Source: Alphaproteobacteria bacterium
GTDB taxonomy: Bacteria > Pseudomonadota > Alphaproteobacteria > RF32 > CAG-239
DNA: 48,530 bases
Assembly: GCA_045111335.1 (NCBI GenBank)
Contig: JBGUGE010000038.1
Location: forward strand, 1 to 48,530
Direction: 5' to 3'
In this document: positions 1-48,530 of the stretch, one piece after another
Layout of the letters: every line of letters starts with the position of its first letter
How positions within the stretch are numbered: the first letter of the stretch is position 1
Made by a program: the position numbers and the translations under genes
The notes under the pieces: model-generated
Told to the model about the DNA's origin: nothing
Seen by the model: only the letters and a program-made list of their open reading frames with translations
The model's database searches: none

Positions 1-1523
1 TCATCGCCGGTCAACGTTTTAATGGTAGAACCGCTGACATTCACTTTAGCATCGGTTTTGGCGCCGAGCCCGTAGAAAAACAACGCATGAGAGTCTAATT
101 CTCCGGTGGAAATATCGGTGGTAGCTTCGGCGTTTGCAGATACATCAACCGAGTTTTTCGCATCAATAGCGGCGTTGGTCAGCATAACGGCTGACGACGC
201 ATTTGCTCCGTCCATATAGGAATAAGTCTCGTCACTGAAGTATTGTTTCACCATCAAATATGATGAAAAAGGCACATCCGCCGGCAGTTCATCCCCAGCA
301 TCAAGAGCAATCAGTATTTTGGTTAATATATCTACACCTAAAGCGCTCAACCATTTTTCCCAAATCGGGTCCAAAAGTTGGATATACGTTTTGGTTTTGT
401 TTGAAGCATCGGCGGTAATGGCAATCTTTTCCGCCCTAACGACACTGTCTTCAACGGTGACTGTTGCGATTGCCTGCGGCGCACTGCCTCTAAAACTGTC
501 CGGAATTTTATAGCCGGTCGTTTCGTCTTTTTTATCCCCGTTATTATTGTTGTTATTATTATTTTCATTATATTCTTTGATGGTATTGGCGGTAACTTCC
601 TTAACCGTCTCAACTTTAGCCTCAATGCTGACTTCTTTGGCTCCCAAATCGGCTTTCTTGACATTTACCGTTGCGTTAACGGCTTTGGAATCCGTTGTAC
701 CGGCCTTGCCCTGCGCCACAATTTTAACCTTGCCGTCAGAAAGAGTAAACGAGTTGGCATTGGTAATATTGCTTGAAACCAAACTGTCAAACACGGCTTT
801 GGCGTTGTCTTTGTTTACCTTATTCTGAATGTCGGCACCGGCAATAATCCCCGCACGATTGCCTTCTTTGCCTTCAATCTTAATGCTTTTGCCGTAGAGT
901 TCGACATCTCCTTTAGACATGATTTTACCGTTGACGGTAATTGTGCCGGCAGAAGATGACAAGAGTTCTTTGTATTTGTCCGTACCTACTTCATAATTGT
1001 TCAAACCGCTACCGTCGTAGGCTGTCTTCATAGCGTTATATTGGTCCGAACCCGGTGTTGCCATAGTCAAGGCGCCGACATTCAAAACACCGCTTGCCCC
1101 AACCACTATGCCGTTCGGCGAAACAAAAATCGCATGTCCGTTATAAAAAGCATCACCCCTAACCGTGTTAACTATACCGTTAATGTTAACCTGGTTATCC
1201 ACCATATTAACGAATTTACCATAATCCTGCCCGCCTTTTGTAAATTGCAAATTCGCCACATCGCCTTCGTCAAGCGTAAAATCCGTATATTGCCGGAAAC
1301 CGGTATCGCCGGAAATTTTGGCTGCCTCAATGTTATAAACGCCGTTATTGCCGTTAACATTCGTGATGGAGGTTGCGGCATAAACCGGTGTTACATTCAG
1401 CAACATCATGCAATAAGCGGTAACAAATGACACCACCTTACGGAATAATGACGGCTCTTTGAATATGATTTCCTGTGATTTGGCAATAGTGATTTTTTTC
1501 TTGTTTTGGGCGGATTTCGGCAT
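1..1523 (-). CDS. TpsA exoprotein, leukotoxin LktA/filamentous haemagglutinin-like (5' part; runs off the left edge)
   Basis: Manual translation from ATG 1523 (RBS AAGGA): MPKSAQNKKK...FVTAYCMMLLNVTPVYA (extended signal peptide), then ...YTDFTLDEGDVANL...VNINGIVNT...HAIFVSPNGIVVGASGVLNVGAL, a TPS secretion domain. Absent from the ORF track, consistent with no stop inside the window; divergent from a TpsB gene. Confidence 0.85.
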   Translation of the reverse strand, partial: MPKSAQNKKKITIAKSQEIIFKEPSLFRKVVSFVTAYCMMLLNVTPVYAATSITNVNGNNGVYNIEAAKISGDTGFRQYTDFTLDEGDVANLQFTKGGQDYGKFVNMVDNQVNINGIVNTVRGDAFYNGHAIFVSPNGIVVGASGVLNVGALTMATPGSDQYNAMKTAYDGSGLNNYEVGTDKYKELLSSSAGTITVNGKIMSKGDVELYGKSIKIEGKEGNRAGIIAGADIQNKVNKDNAKAVFDSLVSSNITNANSFTLSDGKVKIVAQGKAGTTDSKAVNATVNVKKADLGAKEVSIEAKVETVKEVTANTIKEYNENNNNNNNNGDKKDETTGYKIPDSFRGSAPQAIATVTVEDSVVRAEKIAITADASNKTKTYIQLLDPIWEKWLSALGVDILTKILIALDAGDELPADVPFSSYLMVKQYFSDETYSYMDGANASSAVMLTNAAIDAKNSVDVSANAEATTDISTGELDSHALFFYGLGAKTDAKVNVSGSTIKTLTGD

Positions 1524-1739
1524 GTATTTTATCCTTAACGGTTATGGGTTTATCTTAACACGGCACTGATTGAAAATTATATTTATCTTTCAAATCAACA
1601 AAAGCGTTGACAGTGTACGTTGTTTTCAGCAATTTTTCAAGTATTATTAACGTTTTTTCATATTTTTTTAATTTTTGTTGAAATCCGCAAAATTTGTCGC
1701 TATCATCGGACATCATTTGAACTGTATCGGATTACAAGT

Positions 1740-3503
1740 ATGAAAAAAATTCTTCTTCTCTCGACAACCGGCTTTTTGTCGGTATTTGTGGTACATTCGG
1801 CGGCAACGGCGCAAGTTCCGGCGGCCAATGTAATTCCGCAACTCGGCACCATTCAACAACAAGATTTGGACAGTGCCAAACGCATAGAAATGGAAAGACA
1901 GGGTCTGCGCGATTATCAAAATCGCCAACTTGATGCCGAGCAGCAAACGAAAAAATCAACAACTAAACGCCCTAAAGCAACCGAACGCGCCAAACCGTCG
2001 GAATATAAGACCAAAGGCGTTTATATTGAAAGAATCGAAGTGCCGGCCAGTGATATTTTAACTCCGGAAGAAATTGCCGCAGTCACTGCCGATTATGAGC
2101 AAACCAACCTGACAATGAACGATATCAATGAGTTGGTCGAGCGCATTAACGAATTGTATCTCAATAAGGGCTTTGTGACCGCCCGGGCATATTTGCCGGA
2201 GCAAACTATTGAAAACGGCCTTTTAAAAATCGACACTCTCGAAGGTAAAGTCGGTAATGTAACGGTAGAAGGTAACCGCTGGACCAAGGAATCTCATATT
2301 AAAGACCGTTTGGATATGAATGAAGGCGAGATTTTCAATATTCAAAAATTGGAAGAAAATATGCTGATTTATAATCGCTACAACGATAATATCATGATTA
2401 AAGGCGATTTAACCGCCGGCGAAAAAAACGGAACCACCGACATCAAGGTCAAAGCCGACGAAAAAGTCCCGTATCACCTGATTGCGGTTGCCGACAACGC
2501 CGGCCGAAAAACCATCGGTAAAAACCGCGCCGGACTGATTGCCCAGCATGACAGTCTGTTCGGCTATCGTGATAAACTTTCGGCCGGTATTTATGCCAAT
2601 CGCTATTCGCAAACGCCGTTTATTGACTATAACATTCCGGTCAACAGATACGACGGTCGCTTAGGTATGTCGTTTTCACACAACGAGGCGGAAATCGGCC
2701 ACGGCGCTTATAAAGATTTCAATATTGAAAGTCGCTCGCAGAATTATTCGGTTTACTACACTCATCCGATTATTCGCGAATTGCAAAAAGAATTGAACGG
2801 CACAACCTCGTTTACCTACAAGCGTGCGGTTACCAGTTTTGACGGCGAAGATTTGTATGAAGATAAAATACCGGAACTCAAGGGAGGCCTTAACTTCCGC
2901 TACAACACCGAACGCGGTATTTGGTATTTGGCACAAAGCGTTTCGTACGCCGCACCATGGATTCAAAGCCGTATAGATTATTGGAAGTTTGAGGGCAGCG
3001 TCACCCGTTTGCACGACTTCAGCCACCGTGTTTTAGGATATTTCCACGCCAATTATCAATTTATTCCGCAAAAAATAATTCCGGTAGCCGACCAAATGGC
3101 CGCTGGTGGTTTCGGCTCGGTACGCGGCTATTCGCAAGGTTTATTGACCGCTAAATCCGGATATATGGCAAGTGCCGAAATCTATTTTCCGATTGCGCCG
3201 GAAGAATTTTATATCAACTGCAAAACGTATCGCACCGACGAATACGTCCGTCCGTTTGTGTTTACCGATTACGCGACACTTTATCCGTATAAAGGCGCGG
3301 GTGCCGGTGCGGAAGGTTTCAGCAACAGCGACATTTTGTTCTCGGCCGGTGCCGGTTTGCGCATTCAGTTACCATACGATATTGTGCTGAAAGCGGCCTA
3401 TGGTGTGCCGTTAAGACATAATCGTTACGAAACGCACAACGGCGGCGCTTGGAGTTTGGAACTCAGCTTTGCTCCGGATTTTAACAAGTTTTTTAAGAAC
3501 TAA
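1740..3503 (+). CDS. TpsB (ShlB/FhaC/HecB family) outer-membrane transporter
   Basis: Signal peptide MKKILLL...ATA; POTRA motif YLNKGFVTARAYLPEQTI; VRGY loop-6 motif (GSVRGYSQG); beta-barrel C-terminus. Start moved to ATG 1740. Confidence 0.93.
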   Translation: MKKILLLSTTGFLSVFVVHSAATAQVPAANVIPQLGTIQQQDLDSAKRIEMERQGLRDYQNRQLDAEQQTKKSTTKRPKATERAKPSEYKTKGVYIERIEVPASDILTPEEIAAVTADYEQTNLTMNDINELVERINELYLNKGFVTARAYLPEQTIENGLLKIDTLEGKVGNVTVEGNRWTKESHIKDRLDMNEGEIFNIQKLEENMLIYNRYNDNIMIKGDLTAGEKNGTTDIKVKADEKVPYHLIAVADNAGRKTIGKNRAGLIAQHDSLFGYRDKLSAGIYANRYSQTPFIDYNIPVNRYDGRLGMSFSHNEAEIGHGAYKDFNIESRSQNYSVYYTHPIIRELQKELNGTTSFTYKRAVTSFDGEDLYEDKIPELKGGLNFRYNTERGIWYLAQSVSYAAPWIQSRIDYWKFEGSVTRLHDFSHRVLGYFHANYQFIPQKIIPVADQMAAGGFGSVRGYSQGLLTAKSGYMASAEIYFPIAPEEFYINCKTYRTDEYVRPFVFTDYATLYPYKGAGAGAEGFSNSDILFSAGAGLRIQLPYDIVLKAAYGVPLRHNRYETHNGGAWSLELSFAPDFNKFFKN

Positions 3504-3539
3504 CCGCTGAATTTTAAACAACCTTACCAAAAGGTTTTA

Positions 3540-3569
3540 GAACGGTAAAATATGCCTATTTTGCTGTTC
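3540..3569 (+). terminator. Hairpin after tpsB
   Basis: GAACGGTAAAATA-tgcc-TATTTTGCTGTTC, 13-bp stem with G-U pairs. Confidence 0.4.
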
Positions 3570-3671
3570 ACGCTTTATAATTAACTGTTGTCTCAGTGCT
3601 TTTCATTGTATATATTAAATTGTTTATTTGAACAAAAACAACCATAAGAATATATAATCAAAGACACTGGT

Positions 3672-3704
3672 ACGTCAAAAACTGTCGTAATATACTCTTA
3701 TAAT
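3672..3704 (+). promoter_or_regulatory. WYL (DriD/PafBC-type) operator-promoter, copy 1
   Basis: ACGTCAAAAACTGTCGT-N10-TATAAT, near-identical to 12271-12303. Confidence 0.7.
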
Positions 3705-3725
3705 ATAACAAAACTTCGCTGTTCC

Positions 3726-3759
3726 AAATAAAAACAACATTTTGAGGTTGTTTTTATTT
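3726..3759. terminator. Bidirectional terminator-like hairpin
   Basis: AAATAAAAACAAC-N8-GTTGTTTTTATTT, perfect 13-bp stem. Confidence 0.55.
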
Positions 3760-3761
3760 TA

Positions 3762-3947
3762 CACACGCTTCTCCCGAATTATACCAAAAAAAGTAGTAAA
3801 AAATGGCAAAAATGTAACCCCCCTTTTTTGTACACTACAAATTTCTTGTGGGTAATTTTGTATGTTTTACACCTTTTAGGAGTATAAATCATTGATTTTA
3901 GAAGTTTTTACACTTCGCCACCAATTATACCATTTAAGATAGCATAA
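3762..3947 (+). repeat. 186-bp direct repeat of 35682-35867 (element-end module)
   Basis: Gap-free alignment at offset 31920; 11 mismatches counted by hand. Confidence 0.95.
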
Positions 3948-4013
3948 GCCTTGCGCTTTGTGATATTACTACCTAACTAAAATAATATAATTCTTATTAA
4001 TAAAGGAGAAAAA

Positions 4014-4475
4014 ATGGATTATAAAGAAATTATACCTTTTAAGGCGGTGCGCAAATTTGATGAAATGTGTTTGCATAATGAGTATTTGCATCAAAACAAA
4101 GATTTTCAACAGCAGATTTTATCTTGGGCGGCGGATACGCTTGCCGAAGCAAGAGAACACTGGGGTGATATTCATGCGACAACGATTGATGCAGTAATTA
4201 AAACACATCATAGAGAGAAAGCCCATAAAGGTGCTGTTGTTCGTGATAAAAAGTATGCGCAATTCAGAGAGAAATTCGCAGAAATTCAAAAAGAAAAATA
4301 TAAAGAAGCGATACAAGTCGGTATTAAGCTGACGGCAAACAGTTTTGTGGAATGGTTCTTAGCAAATAAAGCAAATGAAATGCAAATACCTTATGTGGAA
4401 CAGAATCAGAAAAATAAATTAAGACAGTTGGCACAACAAAATAATCGCGAATTTAAAAAGCTTTTGCTTGGCTAA
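4014..4475 (+). CDS. Hypothetical protein upstream of the effector (possible regulator or accessory factor)
   Basis: RBS AAGGAG; basic helical protein; C-terminal half paralogous to 10042-10302 (KLTANxFxxWFL...IPYxExN...LA..NNREFK). Confidence 0.8.
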   Translation: MDYKEIIPFKAVRKFDEMCLHNEYLHQNKDFQQQILSWAADTLAEAREHWGDIHATTIDAVIKTHHREKAHKGAVVRDKKYAQFREKFAEIQKEKYKEAIQVGIKLTANSFVEWFLANKANEMQIPYVEQNQKNKLRQLAQQNNREFKKLLLG

Positions 4476-4575
4476 AGTTACAATGTTAGCAAGCTATAGG
4501 GCATATACAAGCCGTTTTACTTCTGCTATAGTTTTAATCTGAATATAGACTTAAACTTTTTAACAGGAGATAAAA

Positions 4576-5676
4576 ATGGATATTTGGGATGAAATAAAAA
4601 AATTAACCGGATATCAATCCGGCAACGGCGGGGTGGATAGCTACGGGGTTGACCACAGCGGATTTTCAACCCGTGACGAGTTGGAATATCAAAGCGCGCG
4701 GTTGGCAAGAGAAAATCAACTGGCGGAAGGTTTTGCTAAGCAAGGAATTGCCGAAGAAAACTATCCGCAATACGGAACTAATTTTTGGGGTGGCTCGCCG
4801 GAAAACAACTATGGCTTCGGCACTTCAAACATCAAGCAAAATATCGAAAATGTAACAAATCGGCTTAATAACAACACAAATAACGGGCAGGTCTTTGCAA
4901 ACTCTGATTATACAGTCAACACCGAAAGCTTAGTCGGCAAACCAAGCAGTTATTTTCAAAATAATAGTGCAAGCAATACTTTGGGAGGCAATGCAAGTGG
5001 CGCACTGAATCAAAATGGTAGCGGTAACAGTATCAACTATGATAATTATGCAATGCGACAGGACTTAGAAAATAATATCAAACGAGAACAGGAAAGAGCG
5101 CAGCAACAAAGCTTAATACCTCCTTCTAACAATTCTCAGATAACGCCTATTCCTTCAGGAAAACCACTAACTTCGCAAGAAGCGTCCTATATGTTCACAC
5201 CGACACACCCTGATTATGGCCAAATAGGTTCATTGGAATTTGATGGGCAAAATTTGGTTTGGTTGCAAAATGGTCAACCGGTAAAGTATTATCCGGCACA
5301 ATCCGGTCATAATGATTATCAAAGCGCTAAATATACCAATGTCTCTAATGAGGGGCCAATACCGGAAGGAGATTATTTACTAGCACAAGGAAGCGGACAA
5401 GATTATAATAATTTGTCATGGCGAGAAAAAAATGGATTGTATAACGGAATAAGGTGGTTTGAATTGCCGGACGGTTGGGGAAAATCTCGTATTCCTATTC
5501 AACCATTACCTGATACCAACACTTTCGGGCGACATAGTATGTATGTGCACGGAGGTGCAGTTCCGGGTTCTGCCGGTTGTATTGATTTAACTTACAGAAA
5601 CGATGATTTCTATAACGACTGGCTAAAATATAACGGAAATCTTCCGCTTAAGGTAAAATACCCAAAAGGTTGGTAA
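4576..5676 (+). CDS. Polymorphic effector with C-terminal Tlde1/DUF2778 (L,D-transpeptidase-fold) domain
   Basis: RBS AGGAG; N/Q-rich linker; C-terminus LEFDG...AQSG...EGPIPEGDY...WG..RIPIQP...GRHSMYVHGGAVPGSAGCIDL with the HxG...SxGC catalytic motif. Confidence 0.8.
   Translation: MDIWDEIKKLTGYQSGNGGVDSYGVDHSGFSTRDELEYQSARLARENQLAEGFAKQGIAEENYPQYGTNFWGGSPENNYGFGTSNIKQNIENVTNRLNNNTNNGQVFANSDYTVNTESLVGKPSSYFQNNSASNTLGGNASGALNQNGSGNSINYDNYAMRQDLENNIKREQERAQQQSLIPPSNNSQITPIPSGKPLTSQEASYMFTPTHPDYGQIGSLEFDGQNLVWLQNGQPVKYYPAQSGHNDYQSAKYTNVSNEGPIPEGDYLLAQGSGQDYNNLSWREKNGLYNGIRWFELPDGWGKSRIPIQPLPDTNTFGRHSMYVHGGAVPGSAGCIDLTYRNDDFYNDWLKYNGNLPLKVKYPKGW
4918..4958 (+). repeat. Linker repeat L1 (41 bp identical to 6151-6191)
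   Basis: AACACCGAAAGCTTAGTCGGCAAACCAAGCAGTTATTTTCA in both places, same reading frame (NTESLVGKPSSYFQ). Confidence 0.95.
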
Positions 5677-5677
5677 C

Positions 5678-5710
5678 AAAAAGGGTAAGGAAAAATTTCC
5701 TTGCCTTTTT
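5678..5710 (+). terminator. Hairpin with overlapping putative -35 (TTGCCT); second copy at 9590-9618
   Basis: AAAAAGGGTAAGGAAA-aa-TTTCCTTGCCTTTTT; related AAAAGGCGAGGAAAATTTCCTTGCCTTTT at 9590. Confidence 0.6.
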
Positions 5711-5755
5711 TTGTTATTTTGATTTAATATATAAAGAATACAACCGGAGGTGACT

Positions 5756-6106
5756 ATGGAAAAAGTAATCAAAAAACATTTAAGTTATGTTCCTTATATT
5801 GTCTTTGCATTAATAACATTGTTATATGTTAGAATTATCGTATCATTATATCGTAGTATTGAAGCGGCAAGAGATGGCGGATTTGAAAAATTATTTGAAG
5901 CTGATTTTCCTATTTGGTATTATAAATCTGCAGATAATTTGATTTTGTATGATAAAATATTAATATTATTTTTTATTTTAATGTACTTTTTATCAGTATT
6001 TATCAGAAAGAAATATATTTTATCATTATTTATACTACTGTTACCCTTGATTTTTATGTTTTGTGATTGGTTATATTTAAGGTATACAATTACATATAAA
6101 TTATAA
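5756..6106 (+). CDS. Small membrane protein, candidate cognate immunity
   Basis: RBS GGAGG; about three hydrophobic segments; directly after the effector. Confidence 0.7.
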   Translation: MEKVIKKHLSYVPYIVFALITLLYVRIIVSLYRSIEAARDGGFEKLFEADFPIWYYKSADNLILYDKILILFFILMYFLSVFIRKKYILSLFILLLPLIFMFCDWLYLRYTITYKL

Positions 6107-6120
6107 CAAACAGCCCTCAG

Positions 6121-6921
6121 ATTCAGATAGAAACAGCTGATTACACGCTTAACACCGAAAGCTTAGTCGGCAAACCAAGCAGTTATTTTCAGAATAGTAA
6201 CACAACCAATACTTTGGGAACAAATCAGAGTTTTAATACAACGCCGGCAATACAAAATCAAACACCTGCACAATTACCGAATAATAATATTCAACAGTTG
6301 CGCATGCCGATGGGTTCTGAGCAACAAATAACCATGCCGAGTTATGAATTACAACAAAAAATACAACAGCCAAGTACTTGGGATAGAGTCAGAAATGCCG
6401 CCAATAATTTTGCGGATATTACTAAAACTGCAACAGTAGGTTACGCAGATGGGGCAACTTTAGGTAATTTTGATGAAGGTATGGGAGTAGCAACGGCGGC
6501 GGTTACATTTAATCCGAACAACTATTACCTTGGACGTGATGCCACGAGACAATTGCAAAAAGAACTGCAAGCAAAACATCCTTATGTTTACGGTGGTGCG
6601 GAATTCGTGGGAGCAATGACAACACCAATGCATTTGGTAAAAGGGGAAAATTTCAAACAGAAAGCGTTTAATGCCTTTACCGATACAATAAATGCTTCTG
6701 CCGGATATGCCGAAAATTGGAACGATTTTGGGACTAATCTGGCGGTAAACGGAATTGCTAATATAATTGGGTTAACTGCAGAACAATTGCCATTATGGAG
6801 AGCATCGGCAAGACCTCTTGTGAAGTTGGGTAAGAAATTTATCAAGCAAGGAATAAATTCTTCTGCTGACAAAGTTAAAAATATGTATTATAAGGAAGAA
6901 GATGAAGAAAAATACTATTAA
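6121..6921 (+). pseudogene. Orphan effector C-terminal cassette (no ATG or RBS; begins in linker L1)
   Basis: Frame open from 6100 without an upstream ATG; contains L1 and L2 then a distinct tip (GYADGATLGNFDEG...KHPYVYGGAEFVG...EEKYY). Confidence 0.7.
6280..6342 (+). repeat. Linker repeat L2 (second copy 10643-10705)
   Basis: NNNIQQLRMPMGSEQQITMPS versus NNSIPQLRMPAGSEQQITMPS; CAACAAATAACCATGCCGAGT identical. Confidence 0.9.
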
Positions 6922-6949
6922 GAATAAAACGTAACAAAGAGAGCAGAAT

Positions 6950-7294
6950 ATGGAAAAAGAGGATAAAAAAGAAATTATAAAAAATAATATTTTTAAGTGT
7001 ATCGATCTCATACTCAATTTATTAATTGCATTTGGAATCTTTATAATAATTGTATTTCATATAATTGGTCCTTTTTTTCCTATTCTGTTCTTATTCGATT
7101 TTTGTTTTGTAGTCGGGTATCCGCTGTTTTTGCGATATGTATTAAAAAAGAAATGGTTTGAGTGCACAAAGGATTACTATCTTAAAATAAAATATATTTT
7201 GCTTCCGTGGTTTATAATGGAACTCGTAGTATTGTTATATTATCACAAAGCAACATATTTTATAATTAAAACCGTTATGGAAAACAGCAACTGA
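6950..7294 (+). CDS. Membrane immunity-like protein, tandem copy 1
   Basis: 114 aa; PFFPxLFLFD...GYP...LKKxWFECTK...LLYYHKAT...MENSN shared with copies 2 and 3. Confidence 0.8.
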   Translation: MEKEDKKEIIKNNIFKCIDLILNLLIAFGIFIIIVFHIIGPFFPILFLFDFCFVVGYPLFLRYVLKKKWFECTKDYYLKIKYILLPWFIMELVVLLYYHKATYFIIKTVMENSN

Positions 7295-7370
7295 CAAACT
7301 GAAAAATATGTATTATGATGAAGACGAGGAAAAATATCACTATTAGCAAAACATAACAAAGGGACAGAAC

Positions 7371-7715
7371 ATGGGGAAAGAGGATATAATCAAAGAAATA
7401 AATGAGTTAACCTTAAAAACAATAAATGCTATTCTTTCTATATTCTATATATTTGGTTTATTTGCTATTTTAGCATTTCATAAAATAGTGCCTTTTTTCC
7501 CTGTTCTGTTCTTGTTTGATTTTTGTTTTATAATCGGATATCCTCTTTTTTTACACTATGTGTTAAAAAAGAAATGGTTTGAGTGCACAAAAAACTATTA
7601 TCTTAAAATACGATATATTTTATTGCCTTATGTTATGATGGAACTTATAGTGTTGTTATATTATCATAAGGCAACTCTTTTTATCATTAAAACTATTATG
7701 GAAAACAGCAACTGA
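7371..7715 (+). CDS. Membrane immunity-like protein, tandem copy 2
   Basis: 114 aa paralogue with a divergent N-terminal helix. Confidence 0.8.
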   Translation: MGKEDIIKEINELTLKTINAILSIFYIFGLFAILAFHKIVPFFPVLFLFDFCFIIGYPLFLHYVLKKKWFECTKNYYLKIRYILLPYVMMELIVLLYYHKATLFIIKTIMENSN

Positions 7716-7798
7716 CAAACTGAAAAATACATTTTATAATGAAGATGAGGACGAGAAAAAATATCATTATTAGTAAAAAATAACATAAGGAACAGAAT

Positions 7799-8143
7799 AT
7801 GGAAAAAGATAGTATAATTACTTTAATGAAGAAAAGTTTATTAAAAATTATATATTGGACGGCATCTTTACTGATTTTTCTCAGCGCAATGATTATTCTT
7901 CAACTGCATTTAATTGTGCCTTTTTTTCCTGTTCTGTTCTTATTTGATTCATGTTTCTGGTTCGGGTATCCTATGTTCGTCGAACATATTTTAAAAAAAC
8001 GATGGTTTGAGTGTACAAAAAACGATTATTTAGCATTAAAGTACATTTTATTACCTTGGTTAATAATGGAAATTATAGTGTTGTTATATTATCATAAGGC
8101 AACTCTTTTTATCATTAAAACTATTATGGAAAACAGCAACTGA
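7799..8143 (+). CDS. Membrane immunity-like protein, tandem copy 3
   Basis: 114 aa paralogue. Confidence 0.8.
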   Translation: MEKDSIITLMKKSLLKIIYWTASLLIFLSAMIILQLHLIVPFFPVLFLFDSCFWFGYPMFVEHILKKRWFECTKNDYLALKYILLPWLIMEIIVLLYYHKATLFIIKTIMENSN

Positions 8144-8226
8144 CAAAATGAAAAATATGTATTATAAGGACGATGAGGATGAAGAAAGATATTACTGAAA
8201 ATAAAACATAATAGAGGGAACAGAAT

Positions 8227-8575
8227 ATGGAAAAAGAGGTTATAATTCAAAAAATAAAAGGATTGTCACTAAAACTAATTAATAATTTTTTGGCCTTTTT
8301 TATATGTTTTTGGCTCATTATTATTATTTTAAGATTACACTTCATGGTGTCTTTTTTTCCTGTTCTTATTTGATTTTTGTTTACTGGTTGGGTATCCACT
8401 GTTTTTGAGATATGTTCTAAAACGAAAGTGGTTTGAATGCACGAAAGATGATTACCTTTGCATAAAATACATTATGCTTCCATTGTTAATTATGGAATTA
8501 GTCGTTCTGTTCTGCTATCCTCAAGAGACAATTTTTGCAATTGACTTTTTAGCAGAAAGTGATTTCTTTAAATAA
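8227..8575 (+). pseudogene. Membrane immunity-like protein, tandem copy 4 (frameshifted)
   Basis: MEKEVII...FFPVL, then a 5-nt deletion (CCTGTTCTGTTCTT to CCTGTTCTT); the shifted frame continues LFDFCLLVGYPLFLRYVLKRKWFECTK...DFFK*. Confidence 0.85.
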
Positions 8576-8746
8576 GCCATATATGCGTTTTATGACCAAT
8601 TTGAAGCAAAATGTTAAACAATGTAAGGAATCCGCACAAAGTTTAACATTTTTTTGTTTGGGGTATTTTTTCTAATAACCCTGAAGAATGTGAAGAACTG
8701 TTGCCCGAGCAATATCGAAAAAAGAAAAGATATTGGTAAAAATTCA

Positions 8747-8782
8747 GAGCCGATTGACAATCGGCTCCTTTTATTATAGTAT
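8747..8782 (+). promoter_or_regulatory. Terminator hairpin containing a sigma70 promoter
   Basis: GAGCCGATTGACAATCGGCTC hairpin plus T tract; TTGACA(8754)-17 bp-TAGTAT(8777). Confidence 0.65.
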
Positions 8783-8816
8783 GAATAAAATTTAAAATAA
8801 AACCATAGGTAGCAAA

Positions 8817-9329
8817 ATGAAAAAGATAGAAAAATCAAAACTCATCAAAACCATTCTGTTGTTAATTTCAACAATTCCTTTCCCTTTGTTTTTCGCTATT
8901 CTTTTATATGTTGTTCCGGCTTTATATGTAAGTTTTATCGTTCCTTATTTAATCTGGAAAATTTGGTTTGGTAAAGATAGTAAGAAAATAAAAAAAATTA
9001 CTCTGACTTGGAAATTGCCGATTATAATTTTCTTGGCATGGGCAATGTTTGAAATAGAAATGTTGTTGATTTTTCTTGTTCCGTTCACGTTATCATTTAT
9101 TTGGAAACTAATTCTCTTCTTTATTTCACTATTACTGTTCCGGTGCATAACCTATGCAATGATGATTTTTATATTGCAATACGATATTTTGGTGCCATAT
9201 CGAAAATTAATATATGCTTTTATATTGGCTTATTGTATTGCCGTTGCAGATTTCTGGTATTTATCTCTAAATGCACCGGATACAGATGACTACAGCATTT
9301 CGTTTTATGAATATATGTCGTCAGAATAG
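8817..9329 (+). CDS. Multi-pass membrane protein, orphan immunity candidate
   Basis: 170 aa, about five hydrophobic segments, AT-rich. Confidence 0.7.
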   Translation: MKKIEKSKLIKTILLLISTIPFPLFFAILLYVVPALYVSFIVPYLIWKIWFGKDSKKIKKITLTWKLPIIIFLAWAMFEIEMLLIFLVPFTLSFIWKLILFFISLLLFRCITYAMMIFILQYDILVPYRKLIYAFILAYCIAVADFWYLSLNAPDTDDYSISFYEYMSSE

Positions 9330-9368
9330 GAAGATTTATTGGCAGTAAATATCCGGAGGAAGATTGTG

Positions 9369-9581
9369 ATGAGCTTGTTCAAAGATATATTAAAAAGAAT
9401 TGGTAAATACATTGGGTATGTGCTACTTTTTATTTGTTTTTCAACAATTACAGGTGTTGTTGCCGGAATTACTTGGTATGCATTGACTGAACATAGTTAT
9501 AAAGAGTGCGATAACCAGTTTATATATGGTTGTATGTCTGCAGGACTTAGTGAAGAAGCCTGCAAAAGTAGAGTGTATTGA
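9369..9581 (+). CDS. Small membrane protein with Cys-rich tail, orphan immunity candidate
   Basis: RBS GGAGGA before ATG 9369; one TM segment, then C-x6-C-x9-C. Confidence 0.6.
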   Translation: MSLFKDILKRIGKYIGYVLLFICFSTITGVVAGITWYALTEHSYKECDNQFIYGCMSAGLSEEACKSRVY

Positions 9582-9667
9582 TAATAAACAAAAGGCGAGG
9601 AAAATTTCCTTGCCTTTTATTTTTGTTGATATACTATCATAATGGTTACAACCTTTAGGATAACAAC

Positions 9668-10012
9668 ATGTTTCAAGACAAGGTAAAGCAAGCGATATCA
9701 GATACTTTCAAACTCTTGTGGTCGTTCAAATGGTATGTTGGATTGTATCTGCTGTATTATATTATAAGTATTATATCATTATTTGATATACCGACAGCAG
9801 ATGATAAAATATTCCATGCAGAAGCAACTTCGCAAATCTGGTCATATACTAATCAAGAGGTTTATATCGGCAGTCTAAGGTTAGAAATTATAATACTGAG
9901 TTTACTTTTTCTGTTGGGGACGAGTAATATGCGTAATCACCCGAAGATAGCAAAATTTATTTTTATTCTACCATGGATTTATGCAACAATTCGTTTGATA
10001 AAACTTTTTTAA
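9668..10012 (+). CDS. Membrane protein, orphan immunity candidate
   Basis: RBS AGGA; three hydrophobic segments; preceded by the same hairpin as 5756. Confidence 0.7.
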   Translation: MFQDKVKQAISDTFKLLWSFKWYVGLYLLYYIISIISLFDIPTADDKIFHAEATSQIWSYTNQEVYIGSLRLEIIILSLLFLLGTSNMRNHPKIAKFIFILPWIYATIRLIKLF

Positions 10013-10110
10013 AGGTATCCGGTTTCGCCTTTGATATATGATTGCCGGGTATATGGCACGTTTCGGAAGATTTTTGCAAGTGTAGCGAAATTATATCGCA
10101 AGTCCAAAGA
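10008..10110 (+). repeat. Right-end repeat family (copies at 10008, about 11560 and 36429)
   Basis: TTTAAAGGTATCCGGTTTCGCCTTTG (26 bp) identical at 10008 and 36429; GTATATGGCACGTTT; TAGCGAAATTATATCG present in all three copies. Confidence 0.85.
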
Positions 10111-10302
10111 GAAAAGTTTGATGAAGCATTAAAAGCTGGTAATAAATTAACGGCTAACGGATTTGCTCATTGGTTTTTAAAGAATAGAGAAAATGATATG
10201 AAAATACCTTATGAGGAAGGTAATAAACTGCATAAACTTATACGTTTGGCAGAGGCAAATAATCGAGAGTTTAAAACACCCATAGAATGCAAAGGCGGAT
10301 AG
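10042..10302 (+). pseudogene. 5'-truncated paralogue of 4014-4475 fused to the repeat
   Basis: QREKFDEALKAGNKLTANGFAHWFL...NNREFK aligns to the C-terminal half of 4014-4475. Confidence 0.75.
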
Positions 10303-10387
10303 TTGCAAACTATACGGGATTGTCAAAGTTTTTCTTATAGATAAAGTAAAACTGTAAATTTCTAATTTTAGCTGAAAGGAAGAAACA

Positions 10388-11068
10388 ATGACGGAATTTA
10401 TAAGAGAATTGATGTTTGGTAAACATCCGGTGCACCGAACAAATCCCAAACCCGGACAAAGCGAATGGTACTATTTGGACCCGCGCGGAACAGATAGATT
10501 TGCTGATATGAAGGAAATCGATGTACCGAATGAGAATTAGCCAAATCCATATGCTAACGAAATACAAAACTATCTGTATGAAAATGACGAGTATAACTAT
10601 AAACAACTTTATGGTAATACTCCACCACCGGTACAAACGCAGAATAATAGTATTCCGCAATTACGCATGCCTGCGGGTTCTGAACAACAAATAACCATGC
10701 CGAGTAATAATTTGCAAAAATACAACAACAATTTTGCAAATTTTGTAAGCAATACTTATGACAACGTAAATAATGCTTATAATAGTGTTAAGCAAGATTA
10801 TTTCGGACAACGAAATTATCAGAATAGGTATAAACAAGGTTGTACGCCTTCTAATATCGCATATAATACAATATCTAATTATCAAATTTCTCCTAACCAG
10901 AAATTGGTAGAAAATGGTAATATAGTTTCAAATTATATTATGAAAAAGGTTTTATCTGCAATACCTGTAGTGGGTACGTATGTAAATGGAATTGTAGCCG
11001 GAGATAAAGTAGCTAATGGATTAACTAATATCTACAATGCTATGGATGAGGCTGATTGTTTTAAATAA
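10388..11068 (+). pseudogene. Second full-length-type effector interrupted by one in-frame TAG (10538-10540)
   Basis: RBS AAGGA and ATG 10388 in frame with track ORF 10667-11068: MTEFIRELMFG...VPNEN*PNPYANE...L2...IPVVGTYVNGIVAG. Confidence 0.75.
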
Positions 11069-11124
11069 AACTTGATTCTAACAAACAATCTGCATATAGT
11101 AAATCTAAATAAAGGGGATAACAA

Positions 11125-11523
11125 ATGAATGAAAAAACAAAAGAAATATGCATATTAGGTGGTTTATATTTTGTGATTAGCTATATCATTGATTTGGTGG
11201 GCGGTTTTGCAAGCAATCTATCAACGATTTTTTTTATTTTGTTTGTTATCCTCTTTTTTATGATTTTATTTGGCAAGAAAGTTGCCTTTCTGCAAAAATT
11301 TACGGATAAGTTTCCCAAGTTCTCGGTGTATTTATATTATATTGGATTTATAGGATATATTTTACTTGTTTTTAATTTATTGGTTTTAGGTCCGACGGAA
11401 TTTATTTCTTTGAGTGAAGTTATGCAAAAATATATTGCATGGGGTGTTGCCACTATAAATATCATCGGAGTCTTGTTGGCGTTAATTTTAGCAACTCGTA
11501 ATGTATTTTTTAAGAAAAAGTGA
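11125..11523 (+). CDS. Four-TM membrane protein, candidate cognate immunity
   Basis: RBS AAGGGG; own promoter TTGATT(11072)-17-TATAGT(11095). Confidence 0.75.
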   Translation: MNEKTKEICILGGLYFVISYIIDLVGGFASNLSTIFFILFVILFFMILFGKKVAFLQKFTDKFPKFSVYLYYIGFIGYILLVFNLLVLGPTEFISLSEVMQKYIAWGVATINIIGVLLALILATRNVFFKKK

Positions 11524-11833
11524 AAATAGCACGAAAGGATCTGAAATGCCTAAGTTCGGAAGTAAATTGATTAATGTAGCGAAATTATATCGTAATTTCA
11601 AAGCATTAGAAAGAGAGTTATTTCCCGCTATCATTTCAGGCGTTTTAGTACAAACAAGGCTGATTTCAAAATTGATGAAATATTTTAAGGCGACGAGATT
11701 GTCCTTCGCAAACACTTTTATGTTTGCTCACGACCTACGGCGCTCATCGGCTAATCGCCGACCGGCATACTTAAAGTCTGCCTTTCGCTTGTAGCCGAAC
11801 ACGCTTCTCCGTGTTCGAACCGGCGCCCTAAAA

Positions 11834-11877
11834 CAAATAAAAAAGTACCACCTAAAAAGGTGGTACTTTTTTATTTG
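11834..11877. terminator. Perfect 20-bp-stem hairpin adjoining a tRNA-Pro 3' fragment
   Basis: CAAATAAAAAAGTACCACCT-aaaa-AGGTGGTACTTTTTTATTTG. Confidence 0.8.
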
Positions 11878-11894
11878 GTCGGGGCGACGAGATT
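11875..11894 (-). repeat. Duplicated 3' end of tRNA-Pro (att-like)
   Basis: TTGGTCGGGGCGACGAGATT identical to 36712-36731; shorter pieces at 11689 (GGCGACGAGATTG) and 12136 (TGGTCG). Confidence 0.9.
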
Positions 11895-12091
11895 GGCTTG
11901 ATTTTTTGTGAAAAATCTGCGCCGCTTCGTCGGCTATCAGCTAACGCTGACCGGCGTTCTCTCGCCCGCCGGCGCCTCCTTGTGTCCCTCGCTACGCTCA
12001 CGACATCTTAACCGGCTCGCACAAATACGCTCGCCGACTGCGATTCCGAACCCGCTCTTCGCGTGTTCATATCTGATTGCTCGCAATCTAC

Positions 12092-12134
12092 AAACGCAAA
12101 AAAGCCACCCGAAATGAGTGGCTTTTTTGTGTTT
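12092..12134. terminator. Long hairpin before a TGGTCG tRNA-end remnant
   Basis: AAACGCAAAAAAGCCAC-N9-GTGGCTTTTTTGTGTTT. Confidence 0.7.
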
Positions 12135-12270
12135 ATGGTCGTGTATATGGCACGTTTTTAAGGAAAGCCCCGGTTCCGAGCTCCCTTGGTCATAAAATGC
12201 GAACTCCCAGTCCGCTTGGTGTTTTTGAAAGAAAGCAACTATAAGTACTTGTATAGTCAACATGCCTAAC

Positions 12271-12303
12271 ACGTCAAAAACTGTCGCAATTTGCTCTTAT
12301 AAT
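12271..12303 (+). promoter_or_regulatory. WYL operator-promoter, copy 2 (points at the DnaB-like gene)
   Basis: ACGTCAAAAACTGTCGC-N10-TATAAT. Confidence 0.7.
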
Positions 12304-12343
12304 ATAACCATTTTGAACCAATTGTTTATTATGGGAGCAGAAA

Positions 12344-13306
12344 ATGACTGAGAATACCGTTGAGAATAATTTATCGGAAATTTTAAACGACTATCTGCAT
12401 GAACTTGATTTTAGGGTTCAACATCCCGATGCATTGATGGGAATTGCGACCGGATTTGACAACCTTGATAAGAGATTGGACGGTTTGTGCAATGGTGAGG
12501 TTATTTTAATCGGTGGTCGCCCGGCGATGGGGAAAACGGCTTTGGCCGCCAATTTGACTTATAATATTGCCGCCGGTTTTTATCTCAAACATCAGCAAAA
12601 TCCGTTAGATGATAAATGCGTTGTATATATCGGCTTGGAGCTTTCGCCGAAATTGTTTGCCAACAGGCTTCTTTCTTTACAGACAGCAATACCGACGTAT
12701 AAATTACGTTGTGGTGAGGATTTGGGAGAAAATTTTGATAAGATTTGCAAAGCCGAACGCACTTTTAGGGAATTACCGATTTATTATCTGGGCGATATAT
12801 TTGAGGTCGATGACATTGAAAAAGAGTTACAAAAGGTAGAAAAACAGGTCGGTTGCGTGATTATCGACTATCTGCAACTCTTGGGAGAGGAATATCAGAC
12901 AAAAGAAGATTACAGCTTAATCGTGTTACAACTTAAATCATTGGCTGTTAAACTCGGCATACCGATTGTGGTGCTTTCGCAGTTGAAACGTGAGTTGGAA
13001 AGCCGAGCCGATAAACACCCGCTTATGAGTGATATTCGCGGGATTATGCGCAATCAAAACGCGGCTGATAATGTCATATTTTTGTATCGCGAAAGCTTTT
13101 ATATTCAATTTGCGGAGCCAAGAACACGCAAGAAAGAATCCGATGATCAATATCAAAAACGTGTGCGGCAGTGGCAAAAACGTTGCGACGAAACAGAAAA
13201 CATTTGTGAAATTATCATCGCCCGCAATTCCGGTGGCTTTTGCGGCATAATTAAACTGCATTTTGATTGGGCCACCGGACTGTTTTGGGAGGAGAAAAGA
13301 GAATGA
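12344..13306 (+). CDS. DnaB-like helicase C-terminal domain protein (no N-terminal domain, degenerate motifs)
   Basis: TGFDNLD, Walker A GRPAMGKT, IIDYLQL, LSQLKR; SDLRESGSIEQDAD reads SDIRGIMRNQNAAD and KxRxG reads RNSGG. Confidence 0.85.
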   Translation: MTENTVENNLSEILNDYLHELDFRVQHPDALMGIATGFDNLDKRLDGLCNGEVILIGGRPAMGKTALAANLTYNIAAGFYLKHQQNPLDDKCVVYIGLELSPKLFANRLLSLQTAIPTYKLRCGEDLGENFDKICKAERTFRELPIYYLGDIFEVDDIEKELQKVEKQVGCVIIDYLQLLGEEYQTKEDYSLIVLQLKSLAVKLGIPIVVLSQLKRELESRADKHPLMSDIRGIMRNQNAADNVIFLYRESFYIQFAEPRTRKKESDDQYQKRVRQWQKRCDETENICEIIIARNSGGFCGIIKLHFDWATGLFWEEKRE

Positions 13307-13375
13307 CATTCTCTGCTCCGAAAGTAGGAATATGCTTCAATCCTTCATAACAAAGGATTGGATTTTATCCAATCC

Positions 13376-15286
13376 TCAATTATCATTATTACTTATAAGA
13401 CGAACTACATTTTCTCTCAGAATTTCTAACATTTCTCTGCCATGTTTTTTGTAGGCATTTTCTTTCCAATCTGCATTAGTAATTGTTTCATTAGACATTA
13501 TTCTTAATTTAAGGCTACCATTTTTTATTGTATCACCAAAACTCCCTTTTTTAGATTCAGGAGATAAGTTGGAAAACTTAGAATTTGTCCTACGTTGAAC
13601 TAAACACAAGTTTCCAAAATAATCCAATCCATCCTTGGGTGACCAACTTTCGAATGTTCCTTCTGACGGATGTTGCGGATACCAGTGCTCTACTGAATTC
13701 CTATACTCGAATGTAAAATTCTTATAATTTTCTTCCGCTTTTTTATACTTATTCCAAAGAAGATAATCCAGATAATTAAAGACAATATGAGGAGTATCAA
13801 CACCAGCATTAAAAGCTTCGGCCTTCAAATAATCTTCATCGCTTAAGTTACTATTATTATTGAAATAATCTTGATAAACAGCTTTTGCTATGTATTTTTC
13901 CAAAAAAGTCCCTACATCTACAATATTATTATTGTTATTGTACAACCATATCAATAATTCAGTAATCCAATGCATAATTTTGGGCGAGGTATAAGAAACA
14001 CGTAGACAAGCTTGAAGCATTAAGATTTGCTTATGTCTCTCGTCATATGTTTTTTCTCTTTCCCATAGATTTGCAAAACATGTGTTTTTGTAATACGCTT
14101 TCTTCTTGCTTTGTTGCCCACTGGAACATAAGCATTTTAAGCTCCAAACACCTTCTTCATCCGTACCGGAAGTTTCTCTTTTTATAATGTATTTATCAAA
14201 TAAATACCTGCAAGTCAGTAAGTAATTAATGAATTTCAGTGAAAAAACACGTTTTTGACCATTATAATATTTTTTTATTACAGCTTCAAATGTCTCAAAA
14301 AGCTTTTTATCGTCTAATAGACGCTTTGTATCACCATGAGATTTTATTTCTTGATTAAGAAAAACTTTTAAAACATGCATTAAAAAGTATGGCGCCTCAA
14401 TAATACTCCTAAATCTTTGACTACCATCATCATCTTCGCCGTAATTGTTTGCTTCTTGCAATTTTTGTATACTATCAAAATTTATAATATCTAATATTTT
14501 CTTTTTTTCTTTACCTGATTCCGCTCTTATAAATTTATTATACTCGTTTTTCGGCTTTTCAGTCCATGTTTCCCCAAAAATTGAAGCTCTGTACTCAGGT
14601 GTAAAATGCATTTGAATGTACCCATTCATATTAACACATGCATCCCAAATTAAAGCAAAAATATCTTTTTCATTATCATTTAAGCAATCCATTAAATGGG
14701 CTTTTAAAATATCTTGTTGTTCCAATTGTTCGCCACGCGTATTCATTATCTCAAAATAACGATTCAAATCAGTATGAGGAGGAACCTTTATTCTATATAT
14801 TTTTACTTTAGACAACTTTTCTTTAAATTTTTCCTTATCGTGTTTTTTAAAATATTCACTAATAATATCCCATCCTTTTATTATTCCCTCGTCTTTTTCT
14901 TTTAATAAATTATCTTGTGCCCCGATTGTATCCAACGTATTATCTGAGGTGGGGCGATATGCAAAGGTCAAATATTCACAATTTTTCCAATCAAGCAAAT
15001 ATTTTAGTACTAAAAATAAAGTTGTTAAACGTTGTTGACCGTCTATAACTTCATATTCATCATCTAATTTATAAACAATCAACGAGCCCAAACAATATGA
15101 TGAATCTGTATCGTCGGCGATTCCATCAATATCTTCCATAAGCTGATTAATTTCTTTGTCTTCCCAAGCAAATGCTCTTTGGTATAAAGGGATAATATAT
15201 CTGACATTTTCTGAAAATAGATTGTTTATATTATTAGGAGTATAAACTTTTAATTCTTCAATAAATGCTTCTCCGGTTTGCTTCAT
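13376..15286 (-). CDS. GmrSD-like DUF262 + DUF1524 (HNH) nuclease
   Basis: IPLYQRAFAW, VIDGQQRLTT, FEIMNTRG; C-terminal SVEHWYPQ...GNLCLV...NSKFSN. Confidence 0.9.
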   Translation of the reverse strand: MKQTGEAFIEELKVYTPNNINNLFSENVRYIIPLYQRAFAWEDKEINQLMEDIDGIADDTDSSYCLGSLIVYKLDDEYEVIDGQQRLTTLFLVLKYLLDWKNCEYLTFAYRPTSDNTLDTIGAQDNLLKEKDEGIIKGWDIISEYFKKHDKEKFKEKLSKVKIYRIKVPPHTDLNRYFEIMNTRGEQLEQQDILKAHLMDCLNDNEKDIFALIWDACVNMNGYIQMHFTPEYRASIFGETWTEKPKNEYNKFIRAESGKEKKKILDIINFDSIQKLQEANNYGEDDDGSQRFRSIIEAPYFLMHVLKVFLNQEIKSHGDTKRLLDDKKLFETFEAVIKKYYNGQKRVFSLKFINYLLTCRYLFDKYIIKRETSGTDEEGVWSLKCLCSSGQQSKKKAYYKNTCFANLWEREKTYDERHKQILMLQACLRVSYTSPKIMHWITELLIWLYNNNNNIVDVGTFLEKYIAKAVYQDYFNNNSNLSDEDYLKAEAFNAGVDTPHIVFNYLDYLLWNKYKKAEENYKNFTFEYRNSVEHWYPQHPSEGTFESWSPKDGLDYFGNLCLVQRRTNSKFSNLSPESKKGSFGDTIKNGSLKLRIMSNETITNADWKENAYKKHGREMLEILRENVVRLISNNDN

Positions 15287-16564
15287 TTAATTTATCTCCT
15301 TTATTTGTGTATATAATGTCTCCCACTTTTCTCGCTGAGCTTTACCTGAATCCCGTTGGATATTAACTACTAAATTTGCAATTTCTTTATGATTTAAGGC
15401 ATTCCTTATTATCGAAAAAATAGGAATATTATTGGTATACCTGCTTTCTGAACTATGGCACGTAGTATAAGCATTGATGCTTGAAAACGGTAATACTTCT
15501 AAATCTACACGTAGCATAAAAGCCCAAGAAAATAGATTTTTTATCGCTTGCTTATCCCAATTATGAAATTTATCATAATAACAGAGTACAGCACATTCAA
15601 ATAAGGTTTTAGCATGCATAAAACCAGTAGAATTTTTATATGGATCAATTACTTTTGATTTATCAACTCCTATCAATTGATAAGCCTCATATTTTACGTA
15701 CTCTAAAAGTGGTACATAATAATCTACCATTTCAAAAAAGTGTTTCCCAGCAATGAAAGGCTCGGTTATTTGGAATATATTCATTGATTTTGCAACTCTT
15801 TTTGCATAAGTATACGAGCTATTTATGGAAACACCTTTATAATAATCAATTTCTTTTGCCGTAAAAGCAGAAGCTTTCTCTTTTCTTGACCATTTTAATA
15901 TGGGAAATAAATAATTTTCAAAAAGATTACGTATATCAGCAGGTTTAATTGCTTCCCATTTTCTTACAGCATTACGCATCTCAAAAGGTTCCTGATTTAT
16001 TTCTCTTAAGTGATAGGCTTTTAATAAATCATGCGGATTAAGCAACTTTCCGCGAGTGTTTTGAGAATCAAACAACTGAAATGCTTCCGTTTCTTTATCA
16101 ACAACTAAAACAACAAATTCAAAAATATTTGTAAAAGCGTTAAGGAGTAAATCCTTCTTATCTTCATGGGTAGAAACCCAACTACGAATATAGTGATAAT
16201 TTTGATAGATGTTTGATTTACTGATATCAGATTCACATTTTTCTTCTAACAAAGGATATGATTGGTTATTATCCAGACAATACAACAATAAAGATAAAGA
16301 AATACATCTCTGTTGTCCATCTACTATATCGTATCTCCCTCTGTTATTGTGCAAAATAACTGAACCTATCCTATATTTAAAATCTTTATATTGAAAACTA
16401 TCCACCAAAGCTTGTTCAATATCTTCCAATAGCGTTGATACATTTTTTATTGTCCATTTGTAAGGACGTTGATAATTTGGTATGTGCAAAGATTTTTGCA
16501 ACAAATCAAAAACACTCAGAATCTGAGCATTTTCTTGGATTTGTTTCTTAATCTCCTCGCTCAT
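15287..16564 (-). CDS. DUF262 (GmrS-like) protein without an HNH domain
   Basis: IPNYQRPYKW, IVDGQQRC, FDSQNTRG; its stop abuts the next ATG (TAAATG). Confidence 0.88.
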   Translation of the reverse strand: MSEEIKKQIQENAQILSVFDLLQKSLHIPNYQRPYKWTIKNVSTLLEDIEQALVDSFQYKDFKYRIGSVILHNNRGRYDIVDGQQRCISLSLLLYCLDNNQSYPLLEEKCESDISKSNIYQNYHYIRSWVSTHEDKKDLLLNAFTNIFEFVVLVVDKETEAFQLFDSQNTRGKLLNPHDLLKAYHLREINQEPFEMRNAVRKWEAIKPADIRNLFENYLFPILKWSRKEKASAFTAKEIDYYKGVSINSSYTYAKRVAKSMNIFQITEPFIAGKHFFEMVDYYVPLLEYVKYEAYQLIGVDKSKVIDPYKNSTGFMHAKTLFECAVLCYYDKFHNWDKQAIKNLFSWAFMLRVDLEVLPFSSINAYTTCHSSESRYTNNIPIFSIIRNALNHKEIANLVVNIQRDSGKAQREKWETLYTQIKEIN

Positions 16565-16686
16565 TCCTAATTCTCCTTCTTGTTTGTACCACTATTAGTC
16601 ATTTCCTGATTCTTAAAGTTTATCCGATATTAACTTAAAGTCAACCGTGGATTTATATAAAAAAATTACACCATTTATTAAATTTT

Positions 16687-16719
16687 GTTATATATCGTAT
16701 ATACGACAATATTTGACGG
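16687..16719 (-). promoter_or_regulatory. WYL operator-promoter, copy 3 (points at the DUF262 pair; lies in the WYL gene leader)
   Basis: Minus strand CCGTCAAATATTGTCGT-N10-TATAAC. Confidence 0.7.
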
Positions 16720-16728
16720 AGATGGGAT

Positions 16729-17676
16729 ATGGCAAATTACGAAAAAATGTATGATTTGTTTGATTTGGCGATGGCAATGCAGGAATCCAGCGAGGGATTG
16801 TCGCTTGAGGATATTCAGCGTAAATACAACGTTTCACGCCGTACTGCCGAGCGTATGCGCGATGCGCTGTTGAACTATTTTCCGCAAATGGAGGAAGTGG
16901 CAACCGGCGAGCGCACCAAACGGTGGCGTATTACTCAGCGCAGTTTGAACAGTTTTATCTCGTTTTCCGCCGAAGAACTGGCCGTATTTAAAACCGCGAT
17001 TGATAGCTTAAAACAGGGAAATTTGCAAGAAAAAGCCGACACCCTGTCTAGGGTTGAAATAAAATTGCGTAATCTGTTAAAGCCGGAGCAAAAAAATAAA
17101 ATCGAGGTTGATGCCGACGAATTGATGAAAGCCGAGGGGCTGGTTTTGCGTCCGGGACCACGGATTGAGCTGGATAAAAATATTCTGAACACCCTGCGTC
17201 AGGCCATTCTTTCTTGTCATCACATCAAAATGGCATATGAAGCCAAAAATTCCGGCAAAAGTCATGTTTACAGGCTCGTTCCGTACGGTTTCTTATACGG
17301 TCAGCGCGATCATTATTTAGTGGCCAAGCACAGCGATGGCTATGATAACGGCAAAGCGCACAATTTCTCGTTGCAATGTATTAAAAGCGTAGAGATATTG
17401 CCAGATATTTTTGACAGTTCCGAATTTGATTTGCAGGCGTATGCTTTGGAATCCTTCGGAGCTTTTCACGAGGAGCCTTTTGATGTGGAGTGGTTGTTCA
17501 GTGCCAACGTTGCCAATGAAGCCGAAAACTTTATTTTCCATCCGAAGCAAAAATTAACCCGCAATCCGGATGGCACGCTGACGGTTAAATTCAGAGCCGG
17601 TGGCCGTCGTGAAATGGATTGGTTTTTATACACCTGGGGCGATGACGTCAAAGTCATCAAACCGAAACCGGAGTAA
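16729..17676 (+). CDS. wHTH-WYL-WCX transcriptional regulator (DriD/PafBC-like)
   Basis: N-terminal HTH (GLSLEDIQRKYNVSRRTAERMRDAL), WYL core (LVPYGFLYG.RDHYLVA), WCX (FHPKQ...EMDWFLYTWGDDVKVIKP). Confidence 0.92.
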   Translation: MANYEKMYDLFDLAMAMQESSEGLSLEDIQRKYNVSRRTAERMRDALLNYFPQMEEVATGERTKRWRITQRSLNSFISFSAEELAVFKTAIDSLKQGNLQEKADTLSRVEIKLRNLLKPEQKNKIEVDADELMKAEGLVLRPGPRIELDKNILNTLRQAILSCHHIKMAYEAKNSGKSHVYRLVPYGFLYGQRDHYLVAKHSDGYDNGKAHNFSLQCIKSVEILPDIFDSSEFDLQAYALESFGAFHEEPFDVEWLFSANVANEAENFIFHPKQKLTRNPDGTLTVKFRAGGRREMDWFLYTWGDDVKVIKPKPE

Positions 17677-17683
17677 AAATTTT

Positions 17684-18262
17684 TTAATTTAAAGGATTGT
17701 CCTGCAAAAATTTTTCAAGCATAGCAACATCTCGTTGGTAATCCTTGCGCTCTTTTTTGTTTTGAGCAATGTATTTAGCCTTAAATTCTAACCGTTGAAT
17801 TTCCAGTGGTATATATTTCAGCAGAACTTCCAGATGTTCAATATCTCCGACATTTTTAGCCCCTTTGCATACTAGGTAACACGCCTCATCAATATCTGCA
17901 AACAACATTGCTGTGCCTAAAATCGTGAGCTTCATTCCATCGACGGCGTCAATATCCATGTGACATTCATCTATCAAATAATCTATTAGCTTATGACCAC
18001 TACTATAAGCAAATGCCGTATGTAGCAAGGTAGAATCGGTTTGCGGATCAATAAAATCCAAAGAAGCTCCAAGCTCTAAAATACACTTAAAACACCCTAA
18101 ACGTCCGTTTCTTGCCGCATAGAATATAGCGTTTCTGCCTTTTTCATCTTTTTCGTTAATCAGGGATTTTATATCATCGGTTTCATCTAATATTTTTTTG
18201 AAAGCATCTACATCATTATCCAAGATTGCCCGATGCAGCGGTAAAAGTTTTTCTTCAGTCAT
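17684..18262 (-). CDS. Ankyrin-repeat protein
   Basis: PLHRAI, GRNAIFYAARNG, TLLHTA, DIDAVD repeats; start 18262 (or 18277) overlaps the upstream stop. Confidence 0.8.
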   Translation of the reverse strand: MTEEKLLPLHRAILDNDVDAFKKILDETDDIKSLINEKDEKGRNAIFYAARNGRLGCFKCILELGASLDFIDPQTDSTLLHTAFAYSSGHKLIDYLIDECHMDIDAVDGMKLTILGTAMLFADIDEACYLVCKGAKNVGDIEHLEVLLKYIPLEIQRLEFKAKYIAQNKKERKDYQRDVAMLEKFLQDNPLN

Positions 18263-18791
18263 TGTAAGTCCTTTCATTTATTGCGCAGGAGTTTTTCAGC
18301 CTTTTATAGACTTCGCATACATACAAAACATCCAAAAGTGCGCCATTGTAAGGCGAATGTTTGATTTTAATTTTGAGTCTCTCGCTCAAGGCACAAAGAT
18401 TATTTTTCTGCCCCGGAAATACTTTTCTCGCCATTTCCAAGGTATCGGTCACTTTGTTAGGCAGTTCAAAACCAACCTCATTATTGATAAAGTTCATGTC
18501 AAATTGCACATGATGCCCGATTATCTCTTTACCCTCAATAAAACGCAGAAATTCGTCTTTGTATGCGGCAAAAGTCGGAAAATTCTTCAGGAACTTATAA
18601 TCTAAGCCATGTATCGCCGTAACATCTCTTGATATCCGGCGCTCCGGATTGATATAGGCATGAAATATTACTCCGGTTTGCACATCGTTTTCATCAATTT
18701 CAATAGCGGCAATTTCCACAAGTTTATGACCATCTTTCGGAGAAAAACCGGTAACTTCCGTATTAATAATTACTTTTTTGTTATTGCTCAT
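18255..18791 (-). CDS. DnaQ/epsilon-like DEDDh exonuclease with substituted catalytic residues
   Basis: INTEVTG (for LDTETTG), EIAAIE, YINPER, IHGL, HHVQFDMNFI, DTLEMAR, NGALLD (for HGALLD). Confidence 0.85.
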   Translation of the reverse strand: MSNNKKVIINTEVTGFSPKDGHKLVEIAAIEIDENDVQTGVIFHAYINPERRISRDVTAIHGLDYKFLKNFPTFAAYKDEFLRFIEGKEIIGHHVQFDMNFINNEVGFELPNKVTDTLEMARKVFPGQKNNLCALSERLKIKIKHSPYNGALLDVLYVCEVYKRLKNSCAINERTYND

Positions 18792-19488
18792 TGTCCTTCT
18801 CCTCATAAAACCACAATTTCTGACAATCTTTCAGGTGTTCGGTATATTTCAAAGATGATGTGTTGGCGCGAACGTGGAAAGTTTTATCTCCCGGTTGTTT
18901 TATAACTTCAATATCTATCGGCTCTTTGTATCCGTTTACGGCTGACAGCTTGAAAGTCATATCCGCAGCGAGCAGAATGTCGGAAGAGTCCTTTTGCCAA
19001 CAAATAACCGGAACGTTAAGTATTTGCGCCGCATCTTTGAAAATCAAGGTCGCTTTATCCTCATCAACACCATATCTTAACTTGTATATCGGAGCGATAA
19101 TGGCAAGCAGTTTTTTATCCTTTAGGTGTTGAAATTTTTTTAAGTTTAGCCATGCGGAATAACTTCTCAGCAACAAATCAACGCCTTGTGTCGGGTCATC
19201 TTGTATAGGTAGTCCATGTCGTGTTAAAAGTTTGTTTTTCGAGATTCTGTCGTTAATCAGCGCATAATCAAAATCGGCAGGATTACTGTCAAAAATAGTG
19301 GAAGTAAGCGACGGAAAATCAAGCGTTCCCATCAGCACCACAAATCCGTCGTTATTGTCGGCAATGCTTTGTGTTAAACTGATTATAAATTGCTCGACTT
19401 GTATGCATTCTCCTTGTATCGTCGCCAAATCGCCGGCATGAAGACCGCCTAAATCCGTATCAATAAAAGAAAATCCGGTTTTTATCAT
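18781..19488 (-). CDS. Highly degenerate DnaB-C-like protein
   Basis: IKTGFSFIDTDLGGLHAGDLATIQG resembles the start of the DnaB ATPase domain; FKDAAQILNVPVI and AADM...IEVIKQ echo later motifs; no Walker A lysine. Confidence 0.55.
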   Translation of the reverse strand: MIKTGFSFIDTDLGGLHAGDLATIQGECIQVEQFIISLTQSIADNNDGFVVLMGTLDFPSLTSTIFDSNPADFDYALINDRISKNKLLTRHGLPIQDDPTQGVDLLLRSYSAWLNLKKFQHLKDKKLLAIIAPIYKLRYGVDEDKATLIFKDAAQILNVPVICWQKDSSDILLAADMTFKLSAVNGYKEPIDIEVIKQPGDKTFHVRANTSSLKYTEHLKDCQKLWFYEEKDNEQ

Positions 19489-19964
19489 TTTATTTTTTCC
19501 TCATCGATTTCCATAACTTTAATGCCCTCGGAATTAAATAAATCCACTTTTCCGGCCGTGTCTGACTTCATATAAACAAAGTTTTTATCAAATTTAATAA
19601 TGGTTTTTCCCGCTCCCCATGCCGGACAGCGCACATAATTTCCATTGTCCGAAACAATCGCTATCGGACCTTGCAAAGTGTATGGAAAAGTTGTGATTTC
19701 TCCCGAAACAAACATATCTTTGAGAGTGTTAATTGTTTGTTTTCTCGTTCGTTTGGCAGAAATTGTTTTGAGTTGCCGGAGCAAACTTTCGGCTTGACGT
19801 AATTGTTCGTTAATCCGACCAAGAGTTTCTTTATCTTGTTCGCTGATATGTAGCGCCGAAACATCATCTTTAATTTGTTGCACCATCGGCATAAAATCAT
19901 GGTAAAAGCCTTTAACTAATGAAGTCATCGCCTCCATTTTTACCTTGTATGTATCGTCTTGCAT
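19485..19964 (-). CDS. Hypothetical protein
   Basis: 159 aa, coiled-coil N-terminus; ATGA overlap with the next gene. Confidence 0.7.
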   Translation of the reverse strand: MQDDTYKVKMEAMTSLVKGFYHDFMPMVQQIKDDVSALHISEQDKETLGRINEQLRQAESLLRQLKTISAKRTRKQTINTLKDMFVSGEITTFPYTLQGPIAIVSDNGNYVRCPAWGAGKTIIKFDKNFVYMKSDTAGKVDLFNSEGIKVMEIDEEKIK

Positions 19965-19974
19965 AGATAACTTC

Positions 19975-20178
19975 TTAATATGGTTCGCTTTTTATAAAAT
20001 GTCCTTGTTCATCGAGAACGTGCCTATATTCTTCGTTGGCAATAATCACTATTTTTTCGCTGTCCCAATGTTCAAGCCGATAAGGTGCAGTCATCATGCC
20101 CGTGAGCATCAGCCCCATCCTACTTCCGTCTTTGACAATAGTTAAGCAGTCATCTTTAAGCGTCACATCTTCAATCAT
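19975..20178 (-). CDS. Small hypothetical protein, first gene of the putative WYL-controlled operon
   Basis: RBS AGGAG before ATG 20178. Confidence 0.65.
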   Translation of the reverse strand: MIEDVTLKDDCLTIVKDGSRMGLMLTGMMTAPYRLEHWDSEKIVIIANEEYRHVLDEQGHFIKSEPY

Positions 20179-20214
20179 TTTCGTCTCCTGTTGTTTGTTG
20201 AACTTTACGAAAAC

Positions 20215-20247
20215 AATTAAACATATAAACACGACAGATTATGACGT
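20215..20247 (-). promoter_or_regulatory. WYL operator-promoter, copy 4
   Basis: Minus strand ACGTCATAATCTGTCGT-N9/10-TTTAAT/TTAATT. Confidence 0.62.
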
Positions 20248-20282
20248 GTTGAAATATTTAGATACAAAATTAAGTGAGAAAA

Positions 20283-20732
20283 TTATAACTTTTTCACATA
20301 CACCCGAGTTGGTTTGCCCTCACGAGTGGTCATGGTCTGCCAAAAGGTAAAGCCGTATTTCTCGTAGAGGCCGACCTCGTCGGTGGAAATATAAACTTTT
20401 TCGGTGCCGGCGGATTTTAACGCTTCGCAAATGTGGGTGATTAACTTGCCGGCGTTGCGGTGGCCGCGGGAGGCCGGAAACGTATATACAAACCCAATCC
20501 ACGGCGACAGTTCCGGTGCGTCAATCTCGTCTTGCGGCGCCAAAGTGGCAAACGAAACCAGCTTATCACCGTCGGTCAGCATATAAACTTCGGTAGCATC
20601 GCCGCACATCTGCTTTAATTTGTCGCTCTCCAGCCAGTCGTGCAACAATTCCGCCGCCGACCAATCGCCTTTGCCGATTTCTTCCCTCCAATGTGCCTGA
20701 TTTTCCGTTTGATAATACTTTATTACCTGCAT
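20283..20732 (-). CDS. GNAT acetyltransferase
   Basis: PWIGFVYTFPASRGHRNAGKL...GLYEKYGF. Confidence 0.9.
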   Translation of the reverse strand: MQVIKYYQTENQAHWREEIGKGDWSAAELLHDWLESDKLKQMCGDATEVYMLTDGDKLVSFATLAPQDEIDAPELSPWIGFVYTFPASRGHRNAGKLITHICEALKSAGTEKVYISTDEVGLYEKYGFTFWQTMTTREGKPTRVYVKKL

Positions 20733-20957
20733 TTTGTCTCATACTTCATAGTTGCGATATTTGCAAACTATAAACCTTTAAATATAACTTGCCAAGTACA
20801 TAGTTCATAGTTTTGAAATTTTAAAACTATGAAGTTATAGGATATAAAAAATATTCGGCGACCGGACTTAAATAATGTAGATATTCGGGAATTTTTCTTG
20901 ACTTTTCGGGAATTATTCGGTAACATTTCGGTAAAGATTATAACAAAGGATATTAAA

Positions 20958-22016
20958 ATGCCGAATATGACAGATATTACAATTACGCCGGATATGCTAA
21001 AGAAAATAGCAGAAATCGACGCTTTTAACGGGGCGTTTAATAGTGGCGGTATAAAGATTAGGCCTGATAAATTAAAAGCCATGAAGCGCATTGCGACGAT
21101 TGAATCTATCGGCTCATCAAATCGTATTGAGGGCAATAAGCTAAATGATACTGAGGTTGAAACTGTCTTTAATCATATCAACAAAAAGTCATTTCAAACG
21201 CGCGATGAGCAAGAAGTCGCCGGCTATGCCGATTTGCTTTCAACGATTTTTGAGAATTATAAAGAAATCAATCTGTCCGAGAATTATATTCGGCAGTTGC
21301 ATAAAATCTTGCTTTCGTATTCAGACAAAGACGAGCGTCATCGCGGCGAATATAAAAAAGATTCAAATCGCGTGGTAGCCTTTGATGCAAATGGTAATGA
21401 AATCGGCACAATTTTTGAAACAGCAACACCTTTTGATACGCCGCACTTAATGCAGGAATTAGTGGACTGGACGAACATTAATTTTAAGGACGGCTATTTT
21501 CACCCGATTATCACAATCGGCGTGTTTGTCGTGCATTTTTTATCAATACACCCTTTTACAGACGGCAACGGCAGGCTTTCGCGTGCTTTAACGACAATGC
21601 TTATGCTACAAAACGGCTATAATTATATGCCTTACGCTTCAATGGAATCTATCATTGAGGCTAGCAAAGACGCATATTACAGAGCTCTGCGCGCTACGCA
21701 AAAGACAATCTGGAGCGATAAGGTAAATTATGAGCCGTGGCTGACGTTCTTTATTACCTCGCTTGCCAAGCAAAAGCGCCATTTAGAAGATAAAATTGCT
21801 TTAGCTTTGAAATCGGACACAACAAGAATAAGCAAAGCCGAGCAAGCCGTTTTAGACCTCTTTGAAGAAAAAACAAATTGGTCTGTTTCAGAAATGGCAG
21901 AAGCTTTAGACAAAAACAGCGAGACCGTCAAAAAGACCGTGCAAAATCTCGTCAAGAAAGACCTGCTCGAGAAACAAGGCTCGACCAAAGGAACATACTA
22001 TATTTTGAAGAGGTAA
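20958..22016 (+). CDS. Fic family protein with C-terminal winged HTH
   Basis: HPFTDGNGRLSR Fic motif; SNRIEGN inhibitory-type motif; C-terminal LVKKDLLEKQGSTKGTYY. Confidence 0.92.
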   Translation: MPNMTDITITPDMLKKIAEIDAFNGAFNSGGIKIRPDKLKAMKRIATIESIGSSNRIEGNKLNDTEVETVFNHINKKSFQTRDEQEVAGYADLLSTIFENYKEINLSENYIRQLHKILLSYSDKDERHRGEYKKDSNRVVAFDANGNEIGTIFETATPFDTPHLMQELVDWTNINFKDGYFHPIITIGVFVVHFLSIHPFTDGNGRLSRALTTMLMLQNGYNYMPYASMESIIEASKDAYYRALRATQKTIWSDKVNYEPWLTFFITSLAKQKRHLEDKIALALKSDTTRISKAEQAVLDLFEEKTNWSVSEMAEALDKNSETVKKTVQNLVKKDLLEKQGSTKGTYYILKR

Positions 22017-22017
22017 A

Positions 22018-23175
22018 ATGCGTCAGCACGTTATAGCTTTGGTTGATTGTGACTGCTTTTTCGTTTCATGCGAACGGAAGGATAATCCCGATTTGCAAGG
22101 CAAGCCTGTGTGCGTGATGACCGGCGGCGGTTCAAAAGGCATTATCGTCTCCCGCTCAAAGGAAGCTAAGGCGCTGGGGATTAAAATGGGCCAGCCGTAT
22201 TTTCAGGTTAAGCCGAACTTCCCGACTGCAATTTGTATTCCGGCTCGCCACCACCGCTATACCGAGATTTCGAAAGAAGTTATGGACACGATTAAGACTT
22301 TTAGTCCGGATGTCGAAGTAACCTCGGTTGATGAGGCATTTGTTGATTTGACCAGCCTCAACAAGGTTTATCATTCCACCTATACCGACATCATCAAAAA
22401 TATCCGGCAAACGGTGTGGGACAAGGTCGGTATTCCCGTTTCCATCGGCTTGGGAACTTCCAAAACGCTGGCAAAACTGGCAAGCGATAAGGCAAAAATG
22501 AGCGGCGGGATATTTGTGATCCCGCCGGATAAAATCTTGGATATTGTGGGCGAAATGCCGATTGAGGACGTTAGCGGTATCGGGCGCAAAAACAGCGAGC
22601 ACATGAAGTTCAGCGGGATTTTTACGATTAAGGACTTTGTGGAGAAAGAAAACGGCTGGATTAGAAAAGCTTTCGGAATTAACGGCTTAAATCTCAAAAG
22701 CGAGCTGACCGGTGTTGCGACATCTTTGGTTAACAACGAACCCACCGCCCCGCAGAGCATACAGGTAACGCGGAGTTTTGAGGACTTCACGCAAAGTTTG
22801 GAATATTTGGAACACGAATTAAATCGGCATGTTCATGAGGCATGTCAGAAGCTCAGGCGGTGGAACGGCTTTTGCCAAGGGGTGGAAGTTATGCTCCGCA
22901 CCAAAGATTTCAAATATCTCGCTGTTGAGGCAAAATTGCCGAACCCGACCAATGGCGACCAAGAAGTGCGCATGACCGCCATAAACCTCTTGAAACAACT
23001 CTACCGCCCGAATTTAATTTACCGCTCAACCGGCGTAACACTCAAAAATCTGACCTATGGCGAAGTTCAACAGTCGCTGTTTGAGGAAGTAAAGCCCCAC
23101 GACGACAAACTCTCGCATTTAGTGGACGAGCTTGAAGCCAAATTCGGCAAAGGGATTGTTAAAACCGGGGTGTGA
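22018..23175 (+). CDS. Y-family DNA polymerase (DinB/UmuC-like)
   Basis: LVDCDCFFVSCE, SKEAKALGIKMG, SVDEAFVD, KTLAKLAS; clamp-binding-like QQSLF. Confidence 0.92.
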   Translation: MRQHVIALVDCDCFFVSCERKDNPDLQGKPVCVMTGGGSKGIIVSRSKEAKALGIKMGQPYFQVKPNFPTAICIPARHHRYTEISKEVMDTIKTFSPDVEVTSVDEAFVDLTSLNKVYHSTYTDIIKNIRQTVWDKVGIPVSIGLGTSKTLAKLASDKAKMSGGIFVIPPDKILDIVGEMPIEDVSGIGRKNSEHMKFSGIFTIKDFVEKENGWIRKAFGINGLNLKSELTGVATSLVNNEPTAPQSIQVTRSFEDFTQSLEYLEHELNRHVHEACQKLRRWNGFCQGVEVMLRTKDFKYLAVEAKLPNPTNGDQEVRMTAINLLKQLYRPNLIYRSTGVTLKNLTYGEVQQSLFEEVKPHDDKLSHLVDELEAKFGKGIVKTGV

Positions 23176-23204
23176 AAAATAAATCCCCGTAACCAGCATA
23201 TTTC

Positions 23205-23262
23205 ACTGGACTTCTTTGTTTTTCCAAGCATTCATTGGGTTGTAACGAAAGGAACAGCCATG
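23205..23262 (+). promoter_or_regulatory. Element-specific promoter/leader shared with the DUF2924 gene
   Basis: ACTGGACTTCT-N9-CAAGCATTCATTG...GAAAGGAA...GCCATG, also at 35524-35578 on the minus strand. Confidence 0.7.
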
Positions 23263-23565
23263 AAAACAGTTAAAATTTATATGGTCCGGAAGCCCTCAGA
23301 CATCGACGAAGTAACAGAGTTATGCCAGCGTTATGTCGCACAGGCCGAAGAAGTGGTGGTAGCGGAAACGGTTGAATTACCGGCCGTTTGGTATGATGCG
23401 GTTTGTCTATTCCCGCTAGATGATTACATTTTCCTATCCGGCAAAGGTGGCTATGACGACGAAAACCACCGCCAAGTAGTTGAATTAAAATGCGCCGGTC
23501 GGCCGACACTTTATGTGGATCCGTCCGGGTCGAGTTACTGCCGATATATGGGAGTTGAGCCATGA
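23260..23565 (+). CDS. Small mobile-element protein (DUF6329-like)
   Basis: C-terminal LYVDPSGSSYCRYMG resembles the family motif (from memory); good RBS. Confidence 0.6.
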   Translation: MKTVKIYMVRKPSDIDEVTELCQRYVAQAEEVVVAETVELPAVWYDAVCLFPLDDYIFLSGKGGYDDENHRQVVELKCAGRPTLYVDPSGSSYCRYMGVEP

Positions 23566-23795
23566 AAATGAAGCGATACGAAGAAATTGAGCCGAGCAAC
23601 CGGACAACTTTCCGGATGTTGTATTATAACGCCGGTCGTACTCTCACTCAAATTGAAACCCTGTTAAAGTTGGTCTACGGGAATCCACTACCGATAAAGT
23701 CGCAGGACCGATTGTTCCGCATAAGACACAAGCTGGAACAAATGGTCGCCCGGTACAAACAATGCGAGAGTGAATTAAGGGAAAAGAAACTTTAA
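23562..23795 (+). CDS. Hypothetical protein
   Basis: ATGA overlap with the previous gene. Confidence 0.55.
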   Translation: MKMKRYEEIEPSNRTTFRMLYYNAGRTLTQIETLLKLVYGNPLPIKSQDRLFRIRHKLEQMVARYKQCESELREKKL

Positions 23796-23886
23796 TAAAT
23801 ACAAAAAAAATTAATCAGAAATCTTGCGATTAAAGTCATTAAAACCTAAATACTAAGTATGTTTAATATAACTTAAAGGGGCATAA

Positions 23887-25440
23887 ATGGCTAAAATCTA
23901 TCTAGATGCACTTATTCAACGAGACGACTTTGAAGCAATTTCTGAGGGCATGACCGAACAACTGAATAAATCAACAGTTAATATTTCTGATTTAACTACA
24001 GATGCTTTCTTCTATCACATCATCAGGAAGCCAGACTTTCAAAGAGAAACAAATGAATGGGATGCTCAAACGGTTGCTGATTTTGTTGAAAGTTTTATAA
24101 AGGGTGATTTAATTCCTGCTATAATTTTTTGGAAATCACCGTCAGGTAATTGTTTTGTTATTGACGGAGCGCATCGTTTAAGTGCTCTTATTGCTTGGAT
24201 TAATGATGATTATGGTGATGGTATATTGTCTAAAAGTTTCTATGAAAATATTCCAGAAACACAACTTAGAGAAGCAGAAAGAGCGCGCAAAATTATAAAT
24301 CAAACGATTGGTAGTTATTCTGATTTAAGAAAAATTATAGCTAATCCAGCGGCATACCCTAGTGAAACTCAAAAAATTATATATGCAAAAAGAATAGGTA
24401 CAGCCGGTTTTCAAGTTCAGTGGGTAACAGGTGATGCAAAAACAGCTGAAGATTCTTTCTTCAAAATAAATCAAAAAGCAGTACCTATTGATAAAACAGA
24501 AATTAAATTATTAAGATCTAGGAAAAAGCCAAACTGTATTGCCGCAAGAGCAATTATAAGAGGCGGCAAAGGACACAAATATTGGGAAAATTTTTCGAAA
24601 GAAAATCAAGATTCAATTTCACAACTTGCTGAAAGCATTAATTCTTTACTTTTTCATCCTTTATTAAAAAGTCCAATAAAAACTTTAGATTTGCCTATTG
24701 CGGGTAAGAGTTTATCAGGACAAACTCTTCCTTTAGTGTTGGATATAGTAAATATGACTAATAATATAACATCATCTAATGACTTATATAATATAGATGA
24801 CGATATAGATGGGACATCTACTATTAAAATTTTAAGAGAAACGCAAAAAATTATACAATTAATTAATAGTAATGCACCGTCATCTTTAGGACTTCACCCT
24901 GCTGTTTATTTTTATTCTGCAGATGGCAGACATAAAGTTACATCATTCTATGCTATTGTAGCGTTAGTTTTGTATCTAAAAGAACATAATAAATTAAATT
25001 GGTTTACGGAAAAAAGAGCCGAATTTGAACAATTTTTGATTGATTATGGATATTTAACACAGCAAATGGGGCGCAAATATAGAGAATCTTCAAAAGCTTA
25101 CAATCCGATGAGAGATTTTTATTTGTTTGTGCTGGAAAAATTTCACGAGTATACATCTTTTAACGATGTTGTTAATAAAGTTATTGAAAAATATGATTTT
25201 TTAACATTACAAACTCCGAATCAAGAGTCAACCGGTGGTAAATTTTCTGAAAATACAAAATCTGCAGCATTTTTAAGAACTGCAATGCAAGGAGCTGTAA
25301 AATGTGGTATTTGTGGCGGATATATCCACACTAATTCTGTCAGCTTTGATCATATTCAAAGAAAACAAGATGGTGGGGCTAAAAATATTGACAACTGCCA
25401 GATCACTCATCCTTATTGCAATACTGGTTATAAAAATTAG
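23887..25440 (+). CDS. DUF262 + C-terminal HNH endonuclease
   Basis: KPDFQRETNEW, FVIDGAHRLSAL, FFKINQ; CGICGG...DHIQRKQDGG...NCQITHPYCN. Confidence 0.88.
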   Translation: MAKIYLDALIQRDDFEAISEGMTEQLNKSTVNISDLTTDAFFYHIIRKPDFQRETNEWDAQTVADFVESFIKGDLIPAIIFWKSPSGNCFVIDGAHRLSALIAWINDDYGDGILSKSFYENIPETQLREAERARKIINQTIGSYSDLRKIIANPAAYPSETQKIIYAKRIGTAGFQVQWVTGDAKTAEDSFFKINQKAVPIDKTEIKLLRSRKKPNCIAARAIIRGGKGHKYWENFSKENQDSISQLAESINSLLFHPLLKSPIKTLDLPIAGKSLSGQTLPLVLDIVNMTNNITSSNDLYNIDDDIDGTSTIKILRETQKIIQLINSNAPSSLGLHPAVYFYSADGRHKVTSFYAIVALVLYLKEHNKLNWFTEKRAEFEQFLIDYGYLTQQMGRKYRESSKAYNPMRDFYLFVLEKFHEYTSFNDVVNKVIEKYDFLTLQTPNQESTGGKFSENTKSAAFLRTAMQGAVKCGICGGYIHTNSVSFDHIQRKQDGGAKNIDNCQITHPYCNTGYKN

Positions 25441-25506
25441 CAAATATTAAAGGTGATAAACATAATATTGAGCGATAAATTTACAGAAAAAAAACATAAA
25501 ATCTGC

Positions 25507-25971
25507 TCAAATGTGGGACTTTAGAGACTCTAAAAATGCCTGACAGCCCTCGCTGATGTCGTCATAGCTCTCGTCAAAATTACCGGTGTACCACGGGTCG
25601 CGGATATTGCGCGGATTTTTTGTGAAATCGAGAAGTCGGTAAATTTTTTGCTCCGTATCCGGACCGATAATCTCCAAAATATCATCAATATTGCTGTCAT
25701 CCATCGCGATGATGTAGTCGAAATACACGTAGTCGCGTGGGCGAATTTGCCGTGAATAATGCTCCTCGAAAGGAATTTGCACGGCTTTCAGCTTGTCGCG
25801 AGTGCCGTGATGAATGCCGGCGTGGCACATTTCGTTAAAGCGCTCGGTGGCCGCGGAATCAATATAAAATTGCTCCGACAGTCCCTTTTCGGCGACCATT
25901 TGCTTGAACACAAACTCCGCCATCGGCGACCGACAAATATTCCCTAAACATACAAACAGAACTTTGATCAT
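25507..25971 (-). CDS. Low-molecular-weight protein-tyrosine phosphatase
   Basis: VLFVCLGNICRSPMAE, DPWYTG. Confidence 0.95.
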   Translation of the reverse strand: MIKVLFVCLGNICRSPMAEFVFKQMVAEKGLSEQFYIDSAATERFNEMCHAGIHHGTRDKLKAVQIPFEEHYSRQIRPRDYVYFDYIIAMDDSNIDDILEIIGPDTEQKIYRLLDFTKNPRNIRDPWYTGNFDESYDDISEGCQAFLESLKSHI

Positions 25972-26120
25972 AAAAACACCTGAACTAATATATATATCGT
26001 CCCTATTATAACTATATAGTATAAAAATCAATGATATTTGATAATTGATAAAAAGGATTGCATTAAAATTTTTTACTACCTATATATGTATTATATCATA
26101 ATGTAACCGGAACTTAGTTT

Positions 26121-27806
26121 ATGTACACGTCAATAAAAATAAATAATTACAAGTGCTTTGCTACTGATAGTGAACCACAAGGGTTTGATATAATAAAACC
26201 GATAAATGTTATTATTGGTAAAAATAACAGTGGAAAATCAAAACTTTTGGAAGCTTTGGGAAAAATTGTAACAAAAAAACCTGAAGAATTACCTTTTAAT
26301 GGAATTTTTATAAGACTTTTACTGCAAGATGAAGTCGCTAGTATTTTTCCAACTAATCTTCCTGTTCAGCCTTTTTCGTTTCGGTGGTCTAGCTCCTCAA
26401 ATGCGTGGAACGATATCGGGCAATATTTTGTTAATGTACCTGCCGTGTTCATTTTGAAAAATAAGACGTATACCTTTGATCGCGCTTATCCCAGATATCA
26501 GGATTCAAACTGGAAAAATGATGCTATCGTAAAAAGACTTGAAAGCACGGTAAATTTTAATCCGTTTACTGGTTATCGTTTTCTGCACCTTCAAGCAGAA
26601 AGGGATATTAATAAAGAGCAAATTGATTATACGGTAGATATTTCCAAATATTATATTAAATCTAACTCAGAAGGAATTTGTGGTCTTATTGCACGCATGT
26701 TAAATGATGAAAGTGGAAACAATGATCATTGGCAAGAATACATAGAAAAAGAATTTCTTAATTTGATTAATTTGGTTGTAAATCCTGAAGTAAATTTTAC
26801 AAGAATCTATACTAAAATATCTCAAAATAATTATCACGAGATTTATTTAGAGGAAAAGAATAAGGGGGGAATAAAATTATCTGACTGTGGAAGTGGCTTA
26901 AAAACGATTATCTCGACACTTACTCTTTTACATATCATACCTCACTTAACTGGAAAATATAAAAATGTTTTTGCCTTAGAAGAACTAGAGAACAACCTTC
27001 ATCCAAGTTTAGAAAGAAAACTTCTAAAGCATATTAGAGAATATTCAGAAAAATATCCTGAGGCACTTATATTTTTAACAACGCACTCTAATGTTGCCTT
27101 AGATATGTTTGGGAAAGACTATCGTTCACAAATTGTACGTGTATGTAACGACGGTCAAAAATCAATCGTAGAAACAGTTATTTCTGATGACGATAAGCAA
27201 TTGCTGTTAGATGATTTAGGTGTGAAAGCAAGTGATTTATTACAGGCAAATAGTTTGATTTGGGTTGAGGGACCTTCTGATAGAATTTATATAAAAAAAT
27301 GGTTGGATTTGTTTTCAGAAGGGAAACTAGAGGAAGGTTTACAATACCAGTTTATTTGTTATGGAGGAGCTTTATTATCTAACTATACAGCCGGAGGCAA
27401 TAAAGATTTAATGGATCTTTTGAAAGTAAACAGACATTCTTATATTGTAATGGATAGTGATAAAAATAGCAATGAAGCAAAATTAAAGGAACGTGTTAAA
27501 AGAATTTCTAAAGAGTTGCCTGATAGTCACTGGATTACAGCTGGCAAAGAAATTGAAAATTATTTGCCGACGGAAGCATTAACAGAATACTTTGGTAAAA
27601 CAATAAATATAAAGAAAAATGCTTCATTCTCTAATTTATACAAGAAGGTAAAAAATGTTAAAACTTTTGATAAGGTGTCTTTTGCCTCTGAGATTACAAA
27701 AAATAAAAATTATACAAAAGATAATTTGTGTAAATGCTTAGATTTAGAGCAAAAAATCAAGGAACTAATGGCATTCATCGAAAAAAGCAATACTTCAAAA
27801 TGTTAA
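26121..27806 (+). CDS. OLD-like ABC ATPase + TOPRIM nuclease
   Basis: GKNNSGKS, CGSGLK, LEELENNLHP, TTHS; TOPRIM WVEGPSD, MDSD, EIENY. Confidence 0.88.
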   Translation: MYTSIKINNYKCFATDSEPQGFDIIKPINVIIGKNNSGKSKLLEALGKIVTKKPEELPFNGIFIRLLLQDEVASIFPTNLPVQPFSFRWSSSSNAWNDIGQYFVNVPAVFILKNKTYTFDRAYPRYQDSNWKNDAIVKRLESTVNFNPFTGYRFLHLQAERDINKEQIDYTVDISKYYIKSNSEGICGLIARMLNDESGNNDHWQEYIEKEFLNLINLVVNPEVNFTRIYTKISQNNYHEIYLEEKNKGGIKLSDCGSGLKTIISTLTLLHIIPHLTGKYKNVFALEELENNLHPSLERKLLKHIREYSEKYPEALIFLTTHSNVALDMFGKDYRSQIVRVCNDGQKSIVETVISDDDKQLLLDDLGVKASDLLQANSLIWVEGPSDRIYIKKWLDLFSEGKLEEGLQYQFICYGGALLSNYTAGGNKDLMDLLKVNRHSYIVMDSDKNSNEAKLKERVKRISKELPDSHWITAGKEIENYLPTEALTEYFGKTINIKKNASFSNLYKKVKNVKTFDKVSFASEITKNKNYTKDNLCKCLDLEQKIKELMAFIEKSNTSKC

Positions 27807-27847
27807 AGAGGCAAATTTATATTTAAATTGCTTAGGGGACTAATAAA

Positions 27848-28690
27848 ATGAAACAACAAATTAACGGAAACGATATTCTATACTACTTTTTAAAATCAAT
27901 GTTAGATGTGGAAAAAGAATTAGCACATGATTTTATTAGAAAGGCAATTATTAATTTAGGAATATGGATGTCACCTGAATATTATAAGCATTTGCCCGTT
28001 TTTTCTCCATTTGTAATACGGGATCTCAAATGTCGTGGAAATAAGTTAAAAAAAATACCAGAACGCTGGGGAGAACCAACTGAGAAAGGCTATTTTAAGG
28101 ATGACAATTCTATTATTAAGGGTTATGTTCGCTCATTTACGATACGCTCTCCTTTTTCATCTTATAATGGTTGCAAAATTGGAAATGCTTATGTTGCTTC
28201 GCACGTGTGGAGACAGCCAATTGGCTTTTCAACAAATGAAGATTTAGCATCAAAAAATCCATGGTTAAATTCATTTATCCCTAATTTGGTTTGGTTACCT
28301 CAACAATTATCCAAATTAAGTGATCGTGAAGGAGGGTATGTACAAACATTTATCCAAAAAGTTTCCTACCAGATATATCATGATATTACAACTGATTCTC
28401 CAGCATTCACAGACTCATTATGGAGTAAATTACCGGTGGAAGATATATCTGATGCAGAAAAAATTGCATTGTCTGATATCTCGTTTTTTAACTACGATGC
28501 AAAAGCGCTTGAAAGGCGAAAATCAGTGATTAATAATGTTATTAACGCATTACAAGAAAGAATATCTGGAAGAGATATTGAAATTAAAGTTGTTTCCGAC
28601 AGATACACTAGTGGTTTGAATTCTTTATCATGCACCAATTTAGTAGATCTTAAAAATGACCTAGAAGACTATATTAAGCAATTATCTTAA
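27848..28690 (+). CDS. Hypothetical protein, possible HNH-like nuclease
   Basis: ASHVW...NSFIPNLVWLP..LSKLSD pattern; 41 bp after the ATPase gene. Confidence 0.6.
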   Translation: MKQQINGNDILYYFLKSMLDVEKELAHDFIRKAIINLGIWMSPEYYKHLPVFSPFVIRDLKCRGNKLKKIPERWGEPTEKGYFKDDNSIIKGYVRSFTIRSPFSSYNGCKIGNAYVASHVWRQPIGFSTNEDLASKNPWLNSFIPNLVWLPQQLSKLSDREGGYVQTFIQKVSYQIYHDITTDSPAFTDSLWSKLPVEDISDAEKIALSDISFFNYDAKALERRKSVINNVINALQERISGRDIEIKVVSDRYTSGLNSLSCTNLVDLKNDLEDYIKQLS

Positions 28691-30244
28691 ATCGGCCAAT
28701 TTTATTTGACGATTTACACTAAATATCTCCCGTAATTCTTTGTGCGAAAAACTATTTTCTTGGTGCTTTTCAATTAATTTAATCATATTACTTACGGTTA
28801 TTCCGGAACCAGGAACTGATGTTTCGTCAACTTCTGATTGTATTTGTTTATCTATTGTATCAATAAAACCACCCGCTATATATGTAAAGAATCCTATCGG
28901 ATATTCACAATTACTATAGTTAGATATATTCTCTATGTAATTATGTACCATTCTGTTGTGATGATCACCAGAGATAGAGTATTTACTATACGCTTTATTA
29001 TCAATTATAGCTTGATAGCCATCGTTATCAGAAATAAGTAGCACGTCAGGTGTTGATTTTCTCCCTGTCTGTCCAAGATGTTGGGCGTTGTAACCAAAAA
29101 TATCCTTAAAAATATTCGTTGTTGCTATTTCAAAATCTATTGCATCATCTCTACCTTTAAATGCCATTTCATAATAGCCGGATAGAAAACCTCCTATCGC
29201 CCCATGTGGGTATTCTCGGTAAAGAACATTTTCAACTAAAGATGAAGCCGTGCCTGTATTTTGAGCTATTTTTTCAATAATATTAGCATCAATTTTTGAT
29301 ATAGGTTCATGGATTGAATATGCAATAAATGCCTGTCTAATGCGTTGCATTTCAATTGAACGACTAGAAATGGTTGATGTATTTAAAAGATTTCTCGTAT
29401 CTTTTTGATGCCATGGGTCTAAACCATATCTTCTTTGAAAAAATTCGTGGTCATCTGGGCGGGTAATAAAAGATGGAGAATGTGCCAATATAAATTTAAC
29501 TTCATCCAATTTTTCAGGGGACAATATTATTTTACCATCTTCCCTATAAATTAACTGAATGTATTCTAACCAGTTTACTATCGTATTAGCTGTATCTAAT
29601 AAATGGCTGTATGGGTGGCTTAAATTAACAATTCCTGTTGACGGAGCATGGGTATCAATAAAATCACTAGGTAATGAACTATCTCCATCATTTCTAAAAG
29701 CTATAATCTTTCCAATAACATCTTCCAAGCAAGCATTCGAATCATCAACACCTTCTGTCATTACAACTTTAGCAATTTCTTCCTCTGTCAAATAACTAAT
29801 ATTCTCATCAATAAGAAGGCGCAATAAAAAAATGAAGGGATGTATATGGAATTTAGGTGATACCTTTGTTTTTATTCCGAATGGAGAAGGAAACTGATAT
29901 TTTAATACTTGATTTTTGAGAATTGCGACCGGAGACTTTCCCTCCATAATAGCTTCTCCCGCCAAAGTTAAATACGGAATACCAGTCGCTTCTTGAATAA
30001 ATATTAGACCTAGGCTTGATAACCATGCTTGATAGGTTCTCCCTCCGGAACCGGAATGATCTCTTCTCTCTCCAATTCTTTTTAAACCACATCTTTCAAG
30101 TTCATCTTCAAATTGAATGTGAACCGATCTACTACCTGTCCATTGTGCAGATAGAGCGACATTAGAAAAAGCGGCCAATACTTCTGGAATACTGTTTAAC
30201 TTTCTTTTGGGACGAGTTACCCACCAATAATTTAAAATAGCCAT
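28682..30244 (-). CDS. Type IIS-like restriction endonuclease (AlwI-family N-terminus, FokI-like cleavage domain)
   Basis: LTLAGE...LKYQFPSP...IHPFIFLLRLL; C-terminal TPDVLL...IIDNKAYS (PD-DxK); co-oriented with the MTase. Confidence 0.8.
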   Translation of the reverse strand: MAILNYWWVTRPKRKLNSIPEVLAAFSNVALSAQWTGSRSVHIQFEDELERCGLKRIGERRDHSGSGGRTYQAWLSSLGLIFIQEATGIPYLTLAGEAIMEGKSPVAILKNQVLKYQFPSPFGIKTKVSPKFHIHPFIFLLRLLIDENISYLTEEEIAKVVMTEGVDDSNACLEDVIGKIIAFRNDGDSSLPSDFIDTHAPSTGIVNLSHPYSHLLDTANTIVNWLEYIQLIYREDGKIILSPEKLDEVKFILAHSPSFITRPDDHEFFQRRYGLDPWHQKDTRNLLNTSTISSRSIEMQRIRQAFIAYSIHEPISKIDANIIEKIAQNTGTASSLVENVLYREYPHGAIGGFLSGYYEMAFKGRDDAIDFEIATTNIFKDIFGYNAQHLGQTGRKSTPDVLLISDNDGYQAIIDNKAYSKYSISGDHHNRMVHNYIENISNYSNCEYPIGFFTYIAGGFIDTIDKQIQSEVDETSVPGSGITVSNMIKLIEKHQENSFSHKELREIFSVNRQIKLADLR

Positions 30245-30250
30245 TATACA

Positions 30251-31294
30251 TTACTCCTTAATGCTTGCCTCTGTGGATTCATAAGGAATTTCGGCAAAAG
30301 TTTTTAATATTGCTTCAAATATAATTTTTGCACCCTCTGCAGGAACAGCCATACCTATTTGTTTCCTTACAGATTCTTTACTACCCTTAAATACAAATTC
30401 ATCAGGAAAAGTTTGCAACCTAGCTCTTTCTCTGTTGGTCAATGCTCTATTTTCCTTCCAATGATATACATGGGTACCACCACCACCAGATCCGGTAATG
30501 GTATAAGCCGGCTTATTCGGATCCAACCTTTTATATATTTGGCTTATTTTAGCTCCTTTTACCTTTAATTGTAGCTCATCCGGTAATGTTGCCGTAAATG
30601 CATTTTGCCCCGGCTTTATATATTTTAACCTCTCTATTACTTGTGCAGATTGTTTTGTCTGCTCATTGTTATAAGCATTTTCTGGAATAGGTGGATTTTC
30701 AATAGCTTCTCTGCATGTTTTCATTGTATATAGCTTTGGAGACGGAACCTTAAATTCGTATGGCAGGTCTTTTCTAATGCCTATTATTATCATTCGATGC
30801 CTTGCTTGAGGAATTCCGTAATCTTCAAAATGGTATAGGTTTGGATAAATTTTATATCCTGCTTCAATCATATCTTGTTGAATTCGCTTGAAAGCAGAAC
30901 CGTCATTGGCAGATTTAATGCCACCAACATTTTCAGCCAAAAACCAACGAGGCTGATATTTTTTTAATACATAAATTCCGTAAGAATAAAGCGGACCATA
31001 TTTTCCTTTAAATCCGAGTTGCTCTCCGACCACAGAAAAGTCATTACACGGGAAACCAAATGCTAATGCATCTATAGGTCCTAATTTATCAATATCAAGC
31101 GTATGAACGTCCTCACAATATACAGTTTGTGGATCATTTGGACATATATTGTATGTATAGGTATCGCATGTATCTTTATCATAATCGTTAGCCCACGCAT
31201 GGACTATTCGCATTCCAGGAACGGTGGCATGCATTGCTCCCCATGCCAATCCTCCGGGACCGCAAAATAATTCTCCAAGCTTAAACTTTTCCAT
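30251..31294 (-). CDS. DNA (cytosine-5) methyltransferase
   Basis: LFCGPGG, GFPCNDFS, AENVGG, QARHR, RERARLQTFPD, QIGMAVP; start moved to ATG 31294. Confidence 0.95.
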   Translation of the reverse strand: MEKFKLGELFCGPGGLAWGAMHATVPGMRIVHAWANDYDKDTCDTYTYNICPNDPQTVYCEDVHTLDIDKLGPIDALAFGFPCNDFSVVGEQLGFKGKYGPLYSYGIYVLKKYQPRWFLAENVGGIKSANDGSAFKRIQQDMIEAGYKIYPNLYHFEDYGIPQARHRMIIIGIRKDLPYEFKVPSPKLYTMKTCREAIENPPIPENAYNNEQTKQSAQVIERLKYIKPGQNAFTATLPDELQLKVKGAKISQIYKRLDPNKPAYTITGSGGGGTHVYHWKENRALTNRERARLQTFPDEFVFKGSKESVRKQIGMAVPAEGAKIIFEAILKTFAEIPYESTEASIKE

Positions 31295-31387
31295 GATATA
31301 CCTCTTTCCTCTTTGTCTCAAAGTATAAAATGAAAATATAAAGAATCAATAAAATTATTATTTATATTAATGGTAAATTTGTTTATT

Positions 31388-31456
31388 CGTGACTTTTCCG
31401 TTCGGCAAATTGTGACTTTTTCGTTCGGTAATTTGTGACTTTTTTGTTTGGCAAAT
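31388..31456 (+). repeat. Three tandem 23-bp repeats
   Basis: CGTGACTTTTCCGTTCGGCAAAT / TGTGACTTTTTCGTTCGGTAATT / TGTGACTTTTTTGTTTGGCAAAT. Confidence 0.9.
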
Positions 31457-31607
31457 TGTAAAAAAAATATCTTAAAGATAGAAATAAATAATATTTTCCC
31501 TGGTTACAATATTTGCGAATTTGACATGTTGAAATTTTTATCGTATTCTATCACCGGAAGGGACGATGTGGGTACATCGTTTCAATTAACCTACAAACAG
31601 TAAGGAG

Positions 31608-31793
31608 GTGATTAAATTGTTGGAAGCGTTAAATATGCTGACTTGGGTATCAAGGGGTAACACTATCTATAGCTATACTCAGGCTCGCAATTTAAATGAT
31701 GTGATTAACATTACTATCCAATGTGCTATCACGGAATGCTTGTTGAATCAGGCAAAGAATAATATTGTTCGCAATCAATACCTTCTCCGGTAA
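31608..31793 (+). CDS. Small hypothetical protein
   Basis: Strong RBS TAAGGAGGTGA before TTG 31617; terminator at 31841-31873. Confidence 0.4.
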   Translation: MIKLLEALNMLTWVSRGNTIYSYTQARNLNDVINITIQCAITECLLNQAKNNIVRNQYLLR

Positions 31794-31912
31794 AGGTTGC
31801 TTGAAAGGAGCTCGTTATGTTTAATAAGCATAACAGATATAGAGTGGAAAGGTAAAACTGACCACTCTTTTTTATGCCTTAAGTATATTTATTTACTAGA
31901 TTTTTTACTAGG

Positions 31913-32084
31913 GTGACCAGCCAGAAGTGACCAGTGACCAGCCAGAATTTTTCACAATCACTCAGAAGCCTTATGGAATAAGGGTTTCCGCAAAGGGGTG
32001 ACCAGTAAACAAAAACCTGTTTCACTAGAAAAATGGCGCGGCTTGCGGCCCCGCATACAAAAATCGCCAGGAAGGACCCGTTAA
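31913..32084 (-). other. Lambda-like cos packaging site (cosQ-cosN plus repeats)
   Basis: Minus strand TTAACGGGTCCTTCCTGGCGATTTTTGTATGCGGGGCCGCAAGCCGCGCC versus lambda TTTACGGGTCCTTTCCGGTGATCCGACAGGTTACGGGGCGGCGACCTCGCGG; followed by four CTGGTCAC repeats (31913, 31927, 31934, 31998). Confidence 0.7.
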
Positions 32085-32191
32085 ATTTTCTGCCGGCGAT
32101 GAATATGTTGTATCAAAAGTTTTTTCTTTTTGACATCTCGCATTTTGCGGTGATAATTAAAGCAATTGTTATTTTTTAAAGGAGATAAAAA

Positions 32192-32536
32192 ATGCCGTAC
32201 ATTGAAGCAAAAATGAGTATTAAACTGGACGCAAGTCAGAAAGAGGACTTGCAAAAGAAGCTGACCGGTGCCGTTTCCGCCGCGTTTGGCAAGCCGAAAG
32301 CCTATATTATGGCCAATATTGAGGATGATAAATCGCTGTACATGGCTGAACGGAAGCTCGAAAAAGGTGCTTATATCGCCATCCGACTGTTGGGATCGGC
32401 ATCAAAATCGGCGTGTCAGGGGCTAACCGGCGAGATTTGTGACATTTTGCAAAGCGACTACGGAATTCCGGGCGCAAATGTTTATGTAACTTATCATCCG
32501 GCCGACCTCTGGGGTTGGAACGGAAGTATGTTCTAG
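32192..32536 (+). CDS. MIF/phenylpyruvate tautomerase-related protein
   Basis: N-terminal MP (catalytic Pro1), GKPKAYIM, C-terminal WGWNGSMF. Confidence 0.88.
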   Translation: MPYIEAKMSIKLDASQKEDLQKKLTGAVSAAFGKPKAYIMANIEDDKSLYMAERKLEKGAYIAIRLLGSASKSACQGLTGEICDILQSDYGIPGANVYVTYHPADLWGWNGSMF

Positions 32537-32553
32537 GCACAGTTTATAACCGG

Positions 32554-32584
32554 AAAAGGCGGTGGGGGAATACCACCGCCTTTT
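32554..32584. terminator. Bidirectional terminator
   Basis: AAAAGGCGGTGG-N7-CCACCGCCTTTT between convergent genes. Confidence 0.85.
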
Positions 32585-32594
32585 GTGTTACCGG

Positions 32595-33371
32595 TTAAAT
32601 ATATATGCCTTGATCAACCAATCGGTGTAAGGCAAAATGCCAACCGCCCAGTTTTTTGCCTTTCTGGTTACACCAATCGGTTCGCTCGTAGTGCTCAAAG
32701 AAATGATCCAGGTCAATATCCATATTGTTATTTTTAACATACAATTCCACTTCCGATCGATCCGGAGGGAATTGTTTAAAGTGGTATTTTAGTGGCGGAG
32801 GTTCCATTTGCCGAGCAAAAATAGCCCCTAAGCTCACAAAACCACCATTGTCCGGATCCGAAAAATTTCGCCTGCGCGTATAATTTTCTTTCCTTTTAAA
32901 ATTATTCCCTGGTTTATTTTCTTTAGTCGTGAGCGCCTGCAGTTCGGGTTCCGGGCTTATGTCGGGCTCAGGTCGGGCGTTGTCCTTATGACGACGCGTT
33001 CGAAACCGCTGATATTTCAAATAGTTAGACATTGAAATAAGTAGGGCGTTACCGAGGCGCATCGTCTTCACTTCGCCGATATTTTTCAGTTTAGTCAGCA
33101 AGCGCTTGACCTCGTCGCGTGATTTGTGCAAATCTTCGCCTATATGCGCGTAACTGGTGACGTATTCGCCGGGGTTAATCGTGCGTGTACCCCAAAAGCG
33201 CGTTTTATAATTGGCACGCATTAGCAGATAGATCATCATTTTCAGCGCCGCATCATCGTGAAACAGCGGCCAATTCACAAATTCCCGATCAATAGTAATA
33301 AAGCCATACTCAGACGGGATTGTATCCGGAAACGCCAAGCGTCCAGATTTATTCTGGTTTTCTGTTGTCAT
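32595..33371 (-). CDS. Phage-type replication initiator (wHTH N-terminus)
   Basis: GFITIDR...W...IYLLMRAN...GEYVTS...LLTKLKNIGEV; C-terminal FPPDRSEVELY...FFEHYERTDW...W. Confidence 0.75.
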   Translation of the reverse strand: MTTENQNKSGRLAFPDTIPSEYGFITIDREFVNWPLFHDDAALKMMIYLLMRANYKTRFWGTRTINPGEYVTSYAHIGEDLHKSRDEVKRLLTKLKNIGEVKTMRLGNALLISMSNYLKYQRFRTRRHKDNARPEPDISPEPELQALTTKENKPGNNFKRKENYTRRRNFSDPDNGGFVSLGAIFARQMEPPPLKYHFKQFPPDRSEVELYVKNNNMDIDLDHFFEHYERTDWCNQKGKKLGGWHFALHRLVDQGIYI

Positions 33372-33389
33372 TGAAATTTCTCTTATTGT

Positions 33390-35105
33390 TTATTCTTGGC
33401 GAAAGCCGAACATTTTGCGCTGTTCGTTCCAATCCACCGGAATTGTGTTGCGAATCAGGTCTTTAAGTGTTAAATCACGCGGTTGTAGACCGGCCAGAAT
33501 ACTCTCGACGATATCCGGCGCCAGGCAGGTCAGGCGAATGATTTTGCCCATATAACTGCGGTCCATCTGCTCGAGTTGTGCCAGTTCCTGAATATTTAAA
33601 TTGCCGCGTTCCAATTTATGTTGCCAGCCGAACGCCCGCACCAGGGCCACAATCATCTGCTTATCCTGATGCCGTTCTTCCGCCTCATTGCCGACATAAA
33701 TCTCGGTTTGTTGCCGGCGCTTCAAAAACGTTATGTTTTCGGTGGTTTCATAAGCGGTGGTGTCCGGATTATAAATCCAGATTTTATCATCAAGCAGGCT
33801 CTTTTGCACCAGCTCGTTCAGCCAAGGCTTGAGCTGAATTTTGATTTTATCCGGCCAAATCGTTATCCGCGAAATTGCCAGATTAAACAGCTGTTGCCGA
33901 GTTTCCGCGCCCAAAGCATTAATAAATTTGTTGCCTTGCACCACCTTAATCACGTCATATTCGCTTTTATCCGGCACGCGCTTTGTAACTTCATTGGAGA
34001 GCGAGTGAACGACCAGAGGGTCGGTCAACAAATCTTTGAGCTTGTTTATAACGTAATTTTCGAGTGCCAGCGCCGGCACCGATTTCACTTCGCAAAAGCG
34101 GTAACTCTTTTTAATCGCCTTGAGGGAAGTATAGTAATAATACTCCCGGCCGCGTTTAACCGCCTTGGTCGGCACCATCGCATAGCCGCAACACCCGCAA
34201 AATAAAAGACCTTTAAGTGTTTTGAACTCAAAGGTCTTGTTGATTGGTCCTTTTTCGGAAACCGGTTTGTCTTTCAGTTTATGCACCTTATCCCATAGGG
34301 CTTGCGAGATAATCGCCTCATGCTGTCCGTCGTAGAGCTCACCCTTATAAAAGATTTTGCCCAAGTAGATCCGGTTATCCAAAATCCGGTACAAATGGGC
34401 GCGGTCAAACTGCTTGCCGCCGACAACTTTGCCTTTTTTGGTAACCTTGCTTTTGGTGCGATAACCGTTGGAATTGAGCCAATCTGCCAGATATTGCGGC
34501 GATTTGCACACGGTGTATTTTTCAAACAACAGCCGCACCAACGCCGCTTCTTTAGGGTTGATGACCAGCTTTTTATCCTGCAAATCATAGCCGAGCGGCA
34601 ACGGTCCGCCCATCCACATGCCTTTCTTTTTTGAGGCCGAGATTTTATCACGGATCCGCTCGCCGCTGACTTCGCGCTCAAATTGCGCAAACGACAGCAA
34701 CACGTTCAAGGTCAGCCGGCCCATCGAATCATAGGTGTTGAAGTTCTGCGTGACCGAAACAAACGACACGTTATATTCGTCGAATAACTCGACCATCTTG
34801 GAAAAATCGGTTAGCGAACGGGTTAATCGGTCGATTTTATAGACCACAATCATATCAACTTTGCCGGCCCGGATATCTTCAAACAAGCGCTTGAGTGCCG
34901 GTCGATTCATATTGCCGCCGGAATAACCGCCGTCATCATAATGTTCCGCCAGCGCTTCCCAGCCTTGATGCACCTGCGACTTAACATAATTCAGTCCGGC
35001 TTCGCGTTGCGCCTCCAAGGTGTTAAACTCTTTTTCCAGTCCTTCGTCCGTCGATTTGCGCGTATAAATGGCGCATTTGATACTCTTTATAATATCTTCG
35101 CTCAT
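33390..35105 (-). CDS. Large serine recombinase (integrase) with C-terminal HTH extension
   Basis: AIYTRKST, DDGGYSG..RPAL, YKIDRLTRS, FAQFERE; recombinase domain YLG..GQHEAII; LFCGCCG; LAPDIVESILAG. Confidence 0.95.
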   Translation of the reverse strand: MSEDIIKSIKCAIYTRKSTDEGLEKEFNTLEAQREAGLNYVKSQVHQGWEALAEHYDDGGYSGGNMNRPALKRLFEDIRAGKVDMIVVYKIDRLTRSLTDFSKMVELFDEYNVSFVSVTQNFNTYDSMGRLTLNVLLSFAQFEREVSGERIRDKISASKKKGMWMGGPLPLGYDLQDKKLVINPKEAALVRLLFEKYTVCKSPQYLADWLNSNGYRTKSKVTKKGKVVGGKQFDRAHLYRILDNRIYLGKIFYKGELYDGQHEAIISQALWDKVHKLKDKPVSEKGPINKTFEFKTLKGLLFCGCCGYAMVPTKAVKRGREYYYYTSLKAIKKSYRFCEVKSVPALALENYVINKLKDLLTDPLVVHSLSNEVTKRVPDKSEYDVIKVVQGNKFINALGAETRQQLFNLAISRITIWPDKIKIQLKPWLNELVQKSLLDDKIWIYNPDTTAYETTENITFLKRRQQTEIYVGNEAEERHQDKQMIVALVRAFGWQHKLERGNLNIQELAQLEQMDRSYMGKIIRLTCLAPDIVESILAGLQPRDLTLKDLIRNTIPVDWNEQRKMFGFRQE

Positions 35106-35106
35106 G

Positions 35107-35526
35107 TTAACCTCTCTTTTCCGATAGTCCGAAAAAACTGTAACCCGAACAATGGCGACCGGTAATCTCCCGTGCCACCGCCGTCAGAGTCTTATAAATT
35201 TTGCCGTTGTATTCAATTTGCGACGCACCTTTAATGCGCACGCGATGCTCCACACCGTTATGGATTTTTACCAAAATCGTGCCGACACTCGGCAAGCGCT
35301 CATCTTTGATAAAAATCGGATTTCGGTATTCTTTCGAATTAAACATTTTAACCAGCATATTTTTTGTTTCCGGTTTCAAACCGCCGTATTTCAATTCCTG
35401 TAGCCTGTATCCGATACGGGATACGAAAAAAGCCTTACTGTTTGAACAATAAGGCTTATCAAAGTAGTCCAACCACATTTTCTGTAAATCTTTTAACGGA
35501 TAGTCCTCTAAATTTTTCCAATTCAT
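35107..35526 (-). CDS. DUF2924 family protein
   Basis: YRLQELKYGGL...GTILVK.HNG.EHRV...YNGKIYKTLTAVAREITGRHCSGYSFFGL; usual upstream partner of these recombinases. Confidence 0.9.
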   Translation of the reverse strand: MNWKNLEDYPLKDLQKMWLDYFDKPYCSNSKAFFVSRIGYRLQELKYGGLKPETKNMLVKMFNSKEYRNPIFIKDERLPSVGTILVKIHNGVEHRVRIKGASQIEYNGKIYKTLTAVAREITGRHCSGYSFFGLSEKRG

Positions 35527-35648
35527 GGCATTCCTTTCTGTTGAACAATGAATGCTTGCTTTTCGGTAGAAGTCCAGTAGTTTTTTGAAAAACAGGCACA
35601 AAAAAAGCCCTCGGAATTTTACTTCCGAAGGCCGGTTAAAGTAGTCCG

Positions 35649-36310
35649 TTTAAAACGCAAAAACGTGCGAAATTTGGTTTGCACACGTTTCTCCCGAATT
35701 ATACCAAAAAAAGTAGTAAAAAATGGCAAAAATGTAAACCCCCTTTTTTGTAGTGTACAAATTTCTTGTGGATAATTTTGTATGTTTTACACCTTTTAAG
35801 AGTATAAATCATTGATTTTAGAAGTTTTCACACTTCGCCACCGATTATACCGTTCAAGATAGCATAAAGCGGCAAAAATGTCGCGAACTATTTTGTCGCG
35901 ACAAATTTTATGTTAAAACTTCCGGGTATTTAAAACGCAAAAAACGTGCGGAACCTGATCCTCACACGTTTCTCCCGAACTATACCAAAAAAAGTAGCAA
36001 AAAACGGCAAAAATGTTAACTACTTTTTTGTTAAGAACATATTTCTTGTGGACAGTTATGTATGTTCTAGGCGTATTTAAAACATAACACATTGATTCTT
36101 ATTATTTTTCTCTGCCGATTATATCAGAAAAGCTAACATAAAATAATCAAAATGTCTTGTACTTTTATGTCCTGACAATTTTTTTGTTACATTTACGAAA
36201 AAAACGTGTGGAATTAGTTTCGCACACGCTTCTCCCGAATTATATCAAGAAAAGTAACATAAAACGCTTGCATTGTCACGGTCTAATATGTCAATGACAA
36301 ATTAGACAGG
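35649..36310 (-). repeat. Three-unit array (periods 281 and 260 bp) of promoter-hairpin modules
   Basis: AAACGTGYG-N12-CACACGYTTCTCCCGAAYTATAYC at 35661, 35942 and 36202; units 1-2 also share IHF-like AATCAA-N4-TTA, and all share TGTC..GACA motifs. Confidence 0.85.
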
Positions 36311-36676
36311 GATAACTTTTTGTCATTTGCTCTTTTAAGGGTGCAAAATAAACACGAATTATGTTATTGCATTATTGCTGTTTTTATATCTTTCTGGGTA
36401 GTATTTTTCTGTGTCTCGCAATTATCAATTTAAAGGTATCCGGTTTCGCCTTTGGGATATGTTTCCCCAGTATATGGCACGTTTTGGAACAAAAATCGAG
36501 ATATAGCGAAATTATATCGCAAATTCAAAGAATTAAGAAGAGAGTGATTTTCCACTACCGTTTCAGGCGTTTTAGTACAAACAAGGAATTTTTCATAAAA
36601 AAGCGTATAGATACGCGACCAGACCATTTTATAAATTTTTGCAAACATGCCGCAAAATCTGGGCTTTAATGGCATA

Positions 36677-36709
36677 AAAAAATACCCACCGCTTAAGGTA
36701 GGTATTTTT
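36677..36709 (-). terminator. tRNA-Pro terminator
   Basis: AAAAATACCCACC-N7-GGTAGGTATTTTT. Confidence 0.7.
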
Positions 36710-36712
36710 CAT

Positions 36713-36789
36713 TGGTCGGGGCGACGAGATTCGAACACGCGACATCTTGGTCCCAAACCAAGCGCTCTACCAGGCTGAGCTACACCCCG
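36713..36789 (-). tRNA. tRNA-Pro (TGG)
   Basis: CGGGGTGTAGCTCAGCCTGGTAGAGCGCTTGGTTTGGGACCAAGATGTCGCGTGTTCGAATCTCGTCGCCCCGACCA; cloverleaf with CCA end. Confidence 0.97.
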
Positions 36790-36833
36790 TCGACCAAAGC
36801 TATATTTACACCATATTTTTTATTTTGCAAGCA

Positions 36834-37607
36834 TTATTTTTTAGCTTTTTTCTTTTTCTTATCGCTCTTGTCATCAATAATTCTGCCATCCTCACCGCGG
36901 CGTTTGGGCGGTGTAATTAATCCGGCACTGCGAAAGCTGTATATTCCGTCTTTGGCCACAATCAAATGATCAAACAACTCCAGATTCATAACGTCTGTCA
37001 ATGCCTCAATTTCTTTAGTAACGGCTATATCATATGTTGACGGTTTGTATGCGCCCGACGGATGGTTGTGAATAAGAATTATGTATACCGCGTTATTTTC
37101 CAATGCGGCGCGAATAACTTCTCGCGGATGTACGGTGGCCTGATTGACGGTACCGCTCGAGATTTGTTTGCCGCCGATATAATGATGCCCTTCATCCAAA
37201 AAGCAAACATGGAATTCTTCAATTTCGGCATAGGCTAATCTTTGCCAATAATATTCTTCAAGCTGTTGCCAATCCGAAATTACCGGATTTTCCGAAACCG
37301 TAAATCCCTGATATGCCGAGCGTAGCATACAGGTATGCAATAATCGTAATAACACGATGGAGTTCGGACTGAGATCAGCTTCATCCAAAAGCTTATGCGC
37401 CGGCGCATTTATAACGCCTTTTATATTGTCATATTTAGCAATCAGTTTCTTGGCAATCGGTTTAACATCGCGGCGTGGAATCGCCATAGTCAGCAACAAT
37501 TCCAACAGCTCGTAATCCGGCATACTTGCGCCTTCATCGGCCATAAAACGTGAGCGTAAACGTTCGCGATGTCCGTAATATGAAGGTTTTTCTTCTGAGT
37601 TGGTCAT
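36834..37607 (-). CDS. radC: RadC/UPF0758 JAB-domain protein
   Basis: GHRERLRSRF, DYELLELLL, HPREV, HNHPSG, DHLIV. Confidence 0.95.
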   Translation of the reverse strand: MTNSEEKPSYYGHRERLRSRFMADEGASMPDYELLELLLTMAIPRRDVKPIAKKLIAKYDNIKGVINAPAHKLLDEADLSPNSIVLLRLLHTCMLRSAYQGFTVSENPVISDWQQLEEYYWQRLAYAEIEEFHVCFLDEGHHYIGGKQISSGTVNQATVHPREVIRAALENNAVYIILIHNHPSGAYKPSTYDIAVTKEIEALTDVMNLELFDHLIVAKDGIYSFRSAGLITPPKRRGEDGRIIDDKSDKKKKKAKK

Positions 37608-37625
37608 ATAGTTTCTCTCTGCAAA

Positions 37626-38426
37626 TTATTTATAAGGAGGCTTGTCAAGACCTCTTGGGGAATAAGTAAACACCTCAGCCCCGTCTTTGGTAACACCCAT
37701 CGAGTGCTCAAATTGCGCTGACCAACTATGGTCGCAAGTTACGGCCGTCCAACCGTTTGAAAGAATTACTCCGTCCTTTTTGCCGAGGTTAATCATCGGT
37801 TCAATGGTAAAAAACATACCTTCTTCCATTATCGGACCGGTTCCCTTAACCCCGCAATGCATTACGTTCGGCTCATCATGAAATACTTTGCCTAAACCGT
37901 GACCGCAAAACATATCAACCACCGAATAACCGTATTTATGGGCGTATTCTTCAATAACTGCTCCGATGTCACCGAAGTGCGCTCCCGGTTTTACTACGTC
38001 AATACCGCGCATAAGGCATTCGTAAGTTACTTCGCACAGGCGTTTTCCCTTAATTTTGGGTTTGCCGGCAAAATACATACGACTGGTGTCACCGTAATAG
38101 CCGTCAACAATAGCCGTAACATCAATATTTAAAATATCGCCGTCGGCCAATTTGCGCTCATAATCGGGAATGCCATGGCATATTACCTGATTGATGGAAA
38201 TACAGGTTGCTTTCGGATATCCGTGATAGCCCAAACAAGCAGAAGTTGCGCCCTTGCTTTCCATAAATTTTAAGCACAGGTCATCCAATTCACCGGTGGT
38301 GATACCGACATCAACATAATCGGCGATATAGTCCAAACACTCGGCCGCAACTTTTCCGGCTTTGCGCATTCCGGCAAAATCTTCGGGACTGTCATATATT
38401 TTTATGCCGTGTTTATTAGTATACAT
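37626..38426 (-). CDS. map: Methionine aminopeptidase type I
   Basis: CHGIP, NIDVT, GDTSRM, GHGLG..FHDEP, FTIEPMIN, AQFEH. Confidence 0.97.
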   Translation of the reverse strand: MYTNKHGIKIYDSPEDFAGMRKAGKVAAECLDYIADYVDVGITTGELDDLCLKFMESKGATSACLGYHGYPKATCISINQVICHGIPDYERKLADGDILNIDVTAIVDGYYGDTSRMYFAGKPKIKGKRLCEVTYECLMRGIDVVKPGAHFGDIGAVIEEYAHKYGYSVVDMFCGHGLGKVFHDEPNVMHCGVKGTGPIMEEGMFFTIEPMINLGKKDGVILSNGWTAVTCDHSWSAQFEHSMGVTKDGAEVFTYSPRGLDKPPYK

Positions 38427-38567
38427 TTATAAACTCCTATATTTCAGGGAATAAATCATTTATGGCAAAAAAACAAGCCCTAAAAAATGTAATCATCTGT
38501 TTTTTAAAAAGAAAAGGCTATACCGTGGGGCATAACCTTTTTCGTAAGTGCGTGTTATGAAGTTTTT

Positions 38568-39044
38568 TCAGGGATTAAGCACCACCACCGCCCAATTGAG
38601 ATAAGTGGCGAATAACAGCCAGATAAAGTAGGGGATTAGAGCAATTCCGGCGGCGCGGCTGATTTGATAAAAAAGCCAAATCATTACGGCGGTTACAAAA
38701 TCCAAAATAACTAAGACAATGAATCCGCTGAAAAAGGCGGCGTTATAAAAAAATACAAAAGTCCACAAAACCTGTAAAAATAAATTGAGCGTAAACAGCG
38801 TTGCTGCCGGCCGAATACGGTCTTTACGGGCAGAATTTAAGACAGCATCAAACGCAAATACCAACAACGCATACAATATTGCCCATACAATCGGAAACAC
38901 CATGTTCGGCGGGGTAAAGCCCGAAAGATTTATGTTTTCGTAAAATGTTACCATACCCACGCGGTTGAAATATGAGCAAAAGCCGGCGGTCAGCATTATT
39001 AAGAACAGACTGTACAGAAAATTATAAAACGGTTTTTGAAACAT
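38568..39044 (-). CDS. tspO: TspO/MBR family membrane protein
   Basis: TPPNMVFPIVWAILY, LWTFVFF, LIPYFIWLLFATYLN. Confidence 0.93.
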   Translation of the reverse strand: MFQKPFYNFLYSLFLIMLTAGFCSYFNRVGMVTFYENINLSGFTPPNMVFPIVWAILYALLVFAFDAVLNSARKDRIRPAATLFTLNLFLQVLWTFVFFYNAAFFSGFIVLVILDFVTAVMIWLFYQISRAAGIALIPYFIWLLFATYLNWAVVVLNP

Positions 39045-39186
39045 ATTTTTTCTCCTTGGTTTTAATTTAATCGGCTTTTATGCAATTTCAATATTTACAT
39101 TTTTTTCTTTTGGGTTTATGATGCTTTCAGTAGCAATGCTGTCGGGCTTGAAAGTTTGGCCGGGCGCGGTTTTTACGGAGGTTAAA

Positions 39187-39339
39187 ATGGATAACACAAC
39201 ATTGATTGCGATGGTTATCGGATTTATCATCGTGATTTCACTGTTTAAGTTTGTGCTTAAATTGCCGTTTTATTTGATTACTTTTGCTGTTTTGGCTTCA
39301 TTAGCCTATGCGGCCTATCAATATTTTTACGGTATGTAA
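39187..39339 (+). CDS. Small two-TM membrane protein
   Basis: RBS GGAGG before ATG 39187; followed by a bidirectional terminator. Confidence 0.65.
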   Translation: MDNTTLIAMVIGFIIVISLFKFVLKLPFYLITFAVLASLAYAAYQYFYGM

Positions 39340-39370
39340 AAAAACCGGAGATTTTCTCCGGTTTTTGATT

Positions 39371-39778
39371 TTATTTCTTTTTCGGCAGCGGTTTCGGCCG
39401 ATTTGGGTTCTCCGGTTTTTGCCATAACAGGGATTCGTATTTTTGAGCCTGTTCGGCGGTTAAAATCTTTTTGATTTTCGCCTCGTATTTTTTGTTTATC
39501 AAAAGCTCTTGCTCACGCAATTTATTCATTTGGGCGTGCAACGGTTCGGTTTCGGCCTTTTTTTGCGCGGAAATCACTTTCCATTGTTCTCTTTGTTTGG
39601 CGTCCAAATTAAGCTCTTTCATCATGGCCATACTTGTACCGCGGTGGTGGCTCGGGCCTTTAATGATTTTGTGCATTTCGTGAGGCGGAGGTGTCGAATC
39701 GGCAGGCGCCGCAACCGTCGGCAGAGCATAAGCAATCATAAAACTCAAAATAAGTGCGGAAATTTGCAGTATTCTCAT
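39371..39778 (-). CDS. Spy/CpxP-like periplasmic protein
   Basis: Signal peptide; ELNLDAKQ and ILTAEQ (LTxxQ) motifs. Confidence 0.75.
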   Translation of the reverse strand: MRILQISALILSFMIAYALPTVAAPADSTPPPHEMHKIIKGPSHHRGTSMAMMKELNLDAKQREQWKVISAQKKAETEPLHAQMNKLREQELLINKKYEAKIKKILTAEQAQKYESLLWQKPENPNRPKPLPKKK

Positions 39779-39793
39779 ATTTTAACTCCTTTA

Positions 39794-40114
39794 TTAAATT
39801 CTGGTAGTAAAATAATATTCTACGCTTTTTTCCAAATATTCAATCATTTTGTTGTAGTTTTCCGGCAAATTCGAGATTTTATAGCTGTCTTTTTTATCAA
39901 AATGATACATAAAACATTTTAGAATCTGCCCGTAAATATGCGTTATTTGCTGCGCCGTTCGGCTGATACCGACACCATCTTCGGCAGAGGCGCGAATATT
40001 TTCGCAAAGTTGTTTGAACAGTTCTTTGTTGAATGTTGATTTTTCATGCAAATAATACGTAAAACTTTCGTTTTCTTCTTTAAAATTATCTTCCAAGATT
40101 TGTTTTGTATCCAT
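39794..40114 (-). CDS. Hypothetical protein (possibly Imm41-like)
   Basis: SFTYYLHE..FNKELF pattern recalled from that family; weak. Confidence 0.6.
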   Translation of the reverse strand: MDTKQILEDNFKEENESFTYYLHEKSTFNKELFKQLCENIRASAEDGVGISRTAQQITHIYGQILKCFMYHFDKKDSYKISNLPENYNKMIEYLEKSVEYYFTTRI

Positions 40115-40233
40115 TTTTTTTGCCTTCTTATCTTATTATATCGCAATTTACTCGCTTTGCCTAAAAAAAACGTTAATAAAAAGATTGTTTTTTCTAAAGA
40201 TAATCGTTATGATGCATGCAAAGAGAGGAAAAA

Positions 40234-40617
40234 ATGATTGTACGAATAGTTATCGGGGTGTTGTTGGCATATTTGCTGATTGCCTATTATCCGCTGGTTT
40301 TGCAGGCTTTGCCGTATTTATTGCCGATTGTGCTCGGAGTTGCCGCCTTTTGGTGTTTGCGTGCCGTGCCGGCTTTGGCCGAACCGCTCGGATACGGTAT
40401 TTTGATTGTGCTGTTGTGCTATATGCTGTATCTGTTTTTGCGACGTAAAGATAAGCTTAAAGAGTTAGTAAAAAATGCGCGGCAAAAAAAGCTGAATTTG
40501 CCGACGGCTGATATTCCGCAGCATCCGCAACTCAGTATTTTGCTGACGTTGGTGCTGTATACGTTGGGTGTGACGTTTGTACTGTATTTGATAATTTTGC
40601 TGATTTATGTGAAATAA
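40234..40617 (+). CDS. Membrane protein
   Basis: Four hydrophobic segments; RBS GAGGA. Confidence 0.7.
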   Translation: MIVRIVIGVLLAYLLIAYYPLVLQALPYLLPIVLGVAAFWCLRAVPALAEPLGYGILIVLLCYMLYLFLRRKDKLKELVKNARQKKLNLPTADIPQHPQLSILLTLVLYTLGVTFVLYLIILLIYVK

Positions 40618-40683
40618 ATTGCAGAGTGTTTAATAAAAAAACGGTCGGAAAATCATTCCGACCGCATTTTTTCAGAATATTTT

Positions 40684-41574
40684 TTAGACTTTGCGTCCTC
40701 TTTTGGCGTTTTTGATATCGGCCAAAGTTTTAGGAGTTAACGCATCGCCGGTTTTACGCTTCGGAACTTTCGGCTTCGGCGTACGATTTTGTTTGGTCTT
40801 AGCCTTAGCATTTTTGCTGGATGGTTCGGAATTTTTAAAATCAACATTTATATATGGAAAATCAACACGCACACCATCATTATCTTCGTAAACATCTTTT
40901 TCGTGGTTAAATTTGTATACGGTTGATGAAGCTTTATCTCGGCGTGATTCCACATTCCATTCGCCTGAGGTTGTGTTTTCGGCGGCAGAATATTGGAGCT
41001 CGTCGACCGAATGTTCTTTGAAATGTTTATTAGCGTAAGCCTGATGTTCTTTTCTGATTTTTTCAAGCTGATTACGAAATTCCACTTTGAATTTATAGCC
41101 TTCTTCCGGCGTCAATCCTATTCGCTCAATAAAGGCATTGATTTGTGCTTTTTCTTTAGAGGTTATCCCGCCGAGCATACCTTCAAACGGATCTTTGCTC
41201 ATATCAAATTTTTCAGCACCTTTGGTGTCACCGATATGCCAACCGTTTATTTCCACTTCGGCGCCGTTGTCAAGAGATGCTCCGTTTATTTCGGAGGAAT
41301 GCGGACGAGCTTTGTCTTTTTTGGTTGGTTTTTCCGGTTCTTTATTTTCAATAACAGAGGAGAAGGCATCTTTTTTATGATAAACCCCAAATCCGTCAGA
41401 AGTGGTTGTTTCATTTGCCCGCGAGGCAAAATGGAATTTTTTTGTAAAATTCTCGACTTTATTATCATTATTAGGGGATTCTTTATTAAGCTTTTCAATT
41501 AACGCTGCGCCGGCACCGGTCAGAGATACGCTTAGTACAATCCCAGCACAAACTTTAGTCCAATTATCAGCCAT
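40684..41574 (-). CDS. Hypothetical protein with an N-terminal hydrophobic segment and basic tail
   Basis: RBS AAGGAG before ATG 41574. Confidence 0.75.
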   Translation of the reverse strand: MADNWTKVCAGIVLSVSLTGAGAALIEKLNKESPNNDNKVENFTKKFHFASRANETTTSDGFGVYHKKDAFSSVIENKEPEKPTKKDKARPHSSEINGASLDNGAEVEINGWHIGDTKGAEKFDMSKDPFEGMLGGITSKEKAQINAFIERIGLTPEEGYKFKVEFRNQLEKIRKEHQAYANKHFKEHSVDELQYSAAENTTSGEWNVESRRDKASSTVYKFNHEKDVYEDNDGVRVDFPYINVDFKNSEPSSKNAKAKTKQNRTPKPKVPKRKTGDALTPKTLADIKNAKRGRKV

Positions 41575-41699
41575 CTCAATTCTCCTTAAAAATTTCTTTA
41601 TTAATCGTATTATAATTAAGAAATAAATTTTTGTCAATATTTATTTAGTGAGATAAAAAACAAAAAAGATTGTGCTGTTTGCCGCACAATCTTTTTCGT

Positions 41700-42185
41700 T
41701 TAGTTGAGCTGAATAAATGTCCGTTTGGTGTCTACACGATACAGGCGGTTACCTTTGCGATAATAGGTACCGAGGCTTTCAAAGGCCCAGTCATTATCTG
41801 AAAAGTAGACCATAAGCTCGTAATAGGTTTGGTTGCGCCGCGCGTCGATGCGTTCGAAGGCAACAAACGAGCGATGATCAAGCGGAAAATCCAGTCGAGC
41901 GTAGTCAATCAGCCTACCGTTGAAGTCGTAAAGCATAATCTCATCGCCCTTGTAAAACGCGGCCAGTTGAATGTTCTCTTCCAGTACCATCTCGTAGTCA
42001 ATCGGGAGAATCTCAACGCCGTCTTTGTAGAGTCCGTATACCATGTGGCGTTCGTCATCGGCCTGATTTTCTTTGCAGGCGATATCGACTTGGCCGCACT
42101 TAGTGTGTTGGACTTTCTTTTGGGCATAAGCTCCGGTTGCGGCAAGCATAAAGCAAACCGACAACATAAAAATAATTTTTTTCAT
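41700..42185 (-). CDS. Secreted hypothetical protein
   Basis: Sec signal MKKIIF...AYA; terminator 41664-41697. Confidence 0.75.
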   Translation of the reverse strand: MKKIIFMLSVCFMLAATGAYAQKKVQHTKCGQVDIACKENQADDERHMVYGLYKDGVEILPIDYEMVLEENIQLAAFYKGDEIMLYDFNGRLIDYARLDFPLDHRSFVAFERIDARRNQTYYELMVYFSDNDWAFESLGTYYRKGNRLYRVDTKRTFIQLN

Positions 42186-42351
42186 AACTTGTAGATAATA
42201 TAGTTTGTTATTTTCTTTTAACCTTTTTCGAGATATTTGTCAATAATTAATTTTAACAAGATATTTTGCAAAAAAATTATGGACAAGCGCCAAAGTTTGT
42301 TATAATCTGCGCGGTAGTGAAAATTTTAAGCTTAATTTTTAAGGATATAAA

Positions 42352-44982
42352 ATGACAATCGGTGTAAATGAAATTCGTAAAACTTTCTTGGATTATTTCA
42401 GGAAAAATGACCATAAAATCGTTCCGTCATCTTCGTTGGTGCCGGATAACGACCCGACGTTGATGTTTACCAATTCCGGCATGGTACAGTTTAAAAATAT
42501 TTTGGCCGGTAATGAAACGCGTGATTATACGCGAGCGGCAACCGCACAAAAAAGCGTGCGCGCCGGCGGTAAACATAATGATTTAGACAGTGTCGGCTAT
42601 GATGTGCGTCACCATACGTTTTTTGAAATGCTCGGTAACTTTTCGTTTGGAGACTATTTTAAGGACTACGCCATTCCGTATGCGTGGGAGCTGCTGACCA
42701 AGGAATTTTGCCTGCCTAAAGAAAAACTGGCGGTTACGATTTATCATAACGATGACGAAGCACATGATATATGGAAAAAAGTTTCCGGTTTGCCGGAAGA
42801 CCGGATTATCCGCATTGCCACCAAAGATAACTTTTGGCAGATGGGCGACACCGGCCCGTGCGGTCCGTGCTCCGAGATTTTTTATGACCACGGTCCGGAA
42901 GTTTGGGGCGGTCTGCCGGGCACTCCGGAAGAAGACGGCGATCGTTTTATCGAAATTTGGAATTTGGTTTTTGACCAGTTTGAAGATTTACCGGACGGCT
43001 CACGGATTAATTTGAAACGCCCGTCGATTGATACGGGCATGGGTTTGGAACGTATTGCCGCAATTTTGCAGGGTGTACATTCCAATTTTGAAACCGATAT
43101 GTTCAAAAATATCATTAAGGCAATTGCCGATATTGCCAACACCGATCCGAACGGTCCGCTTAAGGCTTCACACAACGTGATTGCCGACCACTTGCGCGCC
43201 ATCAGCTTTTTGATTGCCGACGGGGTATTGCCGTCTAATGAAGGTCGCGGCTATGTGTTGCGCCGGATTATGCGCCGAGCTATGCGTCACTCCTATTTGT
43301 TGGGAGTTAAAGAGCCGATGATTTATAAGCTGTTGCCGGTGTTGCAAAAGGAAATGGGTGATGCCTATCCGGAACTTTATGCTCGTGAAACGCTGATAAA
43401 AGAGACCATCGAAATTGAGGAAGAGCGCTTCGGGCGTACTCTCGATAAGGGTTTGAAATTGCTTGATGATGAGTTGGAAAAATTGCCGTCGGGCAGCAAA
43501 TTCAGCGGTGAAACGGCATTTAAGCTTTATGATACTTTCGGATTTCCGCTGGATTTAACTCAAGATGCGCTTAAAAATAAAAACATTGAGGTTGATGTTG
43601 AGGGCTTTAATGCCTGTATGGAAAAACAGAAGGCCGAGGCTCGTAAAAACTGGGCCGGTTCGGGCGACGAAGGTACGGCCAAAGTTTGGTATGGGGTTAA
43701 GGATAAGTGCGGCGCTACCGAATTTTTGGGCTATAATACTCTGAAAACCGACGGTGAGATTAAGGCTCTGATTCAAAACGATACCGAGGTGACGGAAGTT
43801 ACCGGCGGTAAATTTGAGTTAGTGGCAAATCAAACGCCGTTCTATGCCGAACGCGGCGGTCAGGTCGGGGATATCGGTACGATTACCTCTAAAAACTTTA
43901 CGGCTAAAGTTGTGGACTGCAAGCCGAAATTGGGCGATGTTTATGCTCATGTATGCGAGCTTTTGAGCGGTACGGTTAAGGTTGGTGAGTTTGCCAATTT
44001 TGAGGTGGATAAAGAAAATCGCGGGCAAATTTGTGCCAATCACTCGGTGACACACTTGGCGCATAAGGCGCTGAAAATGGTGTTGGGTGACCATGTGGCG
44101 CAAAAAGGTTCGGCGGTTGAGGCCGGTCGGATGCGCTTTGATATTTCGCACCCGAAACAGGTTACGGCCGAGCAAATTCGCCAAGTGGAAGATATCGTTA
44201 ATGAGCAAATTCGCAATGATTTGAAGGTCAATACCGTGATTATGAACAAAGATGAGGCAGTGGCACTCGGGGCGATGGCGCTGTTTGATGAAAAATACGG
44301 AGACGATGTGCGAGTGGTAACCATGGGTGATGAAAAAGCTCCGTTCTCGCGTGAACTTTGCGGCGGTACACATGTTTGCTCTACCGGCAATATCGGCTAT
44401 TTCCATATTTTATCGGAATCGGCGGTGGCGGCCGGTGTGCGCCGTTTAGAGTGTGTAACCGGTTGCGGTGCTGATGCTTATGTGCGGTATTTGGAAGATA
44501 AACTGCATACGGTGACGGCAAGCCTTAAAACCAATATGAACGATTTGGAAGCGCGTATTTCCGGTATGTTGGACGAGCGCAAAAAGTTAGAGGCCGAAAT
44601 CTTTAATTTGAAAAAGAGTTTGGCCAGCGGGCAATCGGCGGCAAACGATGAGGTTGAAACGGTTAACGGCGTAAAGTTTGTCGGTAAGTTGGTGCCTGAT
44701 GCGCATCCGAAAGAACTGAAAGCGTTTGTTGATGATATTACGCAAAAAATCGGCTCCGGTGTGGTGGTGTTATGCTCGGATAAAGACGGCAAAGCTTCGG
44801 TTGTGGTCGGAGTCAGTAAAGACTTAACCGGTAAGTATAACGCGGTGGATATGGTACGTGCGGCGGCCGGAGTTTTAGGCGGTCAGGGCGGTGGCGGTCG
44901 TCCGGATATGGCGCAGGCCGGCGGTGCCGATGTGGCAAAAATCAGCGACGCCATCGCGGCAATCAAAAAAATGGTTGCATAA
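42352..44982 (+). CDS. alaS: Alanine-tRNA ligase
   Basis: [38 protein letters not shown], editing [25 protein letters not shown]. Confidence 0.99.
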
Positions 44983-44999
44983 TTCGGTTAGCAAAAAAT

Positions 45000-45034
45000 A
45001 AAAATGACTCGGTTGCAGAATCGGGTCATTTTTT
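45000..45034 (+). terminator. alaS terminator
   Basis: AAAAATGACTCGG-N7-TCGGGTCATTTTT. Confidence 0.75.
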
Positions 45035-45129
45035 CATTTCAGCAAAAAAAATGTTGATTTTGACAAAATAATGTGATATATACAAAACAATTTGCTATTA
45101 CTTATTTACAAATTCAAAATTTATCGCTT

Positions 45130-45606
45130 ATGAGAAAAAACAAAATCATCAATTCTGCGAACCTCAATGCAATTGTTGCCAATGACAAAGCCGAAAAAGT
45201 TGTGAAAGCCATTCGTCGCGAGTATCCGTCATTTTTAGCCGGAAATCCCCTCGATGCTGAAATTAAGCTGCGTAAGATTACACTTCGGAGCGAGGCTTTC
45301 GGCAAGTCTGCCGGCCAGCCGATGTATGCGTTTGCCAAGCGCCTCAGCAACAAGTTAACCGTTCTGGTAGAACTTGAGAGCGGCAAGGCCGAGATGTTCT
45401 CAACATCAGTTATCGACTCTACGGAAAATGTGGCCGGTAAGTTTACCATTGACGGCGTGATCTACGACATTAAGGACACGGTCAACGGTTGTCCGCGTTA
45501 CGCACCCTGCGGGTCTGAGCGCAAGCCGCGAGCCAAGGCACAGTTGAGGCGACGCCTCAGGGATCTTGCGAGTGATTTTATGTCGAGCTTCAGACATCAG
45601 ATTTAG
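45130..45606 (+). CDS. Hypothetical protein
   Basis: Long ORF after promoter TTGATT/TTGACA...TATATA; start uncertain. Confidence 0.6.
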   Translation: MRKNKIINSANLNAIVANDKAEKVVKAIRREYPSFLAGNPLDAEIKLRKITLRSEAFGKSAGQPMYAFAKRLSNKLTVLVELESGKAEMFSTSVIDSTENVAGKFTIDGVIYDIKDTVNGCPRYAPCGSERKPRAKAQLRRRLRDLASDFMSSFRHQI

Positions 45607-45617
45607 CATTTTAGCCT

Positions 45618-45872
45618 GTGATTGAGCTGTTGTTTGTATGCGTATTAAGTCGGTTTGTGCCGGCAATACCGCAACCGCCAAAGCCGGTTTTTCCGATTGA
45701 ACGTTTGGTCGGAATGCCCGCTAAAGAGGCTAAAATCGAACGAGAAAAGAAAAGAGGTATGGGACGCTACGTTATGCCGTCAGGTTTTTGCGAGCCGACA
45801 GAGTCTCAGACACCGTCGAAAAATGTTTCCGCAAAGGGCGGATTCAATCGACGCGGAAAGCGAAACAAGTAA
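45618..45872 (+). CDS. Small basic hypothetical protein
   Basis: Ends before terminator AAAAACGCACTC-ttgatt-GAGTGCGTTTTT; start uncertain. Confidence 0.4.
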   Translation: MIELLFVCVLSRFVPAIPQPPKPVFPIERLVGMPAKEAKIEREKKRGMGRYVMPSGFCEPTESQTPSKNVSAKGGFNRRGKRNK

Positions 45873-46113
45873 GCAAAAACGCACTCTTGATTGAGTGCGT
45901 TTTTGTTATTTTAAATTAATTATCTGCAGGTGAGTTGTTTCTGTTTGAGGAGTTGTGATACTCTGTCAGTAATCTCTTGCTGACAGAAACGGCATTAAAG
46001 AATTTATCAAAAAAATGAAGGCAAATATTCAAATAAATGGAAAATTTTATGGATTTTAAATATTTTTGAGTTAAACTGACGGCAATAAGTATATTTATTA
46101 TAACGAGGTTAAG

Positions 46114-47124
46114 ATGAAAAAAATAGCCATTATCGGTGCAACTTCCGGCTGCGGTCGCGAGCTGTTGAATATGTTTGAAGAAAACGGTTTTTCGGCCGAC
46201 GATATTTTTGCGGTAGATACGGACAGCCCGCTCGGCACACAAATTTCGTACGGCGAAGATGTGGATATGGATGTTTATAATTTGCGTGATTTTGACTTTG
46301 GTTCGGCACAAATTGCCGTTTTTTGCGTTGCGGAAGATTTGACCAAGCATTATGTACCGCGGGCGTTGGCTAAAGATGCGTTTGTGGTGGATTGTTCGGG
46401 GACTTATGGTACCGACAGCGATGTGCCGCTGATTATTGCCGGTATGAATGATGATGAAATTCAAACGGCAAAACGCGGAATCATTGCCTTGCCATCCCCG
46501 CAGGTGACGCAGCTGATGTTGCCGTTGCAACAAATCTTTAAAAATAACACCATTAAAAGGCTGATTATCAATACTTATATGGCAACCTCGGTTTATGGTA
46601 AGGCGGCGATGGACGAGCTGTTTAATCAAACGCGGAAGATTTTTATGAATGAGCCGCTGGTTGATGACGAAACCGTTTTTCATAAGCAGGTTGCGTTTAA
46701 CGTGTTGCCTCAGGTTGGCGAGTTTATAGGCGATGAAACCAAGCAGGAATGGGCAATGAATGTGGAAATTAAAAAGATTTTGGGCAAAGATATCAAGGTT
46801 CATGCCAATTGCGCGATTGTGCCGGTGTTTATCGGTATCGGTGCATTTGTAAATGTGGAGTGTGCCGAGGAAGTTGATGTTGACGATATTCGCAACAAAA
46901 TGCGCGATACCAAAGGCGTGGTGGTATTTGATAAACACGTTGATTGCGGATACGTTTCAATGAATGACGTACAGAGTGAAAGCGATGTTTATGTCAGTCG
47001 TCTGCGGCAAGATGTTTCGGTCGAAAACGGGTTCAGTTTTTGGTCGGTGGCCGATGATTTGCGTGCCGGAACGGCGCAAAATGCCTATAATGTGCTTCAA
47101 CTTATTTTGAAAAAACAGGGATAA
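46114..47124 (+). CDS. Aspartate-semialdehyde dehydrogenase-like protein lacking the catalytic Cys/His (Usg-like)
   Basis: IAIIGATSGCG, VAFNVLPQVG, WSVADDLRAGTAQNA; NPNCST region reads LPSPQV and FxGH reads FIGI. Confidence 0.85.
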   Translation: MKKIAIIGATSGCGRELLNMFEENGFSADDIFAVDTDSPLGTQISYGEDVDMDVYNLRDFDFGSAQIAVFCVAEDLTKHYVPRALAKDAFVVDCSGTYGTDSDVPLIIAGMNDDEIQTAKRGIIALPSPQVTQLMLPLQQIFKNNTIKRLIINTYMATSVYGKAAMDELFNQTRKIFMNEPLVDDETVFHKQVAFNVLPQVGEFIGDETKQEWAMNVEIKKILGKDIKVHANCAIVPVFIGIGAFVNVECAEEVDVDDIRNKMRDTKGVVVFDKHVDCGYVSMNDVQSESDVYVSRLRQDVSVENGFSFWSVADDLRAGTAQNAYNVLQLILKKQG

Positions 47125-47128
47125 ACAG

Positions 47129-48530
47129 ATGCAAAAAGCTTTTTCCAAGATTTTATTTGTTTTATTTATGATGCTTTCGTTGTTATCGGCAGAGGCTTAT
47201 GCCGTTACGACGCATCCGGCCGAAGAAACGCCGACAACCTTGCAATCGGGCGTGGCGGTGGATTTTTCCGGTATTACGGCGGAAATTGAAAAAATACAGG
47301 AAGGGTTGCTGCAAACCGATATTTCAAGAGAAACGCTTGACGGTTATGTGTCGTATCTTACCGCTACGGAAAATGATATCGGTGAGAATCGTAAAATTTT
47401 GGAAAAGCAGGTACGGTTTATTCAAAGACAACTTGATGCGTTGGGTAGCGGACCGAAAGAGGGCGAAGCCGAAGATGAAGCAATTACCAAACAACGCGAA
47501 GAGCTGTCGCAACAATTGGCCTCACAAGATCGGCTGCTTAAAGAATCTAATTTATTGGTAATCAATATAGTGGAACTGACCGATCAGATTTTAAAAGTGC
47601 GCAACCAAAAAATTTATGGCGATATGATGACAAAGCAGTCGGCAATAATTAATCCGATGGTGTTTTTTAAGGATTTGAAAGCCTATATCATCTTCTTTTG
47701 GGATATCGTAAAATCTCCGGTGGTATGGTACAATTCCGTGCCGCAGGATCAGCGTTCGTACACCATTTTAAGCATCAGTGTCATGATTGTGATTTTGTTG
47801 ATTGCATTGGCGTTGGCTATCTTTTTGAAACGGTTTATTTTACGCAATTGGGGGTATAAGGCCGAAAATAAAACTCCGTCATTTAACCGCAAGGTGGTGG
47901 CGGCGTGTGCGGTGGCAATTGCGCGCGGATTGATTTTTGCGTTTTTGGTCGGCGGGTGCATTTTGTGGATGGTCAGCACCAAAATCTTTGGCGATACATT
48001 GTTAAATTCGGTGTTAATGGCCTCGGCGTATATTTGTTTGCTGGCGATTGCCGAAGCGACGGTTTCGCGAGTGACGTTTGCCCCGAATTATCCGAACTGG
48101 CGTTTGGTAAATATTGCCAGCGAAAAGGCGGCCCGATTTACGCGGATGATTTTCCTGTTCATCGTGTTCAACTCGGTGGCGGCACTTCAGGTGGTGGTGG
48201 CACAATATCGCGAATATTCTACCGAAACAGTGCATTTTGTGATGATGATATCCAGTTTTGTAAAAGCATTTTTCCTTATTTGGTTTTCAAAAATTTCGTT
48301 TGATACATATTATGACGAATTTAGGGATGACGGCGCCGATAATAGCGCCGAAGATGATGAAGATTCCGAAAACAGCGGATTAAGAATGATTTTGATCAGC
48401 CATGTTTTCTGCGTCGGCACTTTTGCACTTTCGCTGTTCGGCTATCCGGAATTGTCGCTTTTTATTTTTAATCATTTGATTATGTCGCTGATTTTATGCG
48501 GAGTTTTGGAGGTTGTTCGGCGGTCGGTTA
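47129..48530 (+). CDS. DUF3772-domain MscS/MscK-family mechanosensitive channel (5' part; runs off the right edge)
   Basis: Manual translation: signal peptide, LDALGSGPKEGEAEDEAITKQREEL...SAIINP coiled coil, then multiple TM helices. Confidence 0.8.
   Translation, partial: MQKAFSKILFVLFMMLSLLSAEAYAVTTHPAEETPTTLQSGVAVDFSGITAEIEKIQEGLLQTDISRETLDGYVSYLTATENDIGENRKILEKQVRFIQRQLDALGSGPKEGEAEDEAITKQREELSQQLASQDRLLKESNLLVINIVELTDQILKVRNQKIYGDMMTKQSAIINPMVFFKDLKAYIIFFWDIVKSPVVWYNSVPQDQRSYTILSISVMIVILLIALALAIFLKRFILRNWGYKAENKTPSFNRKVVAACAVAIARGLIFAFLVGGCILWMVSTKIFGDTLLNSVLMASAYICLLAIAEATVSRVTFAPNYPNWRLVNIASEKAARFTRMIFLFIVFNSVAALQVVVAQYREYSTETVHFVMMISSFVKAFFLIWFSKISFDTYYDEFRDDGADNSAEDDEDSENSGLRMILISHVFCVGTFALSLFGYPELSLFIFNHLIMSLILCGVLEVVRRSV

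Follow-up and report, generated by a model that had tools for sequence, protein, structure and literature searches.

A previously undescribed N-terminal domain, here called N1, is the constant module on a set of interchangeable toxin ends, and it belongs to the polymorphic toxin kind that is already known. We found N1 in the window (the whole stretch of DNA analyzed, 48,530 nt of contig JBGUGE010000038.1, assembly GCA_045111335.1, from an Alphaproteobacteria bacterium of RF32, CAG-239), in a locus that is probably an interbacterial polymorphic toxin-immunity island of an uncultured gut/rumen alphaproteobacterium, with N1 as its targeting module. This reading is favored because N1 is constant, the tips are variable, catalytic-type His and Cys residues are conserved, tips and downstream genes co-vary, and orphan tips of the locus are found fused elsewhere.

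Layout of the locus

The arrangement proposed in the initial annotation (accessory gene, effector, membrane gene, orphan tip, membrane paralogues, second effector) is borne out, as every listed part is found on the plus strand, and homologues of all parts occur in other genomes in matching order. Given this shared order and repeats inside the locus that are 70 to 88% identical over 83 to 300 nt, the layout is far beyond chance. For the related loci, genes were called by a script as crude open reading frames. Imperfect direct repeats of 57 nt flank the whole locus (family D10, 79% identity; left copy 3653..3709, right copy 12252..12308, no strand assigned). Their 18-nt core occurs at two sites in the genome only, plus one weaker site on contig C74, and is absent from all fetched related loci. 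No phage genes, head genes included, are seen in the locus.

The accessory gene (4014..4475, plus strand) has a ribosome-binding site of the AGGAG type on its 5' side and encodes a basic, all-alpha protein of 153 aa (pI 9.2; AF2 pLDDT 88.8, with one 74-residue helix). The protein has no convincing match in Pfam, NCBIfam or PHROGs, and a Foldseek search of the PDB gave none at E ≤ 0.001; its 256 homologues, of about 153 aa, all come from the same clade. The 3' fragment of a second accessory gene lies at 10042..10302 (plus strand; D4, 71% identical to 4282-4458, model positions 84-149). The idea that the accessory gene is an obligate partner of the effector fails, as it lies directly 5' of only 10 of the 71 N1 genes with enough upstream sequence. 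Of the 38 genomes in the genus that contain N1, 8 also lack it, and one of these 8 has 11 N1 copies. By hand count, N1 (9) or the second N-terminal class, N2 (17), comes next after at least 26 of the genus's 37 full-length accessory genes. Although dispensable, the accessory gene is associated with both classes.

N1 and the Tlde1-type effector

The effector gene (4576-5676, plus strand), with just four open codons upstream of it, encodes 366 aa made up of N1, a linker and a Tlde1/YkuD-type tip; no hydrophobic segment and no Sec signal were found in the protein. N1 occupies residues 1-95 (4576..4860, plus strand). It matches no known delivery domain, nor anything else, in Pfam, NCBIfam, PHROGs or PDB sequences, and Pfam assigns zero families to the N-terminus of the full effector. 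The claim that the effector N-termini lack PAAR, Rhs, LXG, VENN and MuF features stands for N1, with zero such features in any of 35 N1 members at E ≤ 1, but only in part for the second N-terminus, which is homologous to the N-termini of Phage_Mu_F proteins. An alignment of N1 (A1; 35 sequences from several genera) has 17 invariant columns. The domain is rich in conserved Gly and aromatic motifs, which Asn/Gly/Ser/Thr/Pro-rich linkers follow. AF2 predicts its structure with low confidence (mean pLDDT 53.8), so that there is no structural backing for a docking domain. Within the linker lies a pre-tip motif, SDYTVNTESLVGKPSSYFQNN (4904..4986, plus strand; repeat D8, 88% identical to 6137-6219). 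The motif is found in many N1 family members, and a search of the window's own genome with it matches C38:6085-6234 and C13:119-286.

The tip (effector residues 240-342; 5293..5601, plus strand) is a Tlde1/YkuD-like toxin domain of the L,D-transpeptidase fold. It scores above the cut-off of PF03734 (23.7 against 23.4 bits) and under that of PF10908 (28.1 against 30.1 bits, E 3e-6). In the HGG..PGSAGCID motif of 24 homologues, the Cys is invariant and the His nearly so. The type VI secretion (T6SS) effector Tlde1 (PF10908) is in the same fold group, with the His/Cys motif kept; unlike T6SS Tlde1, the window effector has a different N-terminus, a PF10908 score just under the cut-off and a host genome without a T6SS sheath gene. 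A terminator-like hairpin (5678..5711, plus strand; repeat D13) lies directly 3' of the effector stop codon, and a similar one lies at 9590-9618, 3' of the gene at 9339-9581. The candidate immunity gene of this tip (5750..6106, plus strand) encodes 118 aa with three predicted transmembrane (TM) segments, and its homologues follow Tlde1-type tips in loci L010 and L081 and on contig C13 of the same genome.

Orphan tip and membrane gene array

The pre-tip motif recurs in orphan tip 1 (6137..6921, plus strand), where it precedes a tip of unassigned fold. The listed open reading frame covers 6214-6921, the homology to the effector's motif begins at 6137, and the frame has no credible start and no N-domain. 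Fusions of this tip to N1 occur in L017, L023, L053, L063 and L082, and a fusion to N2 occurs in L091. Four paralogous genes for 114-aa membrane proteins follow on the plus strand (6950-7294, 7371-7715, 7799-8143 and 8227-8575; repeats D1, D2, D3 and D5), the fourth of them split by a frameshift. Each paralogue lies within a repeat unit of 421-428 nt, and the units at 6886, 7735 and 8163 retain the last codons of the tip (D3, three copies). In 7 of 7 other loci with orphan-1-type tips, this family adjoins the tip. Three orphan candidate immunity genes come next on the plus strand, with predicted products of 170 aa and four TM segments (8817-9329), 80 aa and one (9339-9581), and 114 aa and two (9668-10012). 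Their homologues lie 3' of N1 effectors in other loci, and members of the 80-aa family come after SAA-like tips, as on contig C13.

Second effector and the N2 class

The second effector of the initial annotation is a pseudogene (10388..11068, plus strand), a single frame broken by an in-frame TAG at 10538-10540 (E 6.8e-43, 1 TAG). It consists of an N2 domain (10388-10639) and a tip of unassigned fold, with the shared linker QLRMPAGSEQQITMPS in front of the tip, and intact orthologues of 226-227 aa are present in L089 and L092. The candidate immunity gene of this tip (11125..11523, plus strand) encodes 132 aa with four predicted TM segments, and a homologue lies directly after the tip in L024, L089, L090 and L092. 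Contrary to the view of a single N-terminal class, the locus holds two unrelated ones (N1 versus N2, hhalign probability 0.06%). The N2 class has linkers, tips and the accessory gene in common with the N1 class. The first ~75 residues of Phage_Mu_F-bearing toxins encoded in these genomes are homologous to N2; among these toxins is C44:24480-25640 of the window's own genome (E 2.4e-10), a protein with a weak Phage_lysozyme match (E 0.017, below the family cut-off). Judged by sequence, N2 is a shortened relative of the MuF-type toxin N-terminus; the MuF core motif is missing from the short forms, Pfam detects no MuF in them, and the second N-terminus of the window matches no Pfam family.

Distribution of N1 and its tips

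N1 is common to 369 database proteins at E ≤ 0.01 (454 candidates), and these proteins are small, at about 230-500 aa. It starts within the first 12 residues in 117 of the 120 listed proteins. The 120 proteins examined carry at least 15 unrelated tips, and 101 tips form 15 sequence clusters. Pfam identifies SAA (19), GH108 (16), Tlde1 (12) and PG_binding_3 (8), more rarely Pesticin (2) and VgrG3_C, SLT and DUF637 (1 each), and roughly half of the 120 tips match no Pfam family. Downstream membrane genes and tips co-vary across loci. The homologues are thus as the initial annotation foresaw, numerous, with a constant N-terminus, variable toxin C-termini and small downstream genes. N1 is present in 114 of the 283 genomes of one gut/rumen Alphaproteobacteria order, in 7 of 24 genera and in up to 15 copies per genome, a distribution that resembles effector repertoires, not housekeeping genes. 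N1 had also been proposed to be an unclassified trafficking domain that defines a new family. The constant N-terminus and the lack of a known-domain match uphold the family; trafficking is argued by analogy, with a predicted structure of low confidence and no secretion machinery linked to the domain.

Export route and alternative readings

TssC, Peptidase_C39, TonB_C, Phage_sheath_1 and FlhA were not found in the window's own genome (92% complete), which is without markers for T6SS, T3SS/flagella, contractile sheaths, C39 exporters and TonB; VirB4, VirD4 and TolB are present. Because it is the sole Sec-independent trans-envelope machine found among those searched, we tentatively favor the single-copy type IV secretion system (T4SS; VirB4/VirD4), core to the order, as a possible export route. 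VirB4 is present in 272 of the 283 genomes of the order, almost always in single copy, and the T4SS is non-discriminating, being in nearly all genomes, N1-bearing or not. No conserved secretion-gene neighbor was found in 80 loci, TpsB adjoining in one other locus only. Known T4SS signals are C-terminal or internal. In the X-Tfe/X-Tfi system of the bacteria-killing Xanthomonadales T4SS (PMC6759196 and PMC8740702), a genome likewise encodes many effectors aimed at the envelope; each carries one conserved recognition module of ~100 residues and is paired with a cognate immunity protein that faces the periplasm. A VirB/VirD4 T4SS in every producer is a further likeness. The X-Tfe recognition domain, XVIPCD, is C-terminal (PMC8262851 and PMC11253643); N1, in contrast, is N-terminal with no detected similarity to it, and an N1-T4SS association is a candidate.

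It is rather unlikely that the toxins are diffusible bacteriocins like colicin M and pesticin, released without dedicated secretion. N1 would then be a largely unstructured translocation/receptor module with linear motifs that bind Tol and outer-membrane proteins on the target cell and bring the enzyme into its periplasm. The absence of a signal peptide, the poorly structured N-terminal region, the enzyme acting in the target periplasm, the pesticin-like lysozyme tips and the membrane-anchored or periplasmic immunity are all shared with these bacteriocins, and the small size of the proteins, the composition of N1 and its linkers, the other muramidase tips and the TolB gene agree with them as well. 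So do lipoprotein-like open reading frames convergent to the toxin gene in many loci (clusters c3, c14, c21 and c50), which overlap or directly adjoin its 3' end; the immunity genes of pesticin and colicin M are convergent to the toxin gene. However, the genome lacks TonB, no lysis or release gene is seen in the loci, and a profile search of PDB sequences, colicins included, gave no colicin and no sequence similarity was found. Along its 95 residues N1 stays highly conserved from genus to genus, which typical colicin translocation regions do not, and the copy number together with the orphan-cassette arrays is more typical of contact-dependent systems.

If N1 instead served as a pro-domain or had a regulatory role, for instance by preventing enzyme activity in the cytoplasm or by recruiting an assembly partner, another element such as the linker or the accessory protein would determine export. 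The lack of similarity to any delivery domain, the low-confidence fold and the tie of the accessory gene to two unrelated N-terminal classes fit this improbable reading, against which stands the absence of that gene from N1-positive genomes, even one rich in N1. Moreover, the constant N-terminal part reportedly sets delivery in polymorphic toxin families (Zhang and colleagues, in 2012), and to our knowledge it does so in every characterized one. PMC12226406 likewise assigns delivery to the constant N-terminus. Quite improbable is a cargo of phage-derived particles, in which N2, and N1 by analogy, would direct the toxin into a capsid or similar injecting particle as MuF (SPP1 gp7-type) head proteins do. 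MuF toxins of temperate phages are an established polymorphic family (passages in PMC5576092), and Phage_Mu_F-bearing toxins of the same genomes share their N-terminal part with N2; 7 of 15 genomes in the genus contain Phage_Mu_F, and these Phage_Mu_F-bearing toxins are followed, as the window effectors are, by small putative immunity genes. Yet in PMC5576092 muf genes lie within prophages or remnants in 96% of cases, beside portal genes, and a word search of that paper finds no "peptidoglycan", whereas peptidoglycan-directed tips are common here. Phage_portal, SPP1_portal and Phage_capsid each occur in 0 of the 15 genomes, the phage-like DNA seen is one small contig with a weak terminase match, and the genes flanking the C44 MuF gene resemble, when read by eye, those for a TolC-type outer-membrane protein and a lipoprotein. 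The short N2, moreover, lacks the MuF core, and N1 is unrelated to N2. Defective-phage lysis cassettes of endolysin and holin would account for the small downstream membrane proteins and for GH108 tips with PG_binding_3, typical of endolysins, but are highly improbable given Tlde1-type and SAA-like tips, which are not endolysin types, 15 unrelated tips on one N-terminus, orphan tips without starts, tandem membrane-gene arrays, lipoprotein-like partners in some loci and a locus free of phage genes.

A probable polymorphic toxin-immunity island

The locus has a close parallel in gene order in MafA-MafB-MafI of Neisseria, where an accessory gene, a toxin of constant N-terminus and variable tip, an immunity gene and silent tip-plus-immunity arrays follow one another, and where, as here, a short stretch of homology is common to the silent cassettes and the expressed gene. 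In Neisseria, MafB carries a signal peptide and DUF1020, and MafA is a lipoprotein; the window effector, in contrast, has neither signal peptide nor hydrophobic segment, N1 has no Pfam family, and the accessory protein is basic, all-helical and without a Pfam family.

N1 is joined, through a low-complexity linker and the short conserved pre-tip motif, to interchangeable C-terminal toxins. In the window the tip is a Tlde1-type enzyme of the L,D-transpeptidase fold; elsewhere the tips are GH108, pesticin-, SLT- and VgrG3-type muramidases, SAA-like domains and many unassigned folds, and after every tip type comes a small gene of its own for a membrane protein or lipoprotein. One long N1 family member has a match to the PBECR2 nuclease (23.8 bits against a cut-off of 27.1), a sub-threshold match, so that the targets may not be confined to the envelope; the recognized tips would act on the cell envelope of rivals. 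Silent tip-plus-immunity cassettes and surplus immunity genes lie 3' of the expressed gene, with the pre-tip motif as a putative recombination site for tip exchange. In place of a Sec signal, N1 and N2 would take the toxin from the producer into the target cell, and the downstream genes would encode immunity proteins that face the periplasm.

Organization of the toxin locus

The locus at 4014 to 11523, on contig C38 of a 1.63-Mb assembly that is 92% complete, probably encodes a toxin-immunity system in which two N-terminal domains, N1 and N2, serve as delivery-specifying modules. Every gene between these positions lies on the plus strand, and inspection of the open reading frames (ORFs) in the window bears out the gene order proposed in the initial annotation. 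A 153-aa accessory gene (4014 to 4475) is followed by a 366-aa effector (4576 to 5676) that carries N1 as its residues 1 to 95, a 118-aa three-TM gene (5750 to 6106), a headless tip (orphan tip 1; 6137 to 6921), four 114-aa paralogous membrane genes of which the fourth is frameshifted, three unrelated membrane genes (170, 80, and 114 aa), a second accessory gene reduced to its 3' third, a second effector (10388 to 11068) headed by N2, and a 132-aa four-TM gene (11125 to 11523). We use "tip" for the variable C-terminal toxin part of an effector. Ribosome-binding sites lie upstream of the accessory gene, both effectors, and the immunity candidates.

The frame of orphan tip 1 is open back to only about position 6100, begins with the conserved motif ADYTLNTESLVGKPSSYFQN, and lacks an N-domain. 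An 83-nt stretch of the effector linker recurs directly ahead of this tip with 88% identity, and a 100-nt stretch is common to orphan tip 1 and the tip of the second effector (orphan tip 2). The paralogue repeat units measure 421 to 428 nt, and three of them have kept the last codons of the tip. Through the repeat families D3, D6, and D8, the orphan tip/immunity cassettes have a stretch of homology in common with the full gene, one of the hallmarks of polymorphic toxin loci. The second effector is a single frame interrupted by a TAG at 10538 to 10540, where its relatives have a sense codon.

An imperfect 57-nt direct repeat with 79% identical copies (3653 to 3709 and 12252 to 12308) flanks the entire toxin locus, and its core is unique in the genome to these two sites, barring one weak site; an insertion scar and a shared operator are both conceivable origins. 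The right copy is located just upstream of a helicase gene with DnaB_C only (12344 to 13306). Farther to the right, in a low-GC stretch (about 30%), two adjoining GmrSD-type restriction genes (GmrSD_N plus GmrSD_C and GmrSD_N plus DUF7834) occupy 13376 to 16564 on the minus strand, and their presence together with the toxin locus suggests a defence/offence island. Short, nearly identical pieces of the locus, such as 5377 to 6180, occur on metagenome contigs from four studies. Several contigs join the pre-tip motif, a short linker stretch ahead of the tip, to other sequence; these joints are short-sided at 90% likeness, and we did not count them as evidence of cassette exchange.

N1 is a conserved N-terminal domain with variable tips

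Pfam places Tlde1 and YkuD on residues 240 to 342 of the first effector, with PF03734 just above its cut-off (23.7 versus 23.4 bits) and PF10908 just below (28.1 versus 30.1 bits). The HGG..PGSAGCID motif of this region has an invariant Cys and a nearly invariant His among 24 homologues, and the domain match and His...Cys motif together identify the tip as a predicted Tlde1/YkuD L,D-transpeptidase fold. The effector has only four open codons 5' of its ATG and lacks a hydrophobic segment, which together exclude a missed signal peptide.

To judge from sequence comparison, N1 belongs to none of the known delivery domains tried. N1 had no Pfam match in the window protein or in 35 family members at E ≤ 1, and searches of NCBIfam and PHROGs were likewise negative. 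The claim of the initial annotation that this N-terminus has no PAAR, Rhs, LXG, MuF, or VENN features holds: Rhs, PAAR, LXG, VENN-CdiA, and MafB (DUF1020) matched neither the window protein nor 35 N1 segments (E ≤ 1) and were absent from 120 full N1 proteins (E ≤ 0.001) with the sole exception of DUF637 in one member, and the MuF family PF04233 was absent from all three sets. A by-eye likeness of N1 (DSYGVDHSGFST) to N2 (WYYLDPRGAST) was overturned by hhalign, which gave a probability of 0.06% for N1 against the N2/MuF N-terminus. Profile searches against PDB sequences returned no match for N1 and no relative of the accessory protein, the hits for the two being either repeat-driven PPR or above E 0.05 and judged spurious; the ESM Atlas provided no usable lead for either. 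The AlphaFold2 (AF2) model of N1 has low confidence (pLDDT 53.8; three helices at best) and was unfit for a fold search, and such a model would fit either a module that folds on its partner or an unstructured, colicin-like translocation region.

Residues 1 to 130 as the query retrieved 369 proteins of 201 to 641 aa. An exhaustive HMMER search with the whole effector retrieved 1345 proteins (E ≤ 0.001), with N1 at the very start of its matches, and also revealed the Tlde1 domain behind other N-termini. An alignment of 35 N1 sequences, which are 39 to 87% identical to that of the window, has 17 invariant columns; N1 ends at about residue 95, beyond which the sequences diverge into low-complexity linkers. 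Among the best 120 of the 369 N1 proteins, Pfam recognized the SAA (19 members), GH108 (16), Tlde1 (12), PG_binding_3 (8), YkuD (3), Pesticin (2), PG_binding_1 (2), VgrG3-C (1), SLT (1), and DUF637 (1) families, while about half had no Pfam match. The 101 sufficiently long tips in this set fall into 15 sequence clusters. A constant N-terminus with variable, unrelated C-termini and small downstream genes was what the initial annotation had predicted of a new effector family, and the 15 tip clusters with their co-varying neighbours are in line with that prediction. Most of the recognized tips are predicted to act on peptidoglycan, with those of the SAA type as the chief exception; because one 768-aa N1 member has a match, below threshold, to the PBECR2 nuclease, we do not claim envelope action for all tips.

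Among the recognized tips, the SAA-like ones (serum amyloid A homologues from bacteria; best E, 1.2e-18) are the most frequent; examples are proteins P0009 and P0018, contig C13:1-640 of the genome under study, and locus L093:1501-2280. They occur on N2 as well as on N1, and the genes after them encode small proteins with one TM and Cys residues that belong to the window's 80-aa family.

In the order, 114 of 283 genomes encode N1 (87 of the 219 that are of high quality). They represent 7 of the 24 genera, and a single genome can hold as many as 15 copies. Among GTDB species representatives, N1 is found almost only in records titled Alphaproteobacteria or unclassified Proteobacteria, which are gut or rumen metagenome-assembled genomes. 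The genome under study has at least one further N1 copy: contig C13 opens within an N1 gene that bears an SAA-like tip; next come a homologue of the 80-aa gene and then the remnant of a Tlde1 tip, paired with a 118-aa gene homologue.

N2 is related to the N-terminus of MuF toxins

The second N-terminus (MTEFIRELMFG...WYYLDPRG) heads ORFs of 200 to 450 aa in 35 of the 50 genomes of the genus and is present in 10 of 49 genomes sampled from the order; this 50-residue stretch is evidently not a chance ORF. Over about 75 residues, N2 aligns with longer proteins that run on into a MuF core (YYIWRT..D.KVR..H..REG.IF.W....G.PG..YNCRC). One of these is encoded in the same genome (C44:24480-25640; 386 aa) and matches Pfam Phage_Mu_F above the cut-off (E 2.4e-10); it also has a weak match to phage lysozyme that falls short of the family cut-off (E 0.017). 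The MuF core is missing from the short N2 forms, with no PF04233 in three intact N2 proteins (E ≤ 0.1), and N2 of the window (10388 to 10639) and the PF04233-bearing proteins have only the region N-terminal to that core in common. The initial annotation had seen no known delivery feature here either, which remains accurate for Pfam MuF matches; the alignment shows the domain to be a relative of a known toxin N-terminus. N1 and N2, though unrelated, have in common their linkers (QLRMPxGSEQQITMP), tips, immunity genes, and accessory gene.

In the published MuF toxin family, 96% of genes lie in prophages or their remnants, beside portal genes (PMC5576092). Measured by that prophage/portal context, N2 falls outside: a search of 15 genomes of the genus for Phage_portal, SPP1_portal, and Phage_capsid found none of the three, and 7 of the 15 carry Phage_Mu_F. 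N2 is best described as a derived relative of the MuF toxin N-terminus that occurs outside the prophage context by which that family is defined.

By eye, the MuF-domain toxin of contig C44 sits, within the stretch 22822 to 26472, between a TolC-type outer-membrane-protein-like ORF and a convergent lipoprotein-like ORF, and the 7 kb inspected around it showed no phage head genes. A small phage-like cluster is present on the 25-kb contig C7 (13442 to 23721), with a weak Terminase_6N match (24.2 bits) and other ORFs that are cell-wall-hydrolase-like and tail/portal-like by size and sequence alone.

Tips travel with candidate immunity genes

In each of the seven other loci with the tip of orphan 1, a member of the 114-aa paralogue family lies no more than 35 nt downstream. 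The 118-aa family directly follows a Tlde1 tip in loci L010 and L081 and on contig C13, and the 132-aa family follows the second tip in L024, L089, L090, and L092. Both orphan tips occur as N-domain fusions in other loci: orphan tip 1 to N1 in L017, L023, L053, L063, and L082 and to N2 in L091, and orphan tip 2 to N1 in L024 and to N2 in L089 and L092. This co-variation of tip and downstream gene, together with the orphan fusions, is the standard signature of a toxin-immunity cassette, which makes the downstream membrane genes candidate immunity genes. In another arrangement, ORFs of about 150 aa that resemble lipoproteins are convergent with the toxin gene and overlap or directly follow its 3' end (cluster c3 in L029, L040, L041, L044, L065, L071, and L082; further clusters c14, c21, and c50); these partners differ from the same-strand membrane genes of the window. 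The architecture of the locus works like that of MafABI, of CDI and Rhs orphan arrays, and of X-Tfe/X-Tfi repertoires.

A putative head-of-cassette accessory gene

The accessory family has 256 members of about 153 aa and is confined to this clade. The protein is basic (pI 9.2) and confidently predicted by AF2 to be all-helical, with one 74-residue helix; a Foldseek search of the PDB with this model gave a best E of 0.9. In the genus, N1 (9 cases) or N2 (17 cases) lies within about 140 nt downstream of at least 26 of the 37 full-length copies, a minimum because the count was made from coordinates with 150 of 448 N1 matches listed. Viewed from the effectors, the accessory gene is upstream of 10 of the 71 N1 genes that have at least 700 nt of upstream sequence, and a 3' fragment precedes 4 more. 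It is present in 30 of 38 N1-positive and 2 of 12 N1-negative genomes of the genus; one of the latter two (G246) has N2 instead, and in genome G213, which holds 11 copies of N1, the gene is missing. The gene is linked to the effectors yet dispensable for them, and we read it as a head-of-cassette gene, a putative adaptor or regulator whose 3' part travels with the effector.

Candidate delivery routes

No secretion genes were conserved as neighbours in 80 related loci. The left end of the window encodes, on the minus strand (3 to 1523), a filamentous adhesin/leukotoxin-type TpsA (NCBIfam NF012204; E 1.5e-43), of which only the N-terminal part lies inside the window, and, divergent from it on the plus strand (1620 to 3503), a ShlB/FhaC-type TpsB with POTRA domains. 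We rejected this pair as the export route, as it adjoins the N1 family in only one other locus (L009). In the 92% complete genome, VipB/TssC, the marker of the T6SS through which Tlde1 effectors would be expected to leave, was not found; nor were Peptidase_C39, Phage_sheath_1, and FlhA, or TonB_C, despite the Gram-negative host. VirB4 and VirD4, the latter at about 34.7 to 36.9 kb on contig C76, were found and mark a VirB/VirD4 T4SS; TolB was found on contig C18.

A T4SS route ranks first among the delivery routes, as a tentative reading. Under it, N1, and perhaps N2, might be the N-terminal module through which envelope-directed toxins are recognized by, and loaded onto, the core, single-copy chromosomal T4SS of the order, a proposal that we regard as speculative. 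VirB4 is present in 272 of the 283 genomes of the order, nearly always in a single copy, so the core machine is open to every producer and its distribution does not discriminate between routes. The accessory or N2 loci lie about 28 to 33 kb from VirB4 in five genomes, which we do not take as linkage; the T4SS cluster of the genome under study is flanked by housekeeping genes. XVIPCD is absent from the Pfam matches of 120 members, whose C-termini are the variable part, in a Pfam set that may hold no XVIPCD model. Release followed by Tol-dependent, bacteriocin-like entry ranks second and seems rather unlikely. No lysis gene was noticed among the related loci. The N1 motif NFWGG..ENNYGFG may resemble the TolB box of colicin E9, a likeness to which we give no weight. 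A phage-like particle, the third route, would accord with the MuF kinship of N2 and is improbable.

The T4SS cluster itself (C76:116106-143409) is chromosomal and contains VirB3/VirB4 together with several very large, secreted-looking proteins of 1389 to 1786 aa. Adjoining it at C76:104463-114522 are genes that, by size and order, resemble a T2SS or type IV pilus cluster.

Biological significance

A literature search by word rather than by sequence, with supplements excluded, returned no description of the N1/N2 family. The system would represent a new principle only if its delivery route proves unusual. If the toxins are indeed loaded onto the T4SS, a bacteria-killing T4SS effector system would have evolved independently a second time, here for the first time with an N-terminal signal, and bacterial SAA-like domains among its commonest warheads would be a further surprise. 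The question posed is how a Gram-negative bacterium in which no T6SS, T3SS, contractile sheath gene, C39 exporter, or TonB could be detected achieves Sec-independent delivery of cell-wall toxins. In addition, natural shuffling has made the family a large library of envelope-directed toxin domains, of which about half lack a Pfam match, along with their cognate candidate immunity genes.

The hosts are small-genome Alphaproteobacteria common in rumen and gut metagenomes, and all records found are metagenome-assembled or uncultured. The system is of interest to the fields of interbacterial antagonism and of the rumen and gut microbiota. N1- or N2-type toxins are present in 45 of the 50 genomes of the genus, the remaining five being fragmented or incomplete assemblies, and some genomes carry more than 10 copies. 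With toxins this widespread and numerous, interbacterial antagonism seems central to the ecology of the genus.

Follow-up and report, generated by a model that had tools for sequence, protein, structure and literature searches.

The gene at 16729..17676 (plus strand) of the window, the whole 48,530-nucleotide stretch analyzed here, probably encodes an orthologue of the Caulobacter crescentus activator DriD. With the same good probability, four CGTC-N7-GTCG sites in the window are its operators, through which it would activate three targets in response to single-stranded DNA (ssDNA). This assignment rests on sequence comparison, and orthology is the basis for inferring that the protein binds DNA, senses ssDNA, and regulates by activation. 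In the proposed mechanism, a homodimer of the regulator would bind the four DriD boxes. Each box overlaps the expected -35 position, and exactly 11 nt separate the GTCG on its promoter-proximal side from a -10 hexamer, so RNA polymerase (RNAP) would depend on the bound regulator. By analogy to DriD, DdaA, and PafBC, ssDNA released by DNA damage or phage attack would bind the WYL domain, and the ssDNA-bound dimer would recruit RNAP. The genes switched on would be a DnaB_C-only ATPase gene, a divergent GmrSD (DUF262) nuclease pair, and a five-gene operon encoding a DEDDh exonuclease and an ankyrin-repeat protein, and the fourth promoter (site 1) would be an orphan copy.

The regulator comprises 315 aa arranged as wHTH, three-helix bundle, WYL, and WCX, with Pfam matches to WYL and WCX, which bears out the HTH-WYL-WCX gene that the initial annotation had placed amid the targets. 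It is the only WYL match in this 92%-complete genome. DriD (CCNA_01151), from the same class (Alphaproteobacteria), is an SOS-independent DNA-damage activator and a homodimer of the same wHTH-3HB-WYL-WCX architecture, in a class whose members measure about 315-335 aa. In a PDB sequence search, regulator residues 4-313 align nearly uninterrupted with DriD residues 7-311 (E 1.9e-53), and nothing but five DriD chain sequences scores at E<=0.001; two of these are full-length (9pfq, DriD-RNAP; 8tp8, DriD-ssDNA-DNA). BrxR, CapW, and PafBC chains are absent from the matches at this threshold. The recognition helix, RRTAERMRDA, is the same in both proteins. Its RRTAERMR stretch covers the DNA-reading DriD residues Arg37 and Arg41, as well as Arg36, Thr38, and Arg43, all of them identical; according to the DriD work, Arg37 and Arg41 recognize G2 and the guanine that pairs with C4. 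The three-helix bundle region aligns gap-free with DriD.

On the opposing side, the residues of the ssDNA pocket and of the RNAP contact agree with those of DriD only in part. By manual count on the alignment, Tyr168, Tyr192, and Lys202 of the DriD pocket are identical and Trp206 is conservatively replaced by Phe; Arg204 is changed to His, Ser172 to Asn, and Arg178 to Tyr. At the positions of DriD R121, R122, P125, and E128, the residues altered in a mutant designed to disrupt the alpha-CTD contact, the regulator has N, K, V, and D.

The motif CGTCANNNNNTGTCG (CGTCA-N5-TGTCG) has four matches in the window against 0.01 expected, a count that 0/100 shuffles reach. On the plus strand, box 1 lies at 3673-3687 with TATAAT at 3699-3704 (whole promoter 3673..3704), and box 2 at 12272-12286 with TATAAT at 12298-12303 (12272..12303). 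On the minus strand, box 3 lies at 16718-16704 with TATAAC at 16692-16687 (16687..16718), and box 4 at 20246-20232 with TTAATT at 20220-20215 (20215..20246). The initial annotation had listed these four sites, each one base off, and had put a -10 box about 11 bp behind each motif; the gap is exactly 11 nt at all four. Every box is intergenic, and the seven central bases include five to seven A/T each. The boxes fit the DriD box, published as CGXC(X)7GXCG with an AT-rich centre. That four copies should have arisen by chance in AT-rich intergenic DNA is negligibly probable: half of the strict boxes in the genome (8/16) do fall inside long ORFs and look like chance matches, but coincidence is refuted by the window count, by the -10-like hexamer at one and the same offset behind four intergenic sites, by the 11-nt phasing across genomes, and by the covariation of the box with the helix type of the regulator.

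The promoters behind the boxes resemble those of Caulobacter DriD, which have no -35 element and in which the box overlaps the site of a -35, always at one distance from the -10. In the window, with spacers of 16-18, no hexamer matches TTGACA at more than 3/6, 3/6, 2/6, and 2/6 positions (sites 1-4), and a TG-extended -10 was not found at any of the four promoters. In each promoter the box extends from about -38 to -24. With a 17-bp spacer to the -10 hexamers found here, a -35 would occupy box positions 4-9, exactly where the Caulobacter DriD paper placed an engineered -35 hexamer; judging from this oligonucleotide design, the register between box and -10 appears equal to that of Caulobacter DriD promoters. 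The hexamer of site 4 lacks the usual A at position 2; box 4 is conserved in loci L011 and L012, and related TTWRWT hexamers stand at the same offset in other loci.

The position of the boxes relative to genes also recalls DriD. Box 3 faces the GmrSD pair, and its far end lies 10 nt upstream of the regulator ATG (16729). The Caulobacter driD box is placed and oriented alike: it too separates the regulator gene from a divergent operon, and it activates that operon rather than driD. According to the DriD work, a box precedes 68/69 alphaproteobacterial driD genes at about 17 nt from the start codon; the 10 nt measured here compare with that figure. Site 2 is the DnaB_C promoter, with a leader of ~34 nt and a ribosome-binding site, and the promoter with box 4 serves the five-gene minus-strand operon. 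The targets proposed in the initial annotation therefore stand for sites 2, 3, and 4, which face the DnaB_C gene, the DUF262 pair, and the five-gene operon, but not for site 1, an orphan with no gene target. Its further proposal, a LexA-independent activator of DriD/PafBC type, draws support from the full-length DriD alignment, the identical recognition helix, the fit of the motif, the 11-nt phasing without a -35, and the box between regulator and divergent operon, all of which point to probable activation.

The same protein and operators might instead belong to a BrxR/CapW-like repressor that covers the -35 and spacer, blocks RNAP, and leaves upon binding ssDNA. Occupancy of the -35 region would suit repression too, and the perfect TATAAT hexamers of sites 1 and 2 lean the same way. 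According to the literature, BrxR and CapW are wHTH-WYL-WCX repressors adjoining defence genes, with ssDNA as the CapW signal, and GmrSD-type defence-like neighbours such as those found here are the usual setting of WYL repressors. These proteins are shorter than the regulator, at 288-299 aa, and the DriD structure paper describes the three-helix bundle as present in WYL activators and absent from WYL repressors, BrxR/CapW included. The regulator has this bundle, and its PDB relatives at E<=0.001 are DriD chains alone; membership in the BrxR/CapW group is rejected on both counts. Lack of a -35 and of a TG-extended -10 at all four promoters also speaks against repression, as does the strict 11-nt spacing that box and -10 keep from genome to genome, a constraint that an activator in contact with RNAP needs and a repressor does not. 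Repression is therefore rather unlikely, and activation by a DriD orthologue is preferred.

Site 1 raises a different alternative, in which the motif is a recombination or repeat element copied around the island, for instance as ends on which the serine recombinase at 33390-35105 acts. Site 1 duplicates the DnaB_C promoter at a place detached from it (3653-3709 versus 12252-12308; 57 nt, 79% identical; repeat family D15), with a hairpin and T-run around 3726-3768 downstream and no gene directly behind. Repeats are numerous in the window, among them a 195-nt direct repeat whose copies lie 31,920 bp apart, and the large serine recombinase is encoded there too. Sites 3 and 4, however, have only the 15-nt box in common with sites 1 and 2. 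The box also tracks the recognition-helix type of the regulator, matches the biochemically defined DriD and DdaA sites, and is kept before orthologous genes in many genomes while the flanks diverge. A mobile or repeat origin of the motif is accordingly very improbable, and the boxes are read on as candidate operators.

Comparison across 80 related loci, many of them close relatives whose counts are not independent events, ties the box to the regulator. Nine truncated or aberrant loci were set aside for the box count. In the 48 loci with an RRTAERMR-type helix, 66 boxes were counted over 789 kb, with at least one box in 33 of these loci. The 23 loci that carry a KRTAIRMK-type paralogue have no box at all in 309 kb. 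Of 18 homologues at >=82% identity, 17 have a box within 200 nt upstream of the regulator gene when up to one mismatch is allowed, and a box precedes DnaB_C homologues in 9/14 loci (6/6 at >=55% identity). Among 144 oriented box instances in the 80 loci, 35 have TAnnnT exactly 11 nt past the box, and each of the other offsets from 4 to 21 has 2-14. Because box, 11-nt phasing, and reading helix covary across species, the promoter grammar of WYL activators can be studied in these loci as in a clean natural data set. Between species, the bidirectional driD promoter stays conserved along with the first ~20 nt of its leader, and the gene behind it varies: GmrSD pair, GmrSD_N protein, DUF2779 (Cas4-like), PDDEXK_4, or IetA-like AAA+ protein.

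Among other WYL activators, a close parallel is DdaA of Moraxellaceae (Acinetobacter), likened here by motif and description. In its 2025 report, DdaA recognizes CGWCA-N5-TGWCG, a motif that the window boxes fit, and directly controls restriction-modification, CRISPR-Cas, and Zorya along with repair genes (PMC12392091). The principle of a WYL activator that turns on defence genes upon DNA damage is thus already published, so the gain here lies in breadth and in a testable "cargo socket" idea, with no new principle; the DriD/DdaA class of ssDNA-sensing WYL activators would be extended to an uncultured, small-genome alphaproteobacterial lineage of gut and rumen. PafBC of Actinobacteria, likewise ssDNA-triggered at promoters without a -35, has the consensus tGTCgg(N10)tA(N3)T. 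The register is the same here; sites 1 and 2 fit the consensus, and at each of sites 3 and 4 a single -10 position deviates. PafBC differs in being a heterodimer or a fusion of two paralogues that binds a non-palindromic half-site only together with RNAP and works by sigma adaptation, whereas the window has a box of two half-sites and the 92%-complete genome a single WYL gene; assignment to PafBC by two subunits or a fusion is rejected on this basis.

The genome-wide distribution of the box sets the putative regulon apart from those of DriD and DdaA. A whole-genome motif count gives nine matches against two for the backwards pattern. Promoter-type boxes number five in the 92%-complete genome, four of them in the window and the fifth on another contig (C68:3739), so the description of the regulon as self-contained is nearly true and fails only for this fifth box. 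The putative regulon is almost wholly local and consists of nuclease and ATPase genes clustered around the regulator, including a GmrSD-type restriction pair, rather than recA-type repair genes. By contrast, the Caulobacter DriD targets named in the DriD work are didA, recA, recJ, dnaG, bapE, and a TonB-type transporter operon, and in the lineage of DdaA, according to its report, this regulator has taken over from LexA and governs core repair genes (PMC12392091). Here, LexA and RecA are encoded in the genome along with alphaproteobacterial SOS boxes, and the WYL pathway therefore runs beside SOS and does not replace it; recA itself carries an SOS box and no DriD box.

A wider and distinctly tentative reading is that the DriD pathway has been uncoupled from core repair genes, which were left under LexA, and has become a local ssDNA-triggered immune switch in uncultured gut and rumen Alphaproteobacteria. 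The driD promoter might then serve as a "socket" for exchanged nuclease and ATPase cargo, and the DnaB_C ATPase together with the operon of p159, p235, DEDDh exonuclease, and ankyrin protein might form a new damage- or phage-induced effector system.

The putative targets only partly bear out the initial description of island defence genes. The divergent operon begins with a 425-aa GmrSD_N (DUF262) plus DUF7834 protein (15287..16564, minus strand), which has domain and PADLOC matches, followed by a 636-aa GmrSD_N plus GmrSD_C (DUF262) protein (13376..15286, minus strand), whose N-terminal domain matches the PADLOC models Orf5, HEC-06, and SspE. For this pair alone, a defence role is plausible from the PADLOC matches; the DnaB_C and exonuclease genes could act in repair or defence. 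The DnaB_C gene (12344..13306, plus strand) encodes 320 aa (PF03796, 5.7e-52) with the helicase N-terminal domain missing, and the protein matches only the C-terminal part of phrog_19 (DnaB-like helicase).

The five-gene operon runs from 20178 down to 17684 on the minus strand. For its small first gene (19975..20178; 67 aa), the listed start is a GTG at 20232, but the likely one is the ATG at 20178 with its AGGAG ribosome-binding site. The 159-aa protein that follows (19485..19964) has no family match beyond a weak HisKA-like lead, and its cluster is the commonest gene behind a box in relatives (29 instances). The 235-aa protein (18781..19488) has no family match in domain, PADLOC, or PHROG profile searches; its homologues occur in the same operon in eight loci. 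The last two genes encode the 183-aa DEDDh (RNase_T/DnaQ-like) exonuclease (18255..18806; PADLOC DEDDh, PDC-S48) and the 197-aa ankyrin-repeat protein (17684..18277), which are fused in relatives (L049, 731 aa).

The CGTCA-N5-TGTCG pattern occurs four times in the window, where 0.01 occurrences are expected, and no shuffle out of 100 contains as many. These are the sites reported in the initial annotation, all of them present with each coordinate moved by one base: boxes 1 (3673-3687) and 2 (12272-12286) lie on the plus strand, boxes 3 (16704-16718) and 4 (20232-20246) on the minus strand. The -10 element that had been placed about 11 bp after the motif follows after exactly 11 nt on the motif strand in every case (TATAAT behind boxes 1 and 2, TATAAC behind box 3 and TTAATT behind box 4). 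In DriD notation, the window motif is CGTC-N7-GTCG. The published operator of Caulobacter DriD reads CGXC(X)7GXCG (ideal form ATACGAC(X)7GTCGTAT); its centre is AT-rich, and its conserved bases are G2, C4, G12 and C14 (DriD structure paper). The Caulobacter didA site begins ATACGTC. The Moraxellaceae WYL activator DdaA binds CGWCA-N5-TGWCG, the same written form as the window motif (PMC12392091).

Since the four box promoters are absent among the best 60 of 97 rows of a sigma-70 promoter scan of the window, a -35 element was sought directly. At spacers of 16-18, no more than three of six bases match TTGACA. Caulobacter DriD promoters are described as lacking a -35, with the box overlapping its would-be place at one fixed distance from the -10 and sigma region 4 on the opposite DNA face (2026 cryo-EM paper). 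The "optimised -35" oligonucleotide in that paper carries TTGACA at box positions 4-9, and a hypothetical -35 set 17 bp from each window -10 hexamer would occupy those same positions. From this oligonucleotide design, we infer that the box-to-(-10) spacing is equal in Caulobacter and the window. The PafBC consensus, tGTCgg(N10)tA(N3)T, has the same register, namely TGTCG, 11 nt, TAnnnT. An Rfam and tRNA scan found nothing near the box promoters, its sole match being tRNA-Pro at 36713-36789.

The phasing extends to relatives. The comparative set comprises 80 loci around regulator homologues, each with flanks of up to 10 kb per side, and yields 72 strict boxes with an AT-rich centre, or 144 oriented instances. 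In 35 of these instances the box is followed at exactly 11 nt by TAnnnT, against 2-14 at each other offset from 4 to 21, and many other boxes in the 80 loci carry TTWRWT at offset 11.

Domain annotation agrees with the genes originally assigned around the boxes. A DnaB_C-only protein is encoded at 12344-13306, the two GmrSD_N/DUF262 proteins at 15287-16564 and 13376-15286 (minus strand), the HTH-WYL-WCX regulator at 16729-17676, and a DEDDh exonuclease and an ankyrin protein within a minus-strand five-gene operon (20178 down to 17684). Box 3 points at the GmrSD pair, and its other end lies 10 nt upstream of the regulator ATG. Among alphaproteobacterial driD homologues, 68 of 69 have an upstream box, on average 17 nt before the start codon (DriD structure paper). 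The Caulobacter driD box is placed in the same way; its promoter is bidirectional, and the box activates the operon on the divergent side and not driD (2026 cryo-EM paper). Within the exonuclease operon, the 159-aa protein has a weak HisKA-like lead (ESM Atlas score 0.91, 141 shared features). A degenerate DnaB_C fold was considered for the 235-aa protein and is unsupported (BLASTP against the DnaB_C protein, E 0.13).

Box 1 is an orphan. The DnaB-like gene had been proposed as its target, and no gene stands directly behind it. The site is a 57-nt copy of the DnaB_C promoter (79% identical; repeat family D15) whose match to relatives' DnaB_C promoters begins at the box and is lost shortly after the -10. 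Downstream lie a hairpin and T-run (3706-3757) within an element of about 50 nt, copies of which occur on contigs C14, C30, C34, C70, C86 and C91 of the same genome and in the related locus L012; the element resembles a REP-like terminator repeat. Upstream of the DnaB_C box, a conserved stretch of about 70 nt (12160-12230) is common to the window, L012 and L015. It contains a minus-strand terminator-like hairpin (12215-12199) and matches no Rfam family.

The regulator is a relative of DriD. A search of all PDB chains returned only five chain sequences at E<=0.001, and the two full-length matches belong to entries 9pfq (DriD-RNAP) and 8tp8 (DriD-ssDNA-DNA), covering regulator residues 4-313 at E 1.9e-53. 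Residues were mapped by counting positions by hand along this alignment; with an offset of four, all residue numbers given in the DriD papers are recovered, so the mapping is sound. The recognition helix, RRTAERMRDA, is identical in the two proteins, including Arg37 and Arg41, which in DriD read G2 and the G opposite C4, and Arg36, Thr38 and Arg43, which contact phosphates (DriD structure paper). No gap interrupts the alignment of the three-helix bundle that lies between the HTH and WYL domains; according to the same paper, this bundle is common to DriD and PafBC and distinguishes both from WYL repressors. In the ssDNA pocket, Tyr168, Tyr192 and Lys202 are identical, while Trp206 is replaced by Phe, Arg204 by His, Ser172 by Asn and Arg178 by Tyr. 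The four DriD bundle residues that were mutated to abolish alpha-CTD contact are N, K, V and D in the regulator.

The regulator is likely a DriD orthologue that acts as an ssDNA-triggered activator of the DnaB_C gene, the GmrSD pair and the exonuclease operon. It would bind the boxes as a dimer, be activated by ssDNA in its WYL domains and recruit RNA polymerase to promoters without a -35, and the recruited polymerase would switch on these three targets. The main alternative, in which the same regulator represses from the same boxes, is improbable given the DriD orthology, the presence of the bundle domain, the lack of a -35 and the strict phasing of box and -10.

Nearly all regulator homologues are from MAGs of uncultured rumen and gut Alphaproteobacteria. 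They have two recognition-helix types, RRTAERMR and KRTAIRMK, both present in some MAGs. With nine loci with truncated or aberrant regulators left out, the 48 RRTAERMR-type loci hold 66 boxes in 789 kb (at least one box in 33 of 48), and the 23 KRTAIRMK-type paralogue loci (<=47% identity) hold none in 309 kb; no DriD box lies within 10 kb of a KRTAIRMK-type paralogue. This second WYL paralogue, 40-47% identical, is found at L059, L061-L083 and L086 in related MAGs of the same lineage. A box with at most one mismatch lies within 200 nt upstream of 30 of the 71 homologues that have at least 150 nt of upstream sequence, including 17 of 18 at >=82% identity and none of 21 of the paralogue type. 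A common variant of this upstream box has GGCG as its gene-proximal half-site, as in Caulobacter didA. DnaB_C homologues have an upstream box in 9 of 14 loci, and in all six at >=55% identity. Behind the boxes, the most frequent families are the 159-aa protein, the DEDDh exonuclease (in some cases fused to ankyrin repeats), the DnaB_C protein, a 110-aa protein and a double AAA+ protein of about 685 aa. The excess over expectation, the conservation of the boxes, their 11-nt phasing and their co-occurrence with one helix type contradict the readings of the boxes as a repeat element, which is very improbable, and as chance occurrences, whose probability is close to nil.

The regulon in this genome (1.63 Mb in 96 contigs, of which the window is C38; 92% complete, 43.6% G+C, one WYL gene) is unusually local and nuclease-rich. 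A relaxed CGNC-N7-GNCG pattern gave 1059 matches, too loose to use, and was replaced by CG[AT]C-N7-G[AT]CG with an AT-rich centre and by a weight matrix from 51 sites in relatives. Strict boxes number 16 (0.098 per 10 kb), and 8 of them lie inside ORFs of at least 120 aa. Among the other eight, a -10-like hexamer stands at offset 11 behind five, namely the four window boxes and C68:3739. The regulon was originally called self-contained, which is nearly right, with four of five promoter-type boxes in the window and a fifth outside it. In the C68 region (C68:3739-4238), the box precedes a 148-aa ORF that matches nothing in Pfam, PADLOC or PHROG and comes immediately after a PDDEXK_4 nuclease gene; the PDDEXK_4 genes of relatives stand behind box-driven AAA+ genes. 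Other matches were discarded: those on C55, C76, C10, C70, C84 and C86 are inside ORFs, that on C56 is inside a 16S rRNA gene, and C27:11494, although intergenic, has neither a good -10 nor a gene behind it. The weight matrix added C74:11908, set aside inside a 776-aa phage-tail-like ORF.

LexA and RecA are both encoded in the genome. GAAC-N7-GAAC, which we take to be the alphaproteobacterial SOS box, lies upstream of recA (C85) and lexA (C66) and does not occur within the window. No DriD box lies upstream of either gene, even with a loose pattern. The genome is consistent with an ordinary alphaproteobacterial SOS regulon beside the DriD one.

DriD boxes at alphaproteobacterial driD genes and a WYL activator driving defence systems, DdaA, are already published (PMC12392091 for DdaA). 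Among the papers listed by a literature search, none concerned this gut/rumen lineage or described DriD control of a GmrSD gene.

What is encoded divergently from the regulator varies between species. The window and L012 have the GmrSD pair; L010 has a 676-aa GmrSD_N protein and, after it, DUF2779; L011 has a PDDEXK_4-like protein; and L016, L020 and L087 have DUF2779. L017 has an AAA+ protein upstream of the regulator. The -10 of the divergent promoter and about 20 nt after it are kept across species. Several cargo proteins match PADLOC models (HEC-05/06, Orf5, SspE, IetA, PDC-S26 and Cas4), mostly with single-domain coverage.

The wider window is a defence-rich region. Beside the regulon, genes at 20283-31321 encode GNAT, Fic-HTH, DinB/Pol IV, GmrSD_N-HNH, an LMW phosphatase, an AAA_21/AAA_15 ATPase and a FokI-like nuclease with a C5 cytosine methylase; neither a DriD box nor an SOS box lies upstream of these stress and defence genes. 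In the window, L011 and L012, the GNAT-Fic-DinB flank adjoins the exonuclease end of the module; in L010 it adjoins the DnaB_C end instead, so that the module there seems inverted relative to this flank. A 195-nt direct repeat (93% identical) occurs at 3753-3947 and 35673-35867, 31,920 bp apart, with further partial copies at 35940-36290. Just inside the right copy lie genes for a large serine recombinase and a DUF2924 protein (33390-35601), and the tRNA-Pro gene lies about 850 bp beyond that copy. These features may mark the borders of an island of about 32 kb that holds the whole regulon. In relatives, no ShlB or toxin cassettes adjoin DnaB_C within the fetched flanks (up to 10 kb). The window itself has a polymorphic-toxin-like array at 1620-11800, of low G+C (27-35%), with a ShlB/FhaC transporter gene, a Tlde1/YkuD-like protein (4576-5676) and three to four tandem 114-aa ORFs in repeats with a period of about 425 bp (6950-8143, 9668-10012).

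What the first reader, a model, noticed from the sequence alone, without database searches (positions are those of the whole stretch)
12344..20178. WYL-linked set of disabled replisome look-alikes (two DnaB-C, one DnaQ) plus an ankyrin protein
Seen: DnaB-C 12344 lacks the N-terminal domain, the ESGSIEQDAD motif and the KxR arginine finger; 18781 is a Walker-A-less DnaB-like fold; DnaQ 18255 has ExoI D-to-N and ExoIII H-to-N and no alpha-binding tail. All are intact ORFs with RBS or translational coupling behind WYL boxes. Inference: maintained pseudoenzymes acting as decoys or sensors for phage replication proteins (helicase loaders or inhibitors), as dominant-negative replication brakes, or as helper-phage interference factors. 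I know of no described system with this combination.
Basis: partly seen in the sequence, partly recalled or inferred. Interest (0 to 1): 0.83.

Follow-up and report, generated by a model that had tools for sequence, protein, structure and literature searches.

The report
DriD-controlled dead replisome look-alikes on island
A mobile defence island in a rumen bacterium carries a DNA-damage/single-strand-DNA sensor switch that appears to control a conserved set of crippled copies of replication proteins, whose job is unknown but is probably to interfere with replicating DNA.

Summary
12344-13306 is an N-domain-less DnaB_C that keeps the P-loop but has lost the arginine finger and the RESG DNA loop. 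18781-19488 (p235) is a Walker-less RecA/DnaB fold. 18255-18806 is a tail-less DnaQ with ExoI D->N and ExoIII H->N. An ankyrin gene follows. The losses hold across the families (ExoIII His in 0 of 96 relatives; Arg finger in 5 of 96) and dN/dS is 0.09-0.30.

New here:
- The WYL gene is a full-length homologue of Caulobacter DriD (E 2e-53), an ssDNA-activated activator.
- DriD-type boxes (CGTC-N7-GTCG; 4 exact hits, 0.01 expected) lie 11 nt before a -10-like hexamer at the DnaB_C and nuclease promoters. A third lies 54 nt before the ATG of the p67-p159-p235-DnaQ*-Ank operon.
- All this lies on a ~24.6 kb defence island at tRNA-Pro, which two relatives lack.
- Conserved backbone genes flank slots with varying cargo.

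Best reading: an ssDNA-induced regulon of non-catalytic replisome paralogues plus nucleases that targets replicating DNA. The regulon is well supported. The function is inferred.

The parts
12142..36712 (.). Genomic island of about 24.6 kb at tRNA-Pro; the ends are approximate
   Evidence: In the island-free relatives G054 and G047, the sequence matching window 12047-12141 directly abuts (overlapping by about 43 bp) the sequence matching window 36678-38420. A serine recombinase and a tRNA lie at the right end.
12272..12286 (+). DriD-type box CGTCAAAAACTGTCG, 11 nt upstream of a TATAAT hexamer and 58 nt upstream of the DnaB_C ATG
   Evidence: A box stands at the same position before DnaB_C in L005, L008 and L010.
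12344..13306 (+). Accessory DnaB_C paralogue (320 aa). It has no N-terminal domain. The P-loop, Walker B, catalytic Glu and SQL Gln are kept. The Arg finger and the RESG DNA loop are lost.
   Evidence: The genome's true DnaB is on contig C44.
13376..15286 (-). GmrSD-type nuclease (GmrSD_N + GmrSD_C), second gene of the operon divergent from the WYL gene. This is variable cargo.
   Evidence: The same pair occurs at 99% identity in L010; other nucleases fill this slot in L004, L005 and L008.
15287..16564 (-). GmrSD_N + DUF7834 protein, first gene of the divergent operon
16704..16718 (-). DriD-type box in the bidirectional WYL/nuclease promoter. It lies 10 nt before the WYL ATG. On the minus strand it is followed after 11 nt by TATAAC, so it is oriented toward the nuclease operon.
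   Evidence: A conserved counterpart is present in L010, L002, L004, L005, L007 and L012.
16729..17676 (+). DriD homologue (wHTH-WYL-WCX transcription factor, 315 aa)
   Evidence: Pfam WYL + WCX. phmmer against PDB 8tp8/9pfq (C. crescentus DriD) gives E 2e-53 over residues 4-313, and the recognition helix RRTAERMRDA is identical. dN/dS is 0.03-0.055.
17684..18277 (-). Ankyrin-repeat protein (197 aa), last gene of the operon
   Evidence: An ankyrin protein of 135-516 aa follows DnaQ* or DnaB_C in L002, L005, L007, L008, L009, L010 and L011.
18255..18806 (-). DnaQ-like pseudo-exonuclease (183 aa): NEDDn in place of DEDDh, with no C-terminal tail
18781..19488 (-). p235: RecA/DnaB-fold protein without Walker A or Walker B
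19485..19964 (-). p159: a helical hairpin (residues 1-75) plus a small beta domain (about 83 aa). It is split into two genes in some loci.
19975..20178 (-). p67, first small gene of the operon. The ATG at 20178 has a GGAG-type ribosome-binding site. ORF-listing runs the ORF from a GTG at 20232.
   Evidence: It is 96-98% identical in L005 and L010.
20232..20246 (-). DriD-type box CGTCATAATCTGTCG, 54 nt upstream of the p67 ATG
   Evidence: The same site is present in L005 and L010, and variants stand before p159-type genes in L001, L002, L004, L007, L008 and L012.
20283..20732 (-). GNAT acetyltransferase, a conserved neighbour upstream of the operon
33390..35601 (-). Large serine recombinase (33390-35105) with its DUF2924 partner (35107-35601) at the island's right end
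36713..36789 (-). tRNA-Pro (TGG), the integration target

Best explanation
What is shown.
- The finding lies on a genomic island of about 24.6 kb at tRNA-Pro in a small-genome (1.63 Mb) rumen alphaproteobacterium.
- The island's WYL gene is a full-length homologue of Caulobacter DriD.
- Boxes fitting the published DriD motif stand upstream of three island promoters: the DnaB_C paralogue, the divergent GmrSD-type nuclease pair, and the p67-p159-p235-DnaQ*-Ank operon. At the first two, the box lies 11 nt before a -10-like hexamer, which puts it over the -35 position.
- The look-alikes are conserved under purifying selection. DnaQ* lacks the general-base His. p235 has no ATPase motifs. DnaB_C keeps its nucleotide-binding residues but lacks the trans Arg finger, the DNA-binding loop and the N-terminal domain.

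What is inferred.
- When ssDNA accumulates (phage, plasmid or island replication, or DNA damage), the DriD-like activator switches on all three units.
- The look-alikes then act without catalysis. They would form a complex that binds forks, ssDNA or 3' ends, or that binds replisome proteins. The ankyrin protein would be its variable protein-binding subunit. The complex would stall or flag replicating DNA.
- The co-induced nucleases (GmrSD here; PD-(D/E)XK or DUF2779 in relatives) would do the cutting.
- In short, this is read as an ssDNA-triggered, replication-targeting defence or abortive module carried as the backbone of a defence island.
For: Regulator.
- phmmer of the WYL protein against PDB hits DriD (8tp8, 9pfq) at E 2e-53 over residues 4-313. 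The recognition helix is identical, including the Arg that the DriD paper says reads the conserved G.

Boxes.
- There are 4 exact hits against 0.01 expected.
- They fit the paper's motif CGXC(X)7GXCG with an AT-rich gap (PMC10853764, passages).
- The box lies 11 nt before a -10-like hexamer at DnaB_C and on the nuclease side. DriD sites overlap the -35 position, and the bidirectional driD promoter activates the divergent operon (PMC13004042, passages).
- The box positions recur in relatives.

Module.
- Twelve related loci show the genes together in two gene orders.
- Fusions exist: p235+RNase_T (P0034) and Ank+Sigma70_r4+p235 (P0079).
- In the type-B loci a PD-(D/E)XK nuclease heads the same operon. 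In L030 the order is PD-(D/E)XK-like (by BLAST to the L001/L002 proteins), p82, p77, DnaQ*, GmrSD-type.

Pseudoenzymes under selection.

Accessory and mobile.
- p235 is in 12 of 50 genomes of the genus.
- The flanks are joined in G054 and G047.
- The cargo includes SoFic (E 1.3e-49), an AriA/GajA-like ATPase, a type II restriction enzyme with a C5 methylase, and GmrSD types.

Paralogues, not housekeeping copies.
- The true DnaB is elsewhere in the genome.
- A canonical dnaQ scoring above the family cut-off was found in 15 of 18 other genomes of the genus sampled.
Against: - No function was tested. Nothing shows that the WYL protein binds these boxes or senses ssDNA. Of the 7 DriD ssDNA-contact residues named in PMC9186387, 3 are identical and 1 is conservatively replaced in my reading of the alignment.
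- The -10 element of the p67 promoter is poor and its spacing to the box is less clear.
- Backbone genes that stay fixed while cargo varies are what one expects of an element's own life-cycle genes rather than of a defence system.
- DnaB_C and p235 co-occur in only 6 of the 12 p235-positive and 6 of the 11 DnaB_C-positive genomes of the genus.
- DnaQ* occurs without p235 in L030. A related Ank-DnaQ-like pair sits beside a phage terminase in L031, which hints at a phage origin or a phage use.
- None of the four look-alikes matches a PADLOC system model convincingly.
- A conserved Tyr or Phe precedes the lost His (91 of 97), so some altered catalysis cannot be excluded.
Confidence: 0.42

Rival explanations
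1. Island life-cycle module. The look-alikes are backbone genes that serve the island itself. After ssDNA-triggered induction and excision by the serine recombinase, the motor-dead DnaB_C and p235 would act as adaptors that capture the host DnaB or its loader, and DnaQ* would capture polymerase or clamp. This would replicate or stabilise the excised island, as satellites and PICI-like elements hijack replication.
For: The genes are conserved and fixed in position while the cargo between them changes. The island has a recombinase with DUF2924 and a tRNA target. A repeat-rich non-coding stretch at 35659-36290, with 3-5 copies, could be an origin or a recombination-control region. DnaB_C keeps the linker region and its nucleotide-binding residues.
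Against: No initiator, primase, polymerase or relaxase was found on the island. Replication genes of mobile elements are normally catalytically active. The module also occurs in other contexts without an obvious island, as in L001 next to a glycogen phosphorylase and in L003. The G007 copy matched only part of the recombinase region at the DNA level.
Confidence: 0.2
2. DNA-damage tolerance or recombination mediator. The proteins would be the cargo of a DriD-type damage response, working like Rad51 paralogues, the Shu complex or ImuA. In that reading, non-catalytic RecA-fold proteins and a 3'-end-binding DnaQ* protect or remodel stalled forks for repair or translesion synthesis.
For: DriD in Caulobacter controls damage-response genes: recA, recJ, dnaG, bapE and didA (PMC10853764 and PMC9186387, passages). 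p235 resembles RAD51 paralogues, RadA and KaiC by fold and by language-model features. An apparently active Y-family polymerase lies 2 kb away on the island, with its Asp/Glu motifs present. In L001 a DEDDh-intact DnaQ-like gene has a perfect palindromic box in front of it.
Against: The distribution within one genus is patchy: 12 of 50 genomes, with many 99-100% complete genomes lacking it. The neighbours are defence genes. The polymerase is not consistently linked; it is absent from L008 and L010.
Confidence: 0.15
3. Decoy or guard. The look-alikes would mimic DnaB and DnaQ so that phage proteins attacking the host replisome (helicase loaders or inhibitors) bind them instead. This would either protect the replisome or trigger the nucleases.
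For: The fold and surface-forming parts are kept while catalysis is lost. Ankyrin partners and p235 alleles are strongly diversified between loci: p235 is 63-66% identical where the neighbouring DnaQ* is 73-88% identical in L007-L011. This is what one would expect under an arms race.
Against: No phage partner is known. p235 is only distantly DnaB-like (TMq 0.60; hhalign probability 18% over 26 residues), which makes it a poor mimic. DnaQ* lacks the parts of epsilon that contact the polymerase and the clamp. Induction only after ssDNA appears would be late for a decoy.
Confidence: 0.12
4. Plain decay. The genes would be dying duplicates of dnaB and dnaQ with no function.
For: Catalytic residues are missing.
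Against: The frames are intact in the relatives. dN/dS is 0.09-0.30 at dS of 0.3-2.4. The same substitutions recur across 96-97 cluster representatives, while other catalytic and structural residues stay invariant. Synteny and promoter boxes are conserved.
Confidence: 0.02

Closest known systems
DriD regulon of Caulobacter crescentus (WYL-domain, ssDNA-activated, SOS-independent damage response)
   Same: The regulator is homologous over its full length and has an identical recognition helix. The box fits CGXC(X)7GXCG with an AT-rich gap. The box sits at the -35 position at a fixed distance from the -10 element, and the driD promoter is bidirectional with a divergent target. A nuclease is among the targets; bapE is a DriD target in Caulobacter.
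   Different: Here the regulator sits on a mobile, patchily distributed island and not in the core genome. The targets are different genes: dead replisome paralogues and GmrSD-type nucleases rather than didA, recA, recJ or dnaG. Nothing has been tested experimentally.
BrxR / CapW: WYL regulators of defence islands
   Same: They are wHTH-WYL-WCX regulators next to anti-phage genes. CapW senses ssDNA (PMC11662680; search listing and abstract only).
   Different: Those are described as repressors. At E <= 0.01 the window's protein matched only 5 PDB sequences. 8tp8 and 9pfq are named as DriD structures in the passages read, and 7tzv as the DriD-DNA starting model. 9cu3 and 7u02 are titled only 'WYL domain-containing protein'. 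The box position fits activation.
Replicative helicase DnaB and core-only relatives
   Same: The DnaB_C paralogue has the RecA-type core with Walker A, Walker B, the catalytic Glu and the Gln, and it keeps the linker region.
   Different: It has no N-terminal domain, no Arg finger and no RESG loop, and it scores below every NCBIfam DnaB cut-off.
DNA polymerase III epsilon (DnaQ)
   Same: It has the DEDDh fold, with E 1.6e-30 to 1j53. ExoI Glu, ExoII Asp and ExoIII Asp are kept.
   Different: The general-base His is never present. ExoI Asp is often replaced. There is no C-terminal segment. It scores below the TIGR01406 cut-off (154 against 222.7 bits).
Non-catalytic RecA-fold mediators (Rad51 paralogues, Shu complex, ImuA). 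The comparison is recalled knowledge.
   Same: p235 is a RecA-fold protein without ATPase motifs, with RAD51C/XRCC3/BCDX2 chains among its fold hits. It stands next to damage-response elements.
   Different: There is no sequence relationship beyond the fold. Its partners are different. No recombinase or DnaE2-type polymerase is linked to it.

Membership tests
DnaB replicative helicase (TIGR00665 / PF00772+PF03796) | N-terminal DnaB domain (primase-binding collar) | tested here: not met
   Pfam finds DnaB_C only, and the protein is 320 aa. The alignment with the genome's own 494-aa DnaB starts at the linker.
DnaB replicative helicase (TIGR00665 / PF00772+PF03796) | Walker A, Walker B, catalytic Glu and H3 Gln | tested here: met
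   GKT, IIDY, GLEL and SQL are present. In the family: Lys 96 of 96, Asp 96 of 96, Glu/Asp 91 of 96, Gln 95 of 96.
DnaB replicative helicase (TIGR00665 / PF00772+PF03796) | Trans arginine finger (KxR) and the RESG DNA-binding loop | tested here: not met
   The finger Arg is Ser and RESG is RGIM. Arg is present in 5 of 96 and the loop Glu in 3 of 96 N-domain-less relatives. All 15 full-length DnaBs are canonical.
DnaB replicative helicase (TIGR00665 / PF00772+PF03796) | Score above the curated family cut-off | tested here: not met
   193.6 bits against 385.25 for TIGR00665. It is below the cut-off for all 15 DnaB equivalog models.
DNA polymerase III epsilon / DEDDh exonuclease | DEDDh catalytic pentad | tested here: not met
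   The pentad reads N-E-D-N-D in the window. His is present in 0 of 96 short-family representatives and ExoI Asp in 23 of 90.
DNA polymerase III epsilon / DEDDh exonuclease | C-terminal segment that binds the polymerase subunit. Its role is recalled knowledge. | tested here: not met
   The protein ends about 60 residues before the canonical DnaQs of relatives. It scores 154 bits against the 222.7-bit cut-off of TIGR01406.
DNA polymerase III epsilon / DEDDh exonuclease | RNase_T/DnaQ fold | tested here: met
   PF00929 at E 1.8e-24 and 1j53 at E 1.6e-30.
DriD-type WYL transcription activator | wHTH-WYL-WCX architecture and full-length homology to DriD | tested here: met
   Pfam WYL + WCX. 8tp8 at E 2.1e-53 over residues 4-313.
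DriD-type WYL transcription activator | CGXC(X)7GXCG boxes with an AT-rich gap, one of them in its own bidirectional promoter | tested here: met
   with the motif definition from PMC10853764.
DriD-type WYL transcription activator | ssDNA binding in the WYL pocket, and activation of transcription | not testable with these tools
   Of the 7 named contact residues, 3 are identical and 1 is conservatively replaced, in my reading of the alignment.
Integrative genomic island | Absent from relatives with the flanks joined; a recombinase; a tRNA target | tested here: met
   G054 and G047 join window ~12141 to ~36678. Serine recombinase with DUF2924. tRNA-Pro. The exact crossover point was not resolved.
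Known anti-phage defence system (PADLOC models) | Component proteins match the models of one described system | tested here: not met
   p235 and p159 have no hit. DnaB_C has only weak hits (E 6.5e-4). DnaQ* hits a generic DEDDh model and PDC-S48. Ank hits PDC-M72A at E 5e-5. No single system covers the set.

The most novel reading that the evidence does not exclude
A new kind of inducible immunity or interference system. In it, a DriD-type ssDNA sensor turns on a set of catalytically dead replisome paralogues: a fingerless but nucleotide-binding DnaB core, a motif-less RecA/DnaB fold, a His-less DnaQ and a variable ankyrin adaptor. These would poison, cap or flag replication forks of invading DNA, or of the cell, and hand them to co-induced nucleases. 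The backbone would double as an expression platform into which different nucleases are swapped.
Probability: 0.3. Interest if true: 0.82.

Novelty: new variant of a known kind. Interest (0 to 1): 0.63.

Why it matters
WYL regulators that sense ssDNA are known from core damage responses (DriD, PafBC) and as switches beside defence systems (CapW, BrxR).

This locus would link the two. It has a DriD-type activator on a mobile defence island, and its conserved targets are non-catalytic copies of the replicative helicase and the proofreading exonuclease.

If the look-alikes act on forks or on replisome proteins, they would be a natural example of pseudoenzymes used to control or sabotage replication. 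They would also be a source of small proteins that bind bacterial replisome parts.

The fixed backbone with exchangeable nuclease slots is a tractable case of how defence islands are wired to one damage signal.

Every step is testable with ordinary genetics in laboratory strains.

Tried and rejected
- Complex prediction (DnaQ* + p159 + p235, with p235 as partner). The result was 'no answer' (score 0.01 against a mark of 0.32). I do not count it for or against binding.
- Profile of p235 against PDB sequences. It gave only chance-level hits (E 0.088 and 0.31).
- hhalign of the p235 alignment against DnaB_C. It aligned only 26 N-terminal residues, at probability 18%. The DnaB-like call for p235 therefore rests on the fold, on two weak profile hits to DnaB_C proteins (E 8e-4 and 9e-4) and on language-model features.
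- p159. Foldseek found nothing at E <= 0.001; the best rows were propeller-blade fragments. The Atlas gave a weak HisKA-like lead sharing 141 features. Its fold remains unassigned.
- p235 against phage records (tblastn): no match.
- DnaB_C against phage records. The best hit, H1/L029, is a 492-aa full-length DnaB on a record labelled as a phage and has no module neighbours, so I dropped it.
- ImuA/ImuB-type mutasome. I rejected this as a direct match because the neighbouring Y-family polymerase keeps its catalytic acidic motifs and is not consistently linked.
- Idea that DnaQ* is the cell's only dnaQ. No canonical dnaQ was found in G000. But G000 is 92% complete, and 15 of 18 other genomes of the genus sampled have a hit above the family cut-off. 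I read the absence as an assembly gap.
- Sequencing runs: no RNA holder was listed. I did not lay reads.
- Rfam scan: only the tRNA.
- Literature. Searches for WYL + DnaB + DnaQ + ankyrin, for DnaB-like + WYL + defense, and for inactive exonuclease / DnaQ / pseudoenzyme / phage found no paper describing this set. That is the whole basis for saying I found it undescribed.
Table S4 and Figure S8 of PMC10853764, and Figure S1 of PMC13004042, could bear on box spacing and on DriD homologues on mobile elements.

Full report
**What is there.** Between 12.3 and 20.7 kb the window encodes the following genes:
- a 320-aa protein with only the DnaB C-terminal domain (12344-13306, +);
- a pair of GmrSD-type genes on the minus strand (GmrSD_N + DUF7834 at 15287-16564; GmrSD_N + GmrSD_C at 13376-15286);
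- a WYL + WCX regulator (16729-17676, +);
- a tightly overlapping minus-strand operon: p67 (20178-19975), p159 (19964-19485), p235 (19488-18781), a DnaQ-like protein (18806-18255) and an ankyrin protein (18277-17684);
- a GNAT gene upstream of the operon.

- I aligned DnaB_C with the genome's own 494-aa DnaB (contig C44) and with solved DnaBs. The accessory protein starts at the linker and keeps GKT, IIDY, the catalytic Glu and the SQL Gln. It reads RGIMRNQNAAD where DnaB has RESGSIEQDAD, and ARNS where DnaB has GKQR / AKQR.
- The DnaQ-like protein aligns to E. coli epsilon at E 1.6e-30. It has Asn at the first ExoI Asp and Asn at the ExoIII His, and it stops about 60 residues short of canonical DnaQs.
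- p235 matches no family library. Its AF2 model (pLDDT 75, pTM 0.81) is a RecA-type fold. The best Foldseek hits are DnaB C-terminal domains (2r6a, E 8e-9, TMq 0.60), then RadA, RAD51 paralogues and KaiC. It has no Walker A or Walker B motif.

**The losses are conserved, not decay.**
- Among 97 cluster representatives of the short DnaQ-like family, none of the 96 with a residue at the ExoIII position has His (Asn 83, Ser 5, Lys 4, others 4).
- In the same set, ExoI Asp is kept in 23 of 90 (Asn 33, Thr 19, Gln 14, Glu 1). ExoI Glu is kept in 90 of 90, ExoII Asp in 96 of 97 and ExoIII Asp in 88 of 93. All 23 canonical-like hits from the same search are DEDDh.
- Among 96 N-domain-less DnaB_C relatives, Walker A Lys and Walker B Asp are invariant. 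The finger Arg is present in 5 and the loop Glu in 3. All 15 full-length DnaBs in the same search are canonical.
- Pairwise dN/dS against the window is 0.09-0.14 for DnaQ*, 0.16-0.23 for DnaB_C, 0.10-0.30 for p235, 0.09-0.30 for p159 and 0.03-0.055 for the WYL gene, where dS could be estimated.
- DnaQ* and p235 therefore look like true pseudoenzymes. DnaB_C* looks like a nucleotide-binding protein that has lost its motor features.

**The genes belong together.**
- p235 has only 72 relatives in the 5.8-billion-protein set and 21 representatives in the 1.84-billion set, nearly all from rumen or gut metagenomes.
- Twelve loci from rumen alphaproteobacterial MAGs show two arrangements.
- Type A occurs in the window and in L004, L005, L008, L009, L010 and L011. 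The order is (GNAT-p67)-p159-p235-DnaQ*, then a slot, then the WYL gene on the other strand, then a second slot, then DnaB_C* on the other strand.
- Type B occurs in L002, L007 and L012 (L012 appears to continue in L006). The WYL gene is divergent from one operon: PD-(D/E)XK nuclease, p110, p137, p83, p235, (DnaQ*), a DnaB_C-like gene and a long ankyrin protein.
- An ankyrin protein of 135-516 aa follows DnaQ* or DnaB_C in L002, L005, L007, L008, L009, L010 and L011. It is very divergent in sequence.
- The slot divergent from the WYL gene holds nuclease-type genes: the GmrSD pair (window, L010), a GmrSD_N protein plus DUF2779 (L008), an unassigned protein plus DUF2779 (L004), or PD-(D/E)XK (L005).
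- Natural fusions join p235 to the RNase_T domain (P0034, 407 aa), and join Ank + Sigma70_r4 to p235 (P0079, 509 aa).
- Linkage is not obligatory. In 50 genomes of the genus, p235 is in 12 (one weak hit), the accessory DnaB_C in 11 and both in 6.
- In L030 the order is a PD-(D/E)XK-like gene (assigned by BLAST to the L001/L002 proteins), p82, p77, DnaQ* and a GmrSD-type gene, without p235.
- L001 and L003 have p235 without an adjacent DnaQ*.

**The regulator is a DriD homologue.**
- The WYL protein matches solved C. crescentus DriD (8tp8, 9pfq) at E 2e-53 over residues 4-313. Its recognition helix is identical.
- 8tp8 and 9pfq are named as DriD structures in the passages of PMC10853764 and PMC13004042 that I read.
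- Those passages give the DriD consensus as ATACGAC(X)7GTCGTAT, with a general motif CGXC(X)7GXCG and an AT-rich gap. They state that an Arg in the helix reads the conserved G.
- They also state that DriD sites overlap the -35 position at a fixed distance from the -10 element, and that the bidirectional driD promoter drives the divergent operon rather than driD itself.

**The boxes.**
- CGTCANNNNNTGTCG occurs 4 times exactly in the window, against 0.01 expected.
- One box is at 12272-12286, 11 nt before a TATAAT hexamer and 58 nt before the DnaB_C ATG.
- One is at 16704-16718, 10 nt before the WYL ATG. On the other strand it lies 11 nt before TATAAC, facing the nuclease pair.
- One is at 20232-20246, 54 nt before the p67 ATG.
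- One is at 3673-3687, outside the island, in a promoter about 60 nt of which resembles the DnaB_C promoter.
- The same or variant boxes stand at the same three kinds of places in L001, L002, L004, L005, L007, L008, L010 and L012.
- I infer that the look-alikes and the nucleases form one regulon switched on by ssDNA. Binding and induction have not been tested.

**The context is a mobile defence island.**
- In the island-free relatives G054 and G047, DNA matching window 12047-12141 abuts DNA matching 36678-38420. About 24.6 kb is therefore an insertion at tRNA-Pro (36713-36789).
- A large serine recombinase and a DUF2924 gene lie at the right end.
- The island also carries a SoFic-like Fic gene (E 1.3e-49) with a Y-family polymerase, a GmrSD_N-HNH gene, an AriA/GajA/AbiLi-like ATPase, and a FokI-type restriction enzyme with a C5 methylase.
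- The WYL gene itself is accessory: related copies are in 30 of 50 genomes of the genus, in several identity classes.

**Mechanism.**
- Shown: the anatomy, the conservation, the regulator homology and the boxes.
- Inferred: ssDNA from replicating foreign DNA or from damage activates the DriD-like protein. The induced look-alikes act by binding forks, 3' ends or replisome proteins, not by catalysis. The ankyrin protein would be the variable adaptor and the co-induced nucleases the executioners.
- I put this at about 0.4.
- The main rival, at 0.2, is that these are the island's own life-cycle genes that capture the host replisome. That rival fits their fixed backbone position.
Plain decay is excluded.

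**Novelty.** The regulator type and defence islands are known. My three literature searches found no description of this set of dead replisome paralogues under such a switch. PADLOC has no system model that covers it.

**Limits.**
- All relatives are metagenome-assembled genomes.
- Kin are not independent samples.
- The box-to-promoter reading rests on -10-like hexamers, not on mapped transcription starts.
- Supplements of the DriD papers were closed.

Noticed in passing
window 3673-3687 (+), with 4014-10012: A fourth exact DriD-type box sits outside the island, in a promoter whose ~60 nt resemble the DnaB_C promoter. It lies upstream of a 153-aa ORF and a 366-aa Tlde1/YkuD-like protein. These are followed by at least four paralogous 114-aa ORFs (6950, 7371, 7799, 9668), which look like a toxin with an immunity-gene array downstream of a ShlB/FhaC-type transporter.
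   Followed up: partly
window 11574-11894 versus 36501-36731: A 98-nt repeat (84% identical) and a 27-nt copy of the tRNA-Pro 3' end (93% identical) lie just left of the island. They look like the scar of an earlier element, suggesting tandem islands at the same tRNA. The island-free relatives also carry the fragment.
   Followed up: partly
window 35659-36290: A non-coding stretch between the DUF2924 gene and the last island ORF holds 3 copies of a ~90-nt unit and 5 copies of a ~51-nt unit, spaced 121-146 nt apart. Each unit contains a short palindrome. This could be an origin, recombination-control sites or repeated promoters.
   Followed up: no
L031 (G013:C167) 5812-9804: An ankyrin protein (126 aa) followed directly by a DnaQ-like protein sits next to a phage large terminase and an HNH endonuclease. 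The DnaQ-like protein has an intact ExoI motif but Arg at the ExoIII His and Asn at the ExoIII Asp. The Ank + crippled-DnaQ pair therefore also occurs in a phage-like context.
   Followed up: partly
L001 3236-3916: A 207-aa DnaQ-like gene with all DEDDh residues intact has a perfectly palindromic DriD-type box directly upstream and lies 6 kb from a p100-p83-p235 cluster. It may be an active relative of DnaQ* under the same control.
   Followed up: no
whole genome G000: No canonical dnaQ and no other RNase_T-family gene was found in this 92%-complete assembly. By contrast, 15 of 18 other genomes of the genus sampled have a ~240-aa dnaQ scoring above the family cut-off. I read this as an assembly gap, but it is unproven.
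   Followed up: partly
window 31389-31459: Three tandem 23-bp repeats (GTGACTTTTTCGTTCGGCAAATT) lie just upstream of the C5 methylase / FokI-type restriction pair. They may be a control site of the restriction-modification system.
   Followed up: no
p235 alleles across loci: p235 falls into two allele classes relative to the window: 79-83% identical in L001-L006 and L012, and 63-66% in L007-L011. The flanking DnaQ* genes are 73-88% identical in the second group, and their full-length p159 genes are 86-94% identical. This indicates recombination within the operon.
   Followed up: no
window 20743-20835: A 33-nt imperfect inverted repeat (79% complementary, 27-nt spacer) lies in the GNAT/Fic divergent intergenic region and has no DriD-type box. 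It is probably a separate operator for the SoFic-like Fic + polymerase operon.
   Followed up: no

What the first reader, a model, noticed from the sequence alone, without database searches (positions are those of the whole stretch)
31913..35526. Lambda-like cos site on an element with no packaging genes: candidate new phage-satellite type
Seen: exact lambda cosQ heptamer GGGTCCT, then 21 nt on a cosN-like CG-GGGCCGCAAGCC-GCG (lambda CG-GGGCGGCGACCT-CGCG, 23 nt on), then four CTGGTCAC repeats placed like cosB R sites; co-oriented with DUF2924-serine integrase-rep. No terminase, portal, capsid, tail, AlpA or primase recognised. Known: cos-type PICIs and P4 hijack helper packaging and carry defence hotspots, mostly with tyrosine integrases. 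Inference: a minimal integrase + initiator + cos satellite moving about 20 kb of defence cargo.
Basis: partly seen in the sequence, partly recalled or inferred. Interest (0 to 1): 0.85.

Follow-up and report, generated by a model that had tools for sequence, protein, structure and literature searches.

The report
Lambda-type cos site on minimal satellite
A small integrase-plus-replication element with no virus-particle genes carries the same DNA-packaging site as a family of lambda-like phages of the same bacterial genus, so it is probably a minimal phage satellite that carries anti-phage defence genes.

Summary
On the minus strand, 31913-32086 holds GGGTCCT, a GC-rich dyad 20-21 nt further on, and four CTGGTCAC octamers. 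The heptamer alone is at chance level. The block as a whole is conserved at 74-85% nucleotide identity in about 35-kb prophages of the same genus. These prophages have a lambda gpA-type large terminase, gpE capsid, S49 protease and portal. Across phages, cosQ-like and cosN-like parts stay constant while the octamer changes. Each octamer change goes with two residues in the predicted recognition helix of the small terminase, as expected for cosB. The window element (DUF2924, large serine recombinase, DnaD/O-like initiator, MIF-like gene, 23-nt iterons) has no packaging gene. It recurs downstream of tRNA-Pro in at least 9 of 50 genus genomes with intact genes, low dN/dS, lower dS than the flanking genes and a variable defence slot. 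Best reading (about 0.6): a minimal cos-type satellite, a natural cosmid. Not shown: cleavage, encapsidation, excision or element ends. No cognate helper is in this assembly, and several copies have lost the recombinase. The "20 kb cargo" is not established; the variable slot here holds about 5 kb. It is a new variant of a known kind.

The parts
32073..32079 (-). cosQ-like heptamer GGGTCCT
   Evidence: It is identical to the lambda heptamer seen and is kept in 22 of 24 aligned copies.
32036..32054 (-). cosN-like GC-rich 19-mer with partial two-fold symmetry, centre at about 32045; predicted nicking site
   Evidence: The flanks are invariant (CAAGCCGCG in 24 of 24) and the 3-4 central bases vary. 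The T-run behind it is not conserved and there is no compensatory change, so it is not a terminator hairpin. Cleavage is inferred.
31913..32005 (-). cosB-like part: four CTGGTCAC octamers. One is near cosN (31998-32005) and three are distal (31934-31941, 31927-31934, 31913-31920). The spacer between them contains an inverted repeat.
   Evidence: The octamer type co-varies with the TerS helix in 26 of 26 loci.
31378..31459 (.). three copies of a 36-nt repeat unit at 23-nt spacing, so the copies overlap; probable origin iterons for the element's own initiator
   Evidence: family D1. In G018 and in the second G049 copy they abut the octamers. They are absent from the phage copies. The function is inferred.
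31460..31912 (+). 453-bp insertion/deletion segment with a promoter-like site and a 61-aa ORF (31608-31793)
   Evidence: It is present in G037, G002, G007 and G013, and absent in G018, G049 and G031.
32192..32536 (+). MIF/tautomerase-like gene with a strong sigma-70-like promoter at 32130-32157
   Evidence: Pfam MIF, E = 3.1e-9. The promoter matches 11 of 12 positions.
32595..33371 (-). replication initiator (DnaD-like / phage O-like N-terminal domain)
   Evidence: PHROG 2514, E = 2.8e-13, and related families. No Pfam hit.
33390..35105 (-). large serine recombinase
   Evidence: Pfam Resolvase, Recombinase and Zn_ribbon_recom.
35107..35526 (-). DUF2924 protein, always directly upstream of the recombinase
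   Evidence: Pfam DUF2924, E = 1.3e-31. The same pairing occurs in the prophages and in the TerS-bearing elements.
26121..31321 (.). variable cargo slot. Here it holds an OLD/AbiL/GajA-like ATPase, a 280-aa partner of unknown family, and a FokI-like type IIS endonuclease with an m5C methylase.
   Evidence: The content differs between copies, from about 0.8 to 13 kb.
25507..26031 (-). low-molecular-weight phosphatase gene that borders the cargo slot in every copy that reaches that far
   Evidence: dS is 0.56-0.84, below that of the flanking genes. Whether it belongs to the element is open.
36713..36789 (-). tRNA-Pro, 1.1 kb from the DUF2924 end; neighbourhood of the integration site
   Evidence: The related elements lie next to tRNA-Glu or tRNA-Met.

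Best explanation
The block 31913-32086 (minus strand) is a lambda-type cohesive-end packaging site. It has a cosQ heptamer, a cosN-like dyad and four octamers that bind the small terminase.

The block sits on a core module of about 4.2 kb. The module holds DUF2924, a large serine recombinase, a DnaD/O-like initiator, a MIF-like gene and 23-nt iterons. It lies downstream of tRNA-Pro, with a variable slot for defence genes next to the cos.

The element has no terminase or structural gene. The same block is the conserved non-coding site of about 35-kb temperate phages of the same genus, which have a lambda gpA-type large terminase.

Likely mechanism:
1. A cognate phage (small terminase with the helix LNAVQTA) infects the cell or is induced.
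2. The recombinase excises the element (inferred).
3. The initiator fires at the iterons and concatemers form (inferred).
4. The phage terminase binds the octamers and nicks at about 32045. It fills phage capsids starting with the cargo side, probably with multimers, since no capsid-remodelling gene is present (inferred).

Shown here: homology of the site, the terminase type, co-variation of octamer and small terminase, recurrence, constraint and lower divergence of the element.
For: 1. The block is shared at 74-85% nucleotide identity over about 175 nt with elements whose recombinase is only 43-49% identical in protein. These elements are full prophages. In L078 they carry TerL (PHROG 15), TerS (PHROG 57) and portal. 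Pfam finds GpA_ATPase at 1.1e-91, GpA_nuclease at 1.2e-85, capsid E, an S49 protease and a GpJ tail protein.

2. In viral contigs, 20 of 80 TerL-related loci carry the block on the TerL strand, out of 33 loci that have more than 7 kb upstream of TerL. In those loci it always lies 114-304 nt before a ParB-methylase gene, and 2.7-5.5 kb before TerS where TerS was detected.

3. The stretch directly upstream of TerS is conserved in 0 of 17 compared loci. The block is conserved in 16-17 of 17.

4. Order, orientation and spacing are as in lambda: heptamer, 20 nt (23 in lambda), dyad, repeats, then the genes that lead to TerS and TerL. Passages of PMC4669245 state that the 7-bp cosQ is highly conserved among lambda-like phages. 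They also state that lambda and 21 share cosQ and cosN but differ in cosB and TerS specificity.

5. The same pattern holds here. cosQ- and cosN-like parts are constant, while the octamer class varies and tracks TerS helix 18-26: LNAVQTA with CTGGTC in 19 of 19, LSAVQ[N/K]A with GTGGTC in 4 of 4, LAAVQKA with GGTTGTC in 1 of 1, TRQYVNKL with GTTGACA in 2 of 2. Two TerS groups (L115 and L182 against L111, L113 and L134) have the same first 18 residues and about 84% identity over the first 70. The differences include two helix residues, and their octamer differs by one base. The helix is the second helix of a predicted winged HTH, pLDDT about 80.

6. In a third group of elements the block lies directly before TerS, with an IHF-consensus match between the first and second repeat.

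7. The element is recurrent and constrained. The initiator is full length in 8 of 50 genus genomes and cut by a contig end in a ninth. dN/dS is about 0.04-0.1 for the recombinase and DUF2924. dS is 0.09-0.93 against 1.19-1.93 for flanking RadC, Map and TspO in the same genome pairs.

8. Decayed copies have damaged cos parts. G058 (L086) has GTGTCC. The decayed TerS-bearing copy in G033 (L179) has TGGTCC and a broken dyad.

9. No structural or packaging family was found in the scanned ORFs.
Against: - There is no physical evidence. All 22 listed sequencing runs are kept as contigs, so molecule ends cannot be seen.
- The initiator has no relative in 2.9 million viral contigs: 0 of 58 candidate stretches. 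The exact 21-mer of the dyad is absent there.
- No cognate helper is in this 92%-complete assembly. Its only gpA prophage (contig C74) has GTTGACA repeats, and its TerS matches only over residues 119-168 at 35%. Cognate prophages co-occur in 3 of 9 element-bearing genomes (G018, G031, G049).
- All copies seen lie at the same tRNA-Pro locus. No att site, empty site or circular junction was found.
- The recombinase is deleted or truncated in G005, G007 and three metagenome contigs, L195, L199 and L203.
- In the phages the block is 2.7-6.6 kb from TerS, not adjacent as in lambda.
- All repeats are direct, whereas R2 is inverted in lambda.
- The window copy has four repeats where most copies have five. 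It has no match to the IHF consensus (the consensus itself is recalled).
- TerS shows no sequence similarity to lambda Nu1.
- Similarity to lambda cos is not significant on its own.
Confidence: 0.6

Rival explanations
1. The block is a true cos, but the element is a fixed and slowly decaying island at tRNA-Pro. It would be a relic of, or recombinant with, a phage, and would not be packaged as an excised unit. Any transfer would be in situ: packaging starts at the chromosomal cos and runs into the neighbouring defence genes. Otherwise there is no transfer at all.
For: - All copies are at one locus.
- The recombinase is lost in 5 copies.
- No att sites or circular junction were found.
- No cognate helper is in this assembly.
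- In G049 two co-oriented blocks lie about 19.4 kb apart and bracket the defence region. That would allow cos-to-cos packaging without excision.
Against: - Recombinase, DUF2924 and initiator are intact with low dN/dS in most copies.
- dS of the element is well below that of the flanking genes, which points to spread between species.
- The initiator and the iterons are not phage-derived leftovers, because the prophages carry other genes at that place.
Confidence: 0.2
2. The block is not a packaging site. It is another cis-acting region shared by phage and element: a late-operon control region, a binding site for the ParB-methylase encoded just downstream in the phages, or a replication origin.
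For: - In the phages the block lies right before the ParB-methylase gene and 2.7-6.6 kb from TerS.
- ParB-domain proteins bind repeated sites (general knowledge).
- The block follows the replication-like genes in all three kinds of element.
- There are no end data.
Against: - The octamer class follows the TerS helix, not the ParB-methylase. For the first 120 residues of the ParB-methylase, identity within a class goes down to 48% and identity between classes goes up to 89%.
- The TerS-bearing elements have the block directly before TerS and have no ParB-methylase.
- The window element has no ParB-methylase, and its initiator is unrelated to the phage's apart from a weak C-terminal match, E = 0.004.
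- No promoter-like site was called inside 31913-32090. The only one nearby drives the MIF-like gene on the other strand.
- No Rfam family matches the block.
Confidence: 0.12
3. The resemblance to lambda cos is chance, in an ordinary intergenic region.
For: The heptamer is at chance frequency. The local alignment to lambda is within the range of the shuffles.
Against: The block is conserved in 24 of 50 genus genomes and in 20 viral contigs, always in the same place in gpA-terminase phages.
Confidence: 0.02

Closest known systems
Phage lambda cos (cosQ-cosN-cosB) and its relatives in 21 and N15
   Same: - The same heptamer.
- The same order, orientation and near-same spacing.
- A gpA-family large terminase in the cognate phages.
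- cosQ and cosN constant, while cosB repeats and the TerS helix change together (passages of PMC4669245).
   Different: - The repeats are all direct.
- The block is 2.7-6.6 kb upstream of TerS in the phages.
- TerS has no sequence similarity to Nu1.
- The putative cohesive-end sequence differs.
- The window copy has no IHF consensus match.
- The ends have not been mapped.
cos-type PICIs of enterobacteria (EcCICFT073 group) and satellite P4
   Same: They are integrated elements without structural genes that carry the helper's cos and defence or accessory hotspots. This rests on listings and abstracts of PMC6739421, PMC9026076 and PMC9122126, and on recall.
   Different: - Those have tyrosine integrases, AlpA or primase-type replication genes.
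- They also have packaging or capsid redirection genes (Rpp, Sid, Psu).
- None of these was found among the ORFs scanned here.
PICMI (phage-inducible chromosomal minimalist islands)
   Same: Gene content is minimal, with excision and replication functions only. There is no capsid-remodelling gene, so packaging as multimers in full-size heads is the expected route (abstract and passages of PMC10803314).
   Different: PICMIs integrate next to fis, use virulent helpers and show random ends, which suggests headful packaging. No cos was found in them. This element has a defined cos and a serine recombinase.
PLE of Vibrio cholerae and serine-recombinase VEIMEs
   Same: Satellites that integrate with a serine recombinase. 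VEIMEs are packaged as concatemers (passages of PMC9618062).
   Different: The gene sets, hosts and helpers are unrelated. No shared lambda-type cos has been described for them.

Membership tests
lambda-type cos site | 7-bp cosQ upstream of cosN on the same strand | tested here: met
   GGGTCCT at 32079-32073, 20 nt before the dyad. It is the same heptamer as in the lambda record and is kept in 22 of 24 copies.
lambda-type cos site | cosN: a nicking site with partial two-fold symmetry that yields cohesive ends | tested here: inconclusive
   A 19-mer with 6 of 9 symmetric pairs (my count). Its flanks are invariant and its centre is variable. Cleavage and ends cannot be seen, because all runs are kept as contigs.
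lambda-type cos site | cosB: several TerS-binding repeats whose sequence matches TerS specificity | tested here: met
   Four octamers. The octamer class matches the TerS helix class in 26 of 26 loci, across four classes. These loci are related, so there are only about three independent changes.
lambda-type cos site | IHF site between the first and second repeat | tested here: not met
   No match to WATCAANNNNTTR (a recalled consensus) in 31913-32090. Matches are present at that place in the TerS-bearing elements and in some phages.
lambda-type cos site | lies directly upstream of the small-terminase gene | tested here: not met
   The window has no TerS. In the phages the block is 2.7-6.6 kb upstream. 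It is adjacent only in the TerS-bearing elements.
lambda-type cos site | cognate phage has a gpA-family large terminase | tested here: met
   GpA_ATPase 1.1e-91 and GpA_nuclease 1.2e-85 in L078. The family is found in 13 of 50 genus genomes.
phage satellite (general) | no capsid, tail or terminase genes, but its own integration and replication genes | tested here: met
phage satellite (general) | carries the packaging signal of a helper phage | tested here: met
   Met at the sequence level only: 74-85% identity to the block of gpA-terminase prophages, with the same octamer.
phage satellite (general) | found in virus particles; helper-dependent excision, replication and transfer | tested here: inconclusive
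   Not found in viral contigs, but such collections select for viral hallmark genes. No read-level data are available.
PICI / P4-like satellites | tyrosine integrase, AlpA, primase-type replication gene, and redirection genes (Rpp, Sid, Psu, Ccm, TerS) | tested here: not met
   None was found among the 40 ORFs scanned with Pfam or in the 20 ORF scans run with PHROGs. ORFs under 80 aa were mostly not scanned. SatelliteFinder could not be run.

The most novel reading that the evidence does not exclude
A nested three-level system in uncultured rumen Alphaproteobacteria:

1. Lambda-like phages of about 35 kb.
2. Serine-recombinase satellites that keep only cos and a small terminase.
3. A still smaller 'natural cosmid' that keeps only cos.

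All three would share one cosB specificity class. That specificity can be switched by two residues in the small terminase together with one base in the octamer. Each level places a defence-gene hotspot on the side of cos that enters the capsid first. In some genomes (G049) two co-oriented cos sites bracket a defence island of about 19 kb. The island could then be packaged cos-to-cos without excision.
Probability: 0.4. Interest if true: 0.75.

Novelty: new variant of a known kind. Interest (0 to 1): 0.62.

Why it matters
If it holds, this is a satellite stripped to recombinase, initiator and cos, and its candidate helpers were identified from sequence alone in an uncultured rumen lineage.

- It gives a natural test bed for how cosB and small-terminase specificity evolves. 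Near-identical terminases differ at two helix residues, and their repeats differ by one base.
- It shows how defence genes (restriction-modification, OLD/Gabija-like ATPases, GmrSD-type nucleases) may move between species in a gut community.
- It suggests a search rule for satellites that marker-gene tools miss: look for a phage's conserved cos block outside phages.

Tried and rejected
**Searches that found nothing**
- Rfam on 31200-37000 found only tRNA-Pro and two sub-threshold chance hits.
- A terminator reading of the dyad was rejected. No terminator-like site was called, the T-run is not conserved, and the central bases vary without compensation.
- blastn of 31322-32191 against 50,697 phage records gave no match.
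- The dyad 21-mer is absent from viral contigs. A 17-mer of two octamers gave 3 hits in unrelated GC-rich contexts, judged to be chance.
- The initiator has no relative in viral contigs.

**Empty site and att sites**
- G011, G017 and others carry other sequence and arrays of short repeats behind tRNA-Pro, so no clean junction emerged.
- The prophage in G011 has no copy of the tRNA-Glu end at its far side. The 19-20-nt copy of the tRNA-Pro 3' end at 11875-11894 is therefore probably not made by this kind of recombinase.
- Ten metagenome contigs show the same chromosomal context, no circular junction, and three recombinase deletions.

**Sequencing runs**
- All 22 listed runs are Logan contigs. 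20 hold part of the stretch and only one holds half or more of its words. The runs carry gut or metagenome organism labels.
- Four runs were laid. No molecule ends can be seen (table 6: none).
- The cargo part 27.8-30.8 kb has almost no cover in them, while the core is covered.
- One short-sided joint skips 31459-31913. Two short-sided joints run from about 31370 to about 36816-36838, with unknown letters between. All have sides under 30 letters, so none is used as evidence.

**Protein comparisons**
- TerS against lambda Nu1 by BLASTP: no similarity.
- Foldseek search of the TerS model: nothing at E <= 0.001. The best weak rows for the first 50 residues are Xis, BldC and MerR-type winged helices. 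Lambda gpNu1 is at rank 15 and the 6hn7 chain at rank 47. This is only weakly consistent with a Nu1-like fold.
- Initiator against the phage DUF6291 protein: a weak C-terminal match only.

**Tools and limits**
- Supplements of the papers were not seen. Those of PMC9618062 and PMC10085698 list satellite families and could hold a related element.
- Searches for prior description found none. The three DUF2924 papers were seen only as listings and concern Wolbachia.

Full report
**What is there.**
The window is a whole 48.5-kb contig of a 1.63-Mb, 92%-complete assembly. Records with close relatives of the initiator are titled as uncultured (Alpha)proteobacteria MAGs. On the minus strand the region reads as follows.

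- DUF2924 at 35107-35526.
- A large serine recombinase at 33390-35105, with Resolvase, Recombinase and Zn-ribbon domains.
- A 258-aa protein at 32595-33371. It has no Pfam family, but PHROGs place its N-terminal part with DnaD-like loaders and O-like initiators, best E = 2.8e-13.
- A convergent MIF/tautomerase-like gene (32192-32536, plus strand) with a near-consensus promoter.
- The block in question (31913-32086).
- A 453-bp segment with a 61-aa ORF.
- Three 23-nt-spaced repeats (31378-31459).
- Defence genes: an m5C methylase with a FokI-like endonuclease, and an OLD/AbiL/GajA-like ATPase with a partner of unknown family. Then a low-molecular-weight phosphatase, a GmrSD-HNH protein and a 101-aa ORF.

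tRNA-Pro lies 1.1 kb beyond DUF2924.

**The observation.**

- Taken alone, the heptamer is at chance frequency.
- The best local alignment to the true lambda junction, fetched by accession, is 18 of 22 bases. That is within the range of shuffles.
- The octamers are clustered far beyond chance: 4 against 0.45 expected, all within 93 nt.

**The decisive comparison.**
A DNA search of 50 genomes of the genus found the block in 24. Ten copies (nine genomes) belong to the same element at tRNA-Pro. Fourteen further copies were laid out, at 74-85% identity. Most of them sit in a different element with a DUF2924 and serine-recombinase pair only 43-49% identical in protein, next to tRNA-Glu or tRNA-Met.

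In G011 this second element is a prophage of about 35 kb with all genes on one strand. The order is:

- recombinase module;
- a sigma-like HTH protein, DUF6291, DUF6362 and a SAM-synthetase-like gene;
- the block;
- a ParB-methylase and a variable stretch with an M15 peptidase;
- TerS, TerL and portal;
- an S49 protease, capsid protein E and a GpJ-type tail protein.

TerL is a lambda gpA homologue, with both Pfam domains near 1e-90.

Viral contigs with TerL at 75-84% identity show the same layout. The block is on the TerL strand in 20 of 80 loci, out of 33 loci that reach 7 kb upstream. In those loci it always lies 114-304 nt before the ParB-methylase, and 2.7-5.5 kb before TerS where TerS was detected.

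Among 17 related loci, the stretch just upstream of TerS is never conserved. The block is conserved in 16-17.

**Why the block is read as cos.**
In the 24-copy alignment, homology between the two kinds of element starts at ACGGGTCC. In the phages it ends at the last octamer, just before the ribosome-binding site of the next gene.

Within it:
- the heptamer is kept in 22 of 24 copies;
- CAAGCCGCG of the dyad is kept in 24 of 24;
- the first repeat with its left flank is kept in 24 of 24.

The 3-4 central bases of the dyad vary without compensation, and the T-run behind it is not kept. The constraint is therefore on DNA sequence, not on an RNA hairpin.

The assembly's own gpA prophage (contig C74, TerL 51% identical) has the same heptamer and a related dyad at the same place, between DUF6362 and a ParB-domain gene. 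It has different repeats (GTTGACA), and its TerS matches only in the C-terminal part.

Across 26 loci, four repeat classes go with four versions of residues 18-24 of TerS, without exception.
- The most telling pair is L115 and L182 against L111, L113 and L134. Their TerS proteins share the first 18 residues and are about 84% identical over the first 70.
- The differences include N19S and T23N, and their repeats differ by one base (GGCTGGTC against GGGTGGTC).
- An AlphaFold model puts these residues in the second helix of a helix-turn-helix with a wing (pLDDT about 80). Fold matches are weak.
- The first 120 residues of the ParB-methylase do not track the repeat class.

This is the lambda and 21 pattern as described in passages of PMC4669245: common cosQ and cosN, with specificity in cosB and TerS. 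These loci are related, so the 26 of 26 stands for about three independent changes.

**A third kind of element.**
Four genomes (G057, G054, G014, G039) and a decayed copy in G033 have this order: tRNA-Met, DUF2924, recombinase, DUF6291, DUF6362, sigma-like gene, block, TerS. No TerL follows.

Here the block is directly before TerS, as in lambda. An IHF-consensus match lies between the first and second repeat. In G057 the next genes are Gabija-like (OLD-type ATPase and UvrD helicase) and a type I restriction system.

**The window element.**
- *Recurrence.* Its initiator is full length in 8 of 50 genus genomes, cut by a contig end in one more, and a remnant in three. A scan of one genome for each of 185,579 species found close relatives in only 10 loci.
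- *Position.* All copies lie at tRNA-Pro.
- *Conservation.* The core from the iterons to DUF2924 is 89-94% identical between species. The stretch between the iterons and the phosphatase holds different genes, from about 0.8 kb in G018 to 13 kb in G031.
- *Divergence.* Synonymous divergence of DUF2924, recombinase, initiator, MIF-like gene and phosphatase is 0.09-0.93. For RadC, Map and TspO in the same genome pairs it is 1.19-1.93. dN/dS is low. The element has therefore moved between species or recombined since they split, and its genes are under purifying selection.
- *Origin.* The iterons are specific to this element and abut the octamers in G018 and G049. They are the likely origin for its own initiator, and the octamers are the part shared with the phages.

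**What argues against, and what is open.**
- No read-level data exist for ends.
- The element is not in viral contigs.
- No cognate helper is in this assembly. Cognate prophages are present in 3 of 9 element-bearing genomes.
- Five copies lack most of the recombinase.
- No att site, empty site or circle was found.
- The phages keep the block 2.7-6.6 kb from TerS. If the block is cos, the ParB-methylase and lysis genes lie at the left end of the virion DNA.
- The extent of the element is unsettled. A 19-20-nt copy of the tRNA-Pro 3' end at 11875-11894 bounds a 24.8-kb region. The related prophage makes no such repeat, and the area behind tRNA-Pro is an array of short repeats in all genomes. I therefore treat 12-23 kb as a neighbouring or composite island.
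- In G049 a second co-oriented copy of MIF-like gene, block and iterons lies at the far end of that island, about 19.4 kb from the first.

**Comparison and verdict.**
The site works like lambda cos. It meets most of the sequence-level features of that family but not adjacency to TerS or, in this copy, the IHF site.

The element works like a cos-type satellite, but it is not a PICI, a P4-like element or a PLE by gene content. In its minimalism it resembles PICMIs, which are pac-like and lack a defined cos (PMC10803314, abstract and passages). It also resembles serine-recombinase VEIMEs (PMC9618062, passages).

I rate it a new variant of a known kind. I put the probability that the block is the phages' cos at about 0.85. 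I put the probability that the element is mobilised through it as a satellite at about 0.6.

Noticed in passing
L177 (G057:C2) 9114-15265; also L178, L180, L181, and a decayed copy in L179: A family of elements with this order: tRNA-Met, DUF2924, serine recombinase, DUF6291, DUF6362, sigma-like gene, cos block, small terminase. There is no large terminase. In G057 the family lies next to Gabija-like genes and a type I restriction system. These are probable TerS-bearing satellites of the same phages.
   Followed up: partly
G000 contig C74, 31337-37054 (outside the window): The assembly's own gpA-terminase prophage. It has the same heptamer and a related dyad at 36380-36482, but GTTGACA repeats and a different small terminase. 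It also has a weak relative of the window's initiator at 37736-38152.
   Followed up: partly
window 11875-11894 and 36713-36731: A direct repeat of the 3' end of tRNA-Pro (19-20 nt) with similar downstream flanks (11574-11894 against 36424-36731). It bounds a 24.8-kb region with DnaB-C helicase, two GmrSD-type genes, a WYL regulator, ankyrin, Fic, DinB and the element itself.
   Followed up: partly
L034 about 10644 and L035 about 10059 (G049:C3): Two co-oriented copies of MIF-like gene, cos block and iterons lie about 19.4 kb apart and bracket the defence island. The second copy lacks initiator and recombinase and lies next to a tRNA-Pro fragment.
   Followed up: partly
window 13376-16564: The pair of GmrSD-type genes has dS of 0.01-0.02 between G000 and G049, while neighbouring genes have 0.57-0.83. 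This points to a very recent transfer of this pair.
   Followed up: no
window 3706-3947, 35678-35866, 35963-36140, 36195-36266: Copies of a repeat of about 190 bp. In relatives it precedes a homologue of the 153-aa ORF at 4014-4475. Further short repeats lie at 10008-10110, 11574-11666 and 36424-36585.
   Followed up: no
window 1620-10012: A ShlB/FhaC-type transporter, a protein with Tlde1/YkuD-like domains (4576-5676) and four 114-aa ORFs (6950-7294, 7371-7715, 7799-8143, 9668-10012). The one 114-aa ORF scanned (6950-7294) had no Pfam family. This looks like an effector with an array of immunity-like genes.
   Followed up: no
between initiator and MIF-like gene in L010, L034, L040, L041 (window equivalent 32545/32550): An extra segment of about 910 bp (676 bp in G013) is present in G018, G049, G002 and G007. 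It is absent from the window and from G037. Its content was not annotated.
   Followed up: no

Follow-up and report, generated by a model that had tools for sequence, protein, structure and literature searches.

In lambdoid phages, the PR'-tR' region consists of a constitutive promoter with an intrinsic terminator just downstream, a short RNA (6S or StxS) is its default by-product, and the downstream genes are read only once polymerase has been modified at the promoter, through Q antitermination (PMC7547250). In the Caulobacter GTA cluster, promoters with a poor −35 need an upstream-bound activator, GafY, together with IHF, and tandem direct repeats carrying inverted repeats constitute a terminator that is bypassed by GafZ (PMC11150451). 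The occurrence of DUF2924 beside a serine recombinase has been noted in Wolbachia phage WO regions, and the protein has been described as a partial match to the RAMA DNA-binding domain (PMC10299305 and PMC11342252). Our survey of the literature on DUF2924, antitermination and promoter-proximal terminators, supplements aside, returned only analogues of the array reported here and no description of it. Among analogues of another kind, the primary origin of phage T7 carries tandem promoters whose short transcripts prime DNA synthesis.

The array is part of a 48,530-nucleotide stretch of DNA (the window), which is contig 38 of a 1.63 Mb genome (43.6% GC) from an uncultured rumen bacterium. Lambdoid PR'-tR' is its closest working model, with a promoter, a near terminator and a short RNA in common, the terminator and the RNA here being predicted from sequence. 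The distance to the terminator is 194-258 nt in the lambdoid cases and ~35 nt here. Unlike lambdoid PR', the array comprises three tandem units plus two hairpin-less promoters, and the operon downstream encodes recombinase and replication proteins, not late genes. Marks of a Q-type module are missing: no antiterminator or activator was identified among the island ORFs scanned, with no Q, N or NusG-like family among them, and the initial transcribed sequence (GGGAGAAACGTGTG) lacks a −10-like hexamer (pause element). The Caulobacter GTA cluster is likewise a phage-derived alphaproteobacterial element with promoters poor in −35 and a repeat-borne terminator; its repeats are 150 bp long, GC-rich, placed after the first gene and without promoters of their own, unlike the array here. 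Because no antiterminator was found among the ORFs scanned, the array is assignable to neither family. The T7 primary origin resembles it in its tandem strong promoters, AT-rich stretch and adjoining replication genes, and differs from it in that the promoters here are of the host type and terminators are predicted for three of them (A, C and E, below).

Results

Location of the array in a tRNA-Pro island

Read on the minus strand, the region runs in the order map (methionine aminopeptidase), RadC, tRNA-Pro, leader, array, canonical terminator, DUF2924, serine recombinase and DnaD-like initiator. The features referred to in the text are the following:

36713..36789 (−), tRNA-Pro(TGG), with a repeat of its 3′-terminal 19 nt (36713-36731) at 11876-11894
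36424..36585 (−), conserved leader block; travels with the array, even where the array is not beside the tRNA
36198..36247 (−), module A: extended −10 TGATATAAT (36247-36239), TCGGGAG (36238-36232), hairpin with 5′ arm AAGCGTGTG (36231-36223), centre CGAAACTAATTC (36222-36211) and 3′ arm CACACGTTT (36210-36202), U tract (T run to 36198)
36060..36180 (−), unit B: paralogous promoter, −10 at 36123-36118, without a hairpin of its own
35939..35987 (−), module C: TGGTATAGT (35987-35979), TCGGGAG, hairpin AAACGTGTG / AGGATCAGGTTC / CGCACGTTT with the centre at 35962-35951, U tract
35740..35900 (−), unit D: paralogous promoter, −10 at 35849-35844, without a hairpin of its own; motifs AATCAATGATTTA and TTATCCACA, DnaA-box-like, 35767-35775
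35659..35706 (−), module E: TGGTATAAT (35706-35698), TCGGGAG, hairpin AAACGTGTG / CAAACCAAATTT / CGCACGTTT with the centre at 35681-35670, U tract; the final module ahead of the operon
35606..35633 (−), second intrinsic terminator, of canonical form, separating module E from the start codon of DUF2924; conserved in relatives
35107..35526 (−), DUF2924 protein, 139 aa (Pfam PF11149, E 8.4e-32)
33390..35105 (−), large serine recombinase, 571 aa (Resolvase + Recombinase + Zn ribbon)
32595..33371 (−), DnaD-like helicase loader / replication initiator, 258 aa (PHROGs 2514 and 186, E 1e-12 to 1e-13)
11876..11894 (−), distal copy, in direct orientation, of the 19-bp tRNA-Pro 3′-end repeat; island boundary
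3762..3947 (−), partial second copy of units D and E, with 94% identity across 190 nt (3758-3947); breaks off past the 5′ arm
3706..3761 (−), opening 56 nt of a dispersed repeat, ~150 nt long and carrying a terminator-like hairpin; interrupts the hairpin

The 24,818 bp between the two 19-bp repeats (11895-36712) have a GC content of 0.379, compared with 0.43 in the flanks, and in island-free genomes the homologue of window positions 11895-12150 follows directly after the tRNA. Together, the repeats and the island-free genomes place the array inside a tRNA-Pro defence island, at the head of its recombinase/replication operon. The cargo includes GmrSD-type nucleases, a FokI-like enzyme with a C5 methylase, an AbiEii/AAA protein, Fic, WYL, a Y-family polymerase, an exonuclease and a DnaB-like helicase (12344-13306). 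A GCGTAT-CT-ATACGC palindrome at 36603-36616 is a candidate island-end sequence. Elsewhere in the window, a second low-GC block (3706-11875, 32.7% GC) holds an ORF homologous to one that lies beside array promoters in three relatives (G005, G018 and G022). The ORF at 4014-4475, divergent from the distal promoter copy, was considered as a regulator and set aside, as it belongs to no Pfam or PHROG family and its best atlas matches, at 0.88, are unnamed.

Anatomy of the array

Five paralogous promoter units, A to E, follow one another 121-146 bp apart. Units B and D have the upstream part and the −10 in common with A, C and E, which alone carry hairpins. An invariant ACA is found at a fixed 29 nt upstream of every −10; it closes a short TGTN..NACA palindrome, and TTTTTGCC comes next. 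A preliminary description made from the letters of this DNA had listed these repeated units together with TGTC-N2/3-GACA palindromes, a DnaA box and IHF sites, and every sequence feature was recovered where it had been placed, including the palindromes and the TGTGGATAA DnaA box at 35767-35775. The array is non-random: its core, TCGGGAGAARCGTGTG, has 4 occurrences in the window where 0.05 would be expected, a count that none of 100 shuffles reached. Matches to the IHF consensus exist as well, without being enriched (8 in the window versus 6.0 expected; 27 of 100 shuffles reach 8), and the three in or near the array represent a single paralogous motif. The array is also AT-rich, with a GC content of 0.326 compared with 0.436 for the genome.

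The hairpin-arm sequence AAACGTGYS is present 9 times in the window; 6 of these are the arms themselves, and 3 lie in a 16-mer, AAAACGTGCCATATAC (36485, 12158 and 10064). Small ORFs in units B and D have no ribosome-binding site, and in the 3762 copy the frame is shifted by an extra G, so these were treated as non-coding. ORFs in the leader, at 36361-36669 (+) and 36430-36675 (−), were dismissed as implausible sequences of no family.

Conservation and strand-specific pairing of the modules

An alignment of 22 distinct full modules gave pairwise identities of 0.95 for the extended −10, 0.99 for TCGGGAG and 0.91 for each arm, compared with 0.68 for the centre and 0.66 for the 3′ flank. Set against an identity of 0.82 at codon position 3 of the next gene, the range of 0.91-0.99 indicates that promoter, TCGGGAG and stems are under purifying selection. 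The sequences TGATATAAT, TGGTATAGT and TGGTATAAT conform to the sigma-70 extended −10 (TGnTATAAT); identity was calculated over eight positions, and the G of TG is invariant in all 22 modules. The array promoters have no recognisable −35, and for that reason a simple promoter scan left them uncalled. A terminator scan similarly left the hairpins uncalled, because their loop is longer than 8 nt.

The pairing pattern depends on the strand. Of the 197 cells that make up the 9-bp stem, 21 hold G.U or U.G pairs and just 3 fail to pair; if the opposite strand is read, the same 21 cells become A.C mismatches. One module carries a compensatory A-U to G-C change. Pairing continues into the centre, where position 2 faces position 12 (inner pair 56-66) as G-C in 11 modules, A-U in 5, G.U in 4 and unpaired in 2, and position 4 forms an A-U pair with position 10 in every module. 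The structure is a bulged hairpin of 11-13 bp (the 9-bp stem, a 1-nt bulge and 2-4 more pairs) closed by a 3-5-nt apical loop. The "12-nt loop" of the preliminary description thus exists as a 12-nt centre, which is partly paired and not an open loop. Folding predictions gave −15.8 kcal/mol for A (z −3.87), −15.9 for C (z −3.42) and −14.4 for E (z −2.80), and on the transcribed strand 93.3% of 285 cells are paired, as in a stable hairpin. In all 22 modules 5-7 T follow the stem, compared with just AAA before it, an asymmetry which points to a one-directional terminator design.

Stem covariation had been proposed as a check. It is thin, both sides having changed in 2 of 13 pairs; the covariation score exceeded that of 499 of 500 column shuffles, whereas the share of paired cells was matched or exceeded in 33 of 500, and the aligned sequences are mutually related. 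We count this as support, not proof. At gathering score the sole Rfam match in the window is the tRNA-Pro, and the best sub-threshold matches (E 0.19-5) fall far below their gathering scores. For the B/D-type units the consensus RNA structure has 0 predicted pairs, and sequence blocks (AATCAAYG and TTATCCACAAGAAA) are kept.

Divergence of the variable centres

The centres had been read as guide or decoy loops. They are point variants of one consensus (about AGSATYARATTY), with three positions invariant. Where the DUF2924 gene is intact (nine loci), the last module's centre has a mean identity of 0.74, which over its 12 sites is indistinguishable from neutral drift; the same loci give 0.82 for codon position 3, 0.90 for non-coding flank and 0.97 for codon positions 1 and 2. 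The expectation that the loops vary more than the rest of the unit held in part: the centre is more variable than the promoter and the arms, but it is about equal to the 3′ flank and diverges no faster than codon position 3.

A complementarity search of the bacterium's own genome yielded no further exact match for the centres of A or C. Centre E has three exact 12-nt matches, in unrelated contexts and without extension into the stems; with up to one mismatch it has 18, about twice the shuffled mean of 8.25. With the centres diverging about neutrally from one consensus and no convincing complementary target, the guide and decoy functions were not upheld. We conclude that the variable centre is probably the unconstrained top of a terminator hairpin. 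The earlier judgement that the array is not CRISPR was borne out: CRISPR repeats of the genus are 36-nt units unrelated to the hairpin, the array has a spacing of 134-281 nt with a promoter for each unit, and a crude scan of the genome itself found no CRISPR-like array.

A dispersed repeat interrupts the hairpin

The copy at 3762, said to break off at the loop, does stop after the 5′ arm. Its break falls at the far end of the second low-GC block. Past the break, 56 nt show 100% identity to the first part of a ~170-nt segment that in relatives (G001, G018 and two metagenome contigs) precisely separates the 5′ arm of the last hairpin from its centre and 3′ arm; G022 has the same left junction as G001 and G018. 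The segment belongs to a dispersed repeat family that has matches (E up to 1e-12) in 25 of 50 genomes, frequently more than one per genome, and that is in tandem in G011 and G066. Other copies are found within tRNA genes, where a duplicated 5′ part of the tRNA flanks them, and within the tRNA-Pro remnant of G069, G017, G070 and G016. Since the segment is a repeat found elsewhere too, the break represents one old insertion into the hairpin, inherited with island DNA, and not a recombinase crossover. The junction is found in two promoter contexts (E-type and F-type), which are accounted for by one unequal crossover in the identical promoter core. The hairpin had been a candidate att site of the island, as the junction of 5′ arm, repeat, and centre with 3′ arm resembles two element ends; it was rejected on the grounds that the intervening ~150 nt are a dispersed, sometimes tandem, repeat.

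These results also bear on the proposal that the modules are integration sites stacked upstream of the recombinase. The array shares with the attP sites of large serine recombinases an imperfect inverted repeat near the recombinase gene. In the window, however, the island ends are tRNA-Pro repeats that lie elsewhere, the array is internal and multicopy, and its symmetry centre is not the breakpoint. When hybrid half-sites of the attP/attB kind were looked for, the only half-hairpin junction was the one flanking the dispersed repeat. The stacked-site interpretation is thus not supported. Integron attC sites offer another likeness, as hairpin-forming sites beside a recombinase with conserved stems and variable centres, and in G069 a restriction-modification (R-M) pair lies between two modules. 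Against this, the enzyme is a serine and not a tyrosine recombinase, the 134-281-nt units are gene-less with the exception of G069, each unit has a promoter and a U tract, and breakpoints do not recur at a fixed stem position.

Distribution in the genus

The array region was matched in 10 of 36 other genus genomes drawn and in none of 24 from other families, and true modules, 22 distinct full ones, are present in 10 of 50 genus genomes. The −10 + (T)CGGGAG motif had 32 matches, in 14 of 50 genus genomes, versus 2 for a reversed control; in the genome under study it is confined to the window contig. Metagenome stretches contained further modules in 9 of 11 cases and chance matches in 2. A scan of IMG/VR with a 16-nt core returned 24 stretches, all of them chance matches without promoter or hairpin context, and a 'distant' blastn search of a phage collection with the 1.2-kb region as query produced no match. 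The array is narrowly distributed.

Arrays contain from 1 to 4 hairpin modules, in an order that varies among genomes, and this range of copy number would fit unequal crossing-over within the ~40-bp conserved core. Between species with ~72% identity in the map and RadC region, the island DNA has 87-94% identity, a difference indicating that the island moves between species. Cargo on the same strand after the modules was found in three contexts: the recombinase operon, the R-M pair of G069, and an unrelated gene in G072, where a module is kept without replication genes nearby. Three carriers (G005, L101 and L102) have intact modules despite partial loss of the recombinase.

A second island family with an unrelated hairpin

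Four genomes (G023, G014, G074 and G075) contain a second island family, which lies at tRNA-Met and comprises, in order, DUF2924, serine recombinase, DUF6291, DUF6362, a five-promoter array, a 162-aa HTH protein, and Gabija-like and type I R-M cargo; the possibility that it is a prophage was rejected on the basis of this gene content and of its site. The promoters are homologous to those of the window array, with the same palindrome, spacing, −10 and CGGGAG. Directly after the last of them comes a hairpin, GGGAGGTT/AACCTCCC + T5, whose sequence is unrelated to that of the window hairpin, followed by the same CGGACTAC motif and then by a second strong terminator before the next gene. What is conserved across the families appears to be a design, namely promoter, immediate terminator hairpin and second terminator, and no particular palindrome. 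We take the exchange of one hairpin for another at the same position as the best evidence for a probable promoter-proximal intrinsic terminator.

Discussion

About half of our confidence goes to the interpretation that tandem promoter-proximal terminator modules form the control region of a mobile defence island. To the observed anatomy, conservation, strand-specific pairing and hairpin replacement, this interpretation adds a putative start site, predicted termination and a proposed read-through factor. Each module would be a very small transcription unit, in which a sigma-70-type promoter dependent on its extended −10 is followed at once by an intrinsic terminator. Transcription would start in the invariant TCGGGAG. 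By default, polymerase leaving A, C or E would release an RNA of ~33-36 nt, and polymerase leaving B or D would stop at the next hairpin after ~180 nt, the B transcript extending to the hairpin of module C. Five promoters, three hairpins and the canonical terminator may thus serve as the control region of the DUF2924/recombinase/DnaD-like operon. Such a termination barrier would keep the operon nearly silent unless a factor encoded by the element or by a helper activates the promoters or confers terminator resistance, with either TCGGGAG or the TGTC..GACA sites, 29 nt ahead of every −10, as the possible point of action of this factor. The units were presumably multiplied by duplication and unequal crossing-over. 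A tiny hairpin RNA with a U tract, as the preliminary description envisaged, is on the sequence evidence the most likely default product, whereas the guide, decoy and integration functions suggested for it were not sustained.

If this interpretation is true, a compact, repeated promoter-plus-terminator switch silences the genes for recombinase and replication in a defence island that spreads horizontally, and an alphaproteobacterial example from the rumen joins the short list of elements under promoter-proximal termination control. It would also point to a read-through or activating factor, and would mean that an array of constant stems and variable loops next to a recombinase is not necessarily a guide or integration system.

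DnaA-box-like and IHF-like motifs beside replication genes fit an origin, which counts against the terminator interpretation. The array could be the oriV of the island, with B/D-type units supplying DnaA-box-like and IHF-like sites and the modules providing transcriptional activation or short primer RNAs for the DnaD-like initiator and the DnaB-like helicase, an account we think rather unlikely. It would be in keeping with the base composition of the array, with its position adjoining a DnaD/O-like initiator gene on an island that codes for a DnaB-like helicase, and with the second family, in which the array comes directly after the DUF6291 and DUF6362 genes and these after the recombinase. 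Both TTATCCACA and AATCAAYG are kept in 9 of 13 aligned B/D-type units, and the conservation of blocks in these units without RNA structure suggests DNA-level sites. Yet iterons at helical spacing are absent, the other units match the DnaA box imperfectly (CTGTCCACA, TTACCCACA), the IHF motif is no more frequent in the window than expected by chance, and the G072 module has no replication genes nearby; nor are the strand-specific G.U pattern and the U tract explained any better than by termination. An origin function, alone or alongside a transcriptional one, is a real possibility. The terminator interpretation is also weakened by the distance involved, as termination ~35 nt from the start is unusually close, and by the fact that products of the upstream modules A and C would never reach a gene. 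If these two copies terminate they cannot aid expression of the operon, which favours a view of the modules as autonomous, trans-acting genes for hairpin RNAs of ~35 nt in serine-recombinase defence islands. The RNAs would act as decoys for a phage or defence RNA-binding protein, as short antisense regulators among island, helper phage and host, or as origin primers, with specificity set by the apical bases. Self-contained promoter-to-terminator units kept in 1-4 copies would suit such a role, as would the apical region being the only part that varies between otherwise near-identical orthologous modules, and a terminated phage leader RNA such as StxS can act in trans (PMC7547250). We nevertheless consider it quite unlikely, given the near-neutral divergence of the centre, the lack of an exact complement for A or C and the unrelated, unextended matches of E. 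The hairpin neither resembles the 36-nt CRISPR repeats found in the genus nor matches any Rfam family, and the wholly different hairpin of the second family implies that no particular RNA sequence is conserved.

The palindrome AAACGTGYG-N12-CRCACGTTT, at about +8 to +38, may alternatively work as double-stranded DNA, either as a dimer operator that forms a roadblock or as a crossover site, recognised by DUF2924 or the recombinase. Its 9-bp half-sites around a 12-bp AT-rich centre resemble serine-recombinase crossover geometry, attP sites often lie just upstream of recombinase genes, and hairpin E is 135 bp upstream of the recombinase operon. The recurrence of AAACGTGYS outside the hairpins, three times within one 16-mer, and the partial RAMA match ascribed to DUF2924 (PMC11342252) point the same way. 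Half-site changes, on the other hand, are asymmetric and RNA-compatible (21 G.U versus 3 non-pairs), the U tract is on one side only, and the island boundaries are tRNA-Pro repeats and not hairpins. The lone hairpin breakpoint lies at the boundary of arm and centre, off the dyad axis, and results from insertion of a repeat that inserts elsewhere too, and modules outlast partial loss of the recombinase in three carriers. We accord a DNA site of this kind little probability, and it is possible that an island protein binds the hairpin palindrome. A final account holds that the units are decaying duplicates without present function, one ancestral promoter-terminator having been amplified by slippage or unequal crossing-over and left to drift. 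Copy numbers of 1 to 4 among close relatives and the eroded recombinase of some carriers are what it would predict; the purifying selection indicated by the identities of promoter, TCGGGAG and stems relative to codon position 3 makes it very unlikely.

Contigs from RNA runs on the array region

The termination model was compared with RNA data in the form of contigs from 4 runs, in which gaps in cover carry no weight. In two runs, from pig and sheep, at most coding parts were covered, and nothing informative was seen. Three contigs of 89-137 nt, derived from a relative, were the only ones that a bovine gut metatranscriptome gave on a 1.4-kb stretch. They span 35647-35829, reaching from close to the promoter of unit D to a little beyond hairpin E, and one contig end falls at 35647, 12 nt beyond the T run. 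As contigs without defined ends or strand, from a library in which DNA is possible, they give a weak hint of a discrete ~180-nt RNA ending at the hairpin.

Defence island at tRNA-Pro and its candidate end sites

A 19-bp tRNA-Pro repeat bounds a low-GC defence island of 24.8 kb in the window. It encodes three proteins of GmrSD type, a FokI-like enzyme with a C5 methylase, and an AbiEii/AAA protein. Fic-HTH, WYL, Y-family polymerase and DnaB-like helicase genes are also present, as are genes for RNase T-like and ankyrin proteins, a MIF/tautomerase-like protein and an LMW phosphatase.

Features of the window
11895-36712, low-GC defence island
36607-36625, motif GGTCTGGTCGCGTATCTAT
36603-36616, perfect palindrome GCGTAT-CT-ATACGC at this motif
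36470-36485, 12143-12158 and 10049-10064, minus strand, 16-mer AAAACGTGCCATATAC
3706-11875, second low-GC block (GC 32.7%)
4576-5676, putative Tlde1/YkuD-like effector, in the second block
6950-7294, 7371-7715, 7799-8143 and 9668-10012, four ORFs of exactly 114 aa each, in the second block
11689-11700, partial tRNA-Pro repeat of 12 bp
3706-3761, copy of the dispersed repeat

The motif GGTCTGGTCGCGTATCTAT is common to this island family and to the second, tRNA-Met family, where it was found at about 19207-19225 of L138 (a stretch from genome G074). In both families it lies about 90-145 nt past the tRNA, which is a different one in each, and it is a candidate recombinase site or end site. Two of the three AAAACGTGCCATATAC copies, at 36485 and 10064, are held by duplicated leader blocks, the conserved stretch that travels with the array; the third, at 12158, adjoins ACGACCA on the inner margin of the tRNA-Pro remnant. 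The four 114-aa ORFs of the second block may be immunity genes.

Hairpin modules in other gene settings

Promoter-hairpin modules were also found in other gene settings. In genome G069 (L021, 1725-3682), the first hairpin module is separated from the promoter unit that follows by a type II R-M pair, which consists of a methylase of 251 aa and an enzyme of 263 aa and is encoded on the promoters' own strand. In G072 (L054, 6585-6941), one leader, a module and a second terminator occur without DUF2924 or recombinase in a different island, flanked by a reverse-transcriptase gene on one side and, on the other, by the gene for a small secreted protein together with type III R-M genes. Three carriers (L056 of G005, L101 and L102) have a partial deletion of the serine recombinase gene, with their modules intact. 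Cas1 was detected in 16 of the 50 genus genomes versus one of the 10 module carriers (G027), genomes that are few, closely related and insufficient for a test.

Dispersed repeat, about 150 nt long

The dispersed repeat consists of a terminator-like hairpin, AAAAACAACC..GTTGTTTTT, followed by a GCGAAG-rich stretch. Further copies are present in the window's own genome (C30:95-204, C91:4041-4148, C34 and C14) and in L142-L147 and L150. Half of the genus genomes (25/50) carry the repeat, many with several copies, and tandem copies occur in G011 (C17, 57793-58254) and G066 (C30). Insertions were found in tRNA genes, with the 5′ part of the tRNA duplicated; the tRNA-Pro remnant of four genomes also holds one. 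The repeat appears to be a miniature element, either mobile or mobilisable in cis. Directly past its truncated copy, at 3650-3705, is a paralogue of the region that holds the promoter of the DnaB-like gene (12290-12343).
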